Assembly (NCBI GenBank): GCA_946965045.2
Contig: OX337238.1
Location: forward strand, 3,100,001 to 3,164,000
Direction of reading: 5' to 3'
Length of the DNA: 64,000 bases
From: Epithemia pelagica
Lineage: Eukaryota; Protista; Bacillariophyta
Shown here: one piece after another, positions 1 to 64,000 of the stretch
How positions within the stretch are numbered: the stretch's first letter is position 1
Layout: every line of letters starts with the position of its first letter
Made by a program: the position numbers and the translations under genes
The notes under the pieces: generated by a model
Databases searched by the model: none
What the model saw: the letters and a program-made list of their open reading frames with translations, nothing else
Told to the model about the DNA's origin: nothing

Positions 1-515
1 TCTCATTCACCACTGAACTCTGATGAATGCCGTGCTGAAGGGCAAGCGTTCCCTTCAAAACTTGATCTGTTGGTTGGTTGGTTCCTTCTTAGTGCAATGG
101 ACCGCTCGAAAATTTTTTCATAGACACCACTTTCACCGCAAAGTCTTTGTGAGAACGGTTCCGTCAATTCAACGGGGCGGGGCGTCTTTCCATGTTGCAA
201 AGATTGTTGCCTTGGCTGATATTGGTGGAAAGAGAGAGTCACCTGTCATCTATTCTCATTGATCAATGACGCATGTTCCTCGAAACGTGGAATCTCTGAT
301 GAATGAATGGCCAGCAAAGGGCCAGCGTTCCCGTCAAAACTTGATCTGTTGTTTGTGGTTCCTTCTCCGTGGAAGGGACCGCTCAGAAAAATGGCTTCTT
401 TCACCGGAAAGTCTCTGTAAGAAAATATTTCAATGGATATGATCAGATTCAGCAATCTCATAAAGCTTGAAGGATCAGATTGGACTCGGTTGAAACTTAT
501 TGTTGGCTTTCTACA

Positions 516-2349
516 ATGTCGCGTTCCTCTCGTTCGCATTGATCCTTGTCGCCATACACAGTTGTTTCCCTGAAGTGGTGGCGGTCCGTCGCTGTGCTCT
601 TAGCCTTGTTTGTTGTGGCACAAGGAAGCATTGTAAGAGACGAGGCAACCTTGTCGGATGACGAAGAGCCGCAGTGGAATGATCAAGAAATTCCGCCGCA
701 TCTGGGTGGATGGCTTTACTATCATGCCTCGGTAGTAGTTGAGAATCTGGAAAATAAAGAGGATCAAACGATTGTTGTTTTGGGAGGACAGACAGAAGCT
801 AAAGAAGGTACTGATTCCGTTATCTTGTTGGATATTGGACAGGAGGACACTAAACAATGGCGAGAGGGACCGAATATGAACGAAAAGAGACAAGAACATG
901 CCGTTGTGGTCTGCAATGAATGGGTGTATGCCATTGGAGGGTAGGCTGGTCACCGTTTGGATACGATTGAATACATTGGAGTTGGGCATTTGTCGAAAAT
1001 TCCGATGGAAAGTAAACCAAAGCATTGGACAACACTTGATGCTCGCTTGTCCTCAACAAGAGTTGGATTGGCTGCGGCTGTCGTTCGTGATCGGTACATT
1101 GTCGTTGCCGGAGGTTACAATTCTGCTGGTGGTTCTTTGTCCACGGTTGATATCATTGACACGGAAGCAGAAGGTGGACCAGCTGTCACTTTAGGGCCAT
1201 CTTTGAGCGAAGCACGATGTAAACATGGAATGGCTGTCATTGGGAATCGTGTCTACGTTGTTGGTGGAGGCTACAGCTCTCCGAACACGTTGAGCTCGGT
1301 GGAATATTTGGAGTTTCGCACAAATGAGATCAATAGCGACGTGACCTTCTCCTCTTGGACTGTGGACCAGAATCTTGCTCTTGCCGAGCCACGGAACTAT
1401 CACAGTGTGTTGAGATTGGGATCGAGTCTTGTCGTGGTAGGAGGGGGTAGCAGATCGTCCCCGTTGAAGTCTGTAGAGGTCTTGAACACTAAAGACAGTG
1501 TGTCTTGGTACCTTCCAGAGATGATTAAACCACGGGATGGATGTTCCATGGTTGCAACATCCATTGGAATTGTTGTGATTGGTGGAAACTGGAAAGCCTC
1601 GGCCTCTTCGGAGATACTTCCCCTTATTACAAAACAACAACAGCTCAAGGTATGGCAAATATTCACATTATTGAAACATATTTTGAATGAATCACTCTTA
1701 TACTCATTTGTTGTTTTCATGTTCCGTGTTTCAGAACATGTACTCTTGCCGAGCCGAACTTGATGAGGAAATAAAGAAACTAGAGGCCGCAATTCAACGG
1801 GCCAAGAGTGAATACGTGGATGTAGAGGTATTGAACGCGGGTGCGAATGCTGAGAAACTGCTTCCGATTTTACAATCTCTTTGTGATGAACCGAAATTTC
1901 GCTCAGTGCAAGACCTTCAACAAGAAATTGAAAAGCTCAATGCTACTGTGACCAACATGAATGAGATTCAAGACAGGATTCTCATTGCTCAACGAATCAA
2001 CAAGTTGAAATCCCTTGTTGCGTTAAACAACGACAAGGTGAAGAATTTGGATGCCAGTGTTCCGCCTATCCCGGCAACGAACAACACGAACATGGATGAT
2101 GGTGTTCCGGCTACAAATTACAAAAATAATAATGGTGTTGTTCTGGATATCCGCATATGGACTTGGATTCGGAGTCACTTTGGATTGGCTCTAACAGGCA
2201 TTATCATACTGGTTTTCACAGTAATTTGCAGGGTCATGCATTTAAATACATGTGGATGCATCGTTTTCGCAACGCGGAAGAAGAAAAGCTTCTCAGTGAA
2301 AAAGTTGTTGGCTGCAAACCATCTTACCGTTTCGTACGGAGCCGCTTAG
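516..2349 (+). pseudogene. Kelch-repeat gene K1 (N-terminal hydrophobic segment, kelch repeats, coiled-coil exon, C-terminal TM helix), disrupted
   Basis: Kelch motifs (YAIGG, YIVVAGG, VYVVGG, LVVVGG, IVVIGG). In-frame TGA at 540-542 after ATG 516, and in-frame TAG at 942-944 between ORFs 546..944 and 957..1763, which are in the same frame. GT-AG intron 1650-1734 joins in frame to the coiled-coil ORF ending at 2349, which has a hydrophobic C-terminal segment. Confidence 0.8.
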
Positions 2350-3147
2350 GTAACCCGATAGCTCGTACTAGCAACTCGTGTATAGGAAAAAGTTCGCGAG
2401 ACCGTTCCTAAAGACTCTTGTAGTGGTGTTGAACAAACATGAATTGCGCAGTGGTGGTGAGCAGTCGTCTGATAGTGTTATTCCCGCTTCCACTGAATCA
2501 TCAACCATCCCTCTCTGGTTTGTTCCATGTCGCGATGCTACTGACCGAGTGGTCAGTGGCGAACAATATGAATCTTTGTTGTCATTGAAATCACGGCATG
2601 TGTGTCTCTAGTGTCATCTATCATCTATTCGACTGCTAATTCCTTGTTTTTTCCGAGGAGACTGCTGTTTCCTTGTTTTGTGATCGTCCATCATCTAAGT
2701 GTACCAATCATATTACTGCAATTCACATCATTGGATTGCGATGGTTCCTTCGGCAGCAACTACATTCAGAATCCAGTGTTGTCACGGTGTTTCCGACATC
2801 AACTCATTGCAACCATTCACCCATGCCTAAAATGACGAATCACCAGTGAAAAAGCTTCAATCGTTCTGGTATAATGAATAGAATTCTCCTTGTCAAGGTA
2901 CTTTGTCGTGACGCAATGCATTCCGACGAGAATACATCTGACATGCCGTCGTCGTCATGGTCAAAAAAGTTTCTATGCGACAGAGAAAGATATGAAGCGT
3001 GTCGATGGACGGACGAAAGATCCAACAGGACTGTGCGCTTTCACGGGATTTATCTCCGATACCTGCGATCCCAACGCGAACAGAAAAAGATCCAAAACGC
3101 AGAGCGGAATCTTTTTTTCTGATGCAACAATCCCATGTCCAGTGTAG

Positions 3148-4311
3148 ATGATTTGGTCCCTGACGTTGCTACTCGGATGGTGTGTCGTGACGCAAGCAAG
3201 AACGATGCACGAGAATGCCACCATGTCAGGGCTTGTCTTTGCCAACTTGACAGACGATAAAGAGCCGCAATGGAATGATCAAGAAATTCCTCCGCTTCGG
3301 GGTGGATGGCGTTACAAACATGCTTCGGTAGTCGTTGCGAATCCGGAAAATGCAGAGGATCAAACTATTGTGGTCTTTGGGGGACAAACAGATGCTGTAT
3401 CTCCCACTGATTCCGTCATTTTGTTAACTTTTGGAAAGCACCACACTACGAAATGGCGAGAGGGACCGAAAATGAACGAAAAGAGGAATGGACATGACGT
3501 TGTGGTCTGCAACGGGTGGGTGTATGCCATTGGAGGGTTTGTCATGGGAGTGGATGAAGGCAAATCCTACTCGGATGCGATTGAAAGAATTCGAGTTGCA
3601 GACTTATTGGAATCGTCTTTGGAAAGCAACCGAAAGAATTGGACGACATTGGATGTTCGATTGTCCTCACAAAGAAATGAATTCACTGCGGCTGTCGTTC
3701 GGAATCGGTATATTGTTGTTGCTGGAGGGTTAGGGGTAGTAAACAATTCTGTTGATTCTTTGTCCACGGTTGAGATTATTGACACGGAATCAAAAGGTGG
3801 ACCAGTTGTCATTCAAGGACCATCTTTGAACGAAGCTCGATATTCACATGGAACCGCGGTGATTGGAAATCGTGTCTACCTTGTCGGTGGGGGCGGGAGA
3901 AACGGTGAGTTGGAGTCGGTGGAATATCTGGAGTTTCGTACAGAAAAGAGCTGTAATGAAGACATTACCTTTTTGTCTTCGTGGACCATGGACAAGAATC
4001 TGTCTCTTGTGGAGTCACGTAAAAGCCACGCTGTGTTGAATTCGGGATTGAATCTGGTTGTGGCAGGAGGATATACGGGATTTTCCTTGCTCAAGTCTGT
4101 CAAAGTCTTGGACACGAAAGGCCGAGTGGTTTGGCACCTACCCAATATGACCATAAAACGGGATGGATGTTCCATGGTGGCAACAGCCAATGGCATTGTT
4201 GTAGTTGGTGGATACGGTCATGACTCGTGCGAGATACTTCCACTCCTCATCAAAAAGAAAGCACAAAAACTCCACTTCAAGATGAGATATAAACCCTCAC
4301 TGTTACCGTGA
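3148..4311 (+). CDS. Kelch-repeat protein K2, 387 aa; coiled-coil tail eroded
   Basis: Open kelch ORF paralogous to K1. Downstream 4308-4420 is an out-of-frame, deleted remnant of the K1 coiled-coil exon (NNMDVIQARIL vs TNMNEIQDRIL). Confidence 0.75.
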   Translation: MIWSLTLLLGWCVVTQARTMHENATMSGLVFANLTDDKEPQWNDQEIPPLRGGWRYKHASVVVANPENAEDQTIVVFGGQTDAVSPTDSVILLTFGKHHTTKWREGPKMNEKRNGHDVVVCNGWVYAIGGFVMGVDEGKSYSDAIERIRVADLLESSLESNRKNWTTLDVRLSSQRNEFTAAVVRNRYIVVAGGLGVVNNSVDSLSTVEIIDTESKGGPVVIQGPSLNEARYSHGTAVIGNRVYLVGGGGRNGELESVEYLEFRTEKSCNEDITFLSSWTMDKNLSLVESRKSHAVLNSGLNLVVAGGYTGFSLLKSVKVLDTKGRVVWHLPNMTIKRDGCSMVATANGIVVVGGYGHDSCEILPLLIKKKAQKLHFKMRYKPSLLP

Positions 4312-4585
4312 ACAACATGGATGTGATTCAAGCCAGGATCCTATTGTTTGACGAATCCATGAATTGGGATGCCGGTGTACTGGCTATCACGGTAACGGAC
4401 AACCGGCTTGATCTCGCAGCGTACGATCAACTGTCTGCAGTTTGGACTGGATTTCTACCTAACGATTTGCCACACTCAAAGAGCAAATTGTTTTCATAAC
4501 CCGACGGAACCATCTTGCCTAAAATCGGATTACTATATCGTATCCCAATTACATCAAGTCGCTACGTTGTCTCATAATCGTCTCT

Positions 4586-6149
4586 TCAAACAAAACACCA
4601 AAACGAAAAGCAACGATTCAAGTACTTCTGGTTCGTGGCAATTTTGGATTGAAGAATCTCCACTTTTCGGAGAAGGGGAATTTTTTCTCGCATGCCTTCA
4701 ATCGTCTGCAGGATGGACTGGATCTCGTCAAGGTCGGCTTGAAGGTCTTTCACAGAGCGGAATTTGTCATCGCTCAAAAGAGATTCCGTTGCAACATGAA
4801 ACAGAACAATCCATGTACTCCTGGTTCGTGGCAATCCTTGATTTAAGAAACTCGACTTTTCACATAAGGGGGAGTTTTTCTCGCATGAGTTCGATCGTTT
4901 CGATTTTGGTCTGGATCTCGTCAATTTCGTCTTGTAGGTCCTTCACTGAGCGAAACTTGGCGTCACTCACGATGGATCTAAGAACGACAAGCAAATCTTG
5001 TGCATCGGCGCCCTTTTGCACCATTTCTTGGTCGCTGTATTCCTTTCCAGCCTTTTTCACAATTGATTCGAAGTATTCTATTTCTTTTTCGAGCTCCGCC
5101 CGACAGGAAAACTTGTTCTGTAAAGGGACCAGGTGGAAGTAAGATATGATGTGAGAATTTCTAAAAAAAACTGTATTAGCAGAAGGAGAGTTCTGCAGCG
5201 TACCTTTAGTTCTTGTTTCTTTGTCATGAGTGGAAGTGTCTCACAAGAGTCTACCTCGTATCCACCAATTACAACAATGCCGGATGACGTTACAACCATG
5301 CTGCATCCTTTCCGTTCCTTCTTCATATTCGAAAGGCTCCAAGTGACACTGTCTTCGGTGTCCAAGACTTCTACCGACTTCAACAAGCCCGATGTGCTCT
5401 GCCCTCCTGCCACCACGACACTTGACCCCAAACGCAAAGCAGCGTGTTCGGCACGTGACTCAAGAAGAGCAAGATTCTGGTCCACAGTCCAAGAGGACGA
5501 GAAGGTCACGTCGCTGCTGCTGTTCATCTCAATTAAACTCTAAATATTCCAACGAGTCCAAGGTGTATGAATATCTAGAGCCTCCAACAACGTAAACACG
5601 ATTCCCAATCACAGTCATTGCACGGCCATTGCGAGCATTGTTCAGAGATGGCCCCGAAGTCACAACAGGTCTGCCCTTTGCCGCAGTGTCAAGTATATTA
5701 ACATAATAGCCATTAATAACAATGTACCGATTCCGAACGACAGCCGCAGCAATTTCTTCTCCTGATAGAGACAATCGAGCATCAAGTGTCGTCCAGTGCT
5801 TTCGTTTACTTTCCATTGACATGTCCAATAAATCTGCAACTCGAATATATTCAATTATTCAACCGTGAGTTACCATCATACCCTCCGATGGCATAGACCC
5901 AACCATTGCAGACCTCAACGGCATGACCCCTTCTCTGTTGCTTCATTTTTGGTCCCTCGCGCCATCCTTTCGGGCTCTTTCCAACATTCAACAAGATAAC
6001 GGAATTAGTAGGATCCTCATGTTCTGTGCGTCCTCCGAAAACCGCAATGGTTTGTTCCTCTTCATTATCTGGATTCTCAAGGACTACCGAAGCATGTCGG
6101 TAATGCCAACCTCCTAGAAGCGGGGGTATGTCTTGATCATTCCATTGAG
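4586..6149 (-). pseudogene. Kelch-repeat pseudogene K3 (copy 1), 5'-deleted
   Basis: Kelch reading frame broken by frameshifts near 5850 and 5530. GT-AG intron precedes the SCRAELEKE exon. Extra CGA>TGA stop at ~4860. A 303-bp deletion at 6149/6150 relative to copy 2 removes the start and hydrophobic leader. Confidence 0.85.
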
Positions 6150-6481
6150 TTTTTCGCGATCCACAGATCAAGACGCTGGCCCTGTACAATCTAAGACTTT
6201 CAAGTGAAAAGCCTTCTCAATGCGCGACGAATGTTCCTCGCCACGTGTAACCTTTTGCTCTGTACCAATCCACTTAGCAAAAGTTGATCAACAACCCGAA
6301 GAACATGCGCTCCAAAGCTGTTGAAAATGAGAGTGACTATCGTTCCCGTAGAGTGGTTAGATTGAGAAACCGACAAGTCGAATCTGGAGTTGACATGGGG
6401 TGGTGTTTGCTGACCGTGTTACTGGGATGATCCAATGTGCTGGTAGGCAAGTGCCGTGGAAGAAGAACCAGCCCTTCTGAA

Positions 6482-8123
6482 ATGGTCTTTCTTTCAAGTG
6501 AATCTGAAACTCCAGAATGGAAGTCGTTTAAACTACCACAAGCTGTTAAAGGAGTGTTGCGTGGTGATCATACTACCGTTGTCCTCCCGCATGGTGAAAA
6601 GGGAAAAGAGCCAACTGTCGTTGTCTTGGAGGGATACCAAGAATATGGAGTTATGATGAGTTTACAAGTCCCTTGGATATTGAAGAGAACAGATGATTTG
6701 ACTAGGAAGGCATCATCCGTTTTCCTTCTGAATCCACAAGTCGGCAGCTCCACTTCACGAAAGGGACCCGACCTCAATGGTGGGAAATCATGGAATCTTC
6801 AATGGGGCCATACAGCTATGGTCTGTAAGGGGAGTTTATACGTCATTGGAGGATATCGAGCGTCCTTGGAGTTTGAAACCCTCCAACGTATTGGTGTTGC
6901 TGATTTGCTTGAAACAACATCAGTCAACATGAAATGGTCGACGGTCTTGATTTATCGATATTGGTTTCCAAGATATGGCGGATGTGCGGCGACCGTTGTC
7001 CATGATCGTAATATTTTGGTTGTTGGAGGACATACGGGGCTCTTTACATTGAGCTCTGTTGACATTATTGATACCGCCGCACCGAACGGACCTTTACGGA
7101 TTTCGGGCCCATCCATGCACGAAGCTCGGACGGGATGTGGCATTGCTGTGATTGGCCGACGAATCTACGTGGTTGGTGGTCACAATGGATACAATGTGTT
7201 GAACACGGTGGAGTATCTCGAATTCAATGACGTGTCTCACGATGATACAAGTGACAACGTATCTTCTGTCTTTCCGTCGTCGTTGTCATGGAAAATGCAC
7301 GAGACTCTGGCTCTCAATGTTCCGCGTCGAAATCATGCCATTGCGACAGTGGGATCCAATATTGTCGTCGCAGGAGGGTTTGACGGCAGCAGTAGTCTCA
7401 GGTCTGTTGAAGTTTTGGACACTCAACGAAACATAGTTTGGAACCTTCCATCAATGAGAAAAGAACGAGTTGGTTGCAGTATGGTTGCCCTCTCTACAGG
7501 ACTTGTGGTGACTGGAGGAGCGGGGGATGATTCCGCTGAGACACTTCCATTGAGTGAAACACGAGAAACACTCCTGGTAAGAATCTCTTTGAACTGCATG
7601 TATCTGTTGTTCCTTGTATGGTACTTCGTTACCTCATGTCAAGTTCAAACGCTCCGGTTGGTCCTTTCTGTAGAAGATGCTGTCTTGTCGTGCGGAACTT
7701 GACATGGAAATGGAAAAACTTCACATTGCAATCTACCGTGCCCAGATGGAGTTTAGCGATGAAGACGTTCTGGAACAAGGCATCAAGGCACAGAGACTAC
7801 TACGAATTTTTGAATCTCTTGCGGAGGAGGACCAGTTCCGATCCAATGAATTGATGCAAGAAGAAATTGAAGAGCTTTCGACAGAATTGGCAACCGTGCA
7901 AGTCATTCAAGAGAGACTTCCTCTTGTTCGTAAAATCAAAATGCTTCAATCCAGAATCGCCATGAACCATGCTTTTTTGGAAGAGCAAGTGGACAACTCA
8001 GCTATGAGTGCTATAGCCGCCAGTGATGGTTTGACCATGCCGTCTGAGCCGCGATCGCCTTTTGAGGATACATGTGCATTTCAGGATGATCATGGCCATG
8101 ACAGTCAGCTTGCGTTGTCGTAG
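6482..8123 (+). CDS. Kelch-repeat + coiled-coil protein K4 (exons 6482-7576, 7674-8123)
   Basis: Kelch motifs (LYVIGG, ILVVGG, IYVVGG, IVVAGG). Intron 7577-7673 (GTAAG...TAG) splices in frame to KMLSCRAELD. Appears intact. Start codon choice is uncertain. Confidence 0.8.
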
Positions 8124-8496
8124 AAGAGCAGCGGCATGTTATAGTAGTGATCAATCCCTCGAGAAGACCCCATAATCCTGTGAAACTTGTAGAAAAGGAT
8201 AACTGGATGAAGCCCATAACCTTTTAGTGACAATTATTGCTTCTCATATTTGAGTAGCCCCGTCAATGCTTGTAGATCGATCCTGACGATGGAACTTATT
8301 GAGGTCTGCTGCTGCCATACGTACGAACGCGATTCACCTTGACCTTTCCAGCTGAACGGCATCATGAGAGTCTGTCAGCATTGACTCGGAACTTTTGTAA
8401 GGTCCGCTCTCGACGATTCTGAAATCGATCTGCTCGGATCTCGATCGTTCAGTATCCCATGGTCACAAGAACGGGTGTCGTGTGTCGTTTTGTACC

Positions 8497-8636
8497 TGTG
8501 CGCCAGCGACAGGACACTCAGGTAGCTACACGTAGTCTAGCTAGATCACACTAGCTATGTCTAGGAGTCTGCCAACAGCAGCCATGGAGCTCAGAGTTTT
8601 TGGAGCAACGCAATCTTTACCAAGTTTGCTGTTGGT
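8497..8636 (+). repeat. Split direct repeat A1 (140 bp)
   Basis: Identical by eye to 18547-18686. Confidence 0.95.
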
Positions 8637-11600
8637 GTTTTTCTTCCTTTCTTCTTTCTTTCTTGTCTTTGCCTTTGCTTCCTTTGTCATGTCGTTATCC
8701 TTCGCTATTAATCCTACCCTTCGCGGATTAATCTCTCCCGATACGACCCAGTCGTTCCTTTCGTTCTCCCCTTCTGGTTTGTTCAAGCCTGTGGCATCCA
8801 CCACAACCTATCCAAATCAGTTCTCCGGCATGTCTCCTCTTCACCCTACCGATCTCCAAAACTCTAAAGACTTTATTTTCTTGTCCCCTGAAGAAAAATC
8901 CAAGGAAATCCAGAAGGAATTTTTGGCCAATCTTCTTTCCTTGAATTTTGGGCCAAATAATTCCTCTCCCGACGCTACCGTAGTCACTTCCCCTGCCAAG
9001 TATACCCTGGCTGCAGACTCACCTACTATTGCCGGCTTCCTAGCCGTTGTCCAGCTTGACTCGGCTCCCACCACCGATCCCAGCAAGCTTTCCTCCAAAA
9101 TCCCACCCCCGTCCGGCCCTTACCTGGTTGTCCTCGGGCCCACGGCGTTTGCCTTCAACGGAAAAGGCTTGCAAGCACATGTATTTTCCGATACCCCCCA
9201 GAAAATCAGCTCCTCGCAGTTTCGTTTTCCTACAACGTTAATTGCCCCTGCGTTCGCTTTCCAATCGGGCATCCGTCCCCAATCCATTTCACAACTTAAC
9301 CCCTACTCGTGGATTACTTCCCACCCCAGTTCCATACTGGCCTCCCTCCGTGCTCACCGAGCCCTTTTTTCCACTGTTATCCTTGAACAGTCTACGTCAC
9401 GCCTCCACTCGCCTGACGACCCGTGGCATTCTCTTTGGATCCCCTCCCAAGACTCCCCCCCACATGCCCATCAAATTTTCTCGCGCCTCCATCGCGTCGA
9501 CGAACCCATTCTCACAATTCAAGTTGAGAACACTTCTCCTATCGAGGGCTCCTGGATTGCTCTTTCCGCCCTTCCCCTTCCTCGTCATCATCATCTTCCT
9601 ATTGGTCTCCTTTTCGATCCTGCCTCCATTCCTGACTCCGCCAGTTTAATTAACGCTATTCTTGGTTGGAATCAAACCTACAACCCGATGCCAGCCACTC
9701 GTTCTTCCCATCTCAAAGACTTGGCAACAACTCTCTCTTGGCTTGACGTCCCCTTTGTCAACGATTGGCTCCTCACCGTGAGTCAACGCGCCGACGACTT
9801 TGCTACCGTTTGGCACACTTCCAAACAGATAGCAACCGACCTCACCACCCTCAAGAACGTCCCCATCTCTACCAACCTTCCCCGTTCTTATCCGGCTCGT
9901 ATCCACCCTTATGAAGCCCTGTTTGTGCATCCTTTCTTCTCCCTTACAACCAAGCTTTTCTCCGATGCACTCCTCCAAAACAATCCGTCCCATACCATGC
10001 GAACCAAATTCTTCACTTTCTTTCGGGAGAAAGCAAACATGCTATCCTCCCAAGACGTCGACCTGTTCCTCCCTCAAAACATCCCTCACGTGGACAACAC
10101 CCACACATACGTTCCTTTCCTCTTTCGCCCTCAAACACAGTCGTGGTCCACCTCCTACGGTTTCAAATCCTTTTCTTCCTTTGATGTCCAAAAATACCTT
10201 CCGGATTTTTTGAATCACCTCCCAAACGATCATCTCGCTCAACGCGTCATCTCCACCCCACACGATCGGTCACCATCTTCGTCCCTCAACCCACCCCAAC
10301 CCAACACGGTTACCCGTTTGAATGTCGATTCCCCGGACAAACCCTCGCAAAAAAACCCTCCTTCCTCTCCCCAGACACCGGAAGTTCGACCATTCCCTCT
10401 GGAACCTCCCGCAGAAAGCCTCCCTCGTCGTCCTACAGCCTTTCACCCTCCAACGGCTCGCATTCCCTCACCAGCAGCCCTGGACCCCTCGCCACGGTTT
10501 CCTGCCCCAGTCCCTGTCTCTCGTGTTCCTCTGCAACCCCAGCAGATGGAACCACAACAGCGTGCTCCTCCAACCCCTCAGCAGCTGGAACCACAGCAGC
10601 CGCCACCTCAACCCCATCAGAATCGTCTCCTCGTCGGTCCGGACCCACCGCCGTTTCCCACCCAACACCCCATTCAGCAACTTCCGCCTCGTCCTCCCTC
10701 GCGACAGGAGCATTTCCTCCCCCCCCTTCCTCCCCCCCGCCTCCAGCGGTCTCCTTCCACCTCTACAGCCAATGCCTACTCCAACGCCTCTCCTCATGCA
10801 CCCCACAACCCACCACGTAGACCCACTCATTATCACCCAGCCTCTCCAGCCATGGAGTCCTACCACTCCCAATCCTTCAACCCCTTGGCGCACCAACGTC
10901 AGGCCTGGGACGCACCCCTGGTTTCCACCACTACCTCACCCTGGTATCTCCCGGTTGACAACCCAACTTGGTTTACGAGCACACGGCTCAAATATGTGCA
11001 TTCCACCTTGGCTTCCTCCGCGTATCTTCCCCTCATCCGACGCACCATGGAAGAGCGCGGTCAATTTACTTTTGACCGCTTTATTTTCCAAGACACCGAC
11101 CAACTCCCACCTCATGTAGTCCAATGGGCCTTCCTGGGCATCGTTGCTCTACCTACGGATCTACGTTTGGTTGACCCCAACTTGCCCACAACCACGAGAC
11201 GTCCCTCCTATTCCCACGAGCTTCTCCATACCCCCAGCCATCTCAACAACGATTGGCTGCGCCAAGTTCTGCCCTACGCAGGCGCTGATCATCGCAGCTC
11301 TGCCGCCGAGGTAGCGGCCATTGACCTCCTCGCCGCCGCCATTGAAGCTTCCCAATACCCGGTGGCTCCGTTCCGCGTCGATTTTTCTCAGTCTTTCCTT
11401 CACGCAGAAGCCCCGCGTAAAGCACTGAGAACATTCCGTATCAACGCAGGTCAGACTCTTCATCTCGACGACCCTAAGTCATTATATCTATCCCTCACTC
11501 CTTGGCACTTCCTCTGGTCCATCCCCTTGTCCCCAGAGGGTCGCCTCCCGCAACAAGGTCTCTCCTGCACCCAGTTTAAGCTGTTCTTCCATCATATTGT

Positions 11601-12657
11601 GTTTTTCTTAAACACAGTACTCACCAACGACGACTCCTTCCCCCAATTCCCTCCAGGTTTTAGCCCCTTTCTTCTCCGCGGTCCCCTTGCCGGTCAATTG
11701 CTTTGGGCAGCTCATCAGTTTGATCAAGCTCAAACTCGAGATGCATGGTCGACATTGGCTTCCTCACAACCCAGTCACACGCTACAACTGTCTCAGGCCC
11801 TTCTCCATCACACCTGTGACCTGTTTCAACAATTCCTCCGCTGGGGCGCCCAGAATCGTACCAAAATAGCTTGCCCCGCCACCGCAGACCCTGAAGGCTT
11901 TGTTCCCCAGTGCACTCTCATCTACGATGTGAGCCCGCACTCAACCGACTCAAATCTCACCTACTGTTTGGATTGGAGATCCACCTTTACCCTTTTATTT
12001 ACGGCTCCTACAATACTCTCCCACCAACACACCAACTCCATGTCACCCTTGTTTTGCCGCTCCACCCCCAACTATCTCCTACCATCTCGTCCTGATCACC
12101 GGAGTGACTCTCGTTCTCCTCTTGAACGCTACGATCGTGCCCAACGGCGTCGCTCCCCCTCGGACCGTCCTCCTGACCGTGCTGCCGACCAACCACCGCC
12201 CAAGCGTGCTCGTTCTGACTCCGCTCAACCCCAACGTCGCCCTGGCCAAAAAGCTCTCGTCCCGCTTGTCACCCTCACTGCGGCAGGGAAAGAACGTTAT
12301 ACCCACTCAGGTAAGCTCCTTGCCGACCTCGCGTCTTCCCTCACCATTCCCCGTTTCGACCAAAAGCAATATTGCTTTATGTACATCGACAAAAACTCTG
12401 TTGTCGGGTGCACCGGTCCCCATCGTTCACGCACAAACTCGGAAGGTCAACCGTTGCAATGCAATCGACACCACGTCTGCCTTTCTCCCCAGGCTATCTC
12501 CAACTGGCCCCAATCCTCCCTTAAACCGCTCTGGGAGTTCTGTCACCATGATCGCGTTCGACACCTTCTCCAACCTACACCGGAATTTGCAGCCCACATG
12601 GCTTCAGACCGTCCGAACCGTCCAAACGCCTCCCAACAACCCCCGCCCTCATCGTGA
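8557..12657 (+). CDS. ORF1, gag-like protein (up to 1366 aa; true start may be a downstream ATG such as 8830)
   Basis: First ORF of the element, with a Pro/Gln-rich middle. C-terminal Cys/His cluster YCFMY...GC...QCNRHHVC (~12370-12480) resembles the zinc finger of YR-element gag proteins. Confidence 0.7.
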   Translation: MSRSLPTAAMELRVFGATQSLPSLLLVFFFLSSFFLVFAFASFVMSLSFAINPTLRGLISPDTTQSFLSFSPSGLFKPVASTTTYPNQFSGMSPLHPTDLQNSKDFIFLSPEEKSKEIQKEFLANLLSLNFGPNNSSPDATVVTSPAKYTLAADSPTIAGFLAVVQLDSAPTTDPSKLSSKIPPPSGPYLVVLGPTAFAFNGKGLQAHVFSDTPQKISSSQFRFPTTLIAPAFAFQSGIRPQSISQLNPYSWITSHPSSILASLRAHRALFSTVILEQSTSRLHSPDDPWHSLWIPSQDSPPHAHQIFSRLHRVDEPILTIQVENTSPIEGSWIALSALPLPRHHHLPIGLLFDPASIPDSASLINAILGWNQTYNPMPATRSSHLKDLATTLSWLDVPFVNDWLLTVSQRADDFATVWHTSKQIATDLTTLKNVPISTNLPRSYPARIHPYEALFVHPFFSLTTKLFSDALLQNNPSHTMRTKFFTFFREKANMLSSQDVDLFLPQNIPHVDNTHTYVPFLFRPQTQSWSTSYGFKSFSSFDVQKYLPDFLNHLPNDHLAQRVISTPHDRSPSSSLNPPQPNTVTRLNVDSPDKPSQKNPPSSPQTPEVRPFPLEPPAESLPRRPTAFHPPTARIPSPAALDPSPRFPAPVPVSRVPLQPQQMEPQQRAPPTPQQLEPQQPPPQPHQNRLLVGPDPPPFPTQHPIQQLPPRPPSRQEHFLPPLPPPRLQRSPSTSTANAYSNASPHAPHNPPRRPTHYHPASPAMESYHSQSFNPLAHQRQAWDAPLVSTTTSPWYLPVDNPTWFTSTRLKYVHSTLASSAYLPLIRRTMEERGQFTFDRFIFQDTDQLPPHVVQWAFLGIVALPTDLRLVDPNLPTTTRRPSYSHELLHTPSHLNNDWLRQVLPYAGADHRSSAAEVAAIDLLAAAIEASQYPVAPFRVDFSQSFLHAEAPRKALRTFRINAGQTLHLDDPKSLYLSLTPWHFLWSIPLSPEGRLPQQGLSCTQFKLFFHHIVFFLNTVLTNDDSFPQFPPGFSPFLLRGPLAGQLLWAAHQFDQAQTRDAWSTLASSQPSHTLQLSQALLHHTCDLFQQFLRWGAQNRTKIACPATADPEGFVPQCTLIYDVSPHSTDSNLTYCLDWRSTFTLLFTAPTILSHQHTNSMSPLFCRSTPNYLLPSRPDHRSDSRSPLERYDRAQRRRSPSDRPPDRAADQPPPKRARSDSAQPQRRPGQKALVPLVTLTAAGKERYTHSGKLLADLASSLTIPRFDQKQYCFMYIDKNSVVGCTGPHRSRTNSEGQPLQCNRHHVCLSPQAISNWPQSSLKPLWEFCHHDRVRHLLQPTPEFAAHMASDRPNRPNASQQPPPSS

Positions 12658-12714
12658 CTACCGGCACATCATCGCCCAGGTTCAACTTGCGCCCGTTCGC
12701 CGTGGTCTGATGAA

Positions 12715-15567
12715 ATGCCTCCCACTTCACCAGAGACATTTTATCCCACCTCTACGGCAGATCTTCTCCTCTCCCTTCCCGCTCCCACTACTGAGGCTGT
12801 CCCTACTGTCCCCAAACTACCCGTATTTCCTTCTCACCCACGTGCTGCCCCCTCTCGGGTCTCCTATGCGTTGCCAACGTTGCACACGGTGTTAACCACC
12901 GTCAACCCCTTTTTGACCGACGCCGATCGCTCCCAACTCCTCCTTGCCTCTTCCTCCTTGGTGCCCAACTGGGGAATTCTTCCCCTGTTCCCTCTCTGGT
13001 CGTTCACACACCATCGCAAACGAATTGGTTTCGGTCCCGACCGTCTCAACGTCGGCACATCCCATGCTGCTCCTGACGGCACTCCCCTTGCGGCAACCGC
13101 ACCACATGTTGTTTCCCCTGAATTGCTCGGCCACTACGCATGGGATTTTTTGTCCCCACAGGACCAACAAAACCTAGTCGCCTCCTCGCCAAGCTTCCAC
13201 TTCTATCATCGTCTCCGCGTTGCCGCTGCTCATGGCACCTCTCTCGCTGTCTGTCGCATGCCCCCCTGCGAAGACAAATCCCAACCCCTTCCATTCCGTA
13301 AGGCTTTTCTCCTTGCCGTTGCCCTTTGTCGCGCAAACTTCGTCTATGCGGACATGTACCGCTGGCTTGGTGGAATCTACAATAATCATCACAGACGCCT
13401 GGCAGACACCTTCGACATCATCGACCGCGTCAAAGCTTTTGAGCCCCCACCGGACTATCCACGGTTGGACTATGCCCGCACTTGGCAACTTTTTCACCTG
13501 GGCGCCCCTCTCGCAGGCCACTATTCCTGTAGTCGTGTTGCCGTTTCCCACCGCAACCTCCTTGACAACTACCCCGGGGTCCAAGAAAACTTAGAGGAAA
13601 TCACCAAAAAGTTCAAGAAAGAGGAACAGCTACAGTATCATCCTTTCCTTCCCCGCATTATCTGGCGGTTCCTCCCCGGTCTTTTCCTTTCACTCATTAA
13701 CTGGGTAGCGCCCAAACCCCACCGCATCGGCGACACCGGCCGCTTGTGCATCGATCCAAGCTCCAAAATCACAGCCACTGATGACGGCAACACCAATGCC
13801 CAAATTCCTGATGCTGGACGTGACGATGACTGTAACCCCGCGGTGGCTTACGGCACGGCTTTCCTACGCTTTTTGCGGTACATCTACAATCTGCGTATTG
13901 ACCACCCCTCGGAAGACATACTGCTCAGCGCCGATGATATCAGTGCTGCCTTCCGTCGGGTCACATACAACCCCAACGCTGCCTTAGCATTTGCAAGCGT
14001 CCTCGGCTGGTTCCTCATCATACCCGTTGGAATGATTTTTGGCGCCAAAAACAGTCCTTCCTACTACATGCTACCGGGGGAGCTACGAGCCCATCTCTCT
14101 CGTTACCTTGCTGAGCTCACTTCCGCTCGTACTCTTTTGGCGGACACCATTGCTATCCCACCTCCTCCGTCCCCCCGCACCCTCAGAACCTTAACGCCCG
14201 CCACTCCAGACGCTCTAAATCAAGGCACCTCCCACTTGTTAGCATCCCAACCGTCCTCCTTCCCTCGTCCGGTGTATGCTCCGTTCGTTGACGACACCGG
14301 TGGAGCGGCCATCCGCTCGGAGATCCACCGGTTAGTCAATAGCAGTATTCTCGCCGCATACGTCACCTTCGGCTTCCCCGACGAAGACCCCCATCGACCC
14401 GATCCTATTAATCCAATAAAATTTGTGCGTGACATCAGTCACAGCCTGAAATTCCTGGGGTATATCATCAACACTCGAACTATGACAATTTCCTGGCCGT
14501 CCCATAAACAGACACAACTACAGGTCTATCTTCAACACGCCCTCGACCTTCCCACCACGCACTCCGACGGGCGTCGGCTTTCACCGCAAATGGCGGCCAC
14601 AATTCTGGGCCTCGTCCGTCACAGCGCCCCAGTCTCACTCTTGGGCATCTATTACACGTTGTCCCTCCAGTATGCACTCAACGACCGCCTCCGTGCCACC
14701 GCAGCAGCAGGCAAATCCACCCGTGCCGCCTCCTTTTGGCACAAAACCCGGTTCACCCTCAACCGAGAAACCGTTATGGACCTCCGAACGCTCTTGGCCA
14801 CCCTCCATTCTTCTCGGACCCACATTTGGACCCGTCCCATTGCTTTATGCATCCCGCGTGTTTCGCAATTTGAAATTTTGGGCGACGCTTCCATTGAAGG
14901 GCTGGGAGGCTGGTTATCCACCCACTACCCCTTCATGTGGAGACTCACCAAACCCGACTTACTTCGCCTGGGCTTCATCCTACCAAAAGATATGCAGTCC
15001 ACCAAATTATCCGATCCAACTCAAGACACGCCCGATGCACTGTGGCACATCAACTTGCTTGAATTCGTCGTCCTTCTCATAAACTTCTGGTTCTTGCAGC
15101 GACTGGCTTCTCACGCTACACCGCAACCCCAAACCCTTGTCATCTCCATGCGCACCGACAACACGTCGGCGCTCTCGTGGCTCTCCCATGCCGCCCGTGC
15201 CAAGCGGCCCGCAACTCGTCGTCTTGCTCGTCTTTTTCAAGCCATGCTCACTTCTGCCCCTATTCCCGTTCAATTACAGGCCTCGCATATTGCAGGCGAG
15301 CTCAATCACAATGCCGACCTGTTGTCCCGCCCGTCCCTTGCGCCCACTTGGGCCTCCGTTATCGAGCAGTCCAAGCCAGTGCTGGACCCATCCACCGCCT
15401 ACCGCGTGCCCTCCAAGTTGCTATCAATGATATTAACAAGCTTCAAATTCACCAGGACCGAGGACGAACTAGGAACAAGAATGATCGAACTTTGGACTCT
15501 CGAGGCGCTCACTTTTCCCGATGGTCCGCTCGCAATCACCTCACCCCCGAACTTTTATCTCGCCTGA
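12715..15567 (+). CDS. ORF2, reverse transcriptase + RNase H, 950 aa
   Basis: RT motifs RLCID, SADDISAAF, GMIFGAKNSP, FVDD. RNase H motifs GDAS..GLGG, HINLLE, TDNTSA, HIAGELN..ADLLSR. Confidence 0.92.
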   Translation: MPPTSPETFYPTSTADLLLSLPAPTTEAVPTVPKLPVFPSHPRAAPSRVSYALPTLHTVLTTVNPFLTDADRSQLLLASSSLVPNWGILPLFPLWSFTHHRKRIGFGPDRLNVGTSHAAPDGTPLAATAPHVVSPELLGHYAWDFLSPQDQQNLVASSPSFHFYHRLRVAAAHGTSLAVCRMPPCEDKSQPLPFRKAFLLAVALCRANFVYADMYRWLGGIYNNHHRRLADTFDIIDRVKAFEPPPDYPRLDYARTWQLFHLGAPLAGHYSCSRVAVSHRNLLDNYPGVQENLEEITKKFKKEEQLQYHPFLPRIIWRFLPGLFLSLINWVAPKPHRIGDTGRLCIDPSSKITATDDGNTNAQIPDAGRDDDCNPAVAYGTAFLRFLRYIYNLRIDHPSEDILLSADDISAAFRRVTYNPNAALAFASVLGWFLIIPVGMIFGAKNSPSYYMLPGELRAHLSRYLAELTSARTLLADTIAIPPPPSPRTLRTLTPATPDALNQGTSHLLASQPSSFPRPVYAPFVDDTGGAAIRSEIHRLVNSSILAAYVTFGFPDEDPHRPDPINPIKFVRDISHSLKFLGYIINTRTMTISWPSHKQTQLQVYLQHALDLPTTHSDGRRLSPQMAATILGLVRHSAPVSLLGIYYTLSLQYALNDRLRATAAAGKSTRAASFWHKTRFTLNRETVMDLRTLLATLHSSRTHIWTRPIALCIPRVSQFEILGDASIEGLGGWLSTHYPFMWRLTKPDLLRLGFILPKDMQSTKLSDPTQDTPDALWHINLLEFVVLLINFWFLQRLASHATPQPQTLVISMRTDNTSALSWLSHAARAKRPATRRLARLFQAMLTSAPIPVQLQASHIAGELNHNADLLSRPSLAPTWASVIEQSKPVLDPSTAYRVPSKLLSMILTSFKFTRTEDELGTRMIELWTLEALTFPDGPLAITSPPNFYLA

Positions 15568-16589
15568 CCGATAACGAATGCATACACATCCTACACCTTT
15601 ACCTACATCACGTCACAAACGGCGAAAACTACTACAGGAGGTCCGACCTAGCAGCAGATACCATTCAATCTTATGTAACGGCTGCCCATTCCGCACTTCA
15701 GGTTGCCCTCAACCGCCCTGTTAACATCTCCAACCCAACCAACTCAACCCTGCTGCACCCACTGCTATCCGACCCATTACAATTTCATCGTCGCTGGCAA
15801 CGTCCACGCGATCGTAAGGAACCCATCACCGATGCCATCCTTAGCGTGCTCTATTGCCGTGCAGTCGGGGCCCCTCCTTCGTCACTTGACGCAACTCTCT
15901 TCGACTGGGTCCGGCTTGGCCTCTTTACTGGCTCCCGTGCCAGTGAATTTGCCCAAACCTCTGGCTCAAAGTTTGTCTTCGCGGCCGTTCCCAATTGTCC
16001 TAATGATCCATCCTGGAACGATCGACCTATTGCCTTTGTCTCCAGCGACTTCGTCTTCTTAACTCAAGCGAACGACATGCTTCCACTTGCTTCCCTCCCC
16101 AAACACGAACACACCGTCTCGGCAGTCCAGATCCGCTTTCGGCATGACAAAAGCGCTCATAATTTCACGAAACGCATCTTCCGTCGTTCCGGCCACTCTT
16201 ATCTCTGTCCCGTGCTCGCATCCTGTTCAATTGCCCGCCGCTCCCTCTCCCTCCAAATCGGCGCCCACCTGCCCCTCGCCTCCTATCAGGTCAAACCGGG
16301 AAAAATAGCCTACCTTAGGTCGGCCGATATCATCACAGCCCTCCGTCAAGCTTGCCTGGAGGCGTACCCAAACCCTCACAACTACCACCGGCGTCACGCC
16401 CACTTGCTCGTCGCCCATTCTACACGCGTCACAGCCGCTGTAGCGTTGTGGAACGTTCAAATTCCCCTCCCCCAAATTGCCTTCCGACTCCGATGGCAAG
16501 AAGACTCGATCAAACACTACCTCCGTGACTGCTCGAAAGCAATTGGTCCTCATAGTCAAGCGGCCATTGCAGGCGTCCTAAATATTTAA
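15063..16589 (+). CDS. ORF3, tyrosine recombinase (open frame overlaps ORF2; no upstream AUG)
   Basis: Catalytic residues in order: GLFTGSRASE (R), FRHDK (K), HSTR (HxxR), RW (W), HY (Y). Confidence 0.9.
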   Translation: MRRPSHKLLVLAATGFSRYTATPNPCHLHAHRQHVGALVALPCRPCQAARNSSSCSSFSSHAHFCPYSRSITGLAYCRRAQSQCRPVVPPVPCAHLGLRYRAVQASAGPIHRLPRALQVAINDINKLQIHQDRGRTRNKNDRTLDSRGAHFSRWSARNHLTPELLSRLTDNECIHILHLYLHHVTNGENYYRRSDLAADTIQSYVTAAHSALQVALNRPVNISNPTNSTLLHPLLSDPLQFHRRWQRPRDRKEPITDAILSVLYCRAVGAPPSSLDATLFDWVRLGLFTGSRASEFAQTSGSKFVFAAVPNCPNDPSWNDRPIAFVSSDFVFLTQANDMLPLASLPKHEHTVSAVQIRFRHDKSAHNFTKRIFRRSGHSYLCPVLASCSIARRSLSLQIGAHLPLASYQVKPGKIAYLRSADIITALRQACLEAYPNPHNYHRRHAHLLVAHSTRVTAAVALWNVQIPLPQIAFRLRWQEDSIKHYLRDCSKAIGPHSQAAIAGVLNI

Positions 16590-16657
16590 CTACCACTATT
16601 CACATCTAATGTATCTCACTATTCTGTTATGGTATCACTATTTCGTCCGCTCCAACC

Positions 16658-17248
16658 TTAAATCCTCGCTATGTTCTTGTCCGCTCGAGAATAACGCACG
16701 CCATTGTCGGTCTCCACGTGGATACGTGCGTCTGTTACCTTCACCACCCGCCCAGTTGGGTCAGCGGGATCGTTTGGGTTTCGAATCCGAACCCGCTCAC
16801 CAACTTTGAAACGCTCCTCCGATCCACGGCTCGCCCGCCGACCCATAAATCCACCTTGTGTTCGTGGACTCGTACGTCCACGGGGACTCGGTCCACCCAC
16901 CCCTTTGCTTGCCACTCGCCAGACCCATCTTCCTCCACGGGCCGTCGACCCTTCCTCTCGGCCCCGTGGTGTGCCCTCTCGCATTCCTTCTCTGCCCGTA
17001 GGACCCACTCCATCGGGCTCCCACTCCCCCCCTCCTCCTCTGTTGGCCACAGCTGCGTTCGCTGCCGCCACCACATGAATCGCCTGCTCCACTCTCCTCT
17101 CCGCCAATTCCTTCAATTCGAGCAATCGACTAGAGATCTCCACTTGCCTCTCCGCCATCCGTCCCAACTCTCTCATAATCTCGGCCATTTGAGCCTGCCT
17201 ATCCGCCATCTGATCCAGCTCGTCAATCAACTCGGCCATCTCCTCCAT
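16658..17248 (-). CDS. Antisense cargo ORF-B: coiled coil, Arg/Gly-rich linker, C-terminal KOW/SH3-like domain (~196 aa)
   Basis: Heptad-rich N-terminus. C-terminal FKVGERVRIRNP...TGRVVKVT..RIHVETDNG pattern. ATG 2 nt after the ORF-A stop. Confidence 0.65.
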   Translation of the reverse strand: MEEMAELIDELDQMADRQAQMAEIMRELGRMAERQVEISSRLLELKELAERRVEQAIHVVAAANAAVANRGGGGEWEPDGVGPTGREGMREGTPRGREEGSTARGGRWVWRVASKGVGGPSPRGRTSPRTQGGFMGRRASRGSEERFKVGERVRIRNPNDPADPTGRVVKVTDARIHVETDNGVRYSRADKNIARI

Positions 17249-17250
17249 CT

Positions 17251-18255
17251 TCACTCACTGTCTGATTCCGACTTCGACGCGCGTCCCGAAGAATCGCCAG
17301 ACAGGATAACCACTTCCGGTAAATGTTTCTTCCACGTCAACCGCTCGTCCTCTGTTGCCGTGTTCTCCCTCGTCGCCGTATTCTCCCTCGTCGGAGTTTC
17401 CTTAATCGATTTCTCCCTTGTGGGAGTTTCCTTGATCGACCCCAGGCCTTTCTCCTTGGGCGAAACACTCGCGCTCCTCTTCACAGGGGCAATGCTCTTG
17501 CGCTGCTTTTTGGGTAGGGTACTGAAACCCGGTTGGCCCAACCACTCTTCCAACGAACGCTTCTCGCGCTTCGAAAACGCTTCACCAGTTCCTCTCCCTT
17601 CGGACCTCTTTTTACCCGCCTCGGGTTTCTTATCCTTTCGGTCGGATGCTGCAGCAGCCGTCGCGGCTCTCCCTCCGGGAACTGGCACAGGCAATCCACG
17701 GCGGGCAGAGTTCTGCGCGAACAACTCACGAACAACGGCCACTTTTCGTTCCACAACCTCCTCTGCAGAAGGCCTCTCCCGTCCGCCAGCCAAGGCCAAT
17801 CCACAAATCTGGTGGAAAACGACTTCTTGGTCTTCCGGGTGCGGAAACAACAGCTCTAGAGCCACCACGACCTTCTTGTTGCTTGGAGATGCTCTTCGAA
17901 ACACCGTTTCCACGAAGTCTTCCCCGTCCCCTCCTTCCTCCGCAAAAGTCTCACACACACGGGTCACCAGTCGATCGATCTCCGCTTGATGGTCGCCCAC
18001 CAACTCGCGCACGTTTTTCTGCGTCTGAATCACCGACGCCTCTTTGGATGCAAGTATTCCGCCATGCACGTCTTCCAAATGTTGACGCTCCTGGGCGTGC
18101 AACACGCGAGTCTTATCCAGCTCTGTTTGCGCGATATCCACTCCTCCTAAAGCGCAGTGCAATTCTTTGCGTTGTGCCTCGACAACTGTTTTTAAACGAT
18201 CCAGTTGTTCAGCAGTTGTTTCGCTTTCTTCTGTTCTCCGAGCTGCAGAACTCAT
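17251..18255 (-). CDS. Antisense cargo ORF-A: 334-aa coiled-coil protein with NLS-like and SIM-like motifs
   Basis: ATG start, helical E/K/R-rich composition, PKKQRK, repeated KETPTRE, terminal EVVILSGDSS...SESDSE. Confidence 0.65.
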   Translation of the reverse strand: MSSAARRTEESETTAEQLDRLKTVVEAQRKELHCALGGVDIAQTELDKTRVLHAQERQHLEDVHGGILASKEASVIQTQKNVRELVGDHQAEIDRLVTRVCETFAEEGGDGEDFVETVFRRASPSNKKVVVALELLFPHPEDQEVVFHQICGLALAGGRERPSAEEVVERKVAVVRELFAQNSARRGLPVPVPGGRAATAAAASDRKDKKPEAGKKRSEGRGTGEAFSKREKRSLEEWLGQPGFSTLPKKQRKSIAPVKRSASVSPKEKGLGSIKETPTREKSIKETPTRENTATRENTATEDERLTWKKHLPEVVILSGDSSGRASKSESDSE

Positions 18256-18372
18256 CTCACCTCTTCCGCAACCGTATCTTTGTGCCCATGTCCTACGCCC
18301 TCCAATTGTCCTATCGGCTACTCCCTCACACTCCGCAGTCAGCTGTGGTGGCTAGTCAAGGCAAAGACATGT

Positions 18373-18546
18373 GGTGCAGACGCTAGAGGGTTAGATCCCG
18401 ATGATCTACTCCTCAGCGTTTCCGCTGTTGGCAGGCTCCCGATGACTCCTAGTCATCAGAAGCCACAACCAACCAGCGGAGTCTTTCCCTAAAGCTACCA
18501 AAGGACTGCAGCGTTAGCAAGCAATTCGCCGAGGGCAGGCGGATTG
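18373..18546 (+). repeat. Split direct repeat B1 (174 bp)
   Basis: Identical by eye to 18703-18876. Confidence 0.95.
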
Positions 18547-18686
18547 TGTGCGCCAGCGACAGGACACTCAGGTAGCTACACGTAGTCTAGCTAGATCACA
18601 CTAGCTATGTCTAGGAGTCTGCCAACAGCAGCCATGGAGCTCAGAGTTTTTGGAGCAACGCAATCTTTACCAAGTTTGCTGTTGGT
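18547..18686 (+). repeat. Split direct repeat A2
   Basis: Abuts B1 directly (GGATTG|TGTGCG); copy of 8497-8636. Confidence 0.95.
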
Positions 18687-18702
18687 CCCACCACTCCCTC
18701 CC

Positions 18703-18876
18703 GGTGCAGACGCTAGAGGGTTAGATCCCGATGATCTACTCCTCAGCGTTTCCGCTGTTGGCAGGCTCCCGATGACTCCTAGTCATCAGAAGCCACAACC
18801 AACCAGCGGAGTCTTTCCCTAAAGCTACCAAAGGACTGCAGCGTTAGCAAGCAATTCGCCGAGGGCAGGCGGATTG
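18703..18876 (+). repeat. Split direct repeat B2
   Basis: Copy of B1, separated from A2 by a 16-bp spacer CCCACCACTCCCTCCC. Confidence 0.95.
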
Positions 18877-19925
18877 GTATGACGAGCAGACGAAAGATAC
18901 CGGTGTTCTGGCTATCCGCATATGGACTTGGATTCGGAGTCGCTTTGGATTGGCTCTAACAGGCATTATCATACTGGTTTTCACAGTAATTTGCATGGTC
19001 ATGCATTTATTTGCGTGTGGATGCATCGTTTTCGCAACGCGCCGGAAGAAGACAAGCTACTCTGTGAAAAAGTTGTTGGCTGCAAACCATCTTACCGTTT
19101 CGTACGGAGCCGCTTAGGTAGCCCAATAGCTCGTACTAGCAACTCGTGCTTCTTGGTAGTATAGGAAAAAGTTCGCGAGACCGTTCCTAAAGACTCTTGT
19201 AGTGGTGTTGAACAAACATGAATTGCACAGTGGTGGTGAACAGTCGTCCGATAGTGTTATTCCCACTTGCACTGAATCATCAACCATCCATCGCTGGTTT
19301 GTTCCATGTCGCGATGCTACTGACCGAGTGGTCAGTGGCGAACAATATGAATCTTTGTTGTCATTGAAATCACGGCATTGTGTCTCTAGTGTCATCTATC
19401 ATCTATTCGACTGCTAATTCCTTGTTTTTTCCGAGGAGACTGCTGTTTCCTTGTTTTGTGATCGTCCATCATCTAAGTGTACCAATCATATTACAGCAAT
19501 TCACATCATTGGATTGCGATGGTTCCTTCGGCAGCAACTACATTCAGAATCCAGTGTTGTCACGGTGTTTCCGACATCAACTCATTGCAACCATTCACCC
19601 ATGCCTAAAATGACGAATCACCAGTGAAAAAGCTTCAATCGTTCTGGTATAATGAATAGAATTCTCCTTGTCAAGGTACTTTGTCGTGACGCAATGCATT
19701 CCGACGAGAATACATCTGACATGCCGTCGTCGTCATGGTCAAAAAAGTTTCTATGCGACAGAGAAAGATATGAAGCGTGTCGATGGACGGACGAAAGATC
19801 CAACAGGACTGTGCGCTTTCACGGGATTTATCTCCGATACCTGCGATCCCAACGCGAACAGAAAAAGATCCAAAACGCAGAGCGGAATCTTTTTTTCTGA
19901 TGCAACAATCCCATGTCCAGTGTAG

Positions 19926-21089
19926 ATGATTTGGTCCCTGACGTTGCTACTCGGATGGTGTGTCGTGACGCAAGCAAGAACGATGCACGAGAATGCCACC
20001 ATGTCAGGGCTTGTCTTTGCCAACTTGACAGACGATAAAGAGCCGCAATGGAATGATCAAGAAATTCCTCCGCTTCGGGGTGGATGGCGTTACAAACATG
20101 CTTCGGTAGTCGTTGCGAATCCGGAAAATGCAGAGGATCAAACTATTGTGGTCTTTGGGGGACAAACAGATGCTGTATCTCCCACTGATTCCGTCATTTT
20201 GTTAACTTTTGGAAAGCACCACACTACGAAATGGCGAGAGGGACCGAAAATGAACGAAAAGAGGAATGGACATGACGTTGTGGTCTGCAATGGGTGGGTG
20301 TATGCCATTGGAGGGTTTGTCATGGGAGTGGATGAAGGCAAATCCTACTCGGATGCGATTGAAAGAATTCGAGTTGCAGACTTATTGGAATCGTCTTTGG
20401 AAAGCAACCGAAAGAATTGGACGACATTGGATGTTCGATTGTCCTCACAAAGAAATGAATTCACTGCGGCTGTCGTTCGGAATCGGTATATTGTTGTTGC
20501 TGGAGGGTTAGGGGTAGTAAACAATTCTGTTGATTCTTTGTCCACGGTTGAGATTATTGACACGGAATCAAAAGGTGGACCAGTTGTCATTCAAGGACCA
20601 TCTTTGAACGAAGCTCGATATTCACATGGAACCGCGGTGATTGGAAATCGTGTCTACCTTGTCGGTGGGGGCGGGAGAAACGGTGAGTTGGAGTCGGTGG
20701 AATATCTGGAGTTTCGTACAGAAAAGAGCTGTAATGAAGACATTACCTTTTTGTCTTCGTGGACCATGGACAAGAATCTGTCTCTTGTGGAGTCACGTAA
20801 AAGCCACGCTGTGTTGAATTTGGGATTGAATCTGGTTGTGGCAGGAGGATATACGGGATTTTCCTTGCTCAAGTCTGTCAAAGTCTTGGACACGAAAGGC
20901 CGAGTGGTTTGGCACCTACCCAATATGACCATAAAACGGGATGGATGTTCCATGGTGGCAACAGCCAATGGCATTGTTGTAGTTGGTGGATACGGTCATG
21001 ACTCGTGCGAGATACTTCCACTCCTCATCAAAAAGAAAGCACAAAAACTCCACTTCAAGATGAGATATAAACCCTCACTGTTACCGTGA
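19926..21089 (+). CDS. Kelch-repeat protein K2 (copy 2)
   Basis: Protein differs from 3148..4311 at one residue seen (S>L). Confidence 0.75.
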   Translation: MIWSLTLLLGWCVVTQARTMHENATMSGLVFANLTDDKEPQWNDQEIPPLRGGWRYKHASVVVANPENAEDQTIVVFGGQTDAVSPTDSVILLTFGKHHTTKWREGPKMNEKRNGHDVVVCNGWVYAIGGFVMGVDEGKSYSDAIERIRVADLLESSLESNRKNWTTLDVRLSSQRNEFTAAVVRNRYIVVAGGLGVVNNSVDSLSTVEIIDTESKGGPVVIQGPSLNEARYSHGTAVIGNRVYLVGGGGRNGELESVEYLEFRTEKSCNEDITFLSSWTMDKNLSLVESRKSHAVLNLGLNLVVAGGYTGFSLLKSVKVLDTKGRVVWHLPNMTIKRDGCSMVATANGIVVVGGYGHDSCEILPLLIKKKAQKLHFKMRYKPSLLP

Positions 21090-21363
21090 ACAACATGGAT
21101 GTGATTCAAGCCAGGATCCTATTGTTTGACGAATCCATGAATTGGGATGCCGGTGTACTGGCTATCACGGTAACGGACAACCGGCTTGATCTCGCAGCGT
21201 ACGATCAACTGTCTGCAGTTTGGACTGGATTTCTACCTAACGATTTGCCACACTCAAAGAGCAAATTGTTTTCATAACCCGACGGAACCATCTTGCCTAA
21301 AATCGGATTACTATATCGTATCCCAATTACATCAAGTCGCTACGTTGTCTCATAATCGTCTCT

Positions 21364-23129
21364 TCAAACAAAACACCAAAATGAAAAGCAACGATTCAAG
21401 TACTTCTGGTTCGTGGCAATTTTGGATTGAAGAATCTCCACTTTTCGGAGAAGGGGAATTTTTTCTCGCATGCCTTCAATCGTCTGCAGGATGGACTGGA
21501 TCTCGTCAAGGTCGGCTTGAAGGTCTTTCACAGAGCGGAATTTGTCATCGCTCAAAAGAGATTCCGTTGCAACATGAAACAGAACAATCCATGTACTCCT
21601 GGTTCGTGGCAATCCTTGATTTAAGAAACTTGACTTTTCGCACAAGGGGGAGTTTTTCTCGCATGAGTTCGATCGTTTCGATTTTGGTCTGGATCTCGTC
21701 AATTTCGTCTTGTAGGTCCTTCACTGAGCGAAACTTGGCGTCACTCACGATGGATCTAAGAACGACAAGCAAATCTTGTGCATCGGCGCCCTTTTGCACC
21801 ATTTCTTGGTCGCTGTATTCCTTTCCAGCCTTTTTCACAATTGATTCGAAGTATTCTATTTCTTTTTCGAGCTCCGCCCGACAGGAAAACTTGTTCTGTA
21901 AAGGGACCAGGTGGAAGTAAGATATGATGTGAGAATTTCTAAAAAAAACTGTATTAGCAGAAGGAGAGTTCTGCAGCGTACCTTTAGTTCTTGTTTCTTT
22001 GTCATGAGTGGAAGTGTCTCACAAGAGTCTACCTCGTATCCACCAATTACAACAATGCCGGATGACGTTACAACCATGCTGCATCCTTTCCGTTCCTTCT
22101 TCATATTCGAAAGGCTCCAAGTGACACTGTCTTCGGTGTCCAAGACTTCTACCGACTTCAACAAGCCCGATGTGCTCTGCCCTCCTGCCACCACGACACT
22201 TGACCCCAAACGCAAAGCAGCGTGTTCGGCACGTGACTCAAGAAGAGCAAGATTCTGGTCCACAGTCCAAGAGGACGAGAAGGTCACGTCGCTGCTGCTG
22301 TTCATCTCAATTAAACTCTAAATATTCCAACGAGTCCAAGGTGTATGAATATCTAGAGCCTCCAACAACGTAAACACGATTCCCAATCACAGTCATTGCA
22401 CGGCCATTGCGAGCATTGTTCAGAGATGGCCCCGAAGTCACAACAGGTCTGCCCTTTGCCGCAGTGTCAAGTATATTAACATAATAGCCATTAATAACAA
22501 TGTACCGATTCCGAACGACAGCCGCAGCAATTTCTTCTCCTGATAGGGACAATCGAGCATCAAGTGTCGTCCAGTGCTTTCGTTTACTTTCCATTGACAT
22601 GTCCAATAAATCTGCAACTCGAATATATTCAATTATTCAACCGTGAGTTACCATCATACCCTCCGATGACATAGACCCAACCATTGCAGACCTCAACGGC
22701 ATGACCCCTTCTCTGTTGCTTCATTTTTGGTCCCTCGCGCCATCCTTTCGGGCTCTTTCCAACATTCAACAAGATAACGGAATTAGTAGGATCCTCATGT
22801 TCTGTGCGTCCTCCGAAAACCGCAATGGTTTGTTCCTCTTCATTATCTGGATTCTCAAGGACTACCGAAGCATGTCGGTAACGCCATCCTCCTAGAAGCG
22901 GGGGTATGTCTTGATCATTCCATTGAGGGAAGTTGGTGAATACAAAGCCCGACAAGGTTGCATCGTCCTTCATGGTAGTTTCTCGCGCCACGAAAAGCCA
23001 TCCGAGCAGCAGTGCAACGGACCGAGCCACGAAAAGCCATCCGAACAGCAATGCCATGGACCGCCACCATTGTAGGGGAACCACTTGGTTTGGCGAAAAG
23101 GATGGATCAGTATGCTTGTTCAGAGACAT
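21364..23129 (-). pseudogene. Kelch-repeat pseudogene K3 (copy 2) with intact leader
   Basis: ATG 23129 (MSLNKHTDP...WWRSMALLFGWLFVARSVALLLGWLFVAR). Shares both frameshifts with copy 1 but lacks its deletion and extra stop. Confidence 0.85.
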
Positions 23130-23562
23130 TGTAGATAGACTGGTAGCAGTCTCAACCGAGATCCTCCAGGCGTTATGAGATTGCTCCAACGAATGAGCTA
23201 AACTTTCCGGTAAAAGCTGTCCAGGATACGTTTTTCGCGATCCACAGATCAAGACGCTGGCCCTGTACAATCTAAGACTTTCAAGTGAAAAGCCTTCTCA
23301 ATGCGCGACGAATGTTCCTCGCCACGTGTAACCTTTTGCTCTGTACCAATCCACTTAGCAAAAGTTGATCAACAACCCGAAGAACATGCGCTCCAAAGCT
23401 GTTGAAAATGAGAGTGACTATCGTTCCCGTAGAGTGGTTAGATTGAGAAACCGACAAGTCGAATCTGGAGTTGACATGGGGTGGTGTTTGCTGACCGTGT
23501 TACTGGGATGATCCAATGTGCTGGTAGGCAAGTGCCGTGGAAGAAGAACCAGCCCTTCTGAA

Positions 23563-25216
23563 ATGGTCTTTCTTTCAAGTGAATCTGAAACTCCAGAATG
23601 GAAGTCGTTTAAACTACCACAAGCTGTTAAAGGAGTGTTGCGTGGTGATCATACTACCGTTGTCCTCCCGCATGGTGAAAAGGGAAAAGAGCCAACTGTC
23701 GTTGTCTTGGAGGGATACCAAGAATATGGAGTTATGATGAGTTTACAAGTCCCTTGGATATTGAAGAGAACAGATGATTTGACTAGGAAGGCATCATCCG
23801 TTTTCCTTCTGAATCCACAAGTCGGCAGCTCCACTTCACGAAAGGGACCCGACCTCAATGGTGGGAAATCATGGAATCTTCAATGGGGCCATACAGCTAT
23901 GGTCTGTAAGGGGAGTTTATACGTCATTGGAGGATATCGAGCGTCCTTGGAGTTTGAAACCCTCCAACGTATTGGTGTTGCTGATTTGCTTGAAACAACA
24001 TCAGTCAACATGAAATGGTCGACGGTCTTGATTTATCGATATTGGTTTCCAAGATATGGCGGATGTGCGGCGACCGTTGTCCATGATCGTAATATTTTGG
24101 TTGTTGGAGGACATACGGGGCTCTTTACATTGAGCTCTGTTGACATTATTGATACCGCCGCACCGAACGGACCTTTACGGATTTCGGGCCCATCCATGCA
24201 CGAAGCTCGGACGGGATGTGGCATTGCTGTGACTGGCCGACGAATCTACGTGGTTGGTGGTCACAATGGATACAATGTGTTGAACTCGGTGGAGTATCTC
24301 GAATTCAATGACGTGTCTCACGATGATACAAGTGACAACGTATCTTCTGTCTTTCCGTCGTCGTTGTCATGGAAAATGCACGAGACTCTGGCTCTCAATG
24401 TTCCGCGTCGAAATCATGCCATTGCGACAGTGGGATCCAATATTGTCGTCGCAGGAGGGTTTGACGGCAGCAGTAGTCTCAGGTCTGTTGAAGTTTTGGA
24501 CACTCAACGAAACATAGTTTGGAACCTTCCATCAATGAGAAAAGAACGAGTTGGTTGCAGTATGGTTGCCCTCTCTACAGGACTTGTGGTGACTGGAGGA
24601 GCGGGGGATGATTCCGCTGAGACACTTCCATTGAGTGAAACACGAGAAACACTCCTGGTAAGAATCTCTTTGAACTGCATGTATCTGTTGTTCCTTGTAT
24701 GGTACTTCGTTACCTCATGTCAAGTTCAAACGCTCCGGTTGGTCCTTTCTGTAGAAGATGCTGTCTTGTCGTGCCGAGCTTGAGATGGAAATCGAAAAGC
24801 TTCACATGGCAATCTACCGTGTCACGATGGAGTTTCACGATGAAGACGTTCTGGAACAAGGCATCAAGGCACAGAGACTACTACCAATTTTTGAATCTCT
24901 TGCAGAGGAAGACCAGTTCCGATCCATTGAATTCATGCAAGAAGAAATTGAAGAGCTTTCGAAAGAATTGGCAACCGTGCAAGTCATTCAAGAGAGACTT
25001 CCTCTTGTTCGTAAAATCAAAATGCTTCAGACCAGAATCGCCATGAACCATGCTTTCATGGAAGAGCAAGAAATGGACAACTCAGCTAGGAGAGCTATAA
25101 CCGCCAGTGATGACTTGACCTTGTCGTCTGAGCCGCGATCAACTTTTGAGGATACATGTGCATTTCATGCGTTTCAGGATGATCATGGCCACGACAGTGA
25201 GCTTGCGTTTTCGTAG
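23563..25216 (+). CDS. Kelch-repeat + coiled-coil protein K4 (copy 2; exons 23563-24657, 24755-25216)
   Basis: Intron 24658-24754. Exon 1 is near-identical to copy 1; exon 2 is diverged. Confidence 0.8.
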
Positions 25217-26012
25217 AAGAGCAGTGGCATGTTTTAGTAGTGATCAATGTCTCGAGAAGACGCCATAATCCTGTGAAACTTGTAGAAAAGGATAACTGGA
25301 TGAAACCCACTACCTTTAGTGACAATTATTGCTTCTCATCTTTGAATAGCGACGTCAATGCTTGTACATAGATCCTGACGATGGAACTTACTGAGGTCTG
25401 CTGCTGCCATACGTGCGAACGCGATCCACCTTGACCTTTCCAGCTGAGCGGCAATCATGAGAGTCTGTCAGCATTGACTCGGAACTTTTGTAAGGTCCGC
25501 TCTCGACGATTCTGAAATCGATCTTCTTCTGATATCGATCTTTCCGTCCGTGTATCATTGTCGCAGTCACACTCACACGGTGTCGTTCTGTACCGTACGA
25601 CGAGCAGACGAAAGATACCGAATGACTGAAACCGTAACGGGACTAAAAGCTAGGTCAACCTTGTAGGCCTAGACGAGTACCTAGCGTACTTCTTGGTCTT
25701 GAATGGACTATATCTGTTGCAACAATCCGCCGAGCGCCTAGGATTCGAACCGATAACAATCAGTCACATCCCGTTGGTCATGTTGACACGATAAAATGCT
25801 CCTATGAGCATCTGAATTGGTTTTTTCTATTCCAACAAAGACTTACTGCGAAAGGCCTCTCTCAAAAATTCTTATATACTTGAATCATGATTAAAAACAT
25901 GCATTACTTGACTATCGTTGCTTCGATGAAATTGTCTTTCAGTCCTTGGACTCCTTCTTCTCTGATACACACGAACATCTAGTTTGGGCATCAGCCATTC
26001 CCATACCACATT

Positions 26013-29000
26013 CTACGACTCTTCGGTTTCTTGTTTCTCTGCTCGTTTCGTTGCAAGTTCCTCATCGTACTTTTGTCTGGCCATCAAAGAGCACAGTGTG
26101 TTGCGGGCCTCCAACAACCGCCGAAAGATATAGGCCGAATCCTCTTGGCTTCGTTTGTCTGGGTGAAAAATCTTGGAGAGTTCGCTAAATTTGATGCGAA
26201 TAGTTTTGGACGATGCATCCGGTGCAACACCCAATACCTCATAGTGCGTGGCGTCTTCGCGGTAAAAGACTGCCACATCATCTTCTGGATGTGTCTGGTG
26301 TTCCAGTAGAAACTGGTTTGTCTTTGTTCGCGCTTCCTGGTCTCGAGCGAAGTGATCCCTGAGGCGACGTTCTCGCTCCTCTAGATACTTTTGCTTGATG
26401 CCATTGCTGTCAAAGGCTGTTTTCGCTGGCATCATACCGTTCATTTCTTCCAAGTAGGCAAATATTTCTGACCGACTGGTCGAGCCATTTGACAATGCTT
26501 CTCGAAATGCGATTGTGCGGTAGTGATCTCGTTCAGCCCGTTCAACAGTTTTTCGATCAGTTTGCAGTTTTCGTCCATACATTTCCTCGCGTCGCTTGTT
26601 CAGGAACGAATAGAGCTTTCTGGTTCTGCGCATTTCGTCAATTTTATCAGCTGTCACATTGAGTTCTTTCTGAAGAAGCTTTACATTTAGCACCATGCTG
26701 TTGTAGGAAGTTGTTGTGAGAGCCTGGAAAACCCTATTGAAGATCAAGTGAAACCTGAAACGTACCTCAAACTCCCATCAGCTCCCTGACGTGCACATCG
26801 ACCCTTGATTTGGACTTCTTCGGACAAATCAGTTGAGAAAAAAGCCTGAATGACGTGGGCCCCACCTGCGTCAAGCATCCCCGTGTCGTAGTTTTTGAAA
26901 TCGGTGCCACGGCCGTACTCACGAATCATCAAAGTAATGGCACCCCTTTGCGTCGCTTGTATGAATGCAGATGATTTTTCAGTTGGGGAAGTTGCTTCAG
27001 TGATTACTTGCGTGATTTTTCGCAAAGGATCCATTACCGAAGACTCGTAAAAGCGTAGAAGCACTTCACTGGAGTCGAAGAAGATCAAGATGCTTCGTTT
27101 GATGCTTCTGTCGCCATTCACGGGTATCTGCCGCCTGTCAATTTCGTTCTTGATCTCCAAGAAATGGTCATCCTCTGTATCGCAAAGACACACGTCTAGT
27201 AAAGACACAAGATTCCGTTAGTTCGGTCAAGGAGTACAGACAACTCCAAGAAAATGGCGATGGCGTACCCTGTTCTAAATCCCCCGCAAATTTGAGCTTG
27301 TTGGTGCCATACACCGATGGGATATAAGAGTACTTCTCAATCCTATAATCGGTTTCGAGCACACTTTTCGCTTCAATCTTTAGGTCTTTCAGAGTCCCAG
27401 TAACACCGAGAATGACATCATAGAGGAAAGGAACTTCGGCGTAGGAGACATTTCCAAAGTTAAAACTCCACGACATGAACCTCCCAGCCAGTTCAGAAGA
27501 GATGTTTCCAAGCTCCGCTTCCTTCATGTAAGCAAACGCTGTTCTGTACCCATAGCAATACCTTGTCGTTGTCCCGTCAAAATACTTGTATGCGATTCTA
27601 CCATCCTCGGTGATACTATAGGAACTGTCATGTTTCCCTTGTCGAACATAGATTGCATCGTCAATCATATGGAGTAACGTCTCTTTTGTGAGCTTGTGCG
27701 CATCAGGGGCTATGGTTTCCAAGAACCGACAAACTTCCGTTGATGACAAAAGAGTGTATCTGTCGTGCTCCTGACACTGTTTCCAAATGAATCTGAAAAG
27801 ATTCTTCATTTTCTCCTCTCCCCTGTCATCGCTAATATACGCGGCGGTAAGAAACGTTTCGCCATACACATCAGGCGACAACACCACATCAACTTCATCC
27901 AGTAGCAGAACTTTTAAACGACTTGACCCTTCATTTACCGATGCTGTTTTTCTTTGCTGTGGTTCTCCACGTGTGACATCTGATCGCTGTATGAAACCTC
28001 TCAATAATTGTCTGGTCCGGTCGTTACCGTCGACAGCAAATCCAAGATCCATCAGCGTTGAGTAGGAGACCAACTCGTGAACTCCAAAAGCTTCAAACAT
28101 GTATTTGAATGCAGTTAAATCTCGGTCGCTGAGAAATTGGCTGTAACAAGCACACACGACTTCACAATTAAACAGCGCAAGAATAATTGATGTCACACCG
28201 AGAACGATCGATTTTCCTTCACCTGTCTTGATCTCAACTAAGTGACCACGTAGCTTTTGAAAGTCATTGAAAGTCGAATTCAGCATGAGGAGGATTGCCA
28301 CGACTTGCGCAGGGTGTGGCTTTACAAGATAGTCTGAACTGTTGTCAATAGGAACTGAGAAAGCATCACTTTTGCTCAGAGACCAGTACGCAAAGATGTA
28401 GGCGGCCATTTTACACAGTTGCGCTTCATACCCAATGGAAAAATCGACAGCTGTGCTCCGAGTTGCTCTCACAATGTCGTCTAAACAGCCATGCTTTCTT
28501 CCTTTGTTCTTCAGAATAGGAATTGATTCCAATACTATCTCTTCGTAGCTTCGGTTGAACAAGTCATATGAGTGCTTTAGACTTGACGCTTTGCCCTCTG
28601 TCATCCTGAGCATTTGGATGACGTAGTCGATTGTCTGTTTCGCAGTTGCACTGTTGAATATAGCGTTCTGTCCCCCTTCAAAACATTTGTGTTCCAGAAG
28701 CAATTGGCGAGCAAATGTAGCGTCGTTACCCTCCACTGAATTTATCTCAAAGTAGAGATCGAGCAAAAATTTGCCTCGATCATCAGAGGCTTGAGATGCT
28801 TTCAAAATCATATTGTCAATGAAAGCGTCGATCGGCTGACGCCAGCGTGGAATCTGACGGCCTGCCTTTTTGAGGTCAATGCACAGACGGGAAGTCGAAC
28901 ACGCGTGGGGCTCAATCTGTTGACAGATATTCTCGAGGCTAGACTCGAAACTTCGCGATGCATCATCCAGAAGATCATTGGCAAGAGAAGCGACCGAGCT

Positions 29001-32000
29001 GTCCACGGAAGAGAAAGCAGTTTTAATAGACTGGAGATTCAAAAGACAGGACTGAATTTTGGAAAATTCCACATTATACTTGGGAAATGAATCCAGCATC
29101 TTCTCAAGACGCTTTGCGACTTTCTCAGTTTCACAATGAGCTTGACTGACAGCATCTGTGTCCAAGGAGCGAAGTTCTTTCTGATCAATGTGATCTTTGA
29201 GCATTGTTGCTTGTTTGGCAGCTTGAACTATTTCAGCGATATTCTTGCAAACCATGACAATCGAATGCTCAACCACGTCGACTGCTGATATACAAAGAGA
29301 GATTGTCTGAATTTTCCGATGAAGCTTGATAATCAATGATTTTGTTTTCGATAAGATGTCTTCATAATGCGGATATGCTGCGGCTTTTGCCTTTAGTTCT
29401 TTTGCATAGTGACCGCGTGGTAGAGGTTGTACGGCGAACGCATCAATTGCTTCCAGGGATGGCGAGTTGAGCCAAAGGTCGAGCAAAAGCGCCAGGTCTT
29501 GAATATCCATGTGTGCTATCAGCTGATCTGGAAGTTTCGAAACTCTTTCGATTGCGTTAGCAAACCTTGCACATGCCTCTTTCAAAATCCGACTTGAATC
29601 GTGCCGTTGTTCAATGATACGTTTAGCTAGGCACGGTACGTCGACCTCGACTCTCAGGAAACCCAGCAAGAGAACCAGCTCGTTAGAAAGAGTCTTCGAA
29701 AGTGACGTTGCCATTTCGAAGGAGCTTTTCCGTCCATCAAATTCACGAGATATTCGAAAAGCACACTGTAATATACACTGATTAAGCTTGCTCGTGAGAC
29801 TTTCCAAGAGCTCAGCGAGCTCGTCGCATCCGCGGTTCTGGTTCCACGTTAAAAACCTCGCAACTCGTTCTATGAAATTGATTTTCTGTCCTTCTTTCAA
29901 GACTCTCTGCCAGGACATCCAATTTTCCGCTCTCGCGACATCTTTCAGAATTGCCGAGCAGTGATTCATACCTCCTCTTTTTAGTTTCATCACATAGTTA
30001 CGGCATGTTTCTGTCGCTTTTTGTAGTTCACTAGCAAACCGTTTGGCCTGGTCGCGGAAAGACTTGGACAAATATCTGGCAGAAGCTTGAATATTGTACA
30101 TTTGTTTCCTCTCTTCATTTAAATCATCTTTAAACATTGGTGACCATTTGGACAAGATTTCGTATACTCTTTCAATATGAGAAAAACGCTCAATAAGACC
30201 CGACAGGTGTTCATCAGCCTTGTTCAAATCACTGTTGGCATGTTCTTGTATGTTTGAGAGTTGCTTTTTCCCCTCACGTGTGGCTCGAAAGAGCTTTTGA
30301 ACGAGTGCATTCTCGAACTCAACCACAAGTTTAAGGACTTCGTCCATTGCTTCAATATTCTGGAAGACCAATGAATGTGGTTGTTCACATACAGCAAGCA
30401 GAAGCATGCGATGCTCTTCCAATTCTTTGAGAAGTACATTTGAGGGCAAAGAGTTGAAATTCCGTTCTCTGGAATTTTCAAGGAGGACTGCCTTGGACGT
30501 ATTGATTCGTTCCACGACCGCATCAACTAATAGTTGGTACTGCGTCGCCAAACAAGTCCCCTGAATGGTATCATGTTCCTGACTTGCTAGTTGTGAATTC
30601 ACCTCAAACACAGAAGAGGACAAATCTCCAACGAAAGAAAGACAATTGAAGAAAAGTGTGACGTTCGGAGGACTACTTGCAAAGCAGGCACGTGCTGTTT
30701 TCACAATTGTTCCGGTCACGGATGAAAGCCGGGATAGGATTTCAAGACCAATGCAAATGGTGCCTTCGGATCCGTAACAACCCTCCATTCTCTGCAATAC
30801 ATCTTTCATTCGAATCAATGTTTCTTTGATAACTGTCTTCTTTGACAAAGTAATGTCCACCATGTATCTGCTTGGATTAATTTCCAGATTCAGAATCTCT
30901 TTTCCGATGCGGCGGAACATCGTTTTAACGGAGTCACTACACATAGCTGTAGAATCCACGGTAGTCTTTTCCGCCAGATGCTGCATTGCTTCAAGAGTCT
31001 TCAGATCTGCTTGAACGACATTGACTTTTTCTGTTAAAGATGTAGCGTCACCGTCACATGAATCAATTTGTGCCACGTGACGATTTAACTTGTCAATGCA
31101 ATAAAGAATGTCCTGACGAATAATATCCTGGGCTTCTTTTGATGCCTTTTCACCTTCTTGGAGAACAGATGCAAGATCTTTTAGAACCTGCATTCGGCTC
31201 ATGACAGCCATGTAATTTTGAGAAGCCAATTCTCCCTTGAGAAGTTTTAGGTTCAACGTGAGTTGATTCTGGAGTTGACCGAGCACCACTTTTGGAAAGG
31301 GGGGCGAGAAGAAACTCCGTGGGTCATCAATCACACAATCACTAGCAACAATATGAGACAGAATGCTTGAAGGTGACGACTCATATCCTTGGTTTGAAGA
31401 AAGAGACAACATGAGAGCCGTTGGTGTCGTTTTCTCGACCATATCCGCCAAGAGAGGCCGGAGCCAACTGTCGGACGAGTCCAGGTCTTGAAGTACCTTG
31501 TTTAACTTTTTGCAAATACGTTTCTCGTCTCGAGGATCCATGCTCTTGGTAAACAGATAGTGAAAGGCTCCAAAGTCTTTGCAGTTGCCACCTCCCGTCA
31601 TTCGAATAATTGTACTCATGGTATCCTTAAACGCTTGAAATCGATCTCCCAACGTATCGCAGCTCAGGACTACGACTGGCCGTACCGACTTGGCACCCTG
31701 CAGTGCGCGGCAGAGACCCATGGCATTGACAATTTCCATGACTGGTCCAGCCGAGTCTCCAAATCCAGGTGAATCGGCGACAAGAATGCTCTTGCCGGAT
31801 TCAAGTTGGACTGGAAAGGACTGAATGGCTCTCGTAACGGACGTACTCCCACAAGCAGTTCGAAAGGCCTTGAGTTCTTCCGCCGGAAACCTGGAAGGTT
31901 CGTAATGATCTGAACCATCGACTTCTTGTTCGGTAAACTCGACACCCGCGAGGTATAGCAGGGTCGATGTTTTACCACTTCCAGAACTTCCAATCAATAA

Positions 32001-32708
32001 AAGACTATCGTGGTCTTGAATGCTAGAGGCTTGTATCTGGCTTTGTTTCAATAGCTTGTAAAGCTCGCAAAGATCCAATGGGAATGCTTCTTTCACCAAA
32101 TTTGAAATGGCATCGAGAATCTCTTGAGCCAACAATGGATTGGGAGCTTGAACAAAGGTGCCAAGGGTTTTGAGGATACGAGATAGGCCTTGAAAGTGGC
32201 TTTGGAATGTTTCTAATGCAGGGATGCAGCGTTTCAACCATCCGCGGTAATCATCCGCATTCATCGTCTTCGAATCGGACTTGGTTGGATCGGAGACATA
32301 CGCATCAAGGACGGAACAAATGTCGTCGAGAATGTCTTCCACAAACAAGGAAGAGTCCTTTTCTATCTCTGTGCTGGAATCGACTGTACCTCCATTGACC
32401 TTCTTGATGGCTTCCTCTTCGATTGATCCGTTCGCCCCACTGCTGGCAGGAGGATCTTGGCTATTATGGAGCTCATCTTTCGGTTTGTTCTTGCTGGAGG
32501 CCTCTTCTTCTTCATGGACAATATGCTCATCGTGTTGCACATTCTTGTCATCTCCTTCATCGTTATCATCGTGTTGGTTTCTTGGAGAATCTGTGAAGGC
32601 ATCCTCCATGGGATGGTCCACGACCATGTTCTTGTGGTCCTTGTCGTTGTTGTCCGCCAGTTCCACCTCCATGGCATCTTCCGTATCTTGTTTCTTCTCG
32701 TCTCCCAT
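26013..32708 (-). CDS. 2184-aa multidomain protein: P-loop GTPase-like domain + helical region + SecA-like SF2 ATPase + C-terminal DnaJ domain (exons 32708-27269, 27195-26766, 26697-26013)
   Basis: GSSGSGKT and DSPG GTPase motifs. SecA-like EIKTGEGKS, YSQFLSDRD, DEVD, GVTGTL, YGRGTDF, QIKGRCARQG. J-domain HYEVLGV...FHPDK. Two GT-AG introns (73 and 68 bp) join the three ORFs in frame (6555 nt). The second acceptor site is inferred. Confidence 0.85.
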
Positions 32709-32803
32709 TCTAACACAAACACAGAGTTTTTCTCTCTCCTGTTTGATCCGAACGTCGTTTGGTTCACTTGTACTTCTTCTCTAGTGGTTTCACAAGAAAG
32801 CTG

Positions 32804-34505
32804 CTCTCTCTCTCTCTCTCTCTCTCTTTTTCTCTCCGTCTCTGTCTCGATCTCCCTCCAATGACCCACAAACGAGGAGTTTCTCTCTTTCTCTCTTGGT
32901 CTTGCGTTCCTCTGTCGCGTCGTTTGGTTCACTTCTTCTTCTCCTTCTTCTTCGTTTGGGGTTTGGACGAACCGTGGTTTTTGCGCAAAAGCTGCTCTCT
33001 CTCTCTCTCTTTCATCCAAAATTATGACTGATCGTTTTCGGTGTGCGTAATAGGATCGTCTGAGGTTTTGAGGAAAAGGTTTTGCGGTGAAAAAAGATAC
33101 GCTTTTGGATCCACGTGATTGGCTCGTTTGGCGTTGAAGCTTCGACCCAGACCCGCGTGTTGGGAGGAAAACCACATTCCATTAGAATTTTAAAAAAAAA
33201 ACGAGACCCTCGGTTCGTTCCACATGTACTGTACCAACGTTTTTGTCGGAAAAGCTTCGTGCAGTGAACCATCGTTTCATGGTTCAGCACGGCCGTGTGT
33301 GTTGGTGGGGAGAGGTGCACCACGATTTTGGGTTGGTTCCACACGCACCCCTTTCGTTCGTGTCCAAGGATGGAGGTGAAAACAGCATGGCTTGCCATTT
33401 TCACTCATCATTGACCCAAACGACAACAACAACAAGACTTGTTTTCGTTCCATGGATGCCGAATCCTGGACGTTTCCCCAAACACCCCAACGGGTTTGGG
33501 GGGGGGGGGGGGGGGAGGTGTGATGAACCACACGAGAGTTACCGACACGACGACACGTGTGTTTCCCCCCAATGGGGTGTTTCTGCGAGGAGCGTCAAAC
33601 AAAACTCTCGAGGTTGAGGAATGGATCCAAGAACCCAAACCAAAACAAATGTGTATACGGACTCCAGAGTTTCATATTATTTTGGGACAGTCCTACCAAG
33701 AATCAGAACAGCCCCCGCTTGCCGCGAAACATATGTTGGTTGGAACCGAGAGTTGCACCCTCGACAGTGGGTCGGCCGCCGAATACCAAAAGTCGTTTGA
33801 ATGGATGGGGTTTCTTCGTCCATATACCGACCCAACCACGCACACGAATTGGGAGGAGGAGGAACCCAACCACAAACGAGACCCGGTTCCTTCCTTCGAT
33901 TCTTGTTGCTGGCTGTGGACCAACGGGAGAGGGTCGTCCAACACCACACACCAGCGTGTGTTGGTTGGGAGGGGAACCGCAATGGTTTGGTTCCACACAT
34001 CAATGATCCACCAAACCATGTGTGTGTTGGTGGGGACACACCGAGTACGCTCCACGGCGGCGGCGGCCGTGTCACACAACACGGGTCGGTCGGTCCCACC
34101 ATGTGGGAACCCAACCAATTCCTGGATTCACGAAAAAAATCACTTTGTGGTGGTGGTTCGGGAACCCTCCAGTCCGTAGTAGAGGGGGAAGGTGTCATTG
34201 TCGGGGAGAGAGGAGGAGAAAGGGTGGTCCTCGGTTCCAATCTTGTGTGTGTGTCTGGATTCTACGTACTAACTAGTAGATGAACCTTCTGCTCCTCCTC
34301 CACCCACAACGACGACGACGACGACGACGACGACCAGTGACGGGAGAAGGATTTCACACCGGGGGCGTGACACGGGCCCACCACAACAACCACAAGCCAA
34401 CACCACGAACAAGCACGTACTACTATGCCGCGAACCCATTCTTGTCAAGACCAAGTCCAACGTCCTCTGGGCTCCTTGTTTGTTTGTTTGTTTGTTTGTT
34501 TGTTT
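32804..34505. repeat. Microsatellite-rich intergenic region: (CT)n ~32804-32827, G18 33498-33515, (GAC)8 34311-34334, (GTTT)n ~34477-34505
   Basis: Directly visible simple repeats between divergent genes. Confidence 0.85.
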
Positions 34506-35187
34506 GTGTGGCGCGATTCGTTGTGCTTGGTGGTGGTTGTCCTGGAACCGTTCCTTCCCGCCGTGTGTCTCTCCTACAAACATGTGTGTGTGTTGACGTG
34601 TGTCCATGGTCGTTATTTGGAACAATGGTGTAGTGTGTGGTCCAACGATGAATGTCTTGTCGTCGCTCGAAACAAGATCCAAACAATGTCATGGTATCTC
34701 CGGGTTGTCCCCCCGTCTTATCCGCGACCAAGAAGCGTGACTGATTTATCCGCTACTAATAGATCCGCGACCCAATCCAGGATGCGGTGGATGGATCACC
34801 GCCGCGCGCGCCGCAAGCGGTTCTTTGGGACCGTTGATGGATCAAGTTATGTAGTTGGTCTTGCTGCGACGCCGGACCACTCCGACACGATCCATCCCGT
34901 TGTATGGTTTGGTCGTGGTCTCGACCGTTGATGCCATCCAAACTACAAATTTTTTCAAGTCGATTCGGGAAACGATTCGAGCCATGCATGTGCGCCGTTG
35001 CACCTCTCGCTCTCATGTTGTTTTGAATCTCAAACCACTCTTCCAAGATCCACAACCAAACGACCCATCACAACCACCACAACTACAACCCTCTTGCTTC
35101 TTCCGATCATCATTCTCTTGTTGCTCTTTCTGGTCTTGTTTGTTTCTCTGGCTCTTGAAAGACTGATCCACAAACAACCGATCCACC

Positions 35188-38100
35188 ATGTCGTCGTCGG
35201 GCCGGAATCCACCCACGACCAATGGTGGCAATGGCAATGGCAATACTGGCAAGGGTGGCGGTGGTGCCTGGCAGCGACGACGAGGTGCACCCTGGACAAG
35301 CACCACGACGACCAGTACAACGACCACCACAACGACTCCATCCATGGATCCACCCACAACAACAACCGGCACTGCTGGTACTTCTACTACGACAACGACA
35401 ACGACACCCACCAAAGCCACATCGTCGTGGGTCACGACAGGTGCCACACCCTCCACACAAGTCACCACCACACCCTCTCCCACTGCCAAGCAGCAGGAAC
35501 AGGAGGACTTGGCGGCGGTTCCACAGCAACCAAAGCCAACCACCACCACCACCACGACAACAACATCGTCCTGGGTGCCCTTTTTTGCGACCACACAGCC
35601 CAATGAATCGATTCAGTGGGACGATCAAGTGCCCTTGACCTTGTTTCCCCATTCCCAGTCGCACGCGCGGCCACCACCGAGCTTGGATTCGGCCTTGTAT
35701 ACGACGCCCGTCAAGTTGCGTCCATCACAGTCGGCGCAATTGTTGAACAATTCCGCCTTGCAGCCCAATTCGGTATTGCTCTTGTCGCCCACGTGGACCG
35801 TGACCTCGCCGAGTCAAGAAAAATGGAAAGGTCAAACGTGCTTGACGCGCACGTCCATTGCGCACACGACGGCCGCCGCCGCGGTGGGATTTCGTCGTGG
35901 TGGCAGTGGTGGTGGTCCCATTGATCTCGATTCCCACCACCACCACTTGCTGGGTCCCCTGGATTTGGACGAAGAGGAAGAAGGGGTGGTTCCAACCAAA
36001 AAGAACCAAAACAAGAAGCAGAAAAATACCGGACCCATTGATCTGGATGCCCCCTTGCCGCAGGATGACGACGACAATGAGGATGACGACGACAATGAAG
36101 GAGCTGCCGCCCTCCAAGTCCTTTCGGAAGACGACGACGAAGAAGAAGAAGAAGAAGACAACGCTCCAGAAGAAGCACAAGAACAAGAAGCATTCCCTCC
36201 AGAAGACCAAGCCGCCGATGAATGGGTGGCTAGCTTTGCTTTTGTTCCCACGTCGTCCTCCTTTTCCATGGATGATCTCGTGGCCGCGGCGACTGGCAAT
36301 ACCGGTGCGGGTGCCTCTCCGGCTGTCTTGGCAGCCACAACCCCCCAGTGGATGCGTCCTTCGCACATGGGCAATTCCCAAACCAAACCGGGCGGCGACC
36401 CCCTCTTGTCCCATGCCGAACTCACGCAACTGCTGTGGTTTCCTCCGCCGTCGTCCAACAATCGCAACAATCACAACAAGGATGCCGACCCCCAAAATAC
36501 GACCGCACTCACCAGTACGCCCTGTCGTCGATTGGCCTTGTCGACGGCCCTGTCGTCGTCGTGGGTGTCGGAAGGTCCCCCACCGGCCATGGTGGAGCAA
36601 GACGACGACGAACAAGTGGTGGTTCCCATTCGTACCAACCAGCAGAACAAGCACCAAAAGAAGAAAAAGCAGAATACTGGACCCATTGATCTTGATGCCC
36701 CCTTGCCGCAGGAAGATGATGACGATGATAGCGAGGCAGGAGCTGCCGCCCTCCAAGTCCTTTCTGAAGACGACGACGAAGAAGAAGACAAAGCTCCAGA
36801 AGAAGCACAAGAACAAGAAGCATTCCCTCCAGAAGACCAAGCCACCGATGAATGGGTCGCTAGCTTTGCCTTTGTTCCCACTTCGTCCTCCTTTTCCTTG
36901 GACGATTTGGTGGCCTCGGCGACCGCCAATACTGGTGCGGGTGCCTCTCCGGCTGTCTTGGCGGCAACCACACCCCAGTGGCTGCGTCCTTCGCACACGG
37001 CCAATTCCCAAACCAAACCGGGCGGCGACCCCCTCTTGTCCCATGCCGAACTCACGCAACTGCTGTGGTTTCCTCCGCCGTCCAACAATCGCAACAATCA
37101 CAACAAGGATGCCGACCCCCAAAATACGACCGCACTCACCAGTACCCCCTGTCGTCGCTTGGCCTTGTCCACGGCCCTGTCATCGTCGTGGGTGTCGGAA
37201 GGTCCCCCACCGGCTCACCTGGTGCAAGACGAAGCGGAGGCTGTAGACCAGAAACAAGACCCGACAGAACACCAAGAAGACTCGGACACGCAGCCACCCC
37301 AGAAGAATGCCGTAGTACCCGACTCGAACCCTTCTCGTAAACAAACGACCACCCCTGCGGCTGCAGCGGACCCGGAACCGAAGCAAAACGACCACCAACA
37401 GAAACCGCCCAAACCCACCGCCAACAACCACAAAAAGACGGGATGGTTCATGGCACCGACGCAATCCATTGTCTGGCGGCGACTCTTGCGGCCGCGTCGC
37501 TTGGGACGGCGAGGCAGCAATGGTGCGGCGCAACCAAAGAATGATGCTGAGGATGACAACAACAACAACAACAACAACACTACCAGGGACGCACAGGACA
37601 AGACCAAAAAGATCAAACACCCCAAAAAGCACAAGAACGCACAACAACAAGTACACGATACCACCGAACCATCGATACAACAGACGGATGAATTTTCCGT
37701 CGAACCCACAGCCTGGTTGGTGGGCACACCGGCCACGGCCACCTTGTCGTCGACGGCATCGTCGAGTCCCAATGACAGTCCAGGCAGTACCGAGGGTACC
37801 GTGCTTCAAGTCATGCCCCTCTCTCTGTCCTCGTCGCTCTTGCAAAGGACCAATACCCAAGACGATGAAACCTTTGGCGATCATCCGTCGGGCATGATGA
37901 TGACACCAATGGTCGCAGGCTCGTGGACACGGGCGGGATCGGGCATTCCCTTTGCCTGGTCGCACGACGAGGAAGAAGTCCCCGCTCCCCTCGCCCCTGG
38001 CACGGTTCTGGCCGTGCCCGAAACTCCATCCTTGGGTATTGGCATGGCTCCCAGTTGGGATCACCCATTCATGGTCGATAACGAGGATGCCAATGCCACG

Positions 38101-41100
38101 GGAGACCACCACCACCAAAACAACCCGAGTTTTCATGCCCTCTTGACCGTGACACCCCTCTCATCGGCCGTTGCAACGACACACGGCAGCAGCAATGATG
38201 GCACAACCAATGAGGAGGAGCATGGTGCGGCCAACCCCGAGGATTCCCTGTCCCTGTCCTTTCTCGTGGTGGAATCCATTGTGCATTCCCTCGATGACGA
38301 CCAGGACCAACATCTCAACCTTGAAGAGCTGCACAACACGGCACCACCATCAAACGACGACAAGTACACTCCTCAACTCTTGACGGCTCCTCAACCGCAA
38401 TCCGAAGAACCATCTCTGTTGCAAGACGAAGACAACGAAGAGGAGGGACAGGAGGAGGAAACCATTGAGGATCCGACTCAAGCTATTCCAAACAAGACGA
38501 CATTGTCGATGCCACTCCAAGACCCCAAGAAAGAGCCCTCCATGAACCCAGACACGAACCACAACCGAAAACAGAGACCCCAATTTCAATTGGCACGACT
38601 GTTGGGACGACGTCACAGTCTGGGTCGTCGCAATTCCGTGTCCAACAAAACGCCGACGGTGGAACCACAAGAACCGCAACAGGGACGACGTCTCAGTCTG
38701 GGTCGTCGCAATTCAGTGACCAAGATGACTGTGGAACCACCAGAAGAGCAACAGGAACAACCACCACGAAAGCAGTCAGAGCCACACGACATTGACCTCC
38801 ATGTAGCATCTCAAGCCTTTTCCAAACAAGGCACTCTTTTGCACGAACCAAACAAGCGGACCGAGTCTCGTGAATCCCCCACCAAACGAGACGAGTCGGA
38901 ACCAGTGGTGAACGCCTCCTGGACCGATTTTGGTGCCGCAGACTTTGGCACCTCGAACGTCTGGCCCAGTCCTCCATCCCACGATGATGCTTTTATCGAC
39001 CCGGCGAAAGAGCAATGGACCACTCATCCGTCCTCCTTCTTCCCATCGGACCTGAACGAAGCAGTGCCAATGGTTTTCCCGTCGACCAATGCCACAACAC
39101 CCACCCTCATTGAAGAAGCGGAGCTCAAGCAGAGTGCACCATCGGAACCATTTGCCGCGAAGCAAACGACCACGCAGAATGAATCGACGACAAAGTTCAT
39201 GGCGTCGGTCGAAACACCAGTCCCCAAATCATCCGTATCGAAAAAGCAGGATCGACGAAGCCTGTTTGAACAGGCCTACTCCCCTCAGATTGAACCCATG
39301 CACCAACTCAGTGCAAGTGTGACGTCCCCTGTCCCGTCGCCCATGATGATGGAAACTCCCGAATCGTCCATGAATGACGACGATGAGGACGATGATGCCT
39401 TTACGCCAATCCCTGGCTATAAGGATCCCGAATCACCGGAATCCAACACCAAAACGAGTAAAACCTCGCCGCATGTCATCAAGTCGTACTCCCAGCGTGT
39501 ATTGGGAATGTTTGGCCGATCACTCTTTTACACGGACGAAAAGAAACCCAATCAAAACAAGAATGGGACACTCGTCACGAATGGAACGAATCTTGTACCC
39601 ACTGCAACTCCGGATCCCGTAATTCACACGAGCTCCGGCGAAGAGACGGTCCAGGATGTCATGCAGGAAAAGGCCGTAGTATCACCAAGTGTAGAAACGG
39701 CAATGTCCATGTCACCCGTCCAGTTAGTTCACGATGTCCCAGACGAATCATTTAATCGAGAACAAGATGAGACTGAATCGTTTGAAAACTCAGAGGATGA
39801 TATCCTTGTGGTATTGGACAAGTCACCCCCTATTGAGAAATGGCTGAAGAATGGCGACGAACAAACCAAGTCCGAATCTCAAGAGAAGCTTCCAGTGGAA
39901 GATGTACTGACTTCAAATAATGCACCAGAAGGTGGAAAAGGACTTGAGTCAGTGACAAAAAGCCCCGAAGATACCAAGAAGACTGTAGAGAAGGTCAACC
40001 AAGATGAGAAATCTAAAGAACCCGCTCGAAACTCTTCACCGAATACGCACGCTGATGCACGCCCCGCTTCCAAGCCCGCAACACAGAGTCAACCGACAAT
40101 CGTCAAGACTGAAAAGAACATTCAAACGTCTCCATGGCTGTCATCTACTCAGGGGAAAGCCATTGCGCCCATGGCCGAGGAGTTTGCAACGAGATGGCCC
40201 GACCTGGTGACTTCGTTTTCCTCTCCCGACTTTGGTACTCCAGCTCAAGCAGACTATCATCAAGGGATTGAGTCGGAGGACTTGCAACTAAGCGCGATCT
40301 TTCACGACGAAGCGGATTCAAAGATCTTCAATCATGTGCATATTTCTAGTGAGCAATCGTTTACGGTCCAAGACGTTATCGAAGTTATCAACAAATCGTC
40401 GGTTGTAGAAGAAACACCCGCAAAACAAGGTCTCGACGAAGGCATATTCAATGATAAAAACATCAGAGAAGACCTCCCATGCTTGGAGATAGAAGACAAG
40501 GATATACCTGTCTTCAACGATCACCTTGATGAGAAGGAAGGCATGAAGGACAAAGAAAAGAAAAGTCAAACTCTTTCCACGGATGAGAGACTTGAACGTA
40601 GTTTGAAAGATGTAAAAGACGAGTGCACAAACAAGGAGAACGATGCAAAAGTTCACGACATCAAACAAGAAAAACAGAACACCGAGATCAACAGAGACAG
40701 CTGTCATGTGACAAGCAAAGCACCTGTGCGCCCTGCCTCCCAGATTGACAAAAAGGCTAAACGAACAAGTATTTCTCCATTGAAAATGATTAGACGACCG
40801 CGCGAAACACCTAAGCGAAACTCTGAGAGTCCACAAAAGCGATGGCGACGTCGAAAGGATTCCACAAGAATAGCGCAAACGAACGAAGCCAAAGTTTTTA
40901 TGTCTGCAAAAACTCTTGACTCCACAGATAGTCATCGAGTGTCGAAGCAAAGCAGCAACATGTTCAAGACCAATGAAACCGCAAAGTCCACTAACCTGAT
41001 TGGATCTGATCAATTACAATCTGAAGACCATCCTTTCTTCACAAAGTCGGACGAGGTATTGGCGTCGACCGCGAGACCTGCTGAAAGTTCATCTTGGGCT

Positions 41101-43617
41101 GCGTTTGCCGATACGGAATTTGTACCAACGATGCTGGATTCGAAGACTTCAGTTGTGCCCCAGATATCTGAAACCGGAGATGTAAGTATGGATCACTTTG
41201 ACCCATTGGCAACTCCTATCATTCATCCCAACAAGAAGAAAGGATCAAAGAGTACGGGGTCAAAGAAAACCTTGCAAAACTCGGAAGCCGCCACAACATC
41301 TGATGAAGATCTTCGCGAAGTCCGAAGTGTGTCACCTGTAAAACGTATGTTAAGGCTGGGTCAAAAAGGCCGGGGTCAACGTTCCCCAATGCGTCGTTTA
41401 CGCAATTCCAAGAGACGCAACTCTCTTGCCTCAACCGATATGCACGCTTCTGACGTAAACGGATCAGGAAATTCTCCCGTTGATAGTGATTCAACGACTG
41501 AACTGTCGTGTCTGAACGTCGGGGCTTCATCCACGTCTTCAAACGACAAGCCAAACGTTTGGACATCATCCAAAGACGGTACACCACGACTGAAACCATC
41601 GAAGCAAGTGCCCCCTTTACCGAAAGGCAGTTTCAACTTTACAGACGATGAGCAGACAGAATCAGTTGATAACAACGACGCTGCCGCTACCGAGCTTACA
41701 CCGATGTTAAATGAAATGCCTAAATGGAAACCCGACGCCAGTCCATGTGTGGTAAAAGCACCGGAACCGCCGAAGCCAGATGCAAGTCCTTGTCTTACCA
41801 CCACGACACCACTGCCACAAGAGAGAGTCAACAAACCAGACGCTAGTCCCATGTTCATTGGGCATTTTCGCCAACAAATGTTGAACGAAGACCACGTCTC
41901 GAGGCCTGATGCCAGTCCATATCTGCCCAAACATTTGCAACCGGCTGAAGTTCCGAAACCGGATGCTAACCCATCTCTTCTCGGACCCGTACGTACATCC
42001 TGGTACGATGCGGTCGACAAGCCAGACGCCAGCCCCTTTGTCGACAAACGACCGACCGTCGAGGCAGAGTCGGCTTTGGTTCGTCCGGTGAATCCTCTTG
42101 CCGTGGATGCAAGCCCGTTAGTCGCAAAAAGCAAACGTCTCACTGTTGAAGCAGATGGAGCCAAGAAACGCCCCGTCGTACGGCCATTGAATCCGTCAAC
42201 TTTGGATCCCAGTCCTTTGCAAGCAAAAACCAATCGTCCCACCACAGAAGCCGATGGCTCCAAGACACGATCCATGGTTCAACCAAAGAATCCTTCGACT
42301 GTCGATGCCAGTCCGTTCGAGACTAAACGTCCCACAGTGGAAGCAGACGGATCAAAGACGCGACCCATGATGCGACCCAAGAATCTCTCAACCGTGGACG
42401 CTAGTCCTTTCGAAAGGAAGCGCCATACTGTTGAGGCAGAGGGTTCCATGGCACCACCCATGGTGCGTCCCATCAATCCATCGGCCGTGGATTGTACGCC
42501 CCAACATTCCAGGACTCCTATTCCACAAACCAAGAAAACGATTTCCTCCCAAGAAAGCACAGACGAGATACTTTCTGTCCTCAAACCACCTGTCCCTCGG
42601 AGTCGCAAGTTTCACAACGATGATTCGGAAATGACTCCATGTGGCACAACTCTTCACGGAAACGAGTCATCTATCAATGGTTCAGTGAGTGCAGTGGATG
42701 AAACACCACGAGTTGTCAACCGTCAAGCGCTATTCCAAGATTCGCCGGTGGCATCGAATCCTCGACTCAAGCCTTGTGAATGCGACGGCAAGGAAACCAC
42801 CAAAAAGTCTTCCGCTGCTTTAGAGCTCAAGCCGTCATTTGCCACTTCATGGCCCGCGGAACAACCCCGCCCCACACAGACATTTGTGCGTCCACCAGAG
42901 ATCAATGTGGTGCATCTTACCTCCTCCGAAAAAGCTCCTTCGTCCACTGGTTGGATTGAACAAACTGCTTCGGCAGGTGAAAATGCAGTAGTCAGCATCG
43001 GTGATGCCGTCATGGAACGATTAAATCGTGCCGAAGATCAGCTTACCAAGACTGCGTCCATCGGTGAAGATGCATTAATGAGTATGGGTGATGTGGTCAT
43101 GGGTGGACTGGATACCTTGTCGTCCTTGTTGCCCAATAAGGAAAAGGATACCGATGCAGCTTCTGGAACTGGAAAGCCGCGAACAATGGTCAAGGGTCAA
43201 CCCATGTCCTTATTGCACAAATGCCGTTTGGAATCGCAAAAAAGTCAAGAGGAATGGATTCGCAAGGAGGCCGCCCAAAAGTCTCGCGGACAAATGCGCT
43301 TTTCGACTGGAGATGTGGGAGGGCCGCCGCAACGCCCGGTGTCCATCGTGGGCCGACTCCATCGTCATTTCCAACACCAGACTGAGAGAGCAGCAGCAAC
43401 AACAACAACACGAACCACGCGATCCTTGTCTCCAGTGGCCGATTTCTCTAGCCGCCGAGCAAGTGACAACGAAGAAGTGGCAAGTCTTGGCGAACCCGCC
43501 GCTTCCTTCGATGGACATATTGTCAGTCCCCGAACGAAACGATTGGCCGACCTTATTACTACACCGCCATCCCAAAACATTCAAGATACGTACTCCATCA
43601 ACTTAGTCACGCCTTGA
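35188..43617 (+). CDS. 2809-aa low-complexity, probably disordered protein of unknown function
   Basis: Uninterrupted 8.4 kb ORF rich in T/P/S/E/D, with internal repeats that keep frame. No globular domain recognised. Confidence 0.75.
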   Translation: MSSSGRNPPTTNGGNGNGNTGKGGGGAWQRRRGAPWTSTTTTSTTTTTTTPSMDPPTTTTGTAGTSTTTTTTTPTKATSSWVTTGATPSTQVTTTPSPTAKQQEQEDLAAVPQQPKPTTTTTTTTTSSWVPFFATTQPNESIQWDDQVPLTLFPHSQSHARPPPSLDSALYTTPVKLRPSQSAQLLNNSALQPNSVLLLSPTWTVTSPSQEKWKGQTCLTRTSIAHTTAAAAVGFRRGGSGGGPIDLDSHHHHLLGPLDLDEEEEGVVPTKKNQNKKQKNTGPIDLDAPLPQDDDDNEDDDDNEGAAALQVLSEDDDEEEEEEDNAPEEAQEQEAFPPEDQAADEWVASFAFVPTSSSFSMDDLVAAATGNTGAGASPAVLAATTPQWMRPSHMGNSQTKPGGDPLLSHAELTQLLWFPPPSSNNRNNHNKDADPQNTTALTSTPCRRLALSTALSSSWVSEGPPPAMVEQDDDEQVVVPIRTNQQNKHQKKKKQNTGPIDLDAPLPQEDDDDDSEAGAAALQVLSEDDDEEEDKAPEEAQEQEAFPPEDQATDEWVASFAFVPTSSSFSLDDLVASATANTGAGASPAVLAATTPQWLRPSHTANSQTKPGGDPLLSHAELTQLLWFPPPSNNRNNHNKDADPQNTTALTSTPCRRLALSTALSSSWVSEGPPPAHLVQDEAEAVDQKQDPTEHQEDSDTQPPQKNAVVPDSNPSRKQTTTPAAAADPEPKQNDHQQKPPKPTANNHKKTGWFMAPTQSIVWRRLLRPRRLGRRGSNGAAQPKNDAEDDNNNNNNNTTRDAQDKTKKIKHPKKHKNAQQQVHDTTEPSIQQTDEFSVEPTAWLVGTPATATLSSTASSSPNDSPGSTEGTVLQVMPLSLSSSLLQRTNTQDDETFGDHPSGMMMTPMVAGSWTRAGSGIPFAWSHDEEEVPAPLAPGTVLAVPETPSLGIGMAPSWDHPFMVDNEDANATGDHHHQNNPSFHALLTVTPLSSAVATTHGSSNDGTTNEEEHGAANPEDSLSLSFLVVESIVHSLDDDQDQHLNLEELHNTAPPSNDDKYTPQLLTAPQPQSEEPSLLQDEDNEEEGQEEETIEDPTQAIPNKTTLSMPLQDPKKEPSMNPDTNHNRKQRPQFQLARLLGRRHSLGRRNSVSNKTPTVEPQEPQQGRRLSLGRRNSVTKMTVEPPEEQQEQPPRKQSEPHDIDLHVASQAFSKQGTLLHEPNKRTESRESPTKRDESEPVVNASWTDFGAADFGTSNVWPSPPSHDDAFIDPAKEQWTTHPSSFFPSDLNEAVPMVFPSTNATTPTLIEEAELKQSAPSEPFAAKQTTTQNESTTKFMASVETPVPKSSVSKKQDRRSLFEQAYSPQIEPMHQLSASVTSPVPSPMMMETPESSMNDDDEDDDAFTPIPGYKDPESPESNTKTSKTSPHVIKSYSQRVLGMFGRSLFYTDEKKPNQNKNGTLVTNGTNLVPTATPDPVIHTSSGEETVQDVMQEKAVVSPSVETAMSMSPVQLVHDVPDESFNREQDETESFENSEDDILVVLDKSPPIEKWLKNGDEQTKSESQEKLPVEDVLTSNNAPEGGKGLESVTKSPEDTKKTVEKVNQDEKSKEPARNSSPNTHADARPASKPATQSQPTIVKTEKNIQTSPWLSSTQGKAIAPMAEEFATRWPDLVTSFSSPDFGTPAQADYHQGIESEDLQLSAIFHDEADSKIFNHVHISSEQSFTVQDVIEVINKSSVVEETPAKQGLDEGIFNDKNIREDLPCLEIEDKDIPVFNDHLDEKEGMKDKEKKSQTLSTDERLERSLKDVKDECTNKENDAKVHDIKQEKQNTEINRDSCHVTSKAPVRPASQIDKKAKRTSISPLKMIRRPRETPKRNSESPQKRWRRRKDSTRIAQTNEAKVFMSAKTLDSTDSHRVSKQSSNMFKTNETAKSTNLIGSDQLQSEDHPFFTKSDEVLASTARPAESSSWAAFADTEFVPTMLDSKTSVVPQISETGDVSMDHFDPLATPIIHPNKKKGSKSTGSKKTLQNSEAATTSDEDLREVRSVSPVKRMLRLGQKGRGQRSPMRRLRNSKRRNSLASTDMHASDVNGSGNSPVDSDSTTELSCLNVGASSTSSNDKPNVWTSSKDGTPRLKPSKQVPPLPKGSFNFTDDEQTESVDNNDAAATELTPMLNEMPKWKPDASPCVVKAPEPPKPDASPCLTTTTPLPQERVNKPDASPMFIGHFRQQMLNEDHVSRPDASPYLPKHLQPAEVPKPDANPSLLGPVRTSWYDAVDKPDASPFVDKRPTVEAESALVRPVNPLAVDASPLVAKSKRLTVEADGAKKRPVVRPLNPSTLDPSPLQAKTNRPTTEADGSKTRSMVQPKNPSTVDASPFETKRPTVEADGSKTRPMMRPKNLSTVDASPFERKRHTVEAEGSMAPPMVRPINPSAVDCTPQHSRTPIPQTKKTISSQESTDEILSVLKPPVPRSRKFHNDDSEMTPCGTTLHGNESSINGSVSAVDETPRVVNRQALFQDSPVASNPRLKPCECDGKETTKKSSAALELKPSFATSWPAEQPRPTQTFVRPPEINVVHLTSSEKAPSSTGWIEQTASAGENAVVSIGDAVMERLNRAEDQLTKTASIGEDALMSMGDVVMGGLDTLSSLLPNKEKDTDAASGTGKPRTMVKGQPMSLLHKCRLESQKSQEEWIRKEAAQKSRGQMRFSTGDVGGPPQRPVSIVGRLHRHFQHQTERAAATTTTRTTRSLSPVADFSSRRASDNEEVASLGEPAASFDGHIVSPRTKRLADLITTPPSQNIQDTYSINLVTP
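35987..37214 (+). repeat. Internal tandem duplication (~630 bp x2) within the 2809-aa ORF
   Basis: GPIDLDAPLPQ...WVSEGPPPA block occurs twice. Confidence 0.9.
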
Positions 43618-44349
43618 CAACCGCCACATTCGCAGTTATCAAGAACGAAACATGAAACACCACCACGCAGACAGCATCAGCAGCACATCGTTAAACACCG
43701 GTAACTCATAGAGCCAACAATAGTCATACAACTTCTATAGGTCCGAAGTGGACGACGATGCCCGATCTCCGGTCCTGCTCACAAACTGATGGGCAAATAC
43801 TAACCATACTAGGAGGAACATGAGAGAAATGCGGCATGAAAGCAACTGACCAAAGTACACTATTTTAAAGCCTTGGAATATAAAACACAGCGTAAATGCA
43901 TCATCCAGACCGACATCAGTGGCGTGTTCACTGTTCACGCAAAACGACCTTTGAAAAGAAGCAGCAGTTGAGTAGTCGAATCGAATCGCAGCAGTAGTAG
44001 CAAAGGTTCGATCGAAGCATCATCTATCGAAGCATCACCTGATGACGCACATTTGGTTCATGAATCACATACCATCAGGAACGATACAAACACTTGACTA
44101 CCTAGTCACGCACTCAACAGCTCTCTTATTTCTAGTATTCAAACGTGCAAGTAACGAGTCTGACCTCTCGAGTGCATCCGTCCTGCAACCGACGTCGTTT
44201 CCCTGTGGTGGTGGGGGCATCTTGTGTGCGGTCCCTCTTGGAGCTATATATATCATGTGCATGTGCCTATCTTTGACATGAAGGAGGGTTCTGAAAAAAG
44301 GACTTTGTCCCATTGCAATCGGAGGAACTTGGAAGAGTGGTAATTTCTG

Positions 44350-44934
44350 TTGAAAGGTCGCTCGACCACCAGTGAATCATCCAAGGCTCCCTGCTTGATG
44401 GTGACATACACGGATGGTACCACCGATGCCTATTTGCCCAGTGCCGAAGCCCTTGTTTCTGAATTCCAACCCTCTGATGACCTCCCCGAAACACCGCTCA
44501 TGGAAATTGGTTCCCCAGTGGTCTTTGAAACGCAGGGTCTCTTGTGGTTTGAAGGAGCCGTGGCTCCTTTGCCCGACGCGGTTCATGCTGCCACTCTGGA
44601 ACTTTGGGTCACCTCCGATACTGATACCGTCGTCACTGGACATCGCATGTTGGTGGATTGGGATGCCACCACCACGTGGTCGTCTTTTTCGGAGAATGGA
44701 CCCGTGGCGGGTATTGACTATAAAGCCGATCCGTCCTTTACCTTACCGACCAACATTGCGATTGGAGACAAGGTGACGGTCAATGTGTCGGCCGATGTCA
44801 CGTATTGGACTAACAATCCCTCGTCCAACTCTGGATGGATTCTCATCAATGAGGGCGGGAATGGCTTTGACTTTTCGTCCTTTGACAGTGGCAAACTGTC
44901 GGCACCCCGTCTTACCATTGCCTGTGCCGTGTAA
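44350..44934 (+). pseudogene. DNRLRE-like (beta-sandwich) domain gene fragment, 5' part missing or decayed
   Basis: QGLLWF...AATLELWV...HRMLVDWD...TW...NVSADVTYW...NSGWIL...FSS...APRLTI pattern. Starts at TTG just after a stop. Close paralog of 56088..56678. Confidence 0.55.
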
Positions 44935-45666
44935 TGACCATGTTGATCAACATGTAAAATGACAGCAGCACCAAGAACCGATGAATCGATAACCTAAGTA
45001 AGAAGGACACATTGAACACGAAGCAAAAGACGACAATAGTTCAAAATGTGAAATGTTTTTGCTAAAATTCGTTGCATGCTGCTCTAGGATGCCGTACATC
45101 AGAGGTTGTCGATTCTCGTTGCATGGAAACTTTTCACCCATGAGAACCAACACACGACGTTATAGCCAACAGTTTTTGTGCACAATGAACACGACAATGC
45201 CATTCGACAAGGTACCCGGGAAGCTCCCCAACCACGTTTCTTTCCCCATTACTGGCATTATTTGAAAGTGGAAGGAACACGAGATTCGAACTGTGGTCCC
45301 GCAGCTCTCTGTCACGGTTCATGCCTCCACCACACGGTTGTCCTTGTCGCTGCTCCATGTGGAACGGCCACTGCTGTTCTCCAAGACAAAATCGCTGCTG
45401 TTGCTTCCGACAACGTCCTCTGTCGGGGCAACGCTTTGACATGTCGATGAGTGGTTGTTGATGTCATTTCTTTTGTGGTAACCCGGCTTTTGGATGGAGT
45501 CACGAAAACATCTTCTTATCAAGTCCCGGAACTGAAGCTTGAACGCTGTGGTAGAGTAGTTATTAGAAAAATTCCATTATTCCCCTGGAAGCCTATCTAG
45601 CTAGCTCCAAGTATCTATGGTCCAGTGAAAAAAAGAGATACTATGGAACAACCAAACAACTCTTGT

Positions 45667-48036
45667 CTATTTCCTGTCATGGTCATCATCATCGTCGTCG
45701 TCCTCTTCTAGATCGTCATCGTCGTCGTAATAATCATCGTCCCAATCGTCCTCCAAGGTGGACGCCATGGATCTCATCCACTCCTCATCGTCATCTTCCT
45801 CCAAGTCTTTCATCCAGGCCAGTGTGAGGTATTCTCGATAGGCCACGGTATAGGCCAAGGGTCGAAAATCGACATTGCCCACAATGACCGGTTCCGCAAT
45901 GTCGGGATAGTCCTCGTACCGATCCCATTCACTACTGTTGCCAAAATAATAGTCGTCGTCATCCTCATAGTACTGTGAAAAAGAATGCTGTTGCTGTTTC
46001 TTGGCGCTTGGTTCGTCCCACAAGGGAGACGAGAGTGTCGTACTCGTCATACTGCTCGTAGTACTACCACTGGATCGTTGTGTGGGAATGCCCCATTCGG
46101 ACGTATTACTGCGGGCAAATTCGATGCGACTACGACTTTTGGTCGTCGTGGTGGTCTTGTTGTTGTTGTTACTTTCCCAAGTCTTGCTGTTGGTGTCGGT
46201 TTCGGAGTTGCTGTGGTTGCTCGTATTCGTTTCGTATGTGTCGTCCTCGTCCTCGGGCAATCCACTGGGCAATCGGCAAAAGAGCAGAATATCCGAGGCC
46301 AATTCCTTGGCTCGTACTTGATGCAACTCGCGCGTCAAGAGTGATTCGGCCAAAATGTTGAGGGGCGGAATGGTGCGTCGTTCGGATGGTTGGGATGATT
46401 GTGGTAGTTGCTGTTGAGTGGTCGACGACGACGACACCAAGGACGGAATTTGTTGGTGTGATTGTGGCACTTGTTGTTGTTGTTGCAAGAGGCGGGACAT
46501 TAAAAGGGCCTGAGAGGCGGGGGACTGAGGATCGACTTGATCCCACAAGAGCATGTCGTATAGCAATTGTTCCATGGGGCTGCGGTCAAGAGAGGGAATC
46601 AGGGTCGACCGGCCCAACTCATCCAACATGCGAATCAAGGAAGGTTCCAACCAGGCGACAATCCATGCCGCTTGGAGACCCAGGGATGGCATGGAGGACG
46701 ACTTGCGACCCTTTTTCTTGTGGTTCGGTTTGTGGGTCGACGAGGACAGTTCCTGACGAACGACGGCGCGCAATCGCAACAGCAGAGAGAGGGTGGCATT
46801 GCACGATAAATGGGTAATGCCGAGCACCGATCGCGCTCCTTGCAAGACCCGTGCCACTTGATCCACGACACGGGCACGAGTTTGTGGATGGTCCTCCAAG
46901 GCCTGCTTCCACCACTGGTCCAATCGTGGTTCCAACCACTCGGCGGCCATTTCGTGACTGGTTGATGTCGATTCTTGCGTCGTGGCATACTGCGTTAAGT
47001 CCACGACGACCTGGACCGGATCCACGCGTTGCAACTGCGTCGCATAGAGGGCGACGTGATCCAAGACGGTATGGTAGAGGGGCAAGTGCAAGGGCAAATC
47101 CAGCGTGTGGGCCCGTTGAATCACCTCGAGCAAGTCTTCCAACAAGCCCACCGCTGCTTTGTGATTGTTGGTTTGGTGGTGGTGGTCGCGTTGTTGTTGT
47201 TTCGTCGTCGTCCTTGTGGGAATCAAGGACAGACCCCACGTGACAATGGAGATAAAGGTGCGATGGACCTTGGCGACGCGAACCGGATCATCTTGTTGTC
47301 GAATGGCATCGGCCAAGGATTGGATACTGGAAATGCGCACCAAGGCCTGAGCCGCCTTTTGCGCTTCTTGAATCGCATACTGTTCGTGAGGATGATTGGG
47401 TGCAGGTTGTGGTTTCTGGGGCTTTTTCTTCTTGTCATTGTTGTTGTTGTTGTCCTTGTGAAAAGAGGACCGTGGTTGGTGTTTTACTGGTTTGGTGGTG
47501 GTCGTCGGTTCGAGTTTGCGGCCGCGTGGTTTGTTCTTGGTGTGTTGTTGTTGTTCCTGTGATGCCTTGGTCCGTCGTCGTGACACGAGCATGGATGTGG
47601 ATGTGGTGGTTGTGGAGGATGACAATGACGACGTTCGTTGTTCGACCATCCATTGCGACAAGCGATCCGCTTCTTCGGCCGCTCGCGACAAGGCCTTGGA
47701 GTGGGCTCGACTGCTACTACTACTATTACTGGGACCCTTGTTGTCGTTCGATGAAGTATGAGTAGTCGTTGTGGTGGTGGTATCCGATCCCAGCGTACTA
47801 AAATAATACAACTGTGGTTGTCGTAGCGGATGTAAAAGTGACATTCTCCCTCCACCAAGAGTTCTCCCTTGTCGAGAGTCTTGGTTGTTGTTGTTGTTGT
47901 TCGTCATGGAAGAAGCAGATAACAAAGTGATTGTCCCCAAATTTCTTGTTGCATAATTCGGGAGGGCCCTGCGAGGACGACCACCAGCAGGACGACACGA
48001 GCGGGTCATTGGGAGCATTCGTCGTGGACACAACAT
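45667..48036 (-). CDS. 789-aa hypothetical protein (basic Ser/Arg-rich N-terminus, helical core, acidic tail)
   Basis: Long ATG-initiated ORF; no domain recognised. The N-terminus could be a mitochondrial presequence (weak inference). Confidence 0.6.
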   Translation of the reverse strand: MLCPRRMLPMTRSCRPAGGRPRRALPNYATRNLGTITLLSASSMTNNNNNNQDSRQGRTLGGGRMSLLHPLRQPQLYYFSTLGSDTTTTTTTHTSSNDNKGPSNSSSSSRAHSKALSRAAEEADRLSQWMVEQRTSSLSSSTTTTSTSMLVSRRRTKASQEQQQHTKNKPRGRKLEPTTTTKPVKHQPRSSFHKDNNNNNDKKKKPQKPQPAPNHPHEQYAIQEAQKAAQALVRISSIQSLADAIRQQDDPVRVAKVHRTFISIVTWGLSLIPTRTTTKQQQRDHHHQTNNHKAAVGLLEDLLEVIQRAHTLDLPLHLPLYHTVLDHVALYATQLQRVDPVQVVVDLTQYATTQESTSTSHEMAAEWLEPRLDQWWKQALEDHPQTRARVVDQVARVLQGARSVLGITHLSCNATLSLLLRLRAVVRQELSSSTHKPNHKKKGRKSSSMPSLGLQAAWIVAWLEPSLIRMLDELGRSTLIPSLDRSPMEQLLYDMLLWDQVDPQSPASQALLMSRLLQQQQQVPQSHQQIPSLVSSSSTTQQQLPQSSQPSERRTIPPLNILAESLLTRELHQVRAKELASDILLFCRLPSGLPEDEDDTYETNTSNHSNSETDTNSKTWESNNNNKTTTTTKSRSRIEFARSNTSEWGIPTQRSSGSTTSSMTSTTLSSPLWDEPSAKKQQQHSFSQYYEDDDDYYFGNSSEWDRYEDYPDIAEPVIVGNVDFRPLAYTVAYREYLTLAWMKDLEEDDDEEWMRSMASTLEDDWDDDYYDDDDDLEEDDDDDDDHDRK

Positions 48037-48859
48037 GATGGTGAAGGATGGTTGCAGTTCAACGGTTGCGACGACAAGAGTGGCAGTCCCTGTGGGGTAC
48101 GCGTGAGTTGTATAGGTAGTCGTTCTTTCTCTCTACTACTTGTTCTTGTGTCGTTGTGTAGTTGTTTGGTTGTTTGTTTGTTTGGTTCAACTGTTTGTTT
48201 GTGTCTGTTTGGGTAGCTGTCATTGACGTTGATGGCATTCTGTCGTCGTCTGTGAATCTTTTTTCGGCCGAATTCTCTCCTCCTTCGAAAAGGAGATACG
48301 TACTCGCTCTGCCGTCGTGCGTCATTGTTCGAACAAGAGATTCTCTGGGACTCCTAGCTACCTCTCTAGCTCTAGAGAGGGAGAGGAAAGAGACAGCCAT
48401 AGAACGATCGAATGCCCGCAGGCGCTGGGACCGCCCCTCCTATCCAGTCGCGCGATATCCGAAACAAACTACCTACCCGTCTCTACTATCGTACCTACTA
48501 GAGTACCTAGGTACTCCTCTACGATGACAACGACACGTAGAGTCACGGGAGAGAGAAAGGACCACGTTCGAAAACACACACACACACACACGGTCCTCCC
48601 ACACTTGCAGGACCATCCTTGGCCTGGCCGATGGAGAATTTCTCACCTGGAGGAGGAGGAGGACCAAGAAGATCATCCGAACAAGGAGATGTTTTGAGGA
48701 ACTGGATCGTTGTATGGAGGAGCTAGGAGTAGCTACTATTACTAGGTTACCCTCAGTTCCGGGACTGGATAAAAGGTCATGAGAATTCGTGACTGTACTA
48801 TGTCAAGATCTTCGGCTTTCACTTGTAAATCTCGATTCAACGCACAGAGACCCAAACAC

Positions 48860-49164
48860 TAGAGGTTGGACCCTCGAGCTCAAATCGATGCGGGTAGGTT
48901 ACCCGCGCATCCCAGCCATTGCGGCTCCAAGTACCCGCGTGTTCCGCAGTTCCGCACTACTATGGGATTTTATGTACTCTGCACAAATGTGACGTACGGG
49001 CGGTCAGACCTAGAGAGGACCAAATCGCTGCACCCCGCCTTTACTGTGCGTAGGTGCGAGTAGTGCGGATCGGAACCGCCAGTCTCTTTCGTTGCGGTGC
49101 CAGGGATCAGCACCGCGGATCCGCGGATCTGATTCGCAGCACCGCGGTGCGGGTCCAACCTCTT
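48860..49164. mobile_element. hAT-type MITE, 305 bp
   Basis: 14-bp TIRs TAGAGGTTGGACCC / GGGTCCAACCTCTT (one terminal mismatch). 8-bp TSD CCAAACAC at 48852-48859 and 49165-49172. No ORF. Confidence 0.85.
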
Positions 49165-49212
49165 CCAAACACCAAACGGATGGATGACACTGCTCACCTA
49201 CGAAGCGAACGT

Positions 49213-49427
49213 TGCCATACCCATGTAAAATAGCACGGTAAAAAATTGTGATCTTTAGGAATTACGAGGAATTAGGGGGAATGAGGAATCCACAGTGCCA
49301 CGTGCGACGAGAAATGACTGGAGGAGGAACAGCCAGATGGCGGAAGATTCATGTCGCAGTGTCAAGAACGCGAACCGGGAATGGAACGTGGTGACACGTA
49401 TGGCGGGATCCATATAGGGGTACCGCA
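49213..49427 (-). repeat. 3' LTR
   Basis: Identical to 54706-54920. Confidence 0.95.
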
Positions 49428-49440
49428 CTCTACCTCTCCC
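49428..49440 (-). other. Polypurine tract
   Basis: GGGAGAGGTAGAG on the minus strand, abutting the 3' LTR. Confidence 0.8.
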
Positions 49441-49507
49441 TGGTCGGACCTAGGGAGTTCGAGCCGGACAAGAATGGGAAAGCTTGGCGGCCAGCATTAA
49501 AACCCAT

Positions 49508-52500
49508 TTATTCACGAAATGGAACAAGGCGACGAATGTTGATTCGTTCAGTGACGTGGGGACCACGTTGGATAGTCACAGTGCCATTGGAATGGACTTG
49601 TGTAATCCGAAAGGGATTAGGGCTTGTGCGGAGCTCAAGCTTGTCCGGATTCGTGGCGCGGAGCAACACACGATCGTTGACAGCGTAGTCATGAAAGACA
49701 CGAGAACGATTTGCGAGACGAGCGCGTTCATCGACAATCTGTTGTCGTTTCAGACGGACTGTTTCCATGTCCGCGATAATAGGGATGTCGAACAGCATGT
49801 CGCGATGGAACGCAAGGCTGCCGGGAGAATATTTCAAGGCGCCATGAATGGCAGTGCGAGTGGAATACGCAGCAGTCTGCAGAGCAGTATCCACGGCAAG
49901 TGCAGCATTTTGTGCATCTTGTGGTGGTTCATAGTTGGTGATCACACGAAGAGTGTTGCCAACAGTCAAATGTAGTCGCTCGCAAAGAGCATTTGATTGA
50001 GGATTCTTGGCCGTCAACGGCACTGGCTTAATGCCATGGTTTCGAAGCACTTGCGTGAACGCATGTCCAATAAATTCACCGCCTTGATCAAAAAGGCAAC
50101 GAACGGGACGTGGATAGCGTGAGAGCCACGCGTTTTCCAATTGCAGACCCACGTGACGTGCCGTCTTATCATGGATGCGAATGAGTTCGCAGAAGTTAGT
50201 GACATTATCGATAATAGTCAAGGCTTGAAATGTTAATTTCTGCCCATGAACGGTAACGTTCCATGGTCCAATGAGGTCGACAGAGATGTCAGCCCATGGA
50301 TTGCCTCGGACCTCGCGAGGAGGGAGTTCACCGTAATGGCAATGTATGACTTTAGAGCGTTGGCATGTAGCACAACTAGCCACGGCTTGTTCACAATACA
50401 AACCCAAATTAGGATGACTCATGTGCATAGAGATCGTCTCGCGAAGACGTGTAGACCCCAAGTGATTGAGGGACAGGTGATACCAATTGACGGTATGGGC
50501 CAAGAGGCTGTCTGGGATACGAATACGCCATGCGGCATTAGGATTCTGACGATAACAAATCAAGTTGTATTGTGGGTTTTCCGTAGGGAAGGGTTGGAGA
50601 TGGAATCTCTGTGGTTGTTCGGTCAACTTGGCCACAAGAGCGGCATCGTTCTGTTGGTGTTGATGGATCGTTGCGTAATCGACGGGCAATGGTTGATTTG
50701 CGTTGATGGGAGGATGATTGAGGTAGACATCGATCAAATCCTCATCCATGAAGATGGGAGATTCGAAAGCGTCAGGATCACGCGAGTGATGAGAGCGGGG
50801 GTCATCATTAGGGCCATGAGGCACTTGCAACACTGAGTGTTGTCCGCTATGATCATAGAGCGATCGTGGATGCGGCGAGGCATCCGTAGAGGAGGTCGAC
50901 GACGGAGAGACACTCTTCTCCTCCTCTTCAGAGAGAGGGAGACGCGACAATGCGTCGGCGATGACATTGTCCTGGCCAGGGACATAGTGAAAAATAGGGT
51001 TATACTCCTCGAGGAACAACCGCCAACGGAGGACCCGTTGCGAGTTGAGAGTAGCGTAAGTAAGATTTTTATGGTCCGTATGGACGTGCAGTTCGGCACA
51101 GCCGAGAAGCATGGAGCGGAACTCCTTAAGAGTTTCGACAATGGAGAGTAACTCCTTTTCCATAGTAGTGTAGTTGCGTTGAGCAGGGTTTAACTCACGA
51201 GAGTAATAAGCGACGGGAACGTCTTGTTGCATGATTACAGCACCAAGCTGGTAATCAGAGGCGTCCACATAGACATGGAAGGGAAGGTTATGGTCGGGAT
51301 ACCGAAGGAAGGCATCATGTGCGAGCATGGACTTGGCTTTTTCGAAAGCACGTTGATATTGCGGGGACCAAACGAGGGTCTTGTTACCCGTAATGGATGT
51401 GAGGGGAGCAAGAATATGTGATCGTTGCGGATACATGTGGCGATAGAAATTGATCATGCCAATGAAGGAACGAAGTTCTTTCATGGTTTTTGGCGGAGCC
51501 AATGCCAAGATGGCAGAAATCTTCTTTTTCCAGGGCTTGATCCCAGTGGGCGTGAGCCAATGGCCGAGCCATTCCGTTTCTTTAACGGCCCATTCACATT
51601 TGGAAGGGTTGATGGAGAAGTTCTTGTCTTGAAGACGTTGGAGAACTTTGGACAAGATGTCCACGTGTTCTTCCCAAGAATTGGAGAAGATGCCAATGTC
51701 GTCAATATAGACTTCGACATGGTCGCTGAAGTCATTGAGGACGTCTTCCATAATCTCTTGACAGAAGTCAGGAGACTGTTTAACACCCATTGGTAAGCGA
51801 CGGTAACGGAATTTGCCAAAAGGCGTAGTAATGACGCAAAGATTGCTGGATTCCTCATCGAGGCGGAATGTGTAAAAACACATGGAGATGTCTAACTTTG
51901 TAAAATACGTGTAGCCTTTCCGTTTACGGAGCATGTCCTCGATACGAGGAAAGGGGTAGACCCGACGGTAGAGTTGGGCGTTCAAAGAACGAAAGTCCGA
52001 AATCATTCGGATACGACCATCCTTTTTGGGAATGGCAAAGTGAGGAGCAGCCCATTCGGTAGAACCGACGCGCTCAAGGATACCAATGTCGACGAAGCGC
52101 CACAGCTCCTTCGTGAAAGTATCATGTATATTGCGGGGCACTGAAAAGTGACGATGATGGACAGGCTGGGCATCAGGCTTGAGATGAAGATGGAGCGTTC
52201 GGTCCGGATATTCACGGAGCTCGCCATCGAAGATTTTGCCACAGTCTTGCCAAATAGCAAGAAGATCTTGCTTTTGGGCATCGGTAAGGTGATGTTGTTT
52301 GTCAATCAGATCTTGTAGATCCGTAGGAACGTAGTTCGAATCCAAGAGGAATTGATCACCAATAATGGGATCGTCGGCAAAGATGTCGATGAAATGAGAC
52401 ATGAATGTCTGGTCAGTGGCAAATGAATCGCGATGGCGCATAGCGACATCAACGGAGTCCCAAGTTGTGAGACCAGTGTGAAAGTTGAGCACAATGCCCA

Positions 52501-54577
52501 AACGACGCAAAAGATCGCGACCAATAATGATGTCATAACGACAAGTGGGGGCATCAAAGATATCGGCCCAAAGGGGGTATGAAATGTGTTTGGTCCGAGA
52601 AAACTCGGGGAGAACCAAATCTTCGAGAAGAATCTCGGAGACGTGGTTGCGTGTACCCATGGTGGTATTGACAGACCGATTGGTTACACGTGGATGCATG
52701 CCGGGCTGAAGACAGCGCGCGTGCAGGATCGTTTTGTCGGCGCCTGAATCGAACAGGGCACGCAACGGGACGGTGTTCTGGACTCCACCAATGGACCGAG
52801 CCATCAAAATGGTGAGGGGAACAGACGGAGGTTCAGAGGGAGCGACCGAAAGGGGACTAGATAAACTAGGAGCGTCAGAGACAGAACTAGATGAGTAGAC
52901 ATCTTCATAGTGATCTAGGTTAGATAAAAAACCATTATTGGGATCAACGATGTCAGCGATGACAGCATCCGTAGGATTAAGACAAGGGGAAGCGACAGTA
53001 TTCGTCGTTGCCTCCAGGGGAGGACAAGTCGTAGATGTGGGCGATGTCCATGTTACGCCCGTAGATCTTGTACAATTGTTCGCGGACCTCGAGAATTGGG
53101 GCCTGAGGATGGCATTCTCGGCCGGCATAGCCTGTGGAGGGCCAGTCTGGATGTGACATTGCTGAGCAAAAAGAACATCAAGATGATGAGAAATATCCGG
53201 AGAGGATGAGGTAAAAAAGGAAGAAGAACACATACCGGGGACCGTTCGATCGGCATTGCGGAGACTTGACCAATCACGGATATCAGTGAGAGGGCGTTGA
53301 CGAGCACGATAAGCCGCGTCTTGCACAGAAGGCAACGGCTCGGCCAACGACGGATCAACCGGTGGATTGTCGCCTGTGCTGGTGCCTTCAGAGGCATGCT
53401 GGTCTGAGCCAGATCCAGAACGACGGGGAACAGCGCCCCAACTGGAACCAATAGGGCGCGATCCTCCAGACAAGGGAGTTCCCTGGCTACGAGAGCCTTG
53501 GCCGTTACGGCCTTGGTTCTGAGAACCATTGTTGGGATGAGACCCAGTAGGGGTACGAAGACCAGACCCGGTACGGGCAAGAAAGGCGTTGAAACGCTCT
53601 TGGTTAAAATTGGAGGACTGCGGGTTGTAGATGCAGTTGGCCCAAGTATGATTGGCGTGCGAAGGAATCGCGTCCTTGTAAGGACAGGCATCACCGTCAT
53701 TGACGGGACGATCACCGGACGCTTGGCGTCCACCATTGGACTGGCGATTGCCGCCGCGGAGACCGCCACGGCCACCATTAGAGGAGCGAAAACGCTTCGT
53801 GGAACCGCGAGAAGTGGAATCATCGCGAGGATTGCGGGACTTGGCCTGGGACTGTGCATTGGCAGCCATCTTTTCTTGGGAGACCTTTTGATAGCCACGC
53901 ATCGCATGAAGAAGGTCGGTGATGTTGAAATGATTCACCAAATCTGCAACCAAGGGATTGGCCGTCTTGAACTCGTTGCGCCAAGCAACAGGGGAGCCGA
54001 GATAGAAGGCTTGCTTCAACTCATCGTCAGTGAGGGCTTGGACAGCGTTGTCGTTAGACAAGTAACGGAGACCGTTGGAAATCTTCTGGAGGGTGTGATA
54101 ATGGATATCCACGTTCATATCAGGTGGCTTGCGAGGACCGCTAAGAAGGTGTGCCCGAAAGGCATTGACTTCGGAAACCGTCAACTTGGGTTCGAAGATC
54201 ATAGCAATCAACCGTTTGAAACACGCCTCATCGAGGTCGACACCATCAGGCAAGGCCTGGAATGCATCATGGAACTTGTCCGCTACGAGACTTGTGGTAA
54301 CACGGGGAAAGTAGGTGCAGCAGGCAGCAAAGGGCTCTGGATGACCGGAGATCTTGACCTTGTCAACAAAATGGAGGACCCACAGGAAGAGATTCGAGGG
54401 CTCTTCATCCACGCCATCTCGGAATGGCAAGAGACGGACGTAGTACTTGTCATCGTCGTCGTCTTTCAACTTGAGGGTGGAAAGAGCAGAGGAAGAATCT
54501 GAAGCCGAGGCTTGATCGAAGCGCTTTTGGAAGCGTTGAACATCCGCAAGGGAGACGAGGGAAGATCCTGTGCTCAT
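49508..54577 (-). CDS. Gag-Pol polyprotein, 1689 aa
   Basis: C/H/H/C knuckle (CPYKDAIPSHANHTWANC), protease LFDSGAD, RT YIDD, RNase H DASDYQLGAV/EKELL, integrase HHCC and DLIGP...DQGGEF...CER. No chromodomain seen. Confidence 0.95.
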   Translation of the reverse strand: MSTGSSLVSLADVQRFQKRFDQASASDSSSALSTLKLKDDDDDKYYVRLLPFRDGVDEEPSNLFLWVLHFVDKVKISGHPEPFAACCTYFPRVTTSLVADKFHDAFQALPDGVDLDEACFKRLIAMIFEPKLTVSEVNAFRAHLLSGPRKPPDMNVDIHYHTLQKISNGLRYLSNDNAVQALTDDELKQAFYLGSPVAWRNEFKTANPLVADLVNHFNITDLLHAMRGYQKVSQEKMAANAQSQAKSRNPRDDSTSRGSTKRFRSSNGGRGGLRGGNRQSNGGRQASGDRPVNDGDACPYKDAIPSHANHTWANCIYNPQSSNFNQERFNAFLARTGSGLRTPTGSHPNNGSQNQGRNGQGSRSQGTPLSGGSRPIGSSWGAVPRRSGSGSDQHASEGTSTGDNPPVDPSLAEPLPSVQDAAYRARQRPLTDIRDWSSLRNADRTVPGMCSSSFFTSSSPDISHHLDVLFAQQCHIQTGPPQAMPAENAILRPQFSRSANNCTRSTGVTWTSPTSTTCPPLEATTNTVASPCLNPTDAVIADIVDPNNGFLSNLDHYEDVYSSSSVSDAPSLSSPLSVAPSEPPSVPLTILMARSIGGVQNTVPLRALFDSGADKTILHARCLQPGMHPRVTNRSVNTTMGTRNHVSEILLEDLVLPEFSRTKHISYPLWADIFDAPTCRYDIIIGRDLLRRLGIVLNFHTGLTTWDSVDVAMRHRDSFATDQTFMSHFIDIFADDPIIGDQFLLDSNYVPTDLQDLIDKQHHLTDAQKQDLLAIWQDCGKIFDGELREYPDRTLHLHLKPDAQPVHHRHFSVPRNIHDTFTKELWRFVDIGILERVGSTEWAAPHFAIPKKDGRIRMISDFRSLNAQLYRRVYPFPRIEDMLRKRKGYTYFTKLDISMCFYTFRLDEESSNLCVITTPFGKFRYRRLPMGVKQSPDFCQEIMEDVLNDFSDHVEVYIDDIGIFSNSWEEHVDILSKVLQRLQDKNFSINPSKCEWAVKETEWLGHWLTPTGIKPWKKKISAILALAPPKTMKELRSFIGMINFYRHMYPQRSHILAPLTSITGNKTLVWSPQYQRAFEKAKSMLAHDAFLRYPDHNLPFHVYVDASDYQLGAVIMQQDVPVAYYSRELNPAQRNYTTMEKELLSIVETLKEFRSMLLGCAELHVHTDHKNLTYATLNSQRVLRWRLFLEEYNPIFHYVPGQDNVIADALSRLPLSEEEEKSVSPSSTSSTDASPHPRSLYDHSGQHSVLQVPHGPNDDPRSHHSRDPDAFESPIFMDEDLIDVYLNHPPINANQPLPVDYATIHQHQQNDAALVAKLTEQPQRFHLQPFPTENPQYNLICYRQNPNAAWRIRIPDSLLAHTVNWYHLSLNHLGSTRLRETISMHMSHPNLGLYCEQAVASCATCQRSKVIHCHYGELPPREVRGNPWADISVDLIGPWNVTVHGQKLTFQALTIIDNVTNFCELIRIHDKTARHVGLQLENAWLSRYPRPVRCLFDQGGEFIGHAFTQVLRNHGIKPVPLTAKNPQSNALCERLHLTVGNTLRVITNYEPPQDAQNAALAVDTALQTAAYSTRTAIHGALKYSPGSLAFHRDMLFDIPIIADMETVRLKRQQIVDERARLANRSRVFHDYAVNDRVLLRATNPDKLELRTSPNPFRITQVHSNGTVTIQRGPHVTERINIRRLVPFRE

Positions 54578-54705
54578 GATGAGACTGCAAAAGAAAGAAA
54601 AGGAAAGGAATCAAAGGATGATAAGATCAACGAGGATCGGCCAAAGAACGGCAGGTGGTTATGGTGAAAGAGTGTTGGGGGAAGTTTTCAAGCTTCTGAT
54701 CAGAA

Positions 54706-54920
54706 TGCCATACCCATGTAAAATAGCACGGTAAAAAATTGTGATCTTTAGGAATTACGAGGAATTAGGGGGAATGAGGAATCCACAGTGCCACGTGCGA
54801 CGAGAAATGACTGGAGGAGGAACAGCCAGATGGCGGAAGATTCATGTCGCAGTGTCAAGAACGCGAACCGGGAATGGAACGTGGTGACACGTATGGCGGG
54901 ATCCATATAGGGGTACCGCA
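54706..54920 (-). repeat. 5' LTR
   Basis: Identical to 49213-49427. Confidence 0.95.
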
Positions 54921-55157
54921 AACGTAGACTACTGCCAAGGAAAAAAGACGATCTTGTAGCAAACAAGCCGCAACGACAACGGCAAGGGTGTCTGTCCGTC
55001 AATCATTTTGGTGATTCTGGCAAGGAAACTTTCATCAGTATCCGACTAATGTGCGACCATTTACCCCTGCTTGGGTTTATCTTATACAATATGGATCTGG
55101 GGGGCTTGCCCCTGAGTTGCTGGGTGCAATCTTCTCACGCGACACAATCCATTCCGC

Positions 55158-55895
55158 GTGAAAGACCGGACCCAAGAATTTGTTCCGATTAACATGGCGG
55201 ACATAAAACGAAACATGATCAAGTTTTTCGCAAAAGAGAATTCTGAATCAACGATCTCCCAAGAAGAGAGCTCGTCGCCAAGAAGGGAACCGCTCCAGAA
55301 AATCAAACACGGCTTGCAGCAGTGTGCTGGGATTGTGCCTCAGGGCATTGAGCTGCGACTGGCAGAACGACATGAAGTGAAACGGCAGCGGGAAGAGGAG
55401 AAACTAAAGAATCTTGATCCAAACGAGGAAGGCAATGCGACAAGCGGCACGTCGGAAAAGTGTTCAAATGCTGCTTCACCCAAACACAAACATGGACCAT
55501 CTCGAACGCCCAATCTTTTGACTTCTAGTCGCGTCGCATCCTCTTCCTTTCAGTCACAAGTATGGATTTTTGCATGGAGCTTGACCTCTGGTCTTTTCAA
55601 CTTTCACATGCCATGGAGCTATCTTGTGGTGGCGATGCTTATCCTTCATCCCTTGTCGACATTTGGCGTAATTGTGGCATTTATTACCATCGCAAGTGTC
55701 CTATTTGCGATATGTGATTTGGTTGTGACTTTCATTGAAGGAAACGATATAAAGGAACTCTCACAAAAATATATTGACTATGGCTTCAAAAAGTGGAGAG
55801 AATTCCGAAGGGGAGAGGGGAGATACTTTGTGCTCATTGTCATTGGAATTATCATGGACCCCAATGCTCAGCGAATGGTAGGAAAGTCCGCCTAG
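55158..55895 (+). CDS. Hypothetical membrane protein, ~245 aa (2-3 hydrophobic segments)
   Basis: Hydrophobic stretches VWIFAWSLT..., WSYLVVAMLIL..., FGVIVAFITIASVLFAI. The ORF call starts at GTG; first ATG is at ~55193. Confidence 0.45.
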   Translation: MKDRTQEFVPINMADIKRNMIKFFAKENSESTISQEESSSPRREPLQKIKHGLQQCAGIVPQGIELRLAERHEVKRQREEEKLKNLDPNEEGNATSGTSEKCSNAASPKHKHGPSRTPNLLTSSRVASSSFQSQVWIFAWSLTSGLFNFHMPWSYLVVAMLILHPLSTFGVIVAFITIASVLFAICDLVVTFIEGNDIKELSQKYIDYGFKKWREFRRGEGRYFVLIVIGIIMDPNAQRMVGKSA

Positions 55896-56087
55896 AGTAT
55901 GTGAAACAAACATTCGTAGTGCAAGCCACCAAGGTTACAGAGTTTGAACAACTATCTTCTTTCACTCGCGTTCTCATAACGTGTCATGTCATACTAGCTT
56001 ATAGCTTCATCTGTTTGTGTTGTTGTTAATGTTGTTGTTTTTGTTGTTCTTGCTGTTGTACTTTTTGGATGTTGAGAATGAAACTTT

Positions 56088-57043
56088 TTAGGCGACATAG
56101 GCAATGGTGAGACAGGGAGCCGTCATTTTGTCACCGTCAAAGGACGAAAAGTCAAAGCCATCCCCGCCCTCGTTGATGAGGATCCATCCATAGTTGGACG
56201 ATGGATTGCTCGTCCAATACGCCACATCGGCCGACACATCAGTCGTCACCTTGTCTCCAATCGCAATGTCGGTCGGCAAGGTAAAGGACGGATCGGCTTC
56301 ATAGTCAATGCCCGCCACGGGTCCATTCTCCGAAAAGGAGGACCACGTGGATGTGGCATCCCAATCCACCAACATACGGTGTCCAGTGACGACGGTGCCA
56401 CTATCGGAGGTTACCCACAGGTCCAGAGTGGCCGCGATCGAGTCGGAAGCGGCCGAAGAGGGAACCACGGCTCCTTCAAACCACAAGAGACCCTGCGTTT
56501 CAAAATCGATAATGGTACCAATTCGCATGAGCGGTTCTTCGGGGAGGTCATCAAAGGGTTGCACTTGAGAAACGAGGGCTTCGGCACTGGGCAAATAGGC
56601 ATCGGTAGTACCATCCGTGTATGTCACCATCAAACAGGGAGCCAGCGAAGAGTTACCGGTGGTGGCGCCATGAATCAAGAGAGTTTCACGAGTAAAGGCA
56701 TCGGCAAAACAAAGAATCCATAGACGGGCGAGGTTCCATCAATATAGGACTGGACCGTACCCGTCACATTCATGTTGATAAATTCCTTGGGAGCAAAGGG
56801 TGTCGGATCATCGGAATCGGGTTGACCAATTGTGAAAATTGGACCCACTCGGTTCACGACATCGAGGAGCTGAGTGAGTTGATCAATGAGACGATCCGTG
56901 GAAGAATAGGGTCCAAGTAGTTGATAGAGTTCAATATCCAAATCTACGGGTTCGTCGGGATCCACGTCTTCAGCAAACATGCGCAAGTTTGCCGAGGCAA
57001 AGGTAAATGGATGATAGGTACTCCTATGGAATGCTATTGGCAA
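56088..57043 (-). pseudogene. Tandem two-domain DNRLRE-like gene, frameshifted
   Basis: ORF 56675..57043 (SANLRMF...INMNVTGTVQSYIDG...YGFFV) joins ORF 56088..56678 by a 1-nt shift in a T-run at ~56707. The second domain is paralogous to 44350..44934. Confidence 0.55.
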
Positions 57044-57639
57044 ACAGCCGTGTCATCGAATCATGGTCCAACTACCGAGTGACAAGGACGCTCACACAGG
57101 ATCTGTTCTTCTTTGGTGCACGGATCGAATGTCGCCTTCTCTCTTCTAGCTAGAATCGTCTTGTCGAGCGTTATTGTATGGTAGAACCTTCTTCTTTACA
57201 TGTGTGCCCGTGGTGAGCTCACGGAGGTGGTCCAACGAATCGTCACGGATCCATATCCAAAACAGAAACCAATCCAGATTGTGAACCACCCCTTACCAGG
57301 TATGTTCATTGTAAATCGACAGAGTGGAACCCTGTTCAAAACTCTAAATGCTGGAGCCGATCCATAATCCCTGGAAAGTGAGATCGAGTGGAGCATCCAT
57401 CTCTCGTACCGTCCAAACTGGCCAACATGGTCCACGACAAATCCTGTCGAGCAGGTCCATTCGTAGTCGTCGACACTGGTGAACACATTAAATTGGTATC
57501 ATCTTGCATCATTTGTCGCACAAGAGCAGCTCCCACCCAAAGAGAGTGCAACGACAGTGCACGTTAACCACAACCTTCCAAACAAGAGTAGTACGCCGTC
57601 ACAATGAAACCGGTCGTCGTCACCCTCACTCCAGTGTTT

Positions 57640-58890
57640 GGACGATTCCTCACTGTCAAGTTTGATTGCAGCCGCAATGAGGCATTGGGCCGGTCTAGAT
57701 AGAGGCGTCTTTTCGCAAGGATCGTATCGAGAAACATGATGGTTCGTTACATCCGAACTCTGCAAACAAAGAGAGATTGAGGATTTGAGACAGGTCTAAT
57801 AAAAGGAGAGCCCATGTCTTTGTGAGCTGTTGGAGTCTGGAGCTTACGTTGGAATCTTTGGAACCCCTGTGTATCTCCTCTTGTTCTCTGTTCATCCAAT
57901 GGGAATTTTGCCATTGCGTTCAAAATCTCATCTTGGTAGACCCTTCATCCATCTGGTGTGCCTCTCGCCATCATAAAGGCAGCTGAACATGGTATTGCCA
58001 TCTCAATTCCAACCACCTCTAAACGGTGTCTCATGGTATCGTTTCGAAAACTCGAGATGCCTTGCTTTCGTCTCCTCCATCCCACAAGATAGAGTAAGGA
58101 ATCATATCAAGCACGTTCCAGATCTTCACGTGTGGACAATTCCTCACTGTCAAGTTCGACCTTAGCCGCATTGAAACATGGGAACGATATAGAGGCGTCG
58201 TTGCACGCGGATCGCATCGAAAAAGGTAACACGTTGGTGCGTTCCATCCAAGGTCTGTAAAAATAAGAAAGAAAGATTGAGGATTCGAGACGGGTCTGAC
58301 AAAAATGAGAGCAGGTTTCATAGCTGTACCTTCGAGTCCCTTGCGTACCTGCTGTTCTCAGTCCATCCAGAGGAATTTCATCTTGGTAGACCATCCATCC
58401 AACTGGTGTGCTGCTCGCCATCACAAAAAGCAACAGTCATCTCAATTCGAACCACCTCTAAACGAACGGTCTCATGTCATCGTTGCCAAAACCTGAGATA
58501 CCTTGCTTTCGTCTCGTGCATGCCACAAGAGAGATGTTCGTTGGTTCGTTCCATCCGAGATCTGCAAAACCAAAAGAGATTGAGGATTGGAGACAGGTCT
58601 GATAACATGAGAGCCCATTTCTTTGTGAGCTGTTAGAGTCTGGAGCTTACATTGGAGTCCCTGGAACCCTTGTGTATCTTGATTCTGCATATCTCTGTCG
58701 TGCTCTGTTCATCCAGTGGAAATCTTGCCATTGTTTTCAAAATCTCATCTGGGTAGACCCTCCATCCAACTGGTTTGCCGCAACTGAACAGGTAATGTCA
58801 TCTCAATCCATACCATCTCTGAGCAGTCTCATGGTATCGTTGCAAAAACTGGAGATGCCTTGCTTTCGTCTGTGCCATGCCAAATGAGAG
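57640..58890. repeat. Degenerate tandem repeat, about three units of ~370-500 bp
   Basis: Recurring blocks GATTGAGGATT.GAGAC.GGTCT (~57775, 58276, 58578) and TCTTGGTAGACC..CATCCA.CTGGT...GCCTTGCTTTCGTCT (~57931, 58381, 58748). Confidence 0.8.
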
Positions 58891-59726
58891 AGGATACGCG
58901 CAACGTTCATGCCCCACCTTCCATCTCATGGTGGTGTCACGTCGAGCGTCGAACGATCCTTCCCGATCGAGTCGCAGAAAGAATGACCTCGTGTCGCGAA
59001 ACAATGCGCGACTATCTTTTTAAACAATGCGCGAAAGACATCCAAATTCCAAATACAATACAATCAATGCGCGAACGACATCCAAATAGATCCACAAATG
59101 TCTTGCGAGTGTCGTATCGTGAAGCGCCGGGTCGATCTTACTCCGACCTTGGGAAGCTAACATTCAGTTAAAAGACTGCGGATTTCTTATCCGTACTATT
59201 GCCCCGGGCGTTATTTCAGTCGCTATACATCTGTTAACGAATCGATCGATTAGGGGCATCGCGAGCACGTCCAGCCAGGTGCGCGTCTTTGGAAAAGCTA
59301 CAAAACTCCACAGCCATCTGGTTGACATTGGAAGTCAGACATGTCCGAAAAACAGCAACCTCAAATTTCAGCCGAAGACACGATCGCCCAAGCCGGGCCA
59401 TTCCCGTCCAAAGCTCGCAAGATCGTAATAATTTCATATTGCCGTCTAGATATGACCTCTAAATGACGTTATGAAACCGTTACACGGAAAAGCTATCGCC
59501 ATAGTAACTCATAAGATGCGTTGAGCTTTTGACACGGACACGGTCATGTCGCCAATCTGTACGAGGAGCGCAAAAATTGTTTAGGAGATAGCTACCATTG
59601 ATCTCCTGCCACAATCGTTCTCACTTTTTACCAACTGGTACAAACTGGAAGCAATCTAAAAGGATCCATAAATTGATTCTTTCGACGCGTCGATCCAAGC
59701 CGATTCTACAAAGAAGATAATCTATC

Positions 59727-61475
59727 ATGTCTGGTGAAGTTGGTGCCAATGGCTGGTCTGGCTTTAAGGCCGTCTACTCGATCTGTTTGTTGATCTTCTC
59801 CATCATTGTCGTGATGGCCTTGATCTTTGACGAACAGACCAGTCTTTCTGAAGATGTCCATCCTGGTTTGGCCTTTGTGTTGATCTGGGTTGCCTTGCTC
59901 TGGTTGTCTCTTGTGGAAGGAGGACAAGCCTCCATGGTTGGTCTTCCCCCTATCGACCGTGAACTCTACCGTGACAGTCACCCTATTTCCTTCCGTATCT
60001 GCGACCACGGACACAAGGGAGATAACTTGGACCGTTACCTCATGGGTCGTCAATTCATGGTGTTGGCCTTGGTGTTCGTTATCAACTTGTCTGGAGCCCC
60101 TATTGAAGACGCTTCCGTTCTCAACCTTCCTGATCCTCTTGCCAATGCGTTCCTCAAGTCCGGTTTGGCCATGATCCTCATGACTTGTATGATTGGTCAA
60201 TTGAACACTCAAGTGAATGCCTCGCATTGTATGCTTGACTTTATCAATGACTGGGGTAACTGGTTCACTGTCAAGGTTGCCATGGCCATTGAAGCTTCTG
60301 GTTTGTTGCATGCCTCGTACTTGATCCAAATGATTGTCGCTGGATTGGCCGGCAAGCCCATTGAATCGAACGAAGAACCCCGTGATGCTTTCATGAACAT
60401 TTTGTTCTGGGGCCGTGTCTTGATGTCGGTTGGTATTTTGACGTTTGCCTTTGTTGCTACTTTTGCCGCTTTGTTTGATGGCAAGACCACCATGTGGGAC
60501 GGTGTACCAGAAGTTGTGGCCGTTGTCTTGTTCTTCTTGTTGATGGCCGTTGTTGGTATGTTGGAAGGTATGCAAATTGCCTTTTTCGCTGTTGCCAAGT
60601 TGACGGATGAAGAACGTAACTCGTCAGTGTGGGCCTCTCGTACCTGCAACTTGTTGTTCCAAGGTGAAGGTCACAACTTGCCAGGATTCATGGTTGGTCG
60701 TCAATTGTGCGTCGTGTCTTGTTTCTTTGTGATTGCCCGTGTGACCTCCATGGATGTCGAAGACGGTGAATCCAATGTTTTGGGTGTCTCGGATGGAGCC
60801 CAAGAATTCTTCAACACTGGTTTGTTGGGTGCCTTGATTACTACCATTGTCGCCTCGATCGCCTGGCAATTGGTTGCTTCTGCCTTCCCCGTTGCCTTTT
60901 TGTCCACTCCCATTACCTACATCTTGCTCCGCATCTGTTTGTTCTTGGAAGCCACTGGTATCTGTACCGGTGCCTGGGTGTTGGCTGCCATCCACCGCAA
61001 GGTTGCTGGTTTCCAACGTGATGAAGTGTACGTTGGTACGGCCGAAGAACGTCTTGCCATGCAACATGGTGACAAGCCTGCCCACCAATCGGAAGTCGGA
61101 CACTTGGGTGGCGGTGCCTTCCCTGCCGGCAATAACTTGCCCATGGAACACTGGATTGCCGGTGCCACCTTTACCGAACGTCGTGCCCGCATTTTGACCA
61201 ACATCAAGGATCTTCGTGCTGCCATGAAGGAAGCTTCGACGGACGAGGAGATTGAGCAATACGAGAACCAATTGCAAGGTGAGATTGCTGCCTTGAAACG
61301 TGTCAATCGTGAAGAAGGCCAATCCTTCCGAGAAAGTACCAAGGGCAAGAACATGGACTTGGGTGACCTTGGTGAAGAAGAGGAGGAAGAAATGGCGGAC
61401 GAACACGAAGTCGAAGACGTCGAAGAACAAGGAGAGGAAGAGACTGAAAGCCCCATTGCCGATGAAGAAGCATAA
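59727..61475 (+). CDS. SIT: Diatom silicon (silicic acid) transporter, 582 aa, intronless
   Basis: About 10 hydrophobic helices, four GXQ motifs (EGGQ, MGRQ, EGMQ, VGRQ), CMLD motif, C-terminal coiled coil. Confidence 0.95.
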   Translation: MSGEVGANGWSGFKAVYSICLLIFSIIVVMALIFDEQTSLSEDVHPGLAFVLIWVALLWLSLVEGGQASMVGLPPIDRELYRDSHPISFRICDHGHKGDNLDRYLMGRQFMVLALVFVINLSGAPIEDASVLNLPDPLANAFLKSGLAMILMTCMIGQLNTQVNASHCMLDFINDWGNWFTVKVAMAIEASGLLHASYLIQMIVAGLAGKPIESNEEPRDAFMNILFWGRVLMSVGILTFAFVATFAALFDGKTTMWDGVPEVVAVVLFFLLMAVVGMLEGMQIAFFAVAKLTDEERNSSVWASRTCNLLFQGEGHNLPGFMVGRQLCVVSCFFVIARVTSMDVEDGESNVLGVSDGAQEFFNTGLLGALITTIVASIAWQLVASAFPVAFLSTPITYILLRICLFLEATGICTGAWVLAAIHRKVAGFQRDEVYVGTAEERLAMQHGDKPAHQSEVGHLGGGAFPAGNNLPMEHWIAGATFTERRARILTNIKDLRAAMKEASTDEEIEQYENQLQGEIAALKRVNREEGQSFRESTKGKNMDLGDLGEEEEEEMADEHEVEDVEEQGEEETESPIADEEA

Positions 61476-61696
61476 GCATGTTCCTTTTGACTTGCTCTCC
61501 TTGAGGGATGTTGGTATGTTTGCAACTTATTGCAATACCACATGCCAATACGACTTGTCTTCCGAAATATGAAATACTTTTGGAAGAATGCTGTGATTTT
61601 TGTTTCAATGTCCGTAGATCGCATAAGCTTGAACGCTTAAAGATATGGTTTCACATCACAATTCTCTGGAAGTCTTATTCTGTAGTAGTGGTATAG

Positions 61697-62970
61697 CTAC
61701 CACGCAATGGTCGTTGTCCACTTCTTTGCGCATGAGCTGACGAGAACTAGGTACACGTGTACTCCTAGCTAGACTCTTGCCCTTGTCCCTCTGTATCGTC
61801 CCTCTTCATCTTGTGTAGTTGTCTTGCCTCCAACAAACTACGATGCGTCGGTGAGACTCCAAACACCATCATGAATAGCATGCTACCACGCAATGGCGAA
61901 ATCCAGATCGTTGTCTACTCCTTTGTGCATGAACTGATGGCAACTATAGACTCTTGCACTTGTCCCTATGTACAGCGTCCCTCTTCATCTTGTGTAGTTG
62001 TGTTGCCTCCAACAAACTGGGATGCATCGGTGAGACTCCAACCACCACCATGAATAGCACGCTACCACGCAATGGCGAAATCCAGATCGTTGTCCACTTC
62101 TTTGCACATGAGCTGATGAGAACGAGAACTAGGTACTCCTAGACTCTTGCTCTTGTCCCTTTGTACAGCGTCCCTCTTCATCTTGTGTAGTTGTGTTGCC
62201 TCCAACAAACTGGGATGCATCGGTGAGACTCCAACCACCACCATGAATAGCACGCTACCACGCAATGGCGAAATCCAGATCGTTGTCCACTTCTTTGCGC
62301 ATGAGCTGATGAGAACGAGAACTAGGTACTCCTAGACTCTTGCTCTTGTGCCTTTGTACAGCGTCCCTCTTCATCTTGTGTAGTTGTGTTGCCTCCAACA
62401 GACTGGGATGCGTCGGTGTCCACTTCTTTGTGCATGAGCTGATGAGAACTCGGTAGACTCTTGCTCTTGTCTCTCAGTATAGCATCCCTCTTCATTCTGT
62501 GATGTGTTGCCTCCAACACACTGGGATACATCGGTGAGACTCCAAACATCACCATCAATAGCACGCAATGACGAACTCCAGATCGTTTTCCACTTCTTTG
62601 TGCAAGCGCTCCTGACGTCAACTACCTAGACTCTTGATCTTGTCCTTCTGTATATCATCCCTCTTGATCTTCTGTCCATCCAACACACTGTGATACATCG
62701 GTGAGACTCTACACACCACCCAAGGACAACAAAACAATCATCAAGAACAACACGCTACCACGCAATGCCGAAATCCAGATCCTTGTCCACTCTTAGGCGT
62801 GCGCTGATGAGAATTCGACTCTTGATCTTTTGCATTGGAGCTGGTTTAGCCACAGTGGTTTTGGCTGGTGCCCTCTCTCTATAGCATCCAACAGACTGGG
62901 ATTTGGACTCCACATACCACTCAAGATCGCAACAATCATGAAGAACAACACATTGTGCCCCGCGCAACGC
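61697..62970. repeat. Tandem array of about seven 179-193 bp units
   Basis: CTACCACGCAATGGCGAAATCCAGATCG...TAGACTCTTGC...GCCTCCAACAAACTGGGATGCATCGGTGAGACTCC recurs (anchors 61697, 61883, 62062, 62255, 62561, 62755). The middle units are nearly identical. Confidence 0.9.
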
Positions 62971-63075
62971 TGCATGAACAATCGACAGGAGTGATTTCGA
63001 ACCATGAGGCGGTCCATTCTAGTTCCAATCGGGCGAGCTATTCACCATCATTTCTGGTTGCCAGTCATGGACGTC

Positions 63076-64000
63076 TCATCCCAGTTGTGGTTGTTGTTGT
63101 TGTCTTCGTTTGAGACAGGGATCTCGTTTCCACTGCTTGTTGAGAATGGATTGGACAAGGTAGGACCGGGACGAGACTGTCACCTCAGGAGCTTGGGGCA
63201 AAAAGTAATGGACCAACCAATGCGATGCATTGCGTGCTTGTTCCAACAATCCCCGACGCAAGGCATCAAAGCGTGGCGATTCACAAATATCCATGGTTGG
63301 ACGATGACGCGTCGTAGTAGTAGTGGTGGTGGTGGTGGTACGGTTGGTGGCAGACACGCCCGGTCGGAACCACGTGACCAGTGGATCCTGCTGGTCCGCG
63401 CTGGTCGTTGTAGCGGTTGTGGTGGTTGAAGTTCCAAAGGCATGTGTCAAACCCAAAAAGTGTTGCAAATCCGACAAAAAGGCTCGGGTCCGTTCGGCAT
63501 TTTGATTGTTCATTTGCGAGACTTCATACAAGAAAATGGGCCGATGTCGATGGGGATGCTGCTGTTCTTCCGAGGAAGCTGGTTGGAGTAGTGGATTGCG
63601 TTGTTGTTCTTGTTGTTGCAACAAGGTTCGTTGCAAGGATGGGGCAAAGCACGATTGGAGTTCCTCTCGGGTCAAATTGGTTTTGCCCAATCCTTGGGCC
63701 AAAAACAAGTGAAAAGTGGCCCGGTAGGTACAGCAACTGTACATGCCCTTGCGACAGCCTCCCACCAAGGATTCGGGCGGGGGCATGGGAAACCCATTGT
63801 GGACACGAAAGTTGTAAAAGGATTCAAACCACAAAATGGGATGTCGAAGTCCAATGACAAATTTGGTATCGGGAAAATACTGGGCATAGTGTGGCAAGGC
63901 CAAGGCGGTCGATTCCATATCGGCCGGACATTTCAATCCACGATGACGCCGGTCCAGAACTGTCGAGGAAGGCGGAGAGGCTAGCACTTGATCGAGAACC
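63076..64000 (-). CDS. Sulfotransferase-like (P-loop fold) protein, 3' part; 5' end outside the window
   Basis: GLKCP...YFPDTKFVIGLRHPILWFESFYNFR resembles the 3'-phosphate-binding R-x7-S region of sulfotransferases. The 5' motif is not visible. Confidence 0.5.
   Translation of the reverse strand, partial: VLDQVLASPPSSTVLDRRHRGLKCPADMESTALALPHYAQYFPDTKFVIGLRHPILWFESFYNFRVHNGFPMPPPESLVGGCRKGMYSCCTYRATFHLFLAQGLGKTNLTREELQSCFAPSLQRTLLQQQEQQRNPLLQPASSEEQQHPHRHRPIFLYEVSQMNNQNAERTRAFLSDLQHFLGLTHAFGTSTTTTATTTSADQQDPLVTWFRPGVSATNRTTTTTTTTTTRHRPTMDICESPRFDALRRGLLEQARNASHWLVHYFLPQAPEVTVSSRSYLVQSILNKQWKRDPCLKRRQQQQPQLG

Follow-up and report, generated by a model that had tools for sequence, protein, structure and literature searches.

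Tyrosine-recombinase (YR) retrotransposons have been described with gag, RT, RNase H, and recombinase only (PMC7192593), and no coding antisense cassette in such elements was reported in the literature that we searched. What, then, are the two coupled minus-strand open reading frames (ORFs) that lie behind the recombinase gene of one such element in the diatom Epithemia pelagica, and at which step of the element's life would their products act? The window, that is, the whole stretch of DNA analyzed, covers 64,000 nt (OX337238.1, positions 3,100,001 to 3,164,000, forward strand), and all coordinates given here are window positions. The host element is a split-direct-repeat (PAT-like) YR retrotransposon, with 10 copies in a genome of 60.5 Mb, and its 3' part is organized as follows.

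15177 to 16589, plus strand: tyrosine recombinase (YR) ORF, the yardstick for selection strength (pN/pS ratio of 0.14 in the same copies)
16590 to 16657, no strand: spacer of 68 nt between the converging genes, from the YR stop to the ORF-B stop
16658 to 17248, minus strand: ORF-B, 196 aa, coordinates including the stop codon; member of a coiled-coil plus basic-barrel family
17246 to 17256, minus strand: ORF-A/ORF-B stop/start junction, GAGTGAAGATG in the window and two other copies and GAATGAAGATG in the other seven
17251 to 18255, minus strand: ORF-A, 334 aa, coordinates including the stop codon; intact in 9 of 10 copies
18256 to 18372, no strand: 117 nt from the ORF-A start codon to repeat B1, near-invariant across copies
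18373 to 18876, no strand: split direct repeats B1/A2/B2, the 3' end of the element and the antisense promoter region proposed in the first-pass annotation

The first-pass annotation had placed two coupled ORFs on the minus strand between YR and B1, convergent with YR, and this layout proved exact in its coordinates and in its TGA-AG-ATG junction. ORF-A is encoded from 18255 to 17254, with its stop codon TGA at 17253-17251; the dinucleotide AG follows, and ORF-B runs from its ATG at 17248 to a TAA at 16660-16658, the YR stop (16589) being 68 nt away. Both repeat pairs, A1 (8497-8636) with A2 (18547-18686) and B1 (18373-18546) with B2 (18703-18876), are 100% identical within the element, and between copies the identities are 99.2 to 100% for repeat B and 95.7 to 100% for A2. 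The 117-nt stretch upstream of ORF-A showed 99.1 to 100% identity in all 10 copies, against a divergence of ca. 6% at synonymous sites, and is a candidate for either an antisense promoter/5' untranslated region or a cis element of the sense strand. The 68-nt spacer differs between copies by an average of 3.7% in pairwise comparisons and thus evolves as unconstrained sequence does.

Given this arrangement, both ORFs could be functionless by-products of a skewed base composition, or host gene fragments captured recently. The minus strand is poor in T (17.7%), and long ORFs therefore arise easily on it; in dinucleotide-preserving shuffles of 16590-18372, the longest minus-strand ORF averaged 118 aa and attained 321 aa at most. 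ORF-A is, besides, an orphan made largely of helix and disorder, and the plus strand also holds an ORF of 423 aa (16718-17989), which we rejected as a gene for being neutral in its own frame (pN/pS ratio of 0.96). Nevertheless, none of the 2000 shuffles yielded a minus-strand ORF of ≥334 aa, and selection is seen in the frames of the two ORFs, with pN/pS values across copies of 0.28 for ORF-A (bootstrap range, 0.18 to 0.47) and 0.31 for ORF-B (0.17 to 0.52), while in each ORF four of the remaining five frames gave values of 0.67 to 2.3. The fifth, an antisense frame, gave 0.43 (ORF-A) and 0.33 (ORF-B), low values that are expected because it has its wobble position in common with the real frame. 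ORF-A has 82 variable sites, 41 of them at third codon positions, and ORF-B has 49, of which 29 are at third positions; within ORF-A, the pN/pS ratio rises from 0.10 in aa 1-110, the most constrained part, through 0.18 in aa 111-190 to 0.49 in aa 191-334. Nine of the 10 copies retain both ORFs intact, and the indels among these nine, with differences of 24 nt and 18 nt between copies, are all multiples of 3.

The evidence beyond the copies points the same way. Other element families keep the cassette at 34 to 49% identity, at least 178 clusters (E value of ≤1e-3) were retrieved with a profile made from the YR forms of ORF-B, no host paralogue was found for either ORF, and relatives in the same genome lie in transposons wherever their context could be seen. 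As a full explanation, the by-product reading is refuted, and we give it next to no credence, although an origin of ORF-A de novo on its present strand is possible. ORF-A and ORF-B are genuine protein genes of the element itself, kept by purifying selection about equal in strength to that on the recombinase. The first-pass annotation was therefore right to see accessory genes outside the gag/RT/RH/YR set, and three of the outcomes that it had named as refuting its proposal (neutral evolution, ORFs broken or absent in most copies, captured host gene fragments) were not borne out.

The same genome contains two diverged families of YR elements (L046 and L048) with the same arrangement, an ORF-A-like gene followed by an ORF-B-like gene, antisense and just past YR, and the A-then-B pair is thus conserved in three diverged element families. 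Their ORF-A-like genes are 40 to 49% identical to ORF-A over aa 125-195, with 21 invariant columns. Whether homologues of the pair are confined to YR elements was a question raised in the first-pass annotation. This holds for ORF-A, whose relatives are all inside YR elements and all in this species, but not for ORF-B, whose relatives are found in YR or Ty1/copia elements at all loci with visible context (several ORF-B-like loci of this genome, e.g., C16:56221 and C7:914090, lie outside the context survey). A match to the ORF-A N terminus at C3:3309501 was taken as chance coiled-coil similarity because it is surrounded by ordinary host-like genes and no element ORFs.

The ORF-A product combines a helical N terminus with a long tail in which short motifs can be recognized.

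17935 to 18216, minus strand: N-terminal long helix of ORF-A, putative coiled coil (aa 14-107, AlphaFold2)
17671 to 17883, minus strand: conserved central region (aa 125-195), with motifs ALExLFPHPxD and RRxLPVPV; pN/pS ratio of 0.18
17497 to 17631, minus strand: basic clusters, NLS-like (KKPEAGKKR, aa 209-217; PKKQRK, aa 248-253)
17254 to 17316, minus strand: SIM-like motif EVVILSGDSS and Ser/Asp/Glu-rich tail (aa 314-334)

The AlphaFold2 model had a mean pLDDT of only 51, and its confident part is the N-terminal helix (residues 14-107; pLDDT of 76 to 89 over aa 11-70); beyond this coiled coil, a small helical region of low confidence gives way to a disordered basic tail. All of the motifs listed in the first-pass annotation were found, namely, PKKQRK, the repeated TPxR sites (IKETPTRE, present twice), and a terminal VVIL followed by a Ser/Asp/Glu tail. 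A conserved motif, SLEEWLG, sits between the two basic clusters, and L046 and L048 have counterparts of both the clusters and the motif (F..E..SL..WLG). At the aligned place of the SIM-like site, L046 reads EVVYLVGSSEESEE and L048 reads EVTVHSASSGVDESKE. The pattern [VI][VI]x[VIL] with an acidic/Ser flank fits the window (VVIL+SGDSS...SESDSE) and L046 (VVYL+VGSSEESEE) and only partly L048 (VTVH+SASSGVDESKE), while the changes in this region within the window family are conservative (I317V and D321E). These short motifs, NLS-like in the basic clusters and SIM-like in EVVILSGDSS, may point to a nuclear location and SUMO binding. Word-indexed searches for homologues, with the single sequence and with a profile, gave matches in the same species only; a search of PDB sequences gave no match, and the best score in the atlas search, 0.80, carried no information. 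The lone match of a metagenome scan, ALELLFPHP in a bacterial contig, was judged to be due to chance. ORF-A is therefore an orphan, a lineage-restricted protein of coiled coil and disorder.

ORF-B has three parts of contrasting charge, and prediction together with fold matches supported what had been read from its sequence at first sight, a coiled coil, an RG-rich linker, and a barrel of KOW/SH3/Tudor fold.

17042 to 17245, minus strand: N-terminal acidic helix of ORF-B, putative coiled coil (aa 2-69, pI 4.7)
16817 to 17038, minus strand: disordered Arg/Gly-rich linker (aa 71-144, pLDDT of <50, pI 11.7)
16661 to 16816, minus strand: C-terminal five-strand SH3-like barrel (aa 145-196, pLDDT of 80 to 89, pI 10.4)

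The helix was predicted with mean pLDDT values of 85 to 98 in 10-residue blocks across aa 2-69. The linker contains 21 Gly and 14 Lys+Arg residues and carries the in-frame 18-nt indel in four copies, and the barrel had a pN/pS ratio of 0.14. Foldseek matched the barrel to Tudor and Spt5 KOW domains (TM score of 0.7 to 0.8; root mean square deviation [rmsd] of 1.4 to 1.8), with values of 0.72 to 0.82 and 1.4 to 1.9 over ca. 53 residues for the Tudor domains of PHF1, PHF19, and TDRD3, and VIA gave matches to PWWP, Tudor, KOW, and NusG with Z scores of ca. 8 (8.1 to 8.2 in the comparison with the Tudor/royal family). ORF-B thus has the five-strand SH3-like fold in common with the KOW/Tudor “royal family.” However, Tudor readers of methyl-lysine or methyl-arginine possess an aromatic cage of three to four residues, and no such cage was found across 133 members of the ORF-B family, in which a single barrel column, the Phe before GDRV (81%), is aromatic in >30% of sequences. 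The Gly pattern of the KOW motif is only partly there, and the E values are not strong enough for family membership: against PDB sequences, the family profile gave weak matches, the best to a nitrile hydratase beta barrel (2.8e-4), followed by those to eL14 (0.003 to 0.05), eL21 (0.01 to 0.1), and Spt5 (0.16 to 0.18). The barrels of the 133 members are very basic (median pI of 11.1, net charge of +6) and have the motif F.[IV]GDRV.I.N...G.V..[IV]T..R[IV]...T..G....RAPxN.

A point missed by the first-pass annotation is that the ORF-B family is widespread and normally provides the first ORF of copia elements. Two proteins (P0015 and P0024) match the profile over positions 17-195, that is, helix plus barrel, and in an alignment of 34 members N157, G166, R188, and N192 are invariant, while the N terminus forms an amphipathic helix in which leucines occupy conserved positions, L28 and L31 being nearly invariant. 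The long multidomain matches of the profile (P0005, P0017, P0026, P0115, P0133, and P0138) were not accepted as family; they are repeat proteins with short GDRVRV-type barrels, which we take to be of MIB/HERC2 and KOW types. Five metagenomic or other-assembly contigs were examined, and in four of them a Ty1/copia element has the homologue as its first ORF, separated from gag-pol by an ATGA or a gap of a few nucleotides. The clearest example, L054, has it between identical 300-bp LTRs, right upstream of a gag-pol with CCHC knuckle and RVT_2, and the settings in L055, L057, and L058 are similar; in L056, a family member stands in a non-retroelement context. Judged by sequence comparison, then, ORF-B belongs to an unnamed family borne by retrotransposons, the usual place of which appears to be that of a sense-strand first ORF in Ty1/copia, and it is a long-linker member with an acidic N-terminal helix and a very basic SH3-like barrel. 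At the HMM level and for the contigs examined, the published CoDi ORF1s being outside the comparison, it resembles the first ORF (“ORF1”/“ORF0”) of diatom CoDi-type copia elements in its helix, in its basic barrel with GDRV.I.N...RAPxN, and in the tight stop/start spacing; CoDi elements have an ORF1 upstream of the polyprotein, for which no function was given (Maumus et al. 2009, PMC2806351). The ORF-B of the window differs from the copia first ORF in being antisense, 3'-terminal behind YR, and second of a pair in a recombinase element, with a linker enlarged to ca. 75 RG-rich residues. Most likely, the YR lineage took ORF-B from a copia element, a direction judged from abundance only: the family tree (104 columns) leaves 75 of 130 forks open and displays neither a single YR clade nor a direction of transfer.

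The stop and start codons of the pair overlap or lie 0 to 12 nt apart in all three families. The junction is an ATGA overlap in 7 of the 10 copies and TGA plus 2 nt in the other three, including the window; it is TAAATG in L046 and TAG, 12 nt, and ATG in L048. Stop/start overlaps or gaps of a few nucleotides between two long ORFs are also the hallmark of termination-reinitiation, as at the UAAUG or AUGA sites of the non-LTR retrotransposon SART1, calicivirus VP2, and influenza B BM2. Alternatively, A and B might be made as a single fusion protein by splicing, stop codon readthrough, or ribosomal frameshifting, as might be thought from the end of the window ORF-A, which reads CAGTGAGT, like a 5' splice site, and from L046 and L048, where the ORFs are in the same frame, with nothing but a stop codon between them in L046 and a further 12 nt in L048. 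In the window family, however, the two ORFs are in different frames and simple readthrough therefore fails, and the relative frame is not conserved among families, which argues against both readthrough and frameshifting. Seven of the 10 copies have GTGAAT, and L046 has no GT there; the splice donor is therefore not conserved. Contigs from three runs of one study, two of DNA (contigs of 440 to 509 kb) and one of unspecified kind, cover the whole element and gave no canonical splice joint over the region, the two low-depth joints having noncanonical ends (GT..GG and GA..GA) and being taken as noise. In every family ORF-B starts with an ATG of its own, and some homologues stand alone. We consider a fusion protein very improbable.

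We somewhat favor, at slightly better than even chances, an explanation in which the pair is an antisense two-gene unit, with ORF-B a nucleic-acid-binding protein acting at a shared step and ORF-A its nuclear adaptor. Both would be transcribed antisense into a single bicistronic mRNA, and ORF-B would be translated through termination-reinitiation at the ATGA or TGA-AG-ATG junction, each of these steps being hypothetical. ORF-B would then oligomerize through its helix, and its RG linker and basic barrel would bind the RNA or cDNA of the element, in the manner of LINE-1 ORF1p or a nucleocapsid-type chaperone. We infer this binding from charge and modeled fold, and SH3-like barrels bind peptides too. 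The family serves integrase elements and recombinase elements alike, and the step at which ORF-B acts is therefore probably one that the two types share and not YR-specific integration; this step might be RNA handling, assembly of a particle or ribonucleoprotein, or nuclear entry, not the chemistry of integration. ORF-A, with its basic clusters and SIM-like motif, could be the adaptor that takes the complex to the nucleus or to chromatin. A complex prediction with ORF-A residues 1-190 and ORF-B residues 1-75 scored 0.00 to 0.01, a value that speaks neither for nor against a complex.

The comparison with LINE-1 ORF1p and nucleocapsid chaperones is one of functional analogy only: they are encoded by retroelements and, like ORF-B, have a coiled coil followed by basic nucleic-acid-binding parts. 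In LINE-1 ORF1p, the N-terminal oligomerizing coiled coil is followed by an RRM and a C-terminal domain, a fold unrelated to the SH3-like barrel of ORF-B, and the ORF-B of the YR element, unlike LINE-1 ORF1p, is not encoded on the genomic RNA. Against our explanation, a protein encoded antisense would have no way of binding the sense genomic RNA in cis, unlike LINE-1 ORF1p. A second chaperone looks redundant in the copia element of L054, because its CCHC Gag already gives the nucleocapsid function.

Three other accounts of the function were weighed against this two-gene unit. In an account that goes back to the first-pass annotation, the products of A and B could form a nuclear complex, comparable to the VANC proteins of VANDAL transposons, that counters host silencing or steers the element to SUMO-marked chromatin through the NLS-like and SIM-like motifs of ORF-A and a chromatin-reading barrel in ORF-B. 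In its favor, the basic clusters and the SIM-like motif are kept at their aligned place amid fast-evolving disorder; the top structural matches of the barrel do include the Tudor domains of PHF1, PHF19, and MTF2 and a PWWP domain, a host-directed function would suit accessory genes common to unrelated elements, and some antisense extra ORFs of plant LTR elements have a nuclear localization (PMC7264820). Yet the barrel, with its single conserved aromatic position, is without the cage of aromatic residues by which methyl-lysine and methyl-arginine readers are defined, its profile matches go to KOW-type and ribosomal barrels instead of Tudor domains, disordered proteins often contain short motifs resembling an NLS or a SIM, and no search returned a named or annotated relative. 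We regard it as rather unlikely. A related proposal, which we hold to be unlikely, is a portable host-interaction module of diatom retrotransposons in which an ORF-B oligomer, mobile between copia and YR elements, was joined by a de novo ORF-A acting as an adaptor that binds SUMO and importin, and which would bring the replication complex of the element to SUMO-marked chromatin or blunt silencing. ORF-A would here have been born on the purine-rich antisense strand, and ORF-B would bind nucleic acid or chromatin; if true, this would be the first accessory-protein system to be described for YR retrotransposons and a case of operon-like translational coupling in a eukaryote.

The third account, that the cassette restrains its own element, would have antisense RNA feed RNA interference (RNAi), or the proteins inhibit dominantly in the way of Ty1 p22. 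The antisense unit indeed overlaps the sense genomic RNA in its 3' part, over ca. 1.6 kb, copy number is low (10 in 60.5 Mb), regulation by double-stranded RNA has been raised for plant antisense extra ORFs (review PMC7264820), and DIRS-1 is under tight RNAi control (PMC7192593). But the strong selection on amino acids (pN/pS ratio of 0.1 to 0.3) is needless for a purely RNA-level role, and the ORF-B homologue of copia elements is on the sense strand, so that antisense pairing is not the general function of the family. Self-restraint thus appears improbable to us.

The nearest parallels to the layout are extra ORFs that lie antisense behind pol, in front of the 3' LTR, in maize Grande (gene23), rice RIRE2, Silene Retand, Phaseolus PvRetro13, and Botrytis Boty (brtn); they occur in most copies, lack both homologues in databases and an assigned function, and are suspected of a nuclear role (PMC7264820, PMC11963269). 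The A/B pair is like these ORFs (aORF-3R, PMC7264820) in place, orientation, and presence in most copies, but they belong to Ty3/gypsy elements of plants and fungi, each with a single ORF in the review, whereas here a coupled pair occurs in a YR element of a diatom; no sequence relation was found between the pair and the known LTR antisense extra ORFs. The argument from a shared step narrows the functional search, and ORF-B is a candidate new cofactor of retrotransposition in diatoms, a group little studied for its transposons. With its ATGA-type junctions, the cassette would also be a naturally occurring model in which eukaryotic reinitiation behind long ORFs could be studied. Finally, one gene of the cassette is common to YR and copia elements, and retrotransposons of unrelated orders therefore exchange accessory genes.

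The diatom genome (G000) comprises 60.5 Mb in 23 contigs, and the window is a piece of contig 11. The host element and its antisense cassette are laid out as follows:

8497-18876, retrotransposon with split direct repeats
8497-8636 and 18547-18686, repeats A1 and A2, mutually 100% identical
18373-18546 and 18703-18876, repeats B1 and B2, mutually 100% identical
plus strand, ORF1 of the element, proline-rich, 1366 aa
12715-15567, plus strand, RT/RNase H ORF
15177-16589, plus strand, tyrosine-recombinase (YR) ORF
18255 (start) to 17253-17251 (TGA stop), minus strand, ORF-A
17248 (ATG) to 16660-16658 (TAA stop), minus strand, ORF-B

Two bases separate the ORF-A stop from the ORF-B ATG, and 68 nt lie between the ORF-B and recombinase stops. 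The coordinates, junction, and motifs reported for both ORFs in the first-pass annotation were all correct on re-reading of the window. Together, ORF-A and ORF-B are a selected, conserved, and tightly coupled antisense gene pair. The cassette stretch is present in 10 genome copies (DNA identity of 95 to 100%), with both ORFs open in nine; in the sole broken copy (C7:2624164), ORF-A is interrupted by a TGA and ORF-B by a frameshift. Among the nine open copies, length changes were exclusively in frame: a 24-nt loss in ORF-A, corresponding to one IKETPTRE repeat unit, and the removal of 18 nt from the linker of ORF-B (four copies). The pN/pS ratios computed among these nine copies were 0.28 for ORF-A (bootstrap, 0.18 to 0.47) and 0.31 for ORF-B (bootstrap, 0.17 to 0.52), with values of 0.67 to 2.3 in four of the five other frames of each ORF and of 0.43 (A) and 0.33 (B) in the antisense frame with the common wobble position. 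By region, the ratio was 0.10 in the ORF-A coiled coil, 0.18 in its central region, 0.49 in its disordered tail, and 0.14 in the ORF-B barrel, the last being also the value for the recombinase in the same copies. Variable sites at codon positions 1/2/3 numbered 22/19/41 in ORF-A and 14/6/29 in ORF-B. This purifying selection and the intactness of most copies bear out the first-pass annotation, which had treated both ORFs as genes. At one copy, L004 (G000:C4:246557-251329), both antisense ORFs are intact and the recombinase ORF has one stop codon; L005 is the reverse, with both antisense ORFs broken and a YR with 0 stops apart from a 2-base gap.

Base composition had to be considered as a source of spurious ORFs. 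The plus strand is C-rich through the cassette (GC skew of about −0.3), so that the minus strand is T-poor and long ORFs arise readily there. However, when 16590-18372 was shuffled 2,000 times with dinucleotides preserved, no ORF attained 334 aa (longest ORF mean, 118; maximum, 321). An overlapping plus-strand ORF of 423 aa (16718-17989) was rejected as a gene and considered a by-product of composition, since its own-frame pN/pS over the ORF-B region was 0.96, that is, neutral. The in-frame selection pattern, together with the neutrality of this overlap, indicates that both minus-strand ORFs are coding sequences required by the propagating lineage. Across window positions 8000-18000, the skew was −0.28 to −0.42 over the whole element; given that this includes the part coding on the other strand, it is a property of the element and not of codon usage, and with the antisense strand thus prone to ORFs, de novo birth of ORF-A there is conceivable.

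Distant matches to ORF-A and ORF-B in the same genome led to two further recombinase-element families. In L048 (C6:880900-890899), RT and YR lie on one strand; next, on the opposite strand, come an ORF-A-like gene that a frameshift has split and an ORF-B-like gene of 177 aa. Gene order is the same in L046 (C7:3201200-3211199), a decayed copy in which the gene resembling ORF-A has been shortened to 171 aa and the one resembling ORF-B is split between coiled coil and barrel by ca. 0.5 kb of unrelated sequence (L046 5344-6554; G000:C7:3206543-3207753). Identity to the window's proteins was 40 to 49% in the ORF-A central region and 34 to 47% in ORF-B. ORF-A retains across families ALExLFPHPxD, RRxLPVPV, F..E..SL..WLG, basic clusters, and a hydrophobic core that runs into a tail rich in Ser, Asp, and Glu (window, EVVILSGDSS; L046, EVVYLVGSSEESEE; L048, EVTVHSASSGVDESKE). 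Judging from these alignments, the cassette predates the element family of the window.

The junction between the two genes is GAATGAAGATG in 7 of the 10 copies, with the ATG overlapping the TGA stop, and GAGTGAAGATG in the window and the two copies most similar to it; it is TAAATG in L046 and TAG, 12 nt, and ATG in L048. Thus, across families the closeness of stop and start is kept and their relative frame is not, which argues against readthrough or frameshifting and would favor reinitiation on a single mRNA. SART1 and several RNA viruses use termination-reinitiation of this kind. A splice donor look at CAGTGAGT in the window was discarded, as it is not conserved among copies and no canonical joint was found among the sequencing-run contigs covering the region. 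In sequencing run X1 (longest contig, 10.4 kb), which might be RNA, summed contig depth over window positions 13500-19400 was very uneven, from ca. 140 in the flank to about 23,000 to 26,000 at 17440-18030, within ORF-A, these depths being sums over many short contigs.

For ORF-B, AlphaFold2 predicted a confident helix (residues 2 to 69), disorder (71 to 144), and a five-strand barrel (152 to 195; pLDDT, 80 to 89), with pI values of 4.7 for the acidic helix, 11.7 for the basic, glycine-rich linker, and 10.4 for the basic barrel. The barrel superposes on Tudor (PHF1, PHF19, MTF2, and TDRD3), Spt5/NusG KOW, and PWWP domains (TM, 0.7 to 0.8; rmsd, 1.4 to 1.8 Å; Z, about 8), and the family profile gave weak matches to PDB sequences of the nitrile hydratase beta barrel (2.8e-4) and of eL14, eL21, bL19, and Spt5 (0.003 to 0.3). 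Across 133 family members, the barrel has a median pI of 11.1 and a net charge of +6, and only a single column is commonly aromatic, so that a methyl-lysine or methyl-arginine cage is absent. From these models, ORF-B is probably a KOW-like, nucleic-acid-binding barrel on an oligomerizing stalk. The ORF-A model was poor (mean pLDDT, 51), with a long helix (14 to 107), short helices up to residue 185, and then disorder.

Word-indexed sequence and profile searches with ORF-A retrieved solely a protein with 96% identity, from a further assembly of this organism; PDB and atlas searches gave no relatives, and the metagenome scan gave one match, on a bacterial contig, dismissed as chance. By these searches, ORF-A is an orphan with conserved short motifs. 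ORF-B appeared equally isolated in the word-indexed search; an exhaustive profile search yielded 178 clusters (E ≤ 1e-3), placing it in a transposon-borne family of coiled-coil plus basic-barrel proteins. Typical members are 95 to 130 aa long; conserved leucines mark their N-terminal amphipathic helix, and their barrel carries the motif F.[IV]GDRV.I.N...G.V..[IV]T..R[IV]...T..G....RAPxN. Five had readable genomic context (contigs L054 to L058). In L054, which comes from an additional assembly of this organism, identical 300-bp LTRs bracket the relative, and a gag-pol of 1757 aa, with a CCHC knuckle and RVT_2, follows it immediately. L055, L057, and L058 share this layout, and their gag-pols have 41 to 61% identity to the L054 one; the stop of the small ORF and the following ATG overlap in L058 (ATGA) and are 5 nt apart in L057 and 36 nt apart in L055. 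Diatom CoDi copia elements carry an "ORF1" upstream of the polyprotein, with no function given (Maumus et al. 2009, PMC2806351); these ORF1s are possible members of the same family. L056 (JGI metagenome 3300061219 contig, 5578 bp) has a two-barrel member with an ATGA overlap with the next ORF and neighbors that are not retroelement-like, and may be a DNA transposon employing the same accessory protein. Its overlapped ORF (701 aa) has twice a motif (LE.LFP / LELMFP) resembling that of ORF-A, and the genes convergent with the two-barrel member encode a Cys-rich (CXC-like) protein and one with a ULP-protease-like C-terminal His..Asp..Cys pattern.

Within G000, several more loci resemble ORF-B, among them intact frames of 183 aa on five contigs. 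At L044/L051 (G000:C6:1668000-1687999; matches, C6:1673289-1705273), a tandem array (period, 10,510 bp) contains a Ty1/copia element, and each of its units bears, antisense to the broken pol ORFs, a fragment resembling ORF-B (40% identity and 3 TGA stops). Copia-type contexts account for a large and varied set of family members, and members in recombinase elements were seen in this organism only, which makes capture by the YR lineage the economical reading; the family tree (133 members, 104 columns) was too poorly resolved to prove the direction of capture.

Under the mechanism that we propose, one antisense mRNA would be translated by reinitiation at the A-B junction, ORF-B oligomers would bind the RNA or cDNA of the element, at a step common to integrase and recombinase elements, and ORF-A could act as a nuclear or chromatin adaptor. 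Its weak points are that in this role ORF-B seems to duplicate what a CCHC Gag does in some copia elements and that the genomic RNA of the YR element does not encode ORF-B. The first-pass annotation had suggested instead that the cassette counters host silencing, by analogy with VANC proteins. This idea is possible, though nothing specific supports it: the barrel lacks a reader cage, and searches with ORF-A and ORF-B gave no named relative. A parallel in position is found in plant and fungal Ty3/gypsy elements, where extra ORFs lie antisense in the interval from pol to the 3′ LTR (Grande gene23, RIRE2, Retand, PvRetro13, and Boty) of unknown function, some with nuclear products (PMC7264820); here, however, the host is a recombinase element. 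Recombinase retroelements have been described with GAG, RT, RH, and YR only (PMC7192593), and our searches of the literature turned up no coding cassette antisense to their genes.

Identity across all 10 copies was 99.1 to 100% in the 117 nt preceding the ORF-A start codon and in repeat B (18256-18546; B2, 18703-18876), compared with differences of ca. 6% at synonymous sites of the neighboring ORFs and 3.7% in the ORF-B/YR spacer. By this conservation, the stretch is a strongly constrained cis element, which could serve as promoter or leader on the antisense strand or as a template-switch/recombination site of the sense cycle. Beyond the element, several paralogous Kelch-repeat-like genes flank it on both strands at 19926-24783 (387 and 421 aa, plus fragments spanning 99 to 213 aa), placing it inside a local cluster of this gene family.

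Follow-up and report, generated by a model that had tools for sequence, protein, structure and literature searches.

In bacteria and plastids, SecA is known as the motor driving proteins across the membrane through SecY. Very large proteins with ATPase modules linked to an output domain are represented by sacsin, in which the output is a J domain, and by midasin (Rea1), in which it is a MIDAS/vWA domain, as in the vWA-type relatives described below; both are functional analogies only, since they show no homology to the protein studied here beyond the J or vWA domain and have motors of the Hsp90-like or AAA+ kind instead of a SecA-like one. The literature attributes SecA-like and GIMAP-type GTPase domains to effectors of Amoebophilus (PMC3482391), and the Legionella fallonii protein lfa2470 has been listed as eukaryote-like (PMC4256840). 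The gene analysed here lies in a window of 64,000 nucleotides from the diatom Epithemia pelagica (contig OX337238.1, positions 3,100,001 to 3,164,000), the whole stretch of DNA under analysis; coordinates are positions in this window and the features described lie on its minus strand. Its product is a giant soluble protein of a eukaryote in which a SecA-like motor with a clamp-position insert is preceded by a GIMAP-like switch and followed by a recruiter of Hsp70.

The gene is intact and spliced, and encodes one soluble protein of 2,184 amino acids. A reading made from the sequence only had joined three open reading frames (27168-32708, 26744-27208 and 26013-26747) by in-frame splicing, and translation of the three exons together gave the same length, 2,184 residues and a stop codon. 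Exon 1 (27269-32708; residues 1-1813 and one further base) carries the acidic N-terminus, the GTPase, the helical arm and the SecA-like NBD1 with its insert; exon 2 (26766-27195; residues 1814-1957) carries the SecA-like NBD2, where motif V reads GRGTD and motif VI reads GRCARQG; exon 3 (26013-26697; residues 1958-2184 and the stop) carries scaffold-like helices, a linker and the J domain. Intron 1 (27196-27268; 73 nt, with a CTAAC branch-like site) and intron 2 (26698-26765; 68 nt) are both absent, exactly, from one 932-nt transcript-like contig of sequencing run X1 (record 3), and the gaps read CT..AC on the plus strand, which is GT..AG on the gene strand. This single contig joins exons 1, 2 and 3 precisely, showing that the J domain is not a separate gene. 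The contigs of run X1 are transcript-like in form, the run itself not being on record as RNA, and the comparison of reads and contigs covered 25700-29700, the 3' third of the transcript. Contigs of runs X2-X4 continue through both introns without splice joints.

The donor of exon 1 after 27269 is confirmed by the spliced contig, and its sequence, G/GTACG, is conserved in four paralogues, in which the splice sites are likewise conserved, the frames join without a stop and the spliced reading frames span 2,083-2,184 residues. An alternative acceptor for intron 1 at 27174 (94-nt intron, 2,177 residues) was dropped because the spliced contig uses 27195. A probable 3' UTR is assigned to 25855-26012, as the transcript-like contigs end at 25855, about 158 nt past the stop codon, an end that is no proof of the RNA end (X1 contig 1 spans 25855-26285, and X1 depth is 0 across 25700-25833).

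The first 170 residues (32199-32708) are poorly conserved, with 13-87% identity among paralogues, and acidic, with 46 D+E against 17 K+R. Inspection of the sequence revealed no signal peptide, transit peptide or membrane segment in the protein, and strong hydrophobicity over 19 residues is confined to one stretch, a buried core strand that follows the Walker A of the motor; an acidic N-terminus free of any signal or plastid-targeting peptide had been proposed earlier and is confirmed. This region is followed by a helical bundle and G domain (31299-32198; residues 171-470; AF2 model with pLDDT 89), with the G1 P-loop GSSGSGKT at 31968-31991 (residue 240) and a DSPG motif at residue 312. When the G-domain model was searched with Foldseek, GIMAP7 ranked at the top (E 5e-8), along with GIMAP2 (TMt 0.58) and Toc34 (TMt 0.55), and GBP1 and atlastin ranked next. 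By its predicted fold, the N-terminal domain is thus a GIMAP/Toc34-like NTPase, which agrees with the GTPase-like P-loop domain recognised at the outset. The NTPase fold, the G1 and G3 motifs and the conserved switch-I Thr are shared with GIMAP/AIG1 proteins and Toc34; the domain differs from these in falling below the Pfam AIG1 cut-off (17.6 bits, under 27; weak matches in 16 of 33 family members), in the non-conserved Asp of G4 and in its position inside a giant multidomain chain. The family alignment shows hardly any variation in G1, the switch-I Thr or DxxG; of G4 ([NT]KxD), FTK is conserved and the Asp occupies no fixed position, the window protein having FTKSMD. As this guanine-specificity motif lacks a fixed Asp, the 'GTPase' could be an 'ATPase'. 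Comparison of the family G-domain profile with PDB sequences gave mainly P-loop matches (midasin, ABC, SRP54), GIMAP4 being the only sequence matched past the P-loop.

The helical arm that follows (28623-31298; residues 471-1362) measures about 900 residues, close to the roughly 1000 first estimated, and its helical character is supported indirectly by a P+G content of 4.3% and by helical structure at both of its ends in the two structure models. It has no Pfam match and is the most divergent part of the protein (41-81% identity among paralogues). At least seven copies of the family occur in the E. pelagica assembly, and comparisons among four of them gave dN/dS values below 1 in every region; these four copies are under purifying selection. 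The values are low in all regions, and therefore no positive selection is visible at this resolution. The arm (dN/dS 0.40-0.47) and the insert of the motor are the fastest-evolving parts by paralogue identity and dN/dS; for the J domain, values of 0.09-0.18 were recorded against the L001 copy, and the comparison with L003, a near-identical copy, gave 0.57. The link to the adjacent kelch cluster that had been suggested from the sequence is not supported: kelch genes flank two of the paralogous loci as well, but may simply have been co-duplicated with the loci.

The first part of NBD1 (27879-28622; residues 1363-1610), supported by Pfam SecA_DEAD, hhalign and VIA-align, contains the Walker A motif TGEGKS (28209-28226; residue 1495), which is followed by DEVD (residue 1604). 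An insert of 150 residues at the PPXD position (27429-27878; residues 1611-1760), containing YSITEDG, separates it from the second part (27269-27428; residues 1761-1813), where motif III, GVTGT, lies at residue 1768. The NBD2 motifs GRGTD and GRCARQG begin at residues 1908 and 1945, so that both SecA-type lobes are present with the key motifs that had been ascribed to them. Pfam SecA_DEAD was matched above its cut-off (31.6 against 24.6 bits; residues 1464-1544), and exon 2, 81-96% identical among paralogues, matched NCBIfam SecA2/SecA NBD2 with E 1.5e-7; weak Pfam Helicase_C matches were also seen. The SecA equivalog TIGR00963 gave 14.4 bits against a cut-off of 800, and Pfam SecA_PP_bind and SecA_SW were not detected in the protein. 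In a single-sequence search of PDB sequences, NBD1 alone reached SecA at E ~0.7 only, and profile and structure comparisons were needed.

When the family profile was aligned by hhalign, it matched residues 98-592 of E. coli SecA with a probability of 98.8 and E 7e-17, passing through PPXD. The motor was modelled on P0012, a 37% identical homologue from Thalassiosira exigua, rather than on the window protein. The top 36 Foldseek matches of this model are all SecA or SecA2 (E 1e-16 to 3e-9), helicases coming next at 4e-6. VIA-align gave Z 26 over about 550 residues for SecA, against Z 17 over about 335 residues for DEAD-box proteins (Z 15-17 for DEAD-box and RecQ helicases together), and Z 24 for the isolated SecA motor 3bxz. 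A search of the ESM Atlas with the homologue P0014 returned SecA_DEAD clusters only, below 0.9. Judged from these comparisons, the predicted motor is far closer to SecA than to any helicase. SecA-N68 aligns over 464 residues as compared to 388 for the PPXD-less motor (76 more), and hhalign places YSITEDG against SecA YIVKDGEV, the profile alignment in PPXD being weak; the insert may thus be called PPXD-like, a likeness drawn from that alignment and the extra aligned residues, with Pfam SecA_PP_bind undetected.

Beyond NBD2, the P0012 model continues with a helix of 41 residues and a pair of short ones, which align to the SecA scaffold, and then with a disordered linker and the J domain. No wing domain was seen after the scaffold-like helices in this model, and there is no room for one because the linker and J domain follow directly. 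The sequence-only reading had put the J domain where SecA has its scaffold and wing; this needs amending, as the PPXD-like insert and the long scaffold-like helix are retained. The window protein therefore shares with SecA and SecA2 a two-lobe DEAD motor, the SecA-type motifs I, Ia, II, III, V and VI, a PPXD-position insert with a Y-I/x-V-x-D-G hairpin motif, and a long scaffold-like helix after NBD2. It differs from them in its low identity (~15%), in having neither a wing domain nor a SecB/zinc tail, and in the setting of the module, which occupies residues ~1362-2036 of a 2,184-residue eukaryotic protein devoid of a targeting signal, with a GTPase before it and a J domain after it. The earlier view that this is not the plastid translocase is upheld by the failed equivalog model, by the lack of a signal peptide or membrane segment, and by relatives in non-photosynthetic organisms.

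The J domain (26064-26249; residues 2107-2168) matches Pfam DnaJ over the full 63-position profile (E 5.8e-13; 49.2 bits against a cut-off of 27.8), and its HPD motif (26157-26165; residues 2135-2137) is intact, as had been noted from the translation; in P0012 the corresponding domain is modelled at high confidence. The chain ends 16 residues past the J domain, and no Pfam match to a vWA domain was found in the window protein.

The search for relatives yielded 211 giant proteins; such relatives occur in diatoms, Hexamita, rotifers, ciliates and amoebae and, among bacteria, in Legionellales and Chlamydiae. The window protein falls inside the tree of this family, which consists of an NTPase, an arm and a SecA-like module in chains of more than 1,800 residues; the N-terminal GTPase is common to about 60 of 123 relatives, some half of those listed, as evident from BLASTP HSPs to both ends. 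Three diatom proteins have the same architecture: 'protein DnaJ' of Seminavis robusta (P0023; 2,162 aa), ACHAWF_018746 of Thalassiosira exigua (P0012; 2,106 aa) and MPSEU_000923500 of Mayamaea pseudoterrestris (P0014). They share the order of GTPase, arm, SecA-like motor and C-terminal J domain, differ in being 32-37% identical overall and in carrying automatic annotation only, and the J-ending diatom proteins form one clade with the window protein (support 100, starred). The literature search found no study of these three proteins, and passing mentions only of the giant family, with no paper describing it. The architecture is accordingly not unique to this genome, and no characterisation of it was found in the searchable literature; the same-architecture proteins of other diatoms were already deposited, unstudied.

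Other members, among them the Heterostelium album 'helicase', the Hexamita inflata 'helicase-related protein', L. fallonii lfa2470 and the rotifer and Tetrahymena 'SecA family profile domain-containing protein' entries, have a homologous NTPase, arm, pre-motor and SecA-like module, with 25-35% identity to the window protein over the GTPase and ~30-35% over the motor. These giants end in a vWA domain of about 250 residues, which is missing from the window protein and the diatom clade, where a J domain forms the C-terminus. Across the wider family a C-terminal vWA domain appears usually to follow the motor, as suggested by weak Pfam matches in the tails of 6 of 10 non-diatom members tested, and in the diatom clade a predicted J domain takes the place of this tail. 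J domains occur at three positions in the family: C-terminally in the diatom clade, over residues 2391-2448 of P0044, and over residues 506-557 of P0007. By parsimony the family tree needs three changes of J state, and between P0044 and the diatom clade there is no starred branch except that clade's own. The differing positions, together with the starred branches and the number of changes needed under parsimony, make it probable that J domains have joined the motor more than once.

Taken as a whole, the architecture points to a cytosolic device for protein remodelling or disassembly, built of a SecA-like motor, a GIMAP-like switch and a J domain recruiting Hsp70, a reading whose chances we put somewhat short of even. 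We infer a GTP-gated polypeptide-remodelling motor that would hand its clients to Hsp70. Nucleotide-dependent pairing of the GIMAP-like domain would switch or assemble the machine, the divergent arm and the PPXD-like clamp would choose the client, the SecA-like motor would grip an unfolded segment of polypeptide and move along it at the expense of ATP, and the J domain would prompt Hsp70 to seize that same client. The unfoldase or disassembly idea put forward at first is a reasonable one, and it gains plausibility from the family members that carry their J domain elsewhere in the chain, at two other positions. The biological role could be housekeeping, or conflict with viruses or bacteria.

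Several other explanations have to be weighed against this remodelling device. That the fusion is an artefact of the gene model, with the J-domain exon taken from a separate gene, might be thought from the three separate reading frames that prokaryote-style gene callers give at this and all paralogous loci; it is essentially refuted by the one contig that covers exons 1-3 with both introns cleanly out, by the stop-free frame joins in four paralogues, and by P0012, P0014 and P0023, annotated or transcript-derived diatom proteins with both domains in one chain, and its residual chance is minute. An SF2 motor acting on RNA or DNA, with the J domain and GTPase as regulators, would fit the next-best structures (DEAD-box and RecQ, Z 15-17; E 4e-6), the weak Helicase_C matches, the relatives named 'helicase' in databases and the closeness of the SecA fold to DEAD-box RNA helicases. 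This nucleic-acid translocase is nevertheless improbable, as the SecA matches are far stronger and ~200 residues longer, the motifs are of SecA type (TGEGKS, YLSxRD, GVTGT, GRGTDF, GRxARQG), the SecA-specific PPXD-position insert and scaffold helix are retained, and the recurrence of J-domain fusions, at three positions, indicates protein clients rather than nucleic acids. A membrane protein-import motor, with the GTPase in a Toc34-like part, the SecA-like module as pusher and the J domain joining them at an organelle or periplastid channel of the complex plastid, draws on the structural match of the G domain to Toc34, and on the general roles of SecA in translocation and of J proteins, with Hsp70, in driving import. 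It is very improbable in view of the missing signal peptide, transit peptide and membrane segment, the core architecture in plastid-free rotifers, Hexamita, ciliates and bacteria, the absence of a wing domain past the scaffold-like helices of the P0012 model, and the failure of the SecA equivalog model.

A sensor-effector of immunity or conflict, whose divergent arm would recognise invader proteins and whose motor, vWA or J output would neutralise them or signal, concerns the biological role and is compatible with the remodelling mechanism; its bacterial version would be a host-manipulating effector. It agrees with the patchy distribution and lineage-specific expansions (many paralogues in Hexamita, rotifers and Tetrahymena, and at least seven copies here), with giant full-architecture copies on long contigs of Legionellales and Chlamydiae, dwellers inside protists, with the two bacterial precedents cited above (lfa2470, PMC4256840; Amoebophilus, PMC3482391), with the GIMAP/GBP-like fold of the GTPase, and with the fast evolution of arm and insert. 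However, dN/dS is below 0.5 throughout, the J-domain value against L003 apart, no death, nuclease or other effector domain is present, and the kelch adjacency may be coincidental co-duplication; such a role, in either version, is rather unlikely.

For the family as a whole, the cytosolic remodelling device would imply, as a tentative and somewhat doubtful proposal, that the SecA fold has been recruited outside membrane translocation as a GTP-gated threading unfoldase of a non-AAA+ class, passing clients to Hsp70 in J-type members or docking via MIDAS in vWA-type members, present alike in protists, in rotifers and in the bacteria living inside them, and possibly engaged in host-microbe conflict. 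For giant proteins that number in the hundreds and are unstudied, the J fusions offer a first concrete hint of function, and the diatom subfamily, being intact, spliced and under purifying selection, is a practical entry point for biochemistry and genetics. If true, the remodelling model would add a non-AAA+ type of unfoldase and may explain why the same architecture occurs in Legionella- and Chlamydia-like bacteria.

Three ORFs that follow one another on the minus strand (27168-32708, 26744-27208 and 26013-26747) make up the giant gene. When window 25700-29700 was compared with four public runs, a 932-nt contig of one of them (X1) aligned to 27269-27437, 26766-27195 and 26365-26697; intron 1 (27196-27268, 73 nt) and intron 2 (26698-26765, 68 nt), both on the minus strand, are exactly absent from it, and both gaps read CT..AC on the plus strand, which is GT..AG on the gene strand. 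In the same interval, contigs of the other three runs (X2-X4) are continuous across the introns, without joints. X1 carries no RNA label; its total of 39 M letters, its longest contig of 19.6 kb and the exact intron joints are together consistent with a transcriptome. Contigs of this run tile 25855-29635, with zero depth at 25700-25833, the transcript probably ending ∼158 nt past the stop codon. The spliced CDS encodes 2,184 aa, exactly the length that the sequence-only reading had arrived at. The X1 contig speaks against an alternative intron-1 acceptor at 27174. Many relatives from genomic contigs have called ends lying 1-45 residues from the intron-1 position, a clustering which suggests that this intron is old. 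Each of the four runs also has a contig whose match to the window breaks off at 28280 or begins at 28319, the contig going on beyond that point for 175-255 letters that do not resemble the window; such contigs probably represent a paralogous copy that is more than 95% identical only locally.

The SecA-like module occupies residues ∼1362-2036, with the motifs TGEGKS (1495), DEVD (1604), YSITEDG (1697), GVTGT (1768), GRGTD (1908) and GRCARQG (1945). Its structure was modelled on residues 1262-2106 of a Thalassiosira exigua homologue (P0012) rather than on the window protein, to which P0012 is 37% identical across window residues 1193-2171; the 50-row alignment behind the model took in three window pieces, and the pLDDT is 88.9. 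The best 36 Foldseek matches are all SecA or SecA2 (E 1e-16 to 3e-9), with RecQ and DEAD-box helicases ranking after them, from E 4e-6. Similarly, VIA-align gave Z 26.3 with ∼550 residues aligned to full-length SecA and Z 24.1 with 388 residues to the isolated E. coli DEAD motor, as compared to Z 16-17 and ∼335 residues for DEAD-box proteins; against SecA-N68 (motor plus preprotein cross-linking domain, PPXD) 464 residues aligned. The residues aligned past the bare motor suggest that, in the model, parts of the PPXD and of the helical scaffold have counterparts. The family profile also aligned continuously by hhalign with residues 98-592 of E. coli SecA (from NC_000913.3; probability 98.8, E 7e-17), and within the PPXD the family motif h-Y-x-V-x-x-D-x-I-G-Y-K was paired with SecA DYIVKDGEVIIVD.

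In the P0012 model, the second motor lobe is followed by a helix of 41 residues and two shorter ones, then by ∼30 disordered residues and the J domain; as modelled, the start of the scaffold is kept and the wing domain is absent. The J domain of the window protein covers the full Pfam profile (E 5.8e-13), its HPD motif lying at residues 2135-2137. The window protein is not a SecA orthologue. It scores 14.4 bits on TIGR00963 against a cut-off of 800 bits, neither SecA_PP_bind nor SecA_SW of Pfam is detected in it, and it has no targeting signal; plastid-less organisms also have the core architecture, and red-lineage plastid genomes, those of diatoms included, carry their own secA.

Residues 1-170 are acidic and hydrophilic (46 D+E against 17 K+R). 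Across the entire protein a single 19-mer is strongly hydrophobic, and it forms the core strand behind the motor Walker A; a signal peptide or membrane segment is therefore absent. The GTPase-like domain was modelled for residues 170-560 from a family alignment of 33 sequences (pLDDT 89.4); its closest folds are GIMAP7 (E 5e-8), GIMAP2 and Toc34, followed by GBP1, atlastin and RNF112. The family profile matches GIMAP4 past the P-loop, and Pfam AIG1 is sub-threshold on this domain (17.6 bits vs 27). G1, the switch-I Thr and DxxG are near-invariant in the family. FTK is conserved and the G4 Asp after it has no fixed position, so specificity for GTP, as judged from the alignment, is only likely. 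The helical arm that follows (residues ∼471-1362) has no Pfam match, contains 4.3% P+G and is helical at both ends in the two models described above.

Three further copies are present in the same ENA assembly, with exon-1 identities of 86% (L003), 77% (L001) and 53% (L002). They share donors and acceptors with the window gene, their intron sequences having drifted, and the window junctions yield open frames of 2,184, 2,182 and 2,083 aa, respectively, each terminated by the J domain. Overall pairwise dN/dS is 0.32-0.34; by region it is 0.14-0.22 in NBD1b+NBD2 of the motor, 0.40-0.47 in the helical arm and, when copies are compared with L001, 0.09-0.18 in the J exon. Among the paralogues, the arm is the part that diverges most. 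Every copy looks functional, and the J exon is constrained coding sequence. The window copy and L003 differ at synonymous sites in a mosaic way, with dS 0.07-0.09 in the regions of the GTPase, NBD2, linker and J domain and 0.25-0.38 in the arm, pre-motor region and PPXD-like insert, a pattern suggestive of gene conversion among the paralogous copies or of a recombinant past. The assembly also holds three shorter relatives (P0009, P0010 and P0011; 1,137-1,308 aa as called), P0010 on a 2,007,300-nt contig and P0011 on the contig of L002. Their match to the window protein starts only at its residue ∼880-903, with 44-47% motor identity, and as called they lack the GTPase part; the gene calls may be truncated, or these proteins may form a subfamily without the GTPase.

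Next to the giant gene, on its downstream side, is a kelch-repeat cluster (19926-25216), with genes at 19926-21089 (+), 22629-23270 (-) and 23518-24783 (+). Kelch genes also adjoin L003 and, on both sides, L002; the association could reflect co-duplication or functional pairing. Elsewhere in the window, an unbroken plus-strand ORF of 2,809 aa (35188-43617) without a Pfam family begins with a Thr/Ser-rich, acidic, low-complexity stretch in which the motif '...KKQ(K)NTGPI...' recurs; its DNA is GC-rich with a strong AT skew, and no tandem DNA repeats were found in it. A 789-aa minus-strand ORF (45667-48036) likewise has no Pfam family, and the block 8000-18000 is rich in GC (0.55-0.56), its GC skew being strongly negative.

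With the motor region as query, a word search retrieved 211 giant relatives, among them proteins from the diatoms Thalassiosira exigua, Mayamaea, Seminavis and Amphora, from bdelloid and monogonont rotifers, Tetrahymena, Heterostelium, Reticulomyxa, Arcella and Pelomyxa, from Hexamita inflata (where many paralogues bear the name 'helicase-related protein') and from a gammaproteobacterial MAG. By BLASTP of the spliced protein, ∼60 of the 123 relatives compared have the N-terminal GTPase as well as the motor in common with it. Most non-diatom members carry ∼250 extra residues past the motor; a vWA domain was weakly detected on 6 of 10 such tails tested, and clearly in the family member P0007. 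Scanning species-representative bacterial genomes revealed 34 loci, nearly all in Legionellales and other Gammaproteobacteria or in Chlamydiae (Parachlamydiaceae, Simkaniaceae). Three loci examined more closely (L010:247-8961, L019:247-7809 and L006:67-9012), in Gammaproteobacteria, Chlamydiae and Legionellales MAGs, are unbroken ORFs whose 2,520-2,981 aa include a GTPase-like P-loop and SecA_DEAD, and two of these are truly bacterial, as their contigs measure 2.05 and 2.9 Mb. The entire architecture thus also occurs in intracellular bacteria of protists.

A motor tree (100 rows, quick IQ-TREE, with E. coli SecA as root) places the window protein in a single clade (support 100) with its three paralogues and all named diatom proteins; the J domain is C-terminal in every full-length member of that clade. 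P0044, another family member, retains the GTPase and has its J domain at 2391-2448, immediately ahead of the motor; in P0007, nested in a clade (support 99) of members without J, it lies at 506-557, ∼360 residues ahead of the motor. The tree requires three changes of J state, and this probably recurrent joining of J to the motor at different positions argues for protein clients and cooperation with Hsp70.

G domains of the GIMAP, Toc34 and septin types pair via their nucleotide-binding faces, unfolded polypeptide is gripped and moved along by the SecA motor and clamp, J domains make Hsp70 clamp down on its client, and midasin docks clients via its MIDAS site. On this basis, the most economical model would be a GTP-gated, ATP-driven device that remodels polypeptides and hands the client to Hsp70; in vWA-type relatives, docking on the client would fall to a MIDAS site, as in midasin. 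A nucleic-acid helicase is a rival reading, echoed in the Hexamita names; the SecA-first ranking of structural matches and the recurrent J domains argue against it. The alternative of an import motor at a membrane has the Toc34-like fold on its side, and the lack of a membrane segment against it. A role in conflict or immunity is compatible with the remodelling mechanism. The sequence-only reading is confirmed as a whole in what it observed, a GTPase-like, SecA-like and J-domain fusion. Its interpretation is partly supported: the separation from the plastid translocase stands, the cytosolic unfoldase is kept as the proposed remodelling model, and defence as a possible rival.

A full-text literature search found no description of the family. 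Amoebophilus effector domains include a GIMAP-type GTPase and a SecA-like helicase-related domain (Zhang et al. 2012, PMC3482391), and L. fallonii lfa2470 (SecA DEAD-like) is listed among eukaryote-like proteins (Gomez-Valero et al. 2014, PMC4256840). Bacterial secondary SecA_DEAD proteins connected with type I secretion are the subject of Kamneva et al. (2015, PMC4452313), a context different from that of the giant family. The C-terminal-J subfamily is already deposited for other diatoms under automatic annotation only, as in the Seminavis 'protein DnaJ'. The window protein is a J-terminated, diatom-wide variant of an uncharacterised family of giant GTPase/SecA-like motor proteins, and its main value is as a testable way into that family.
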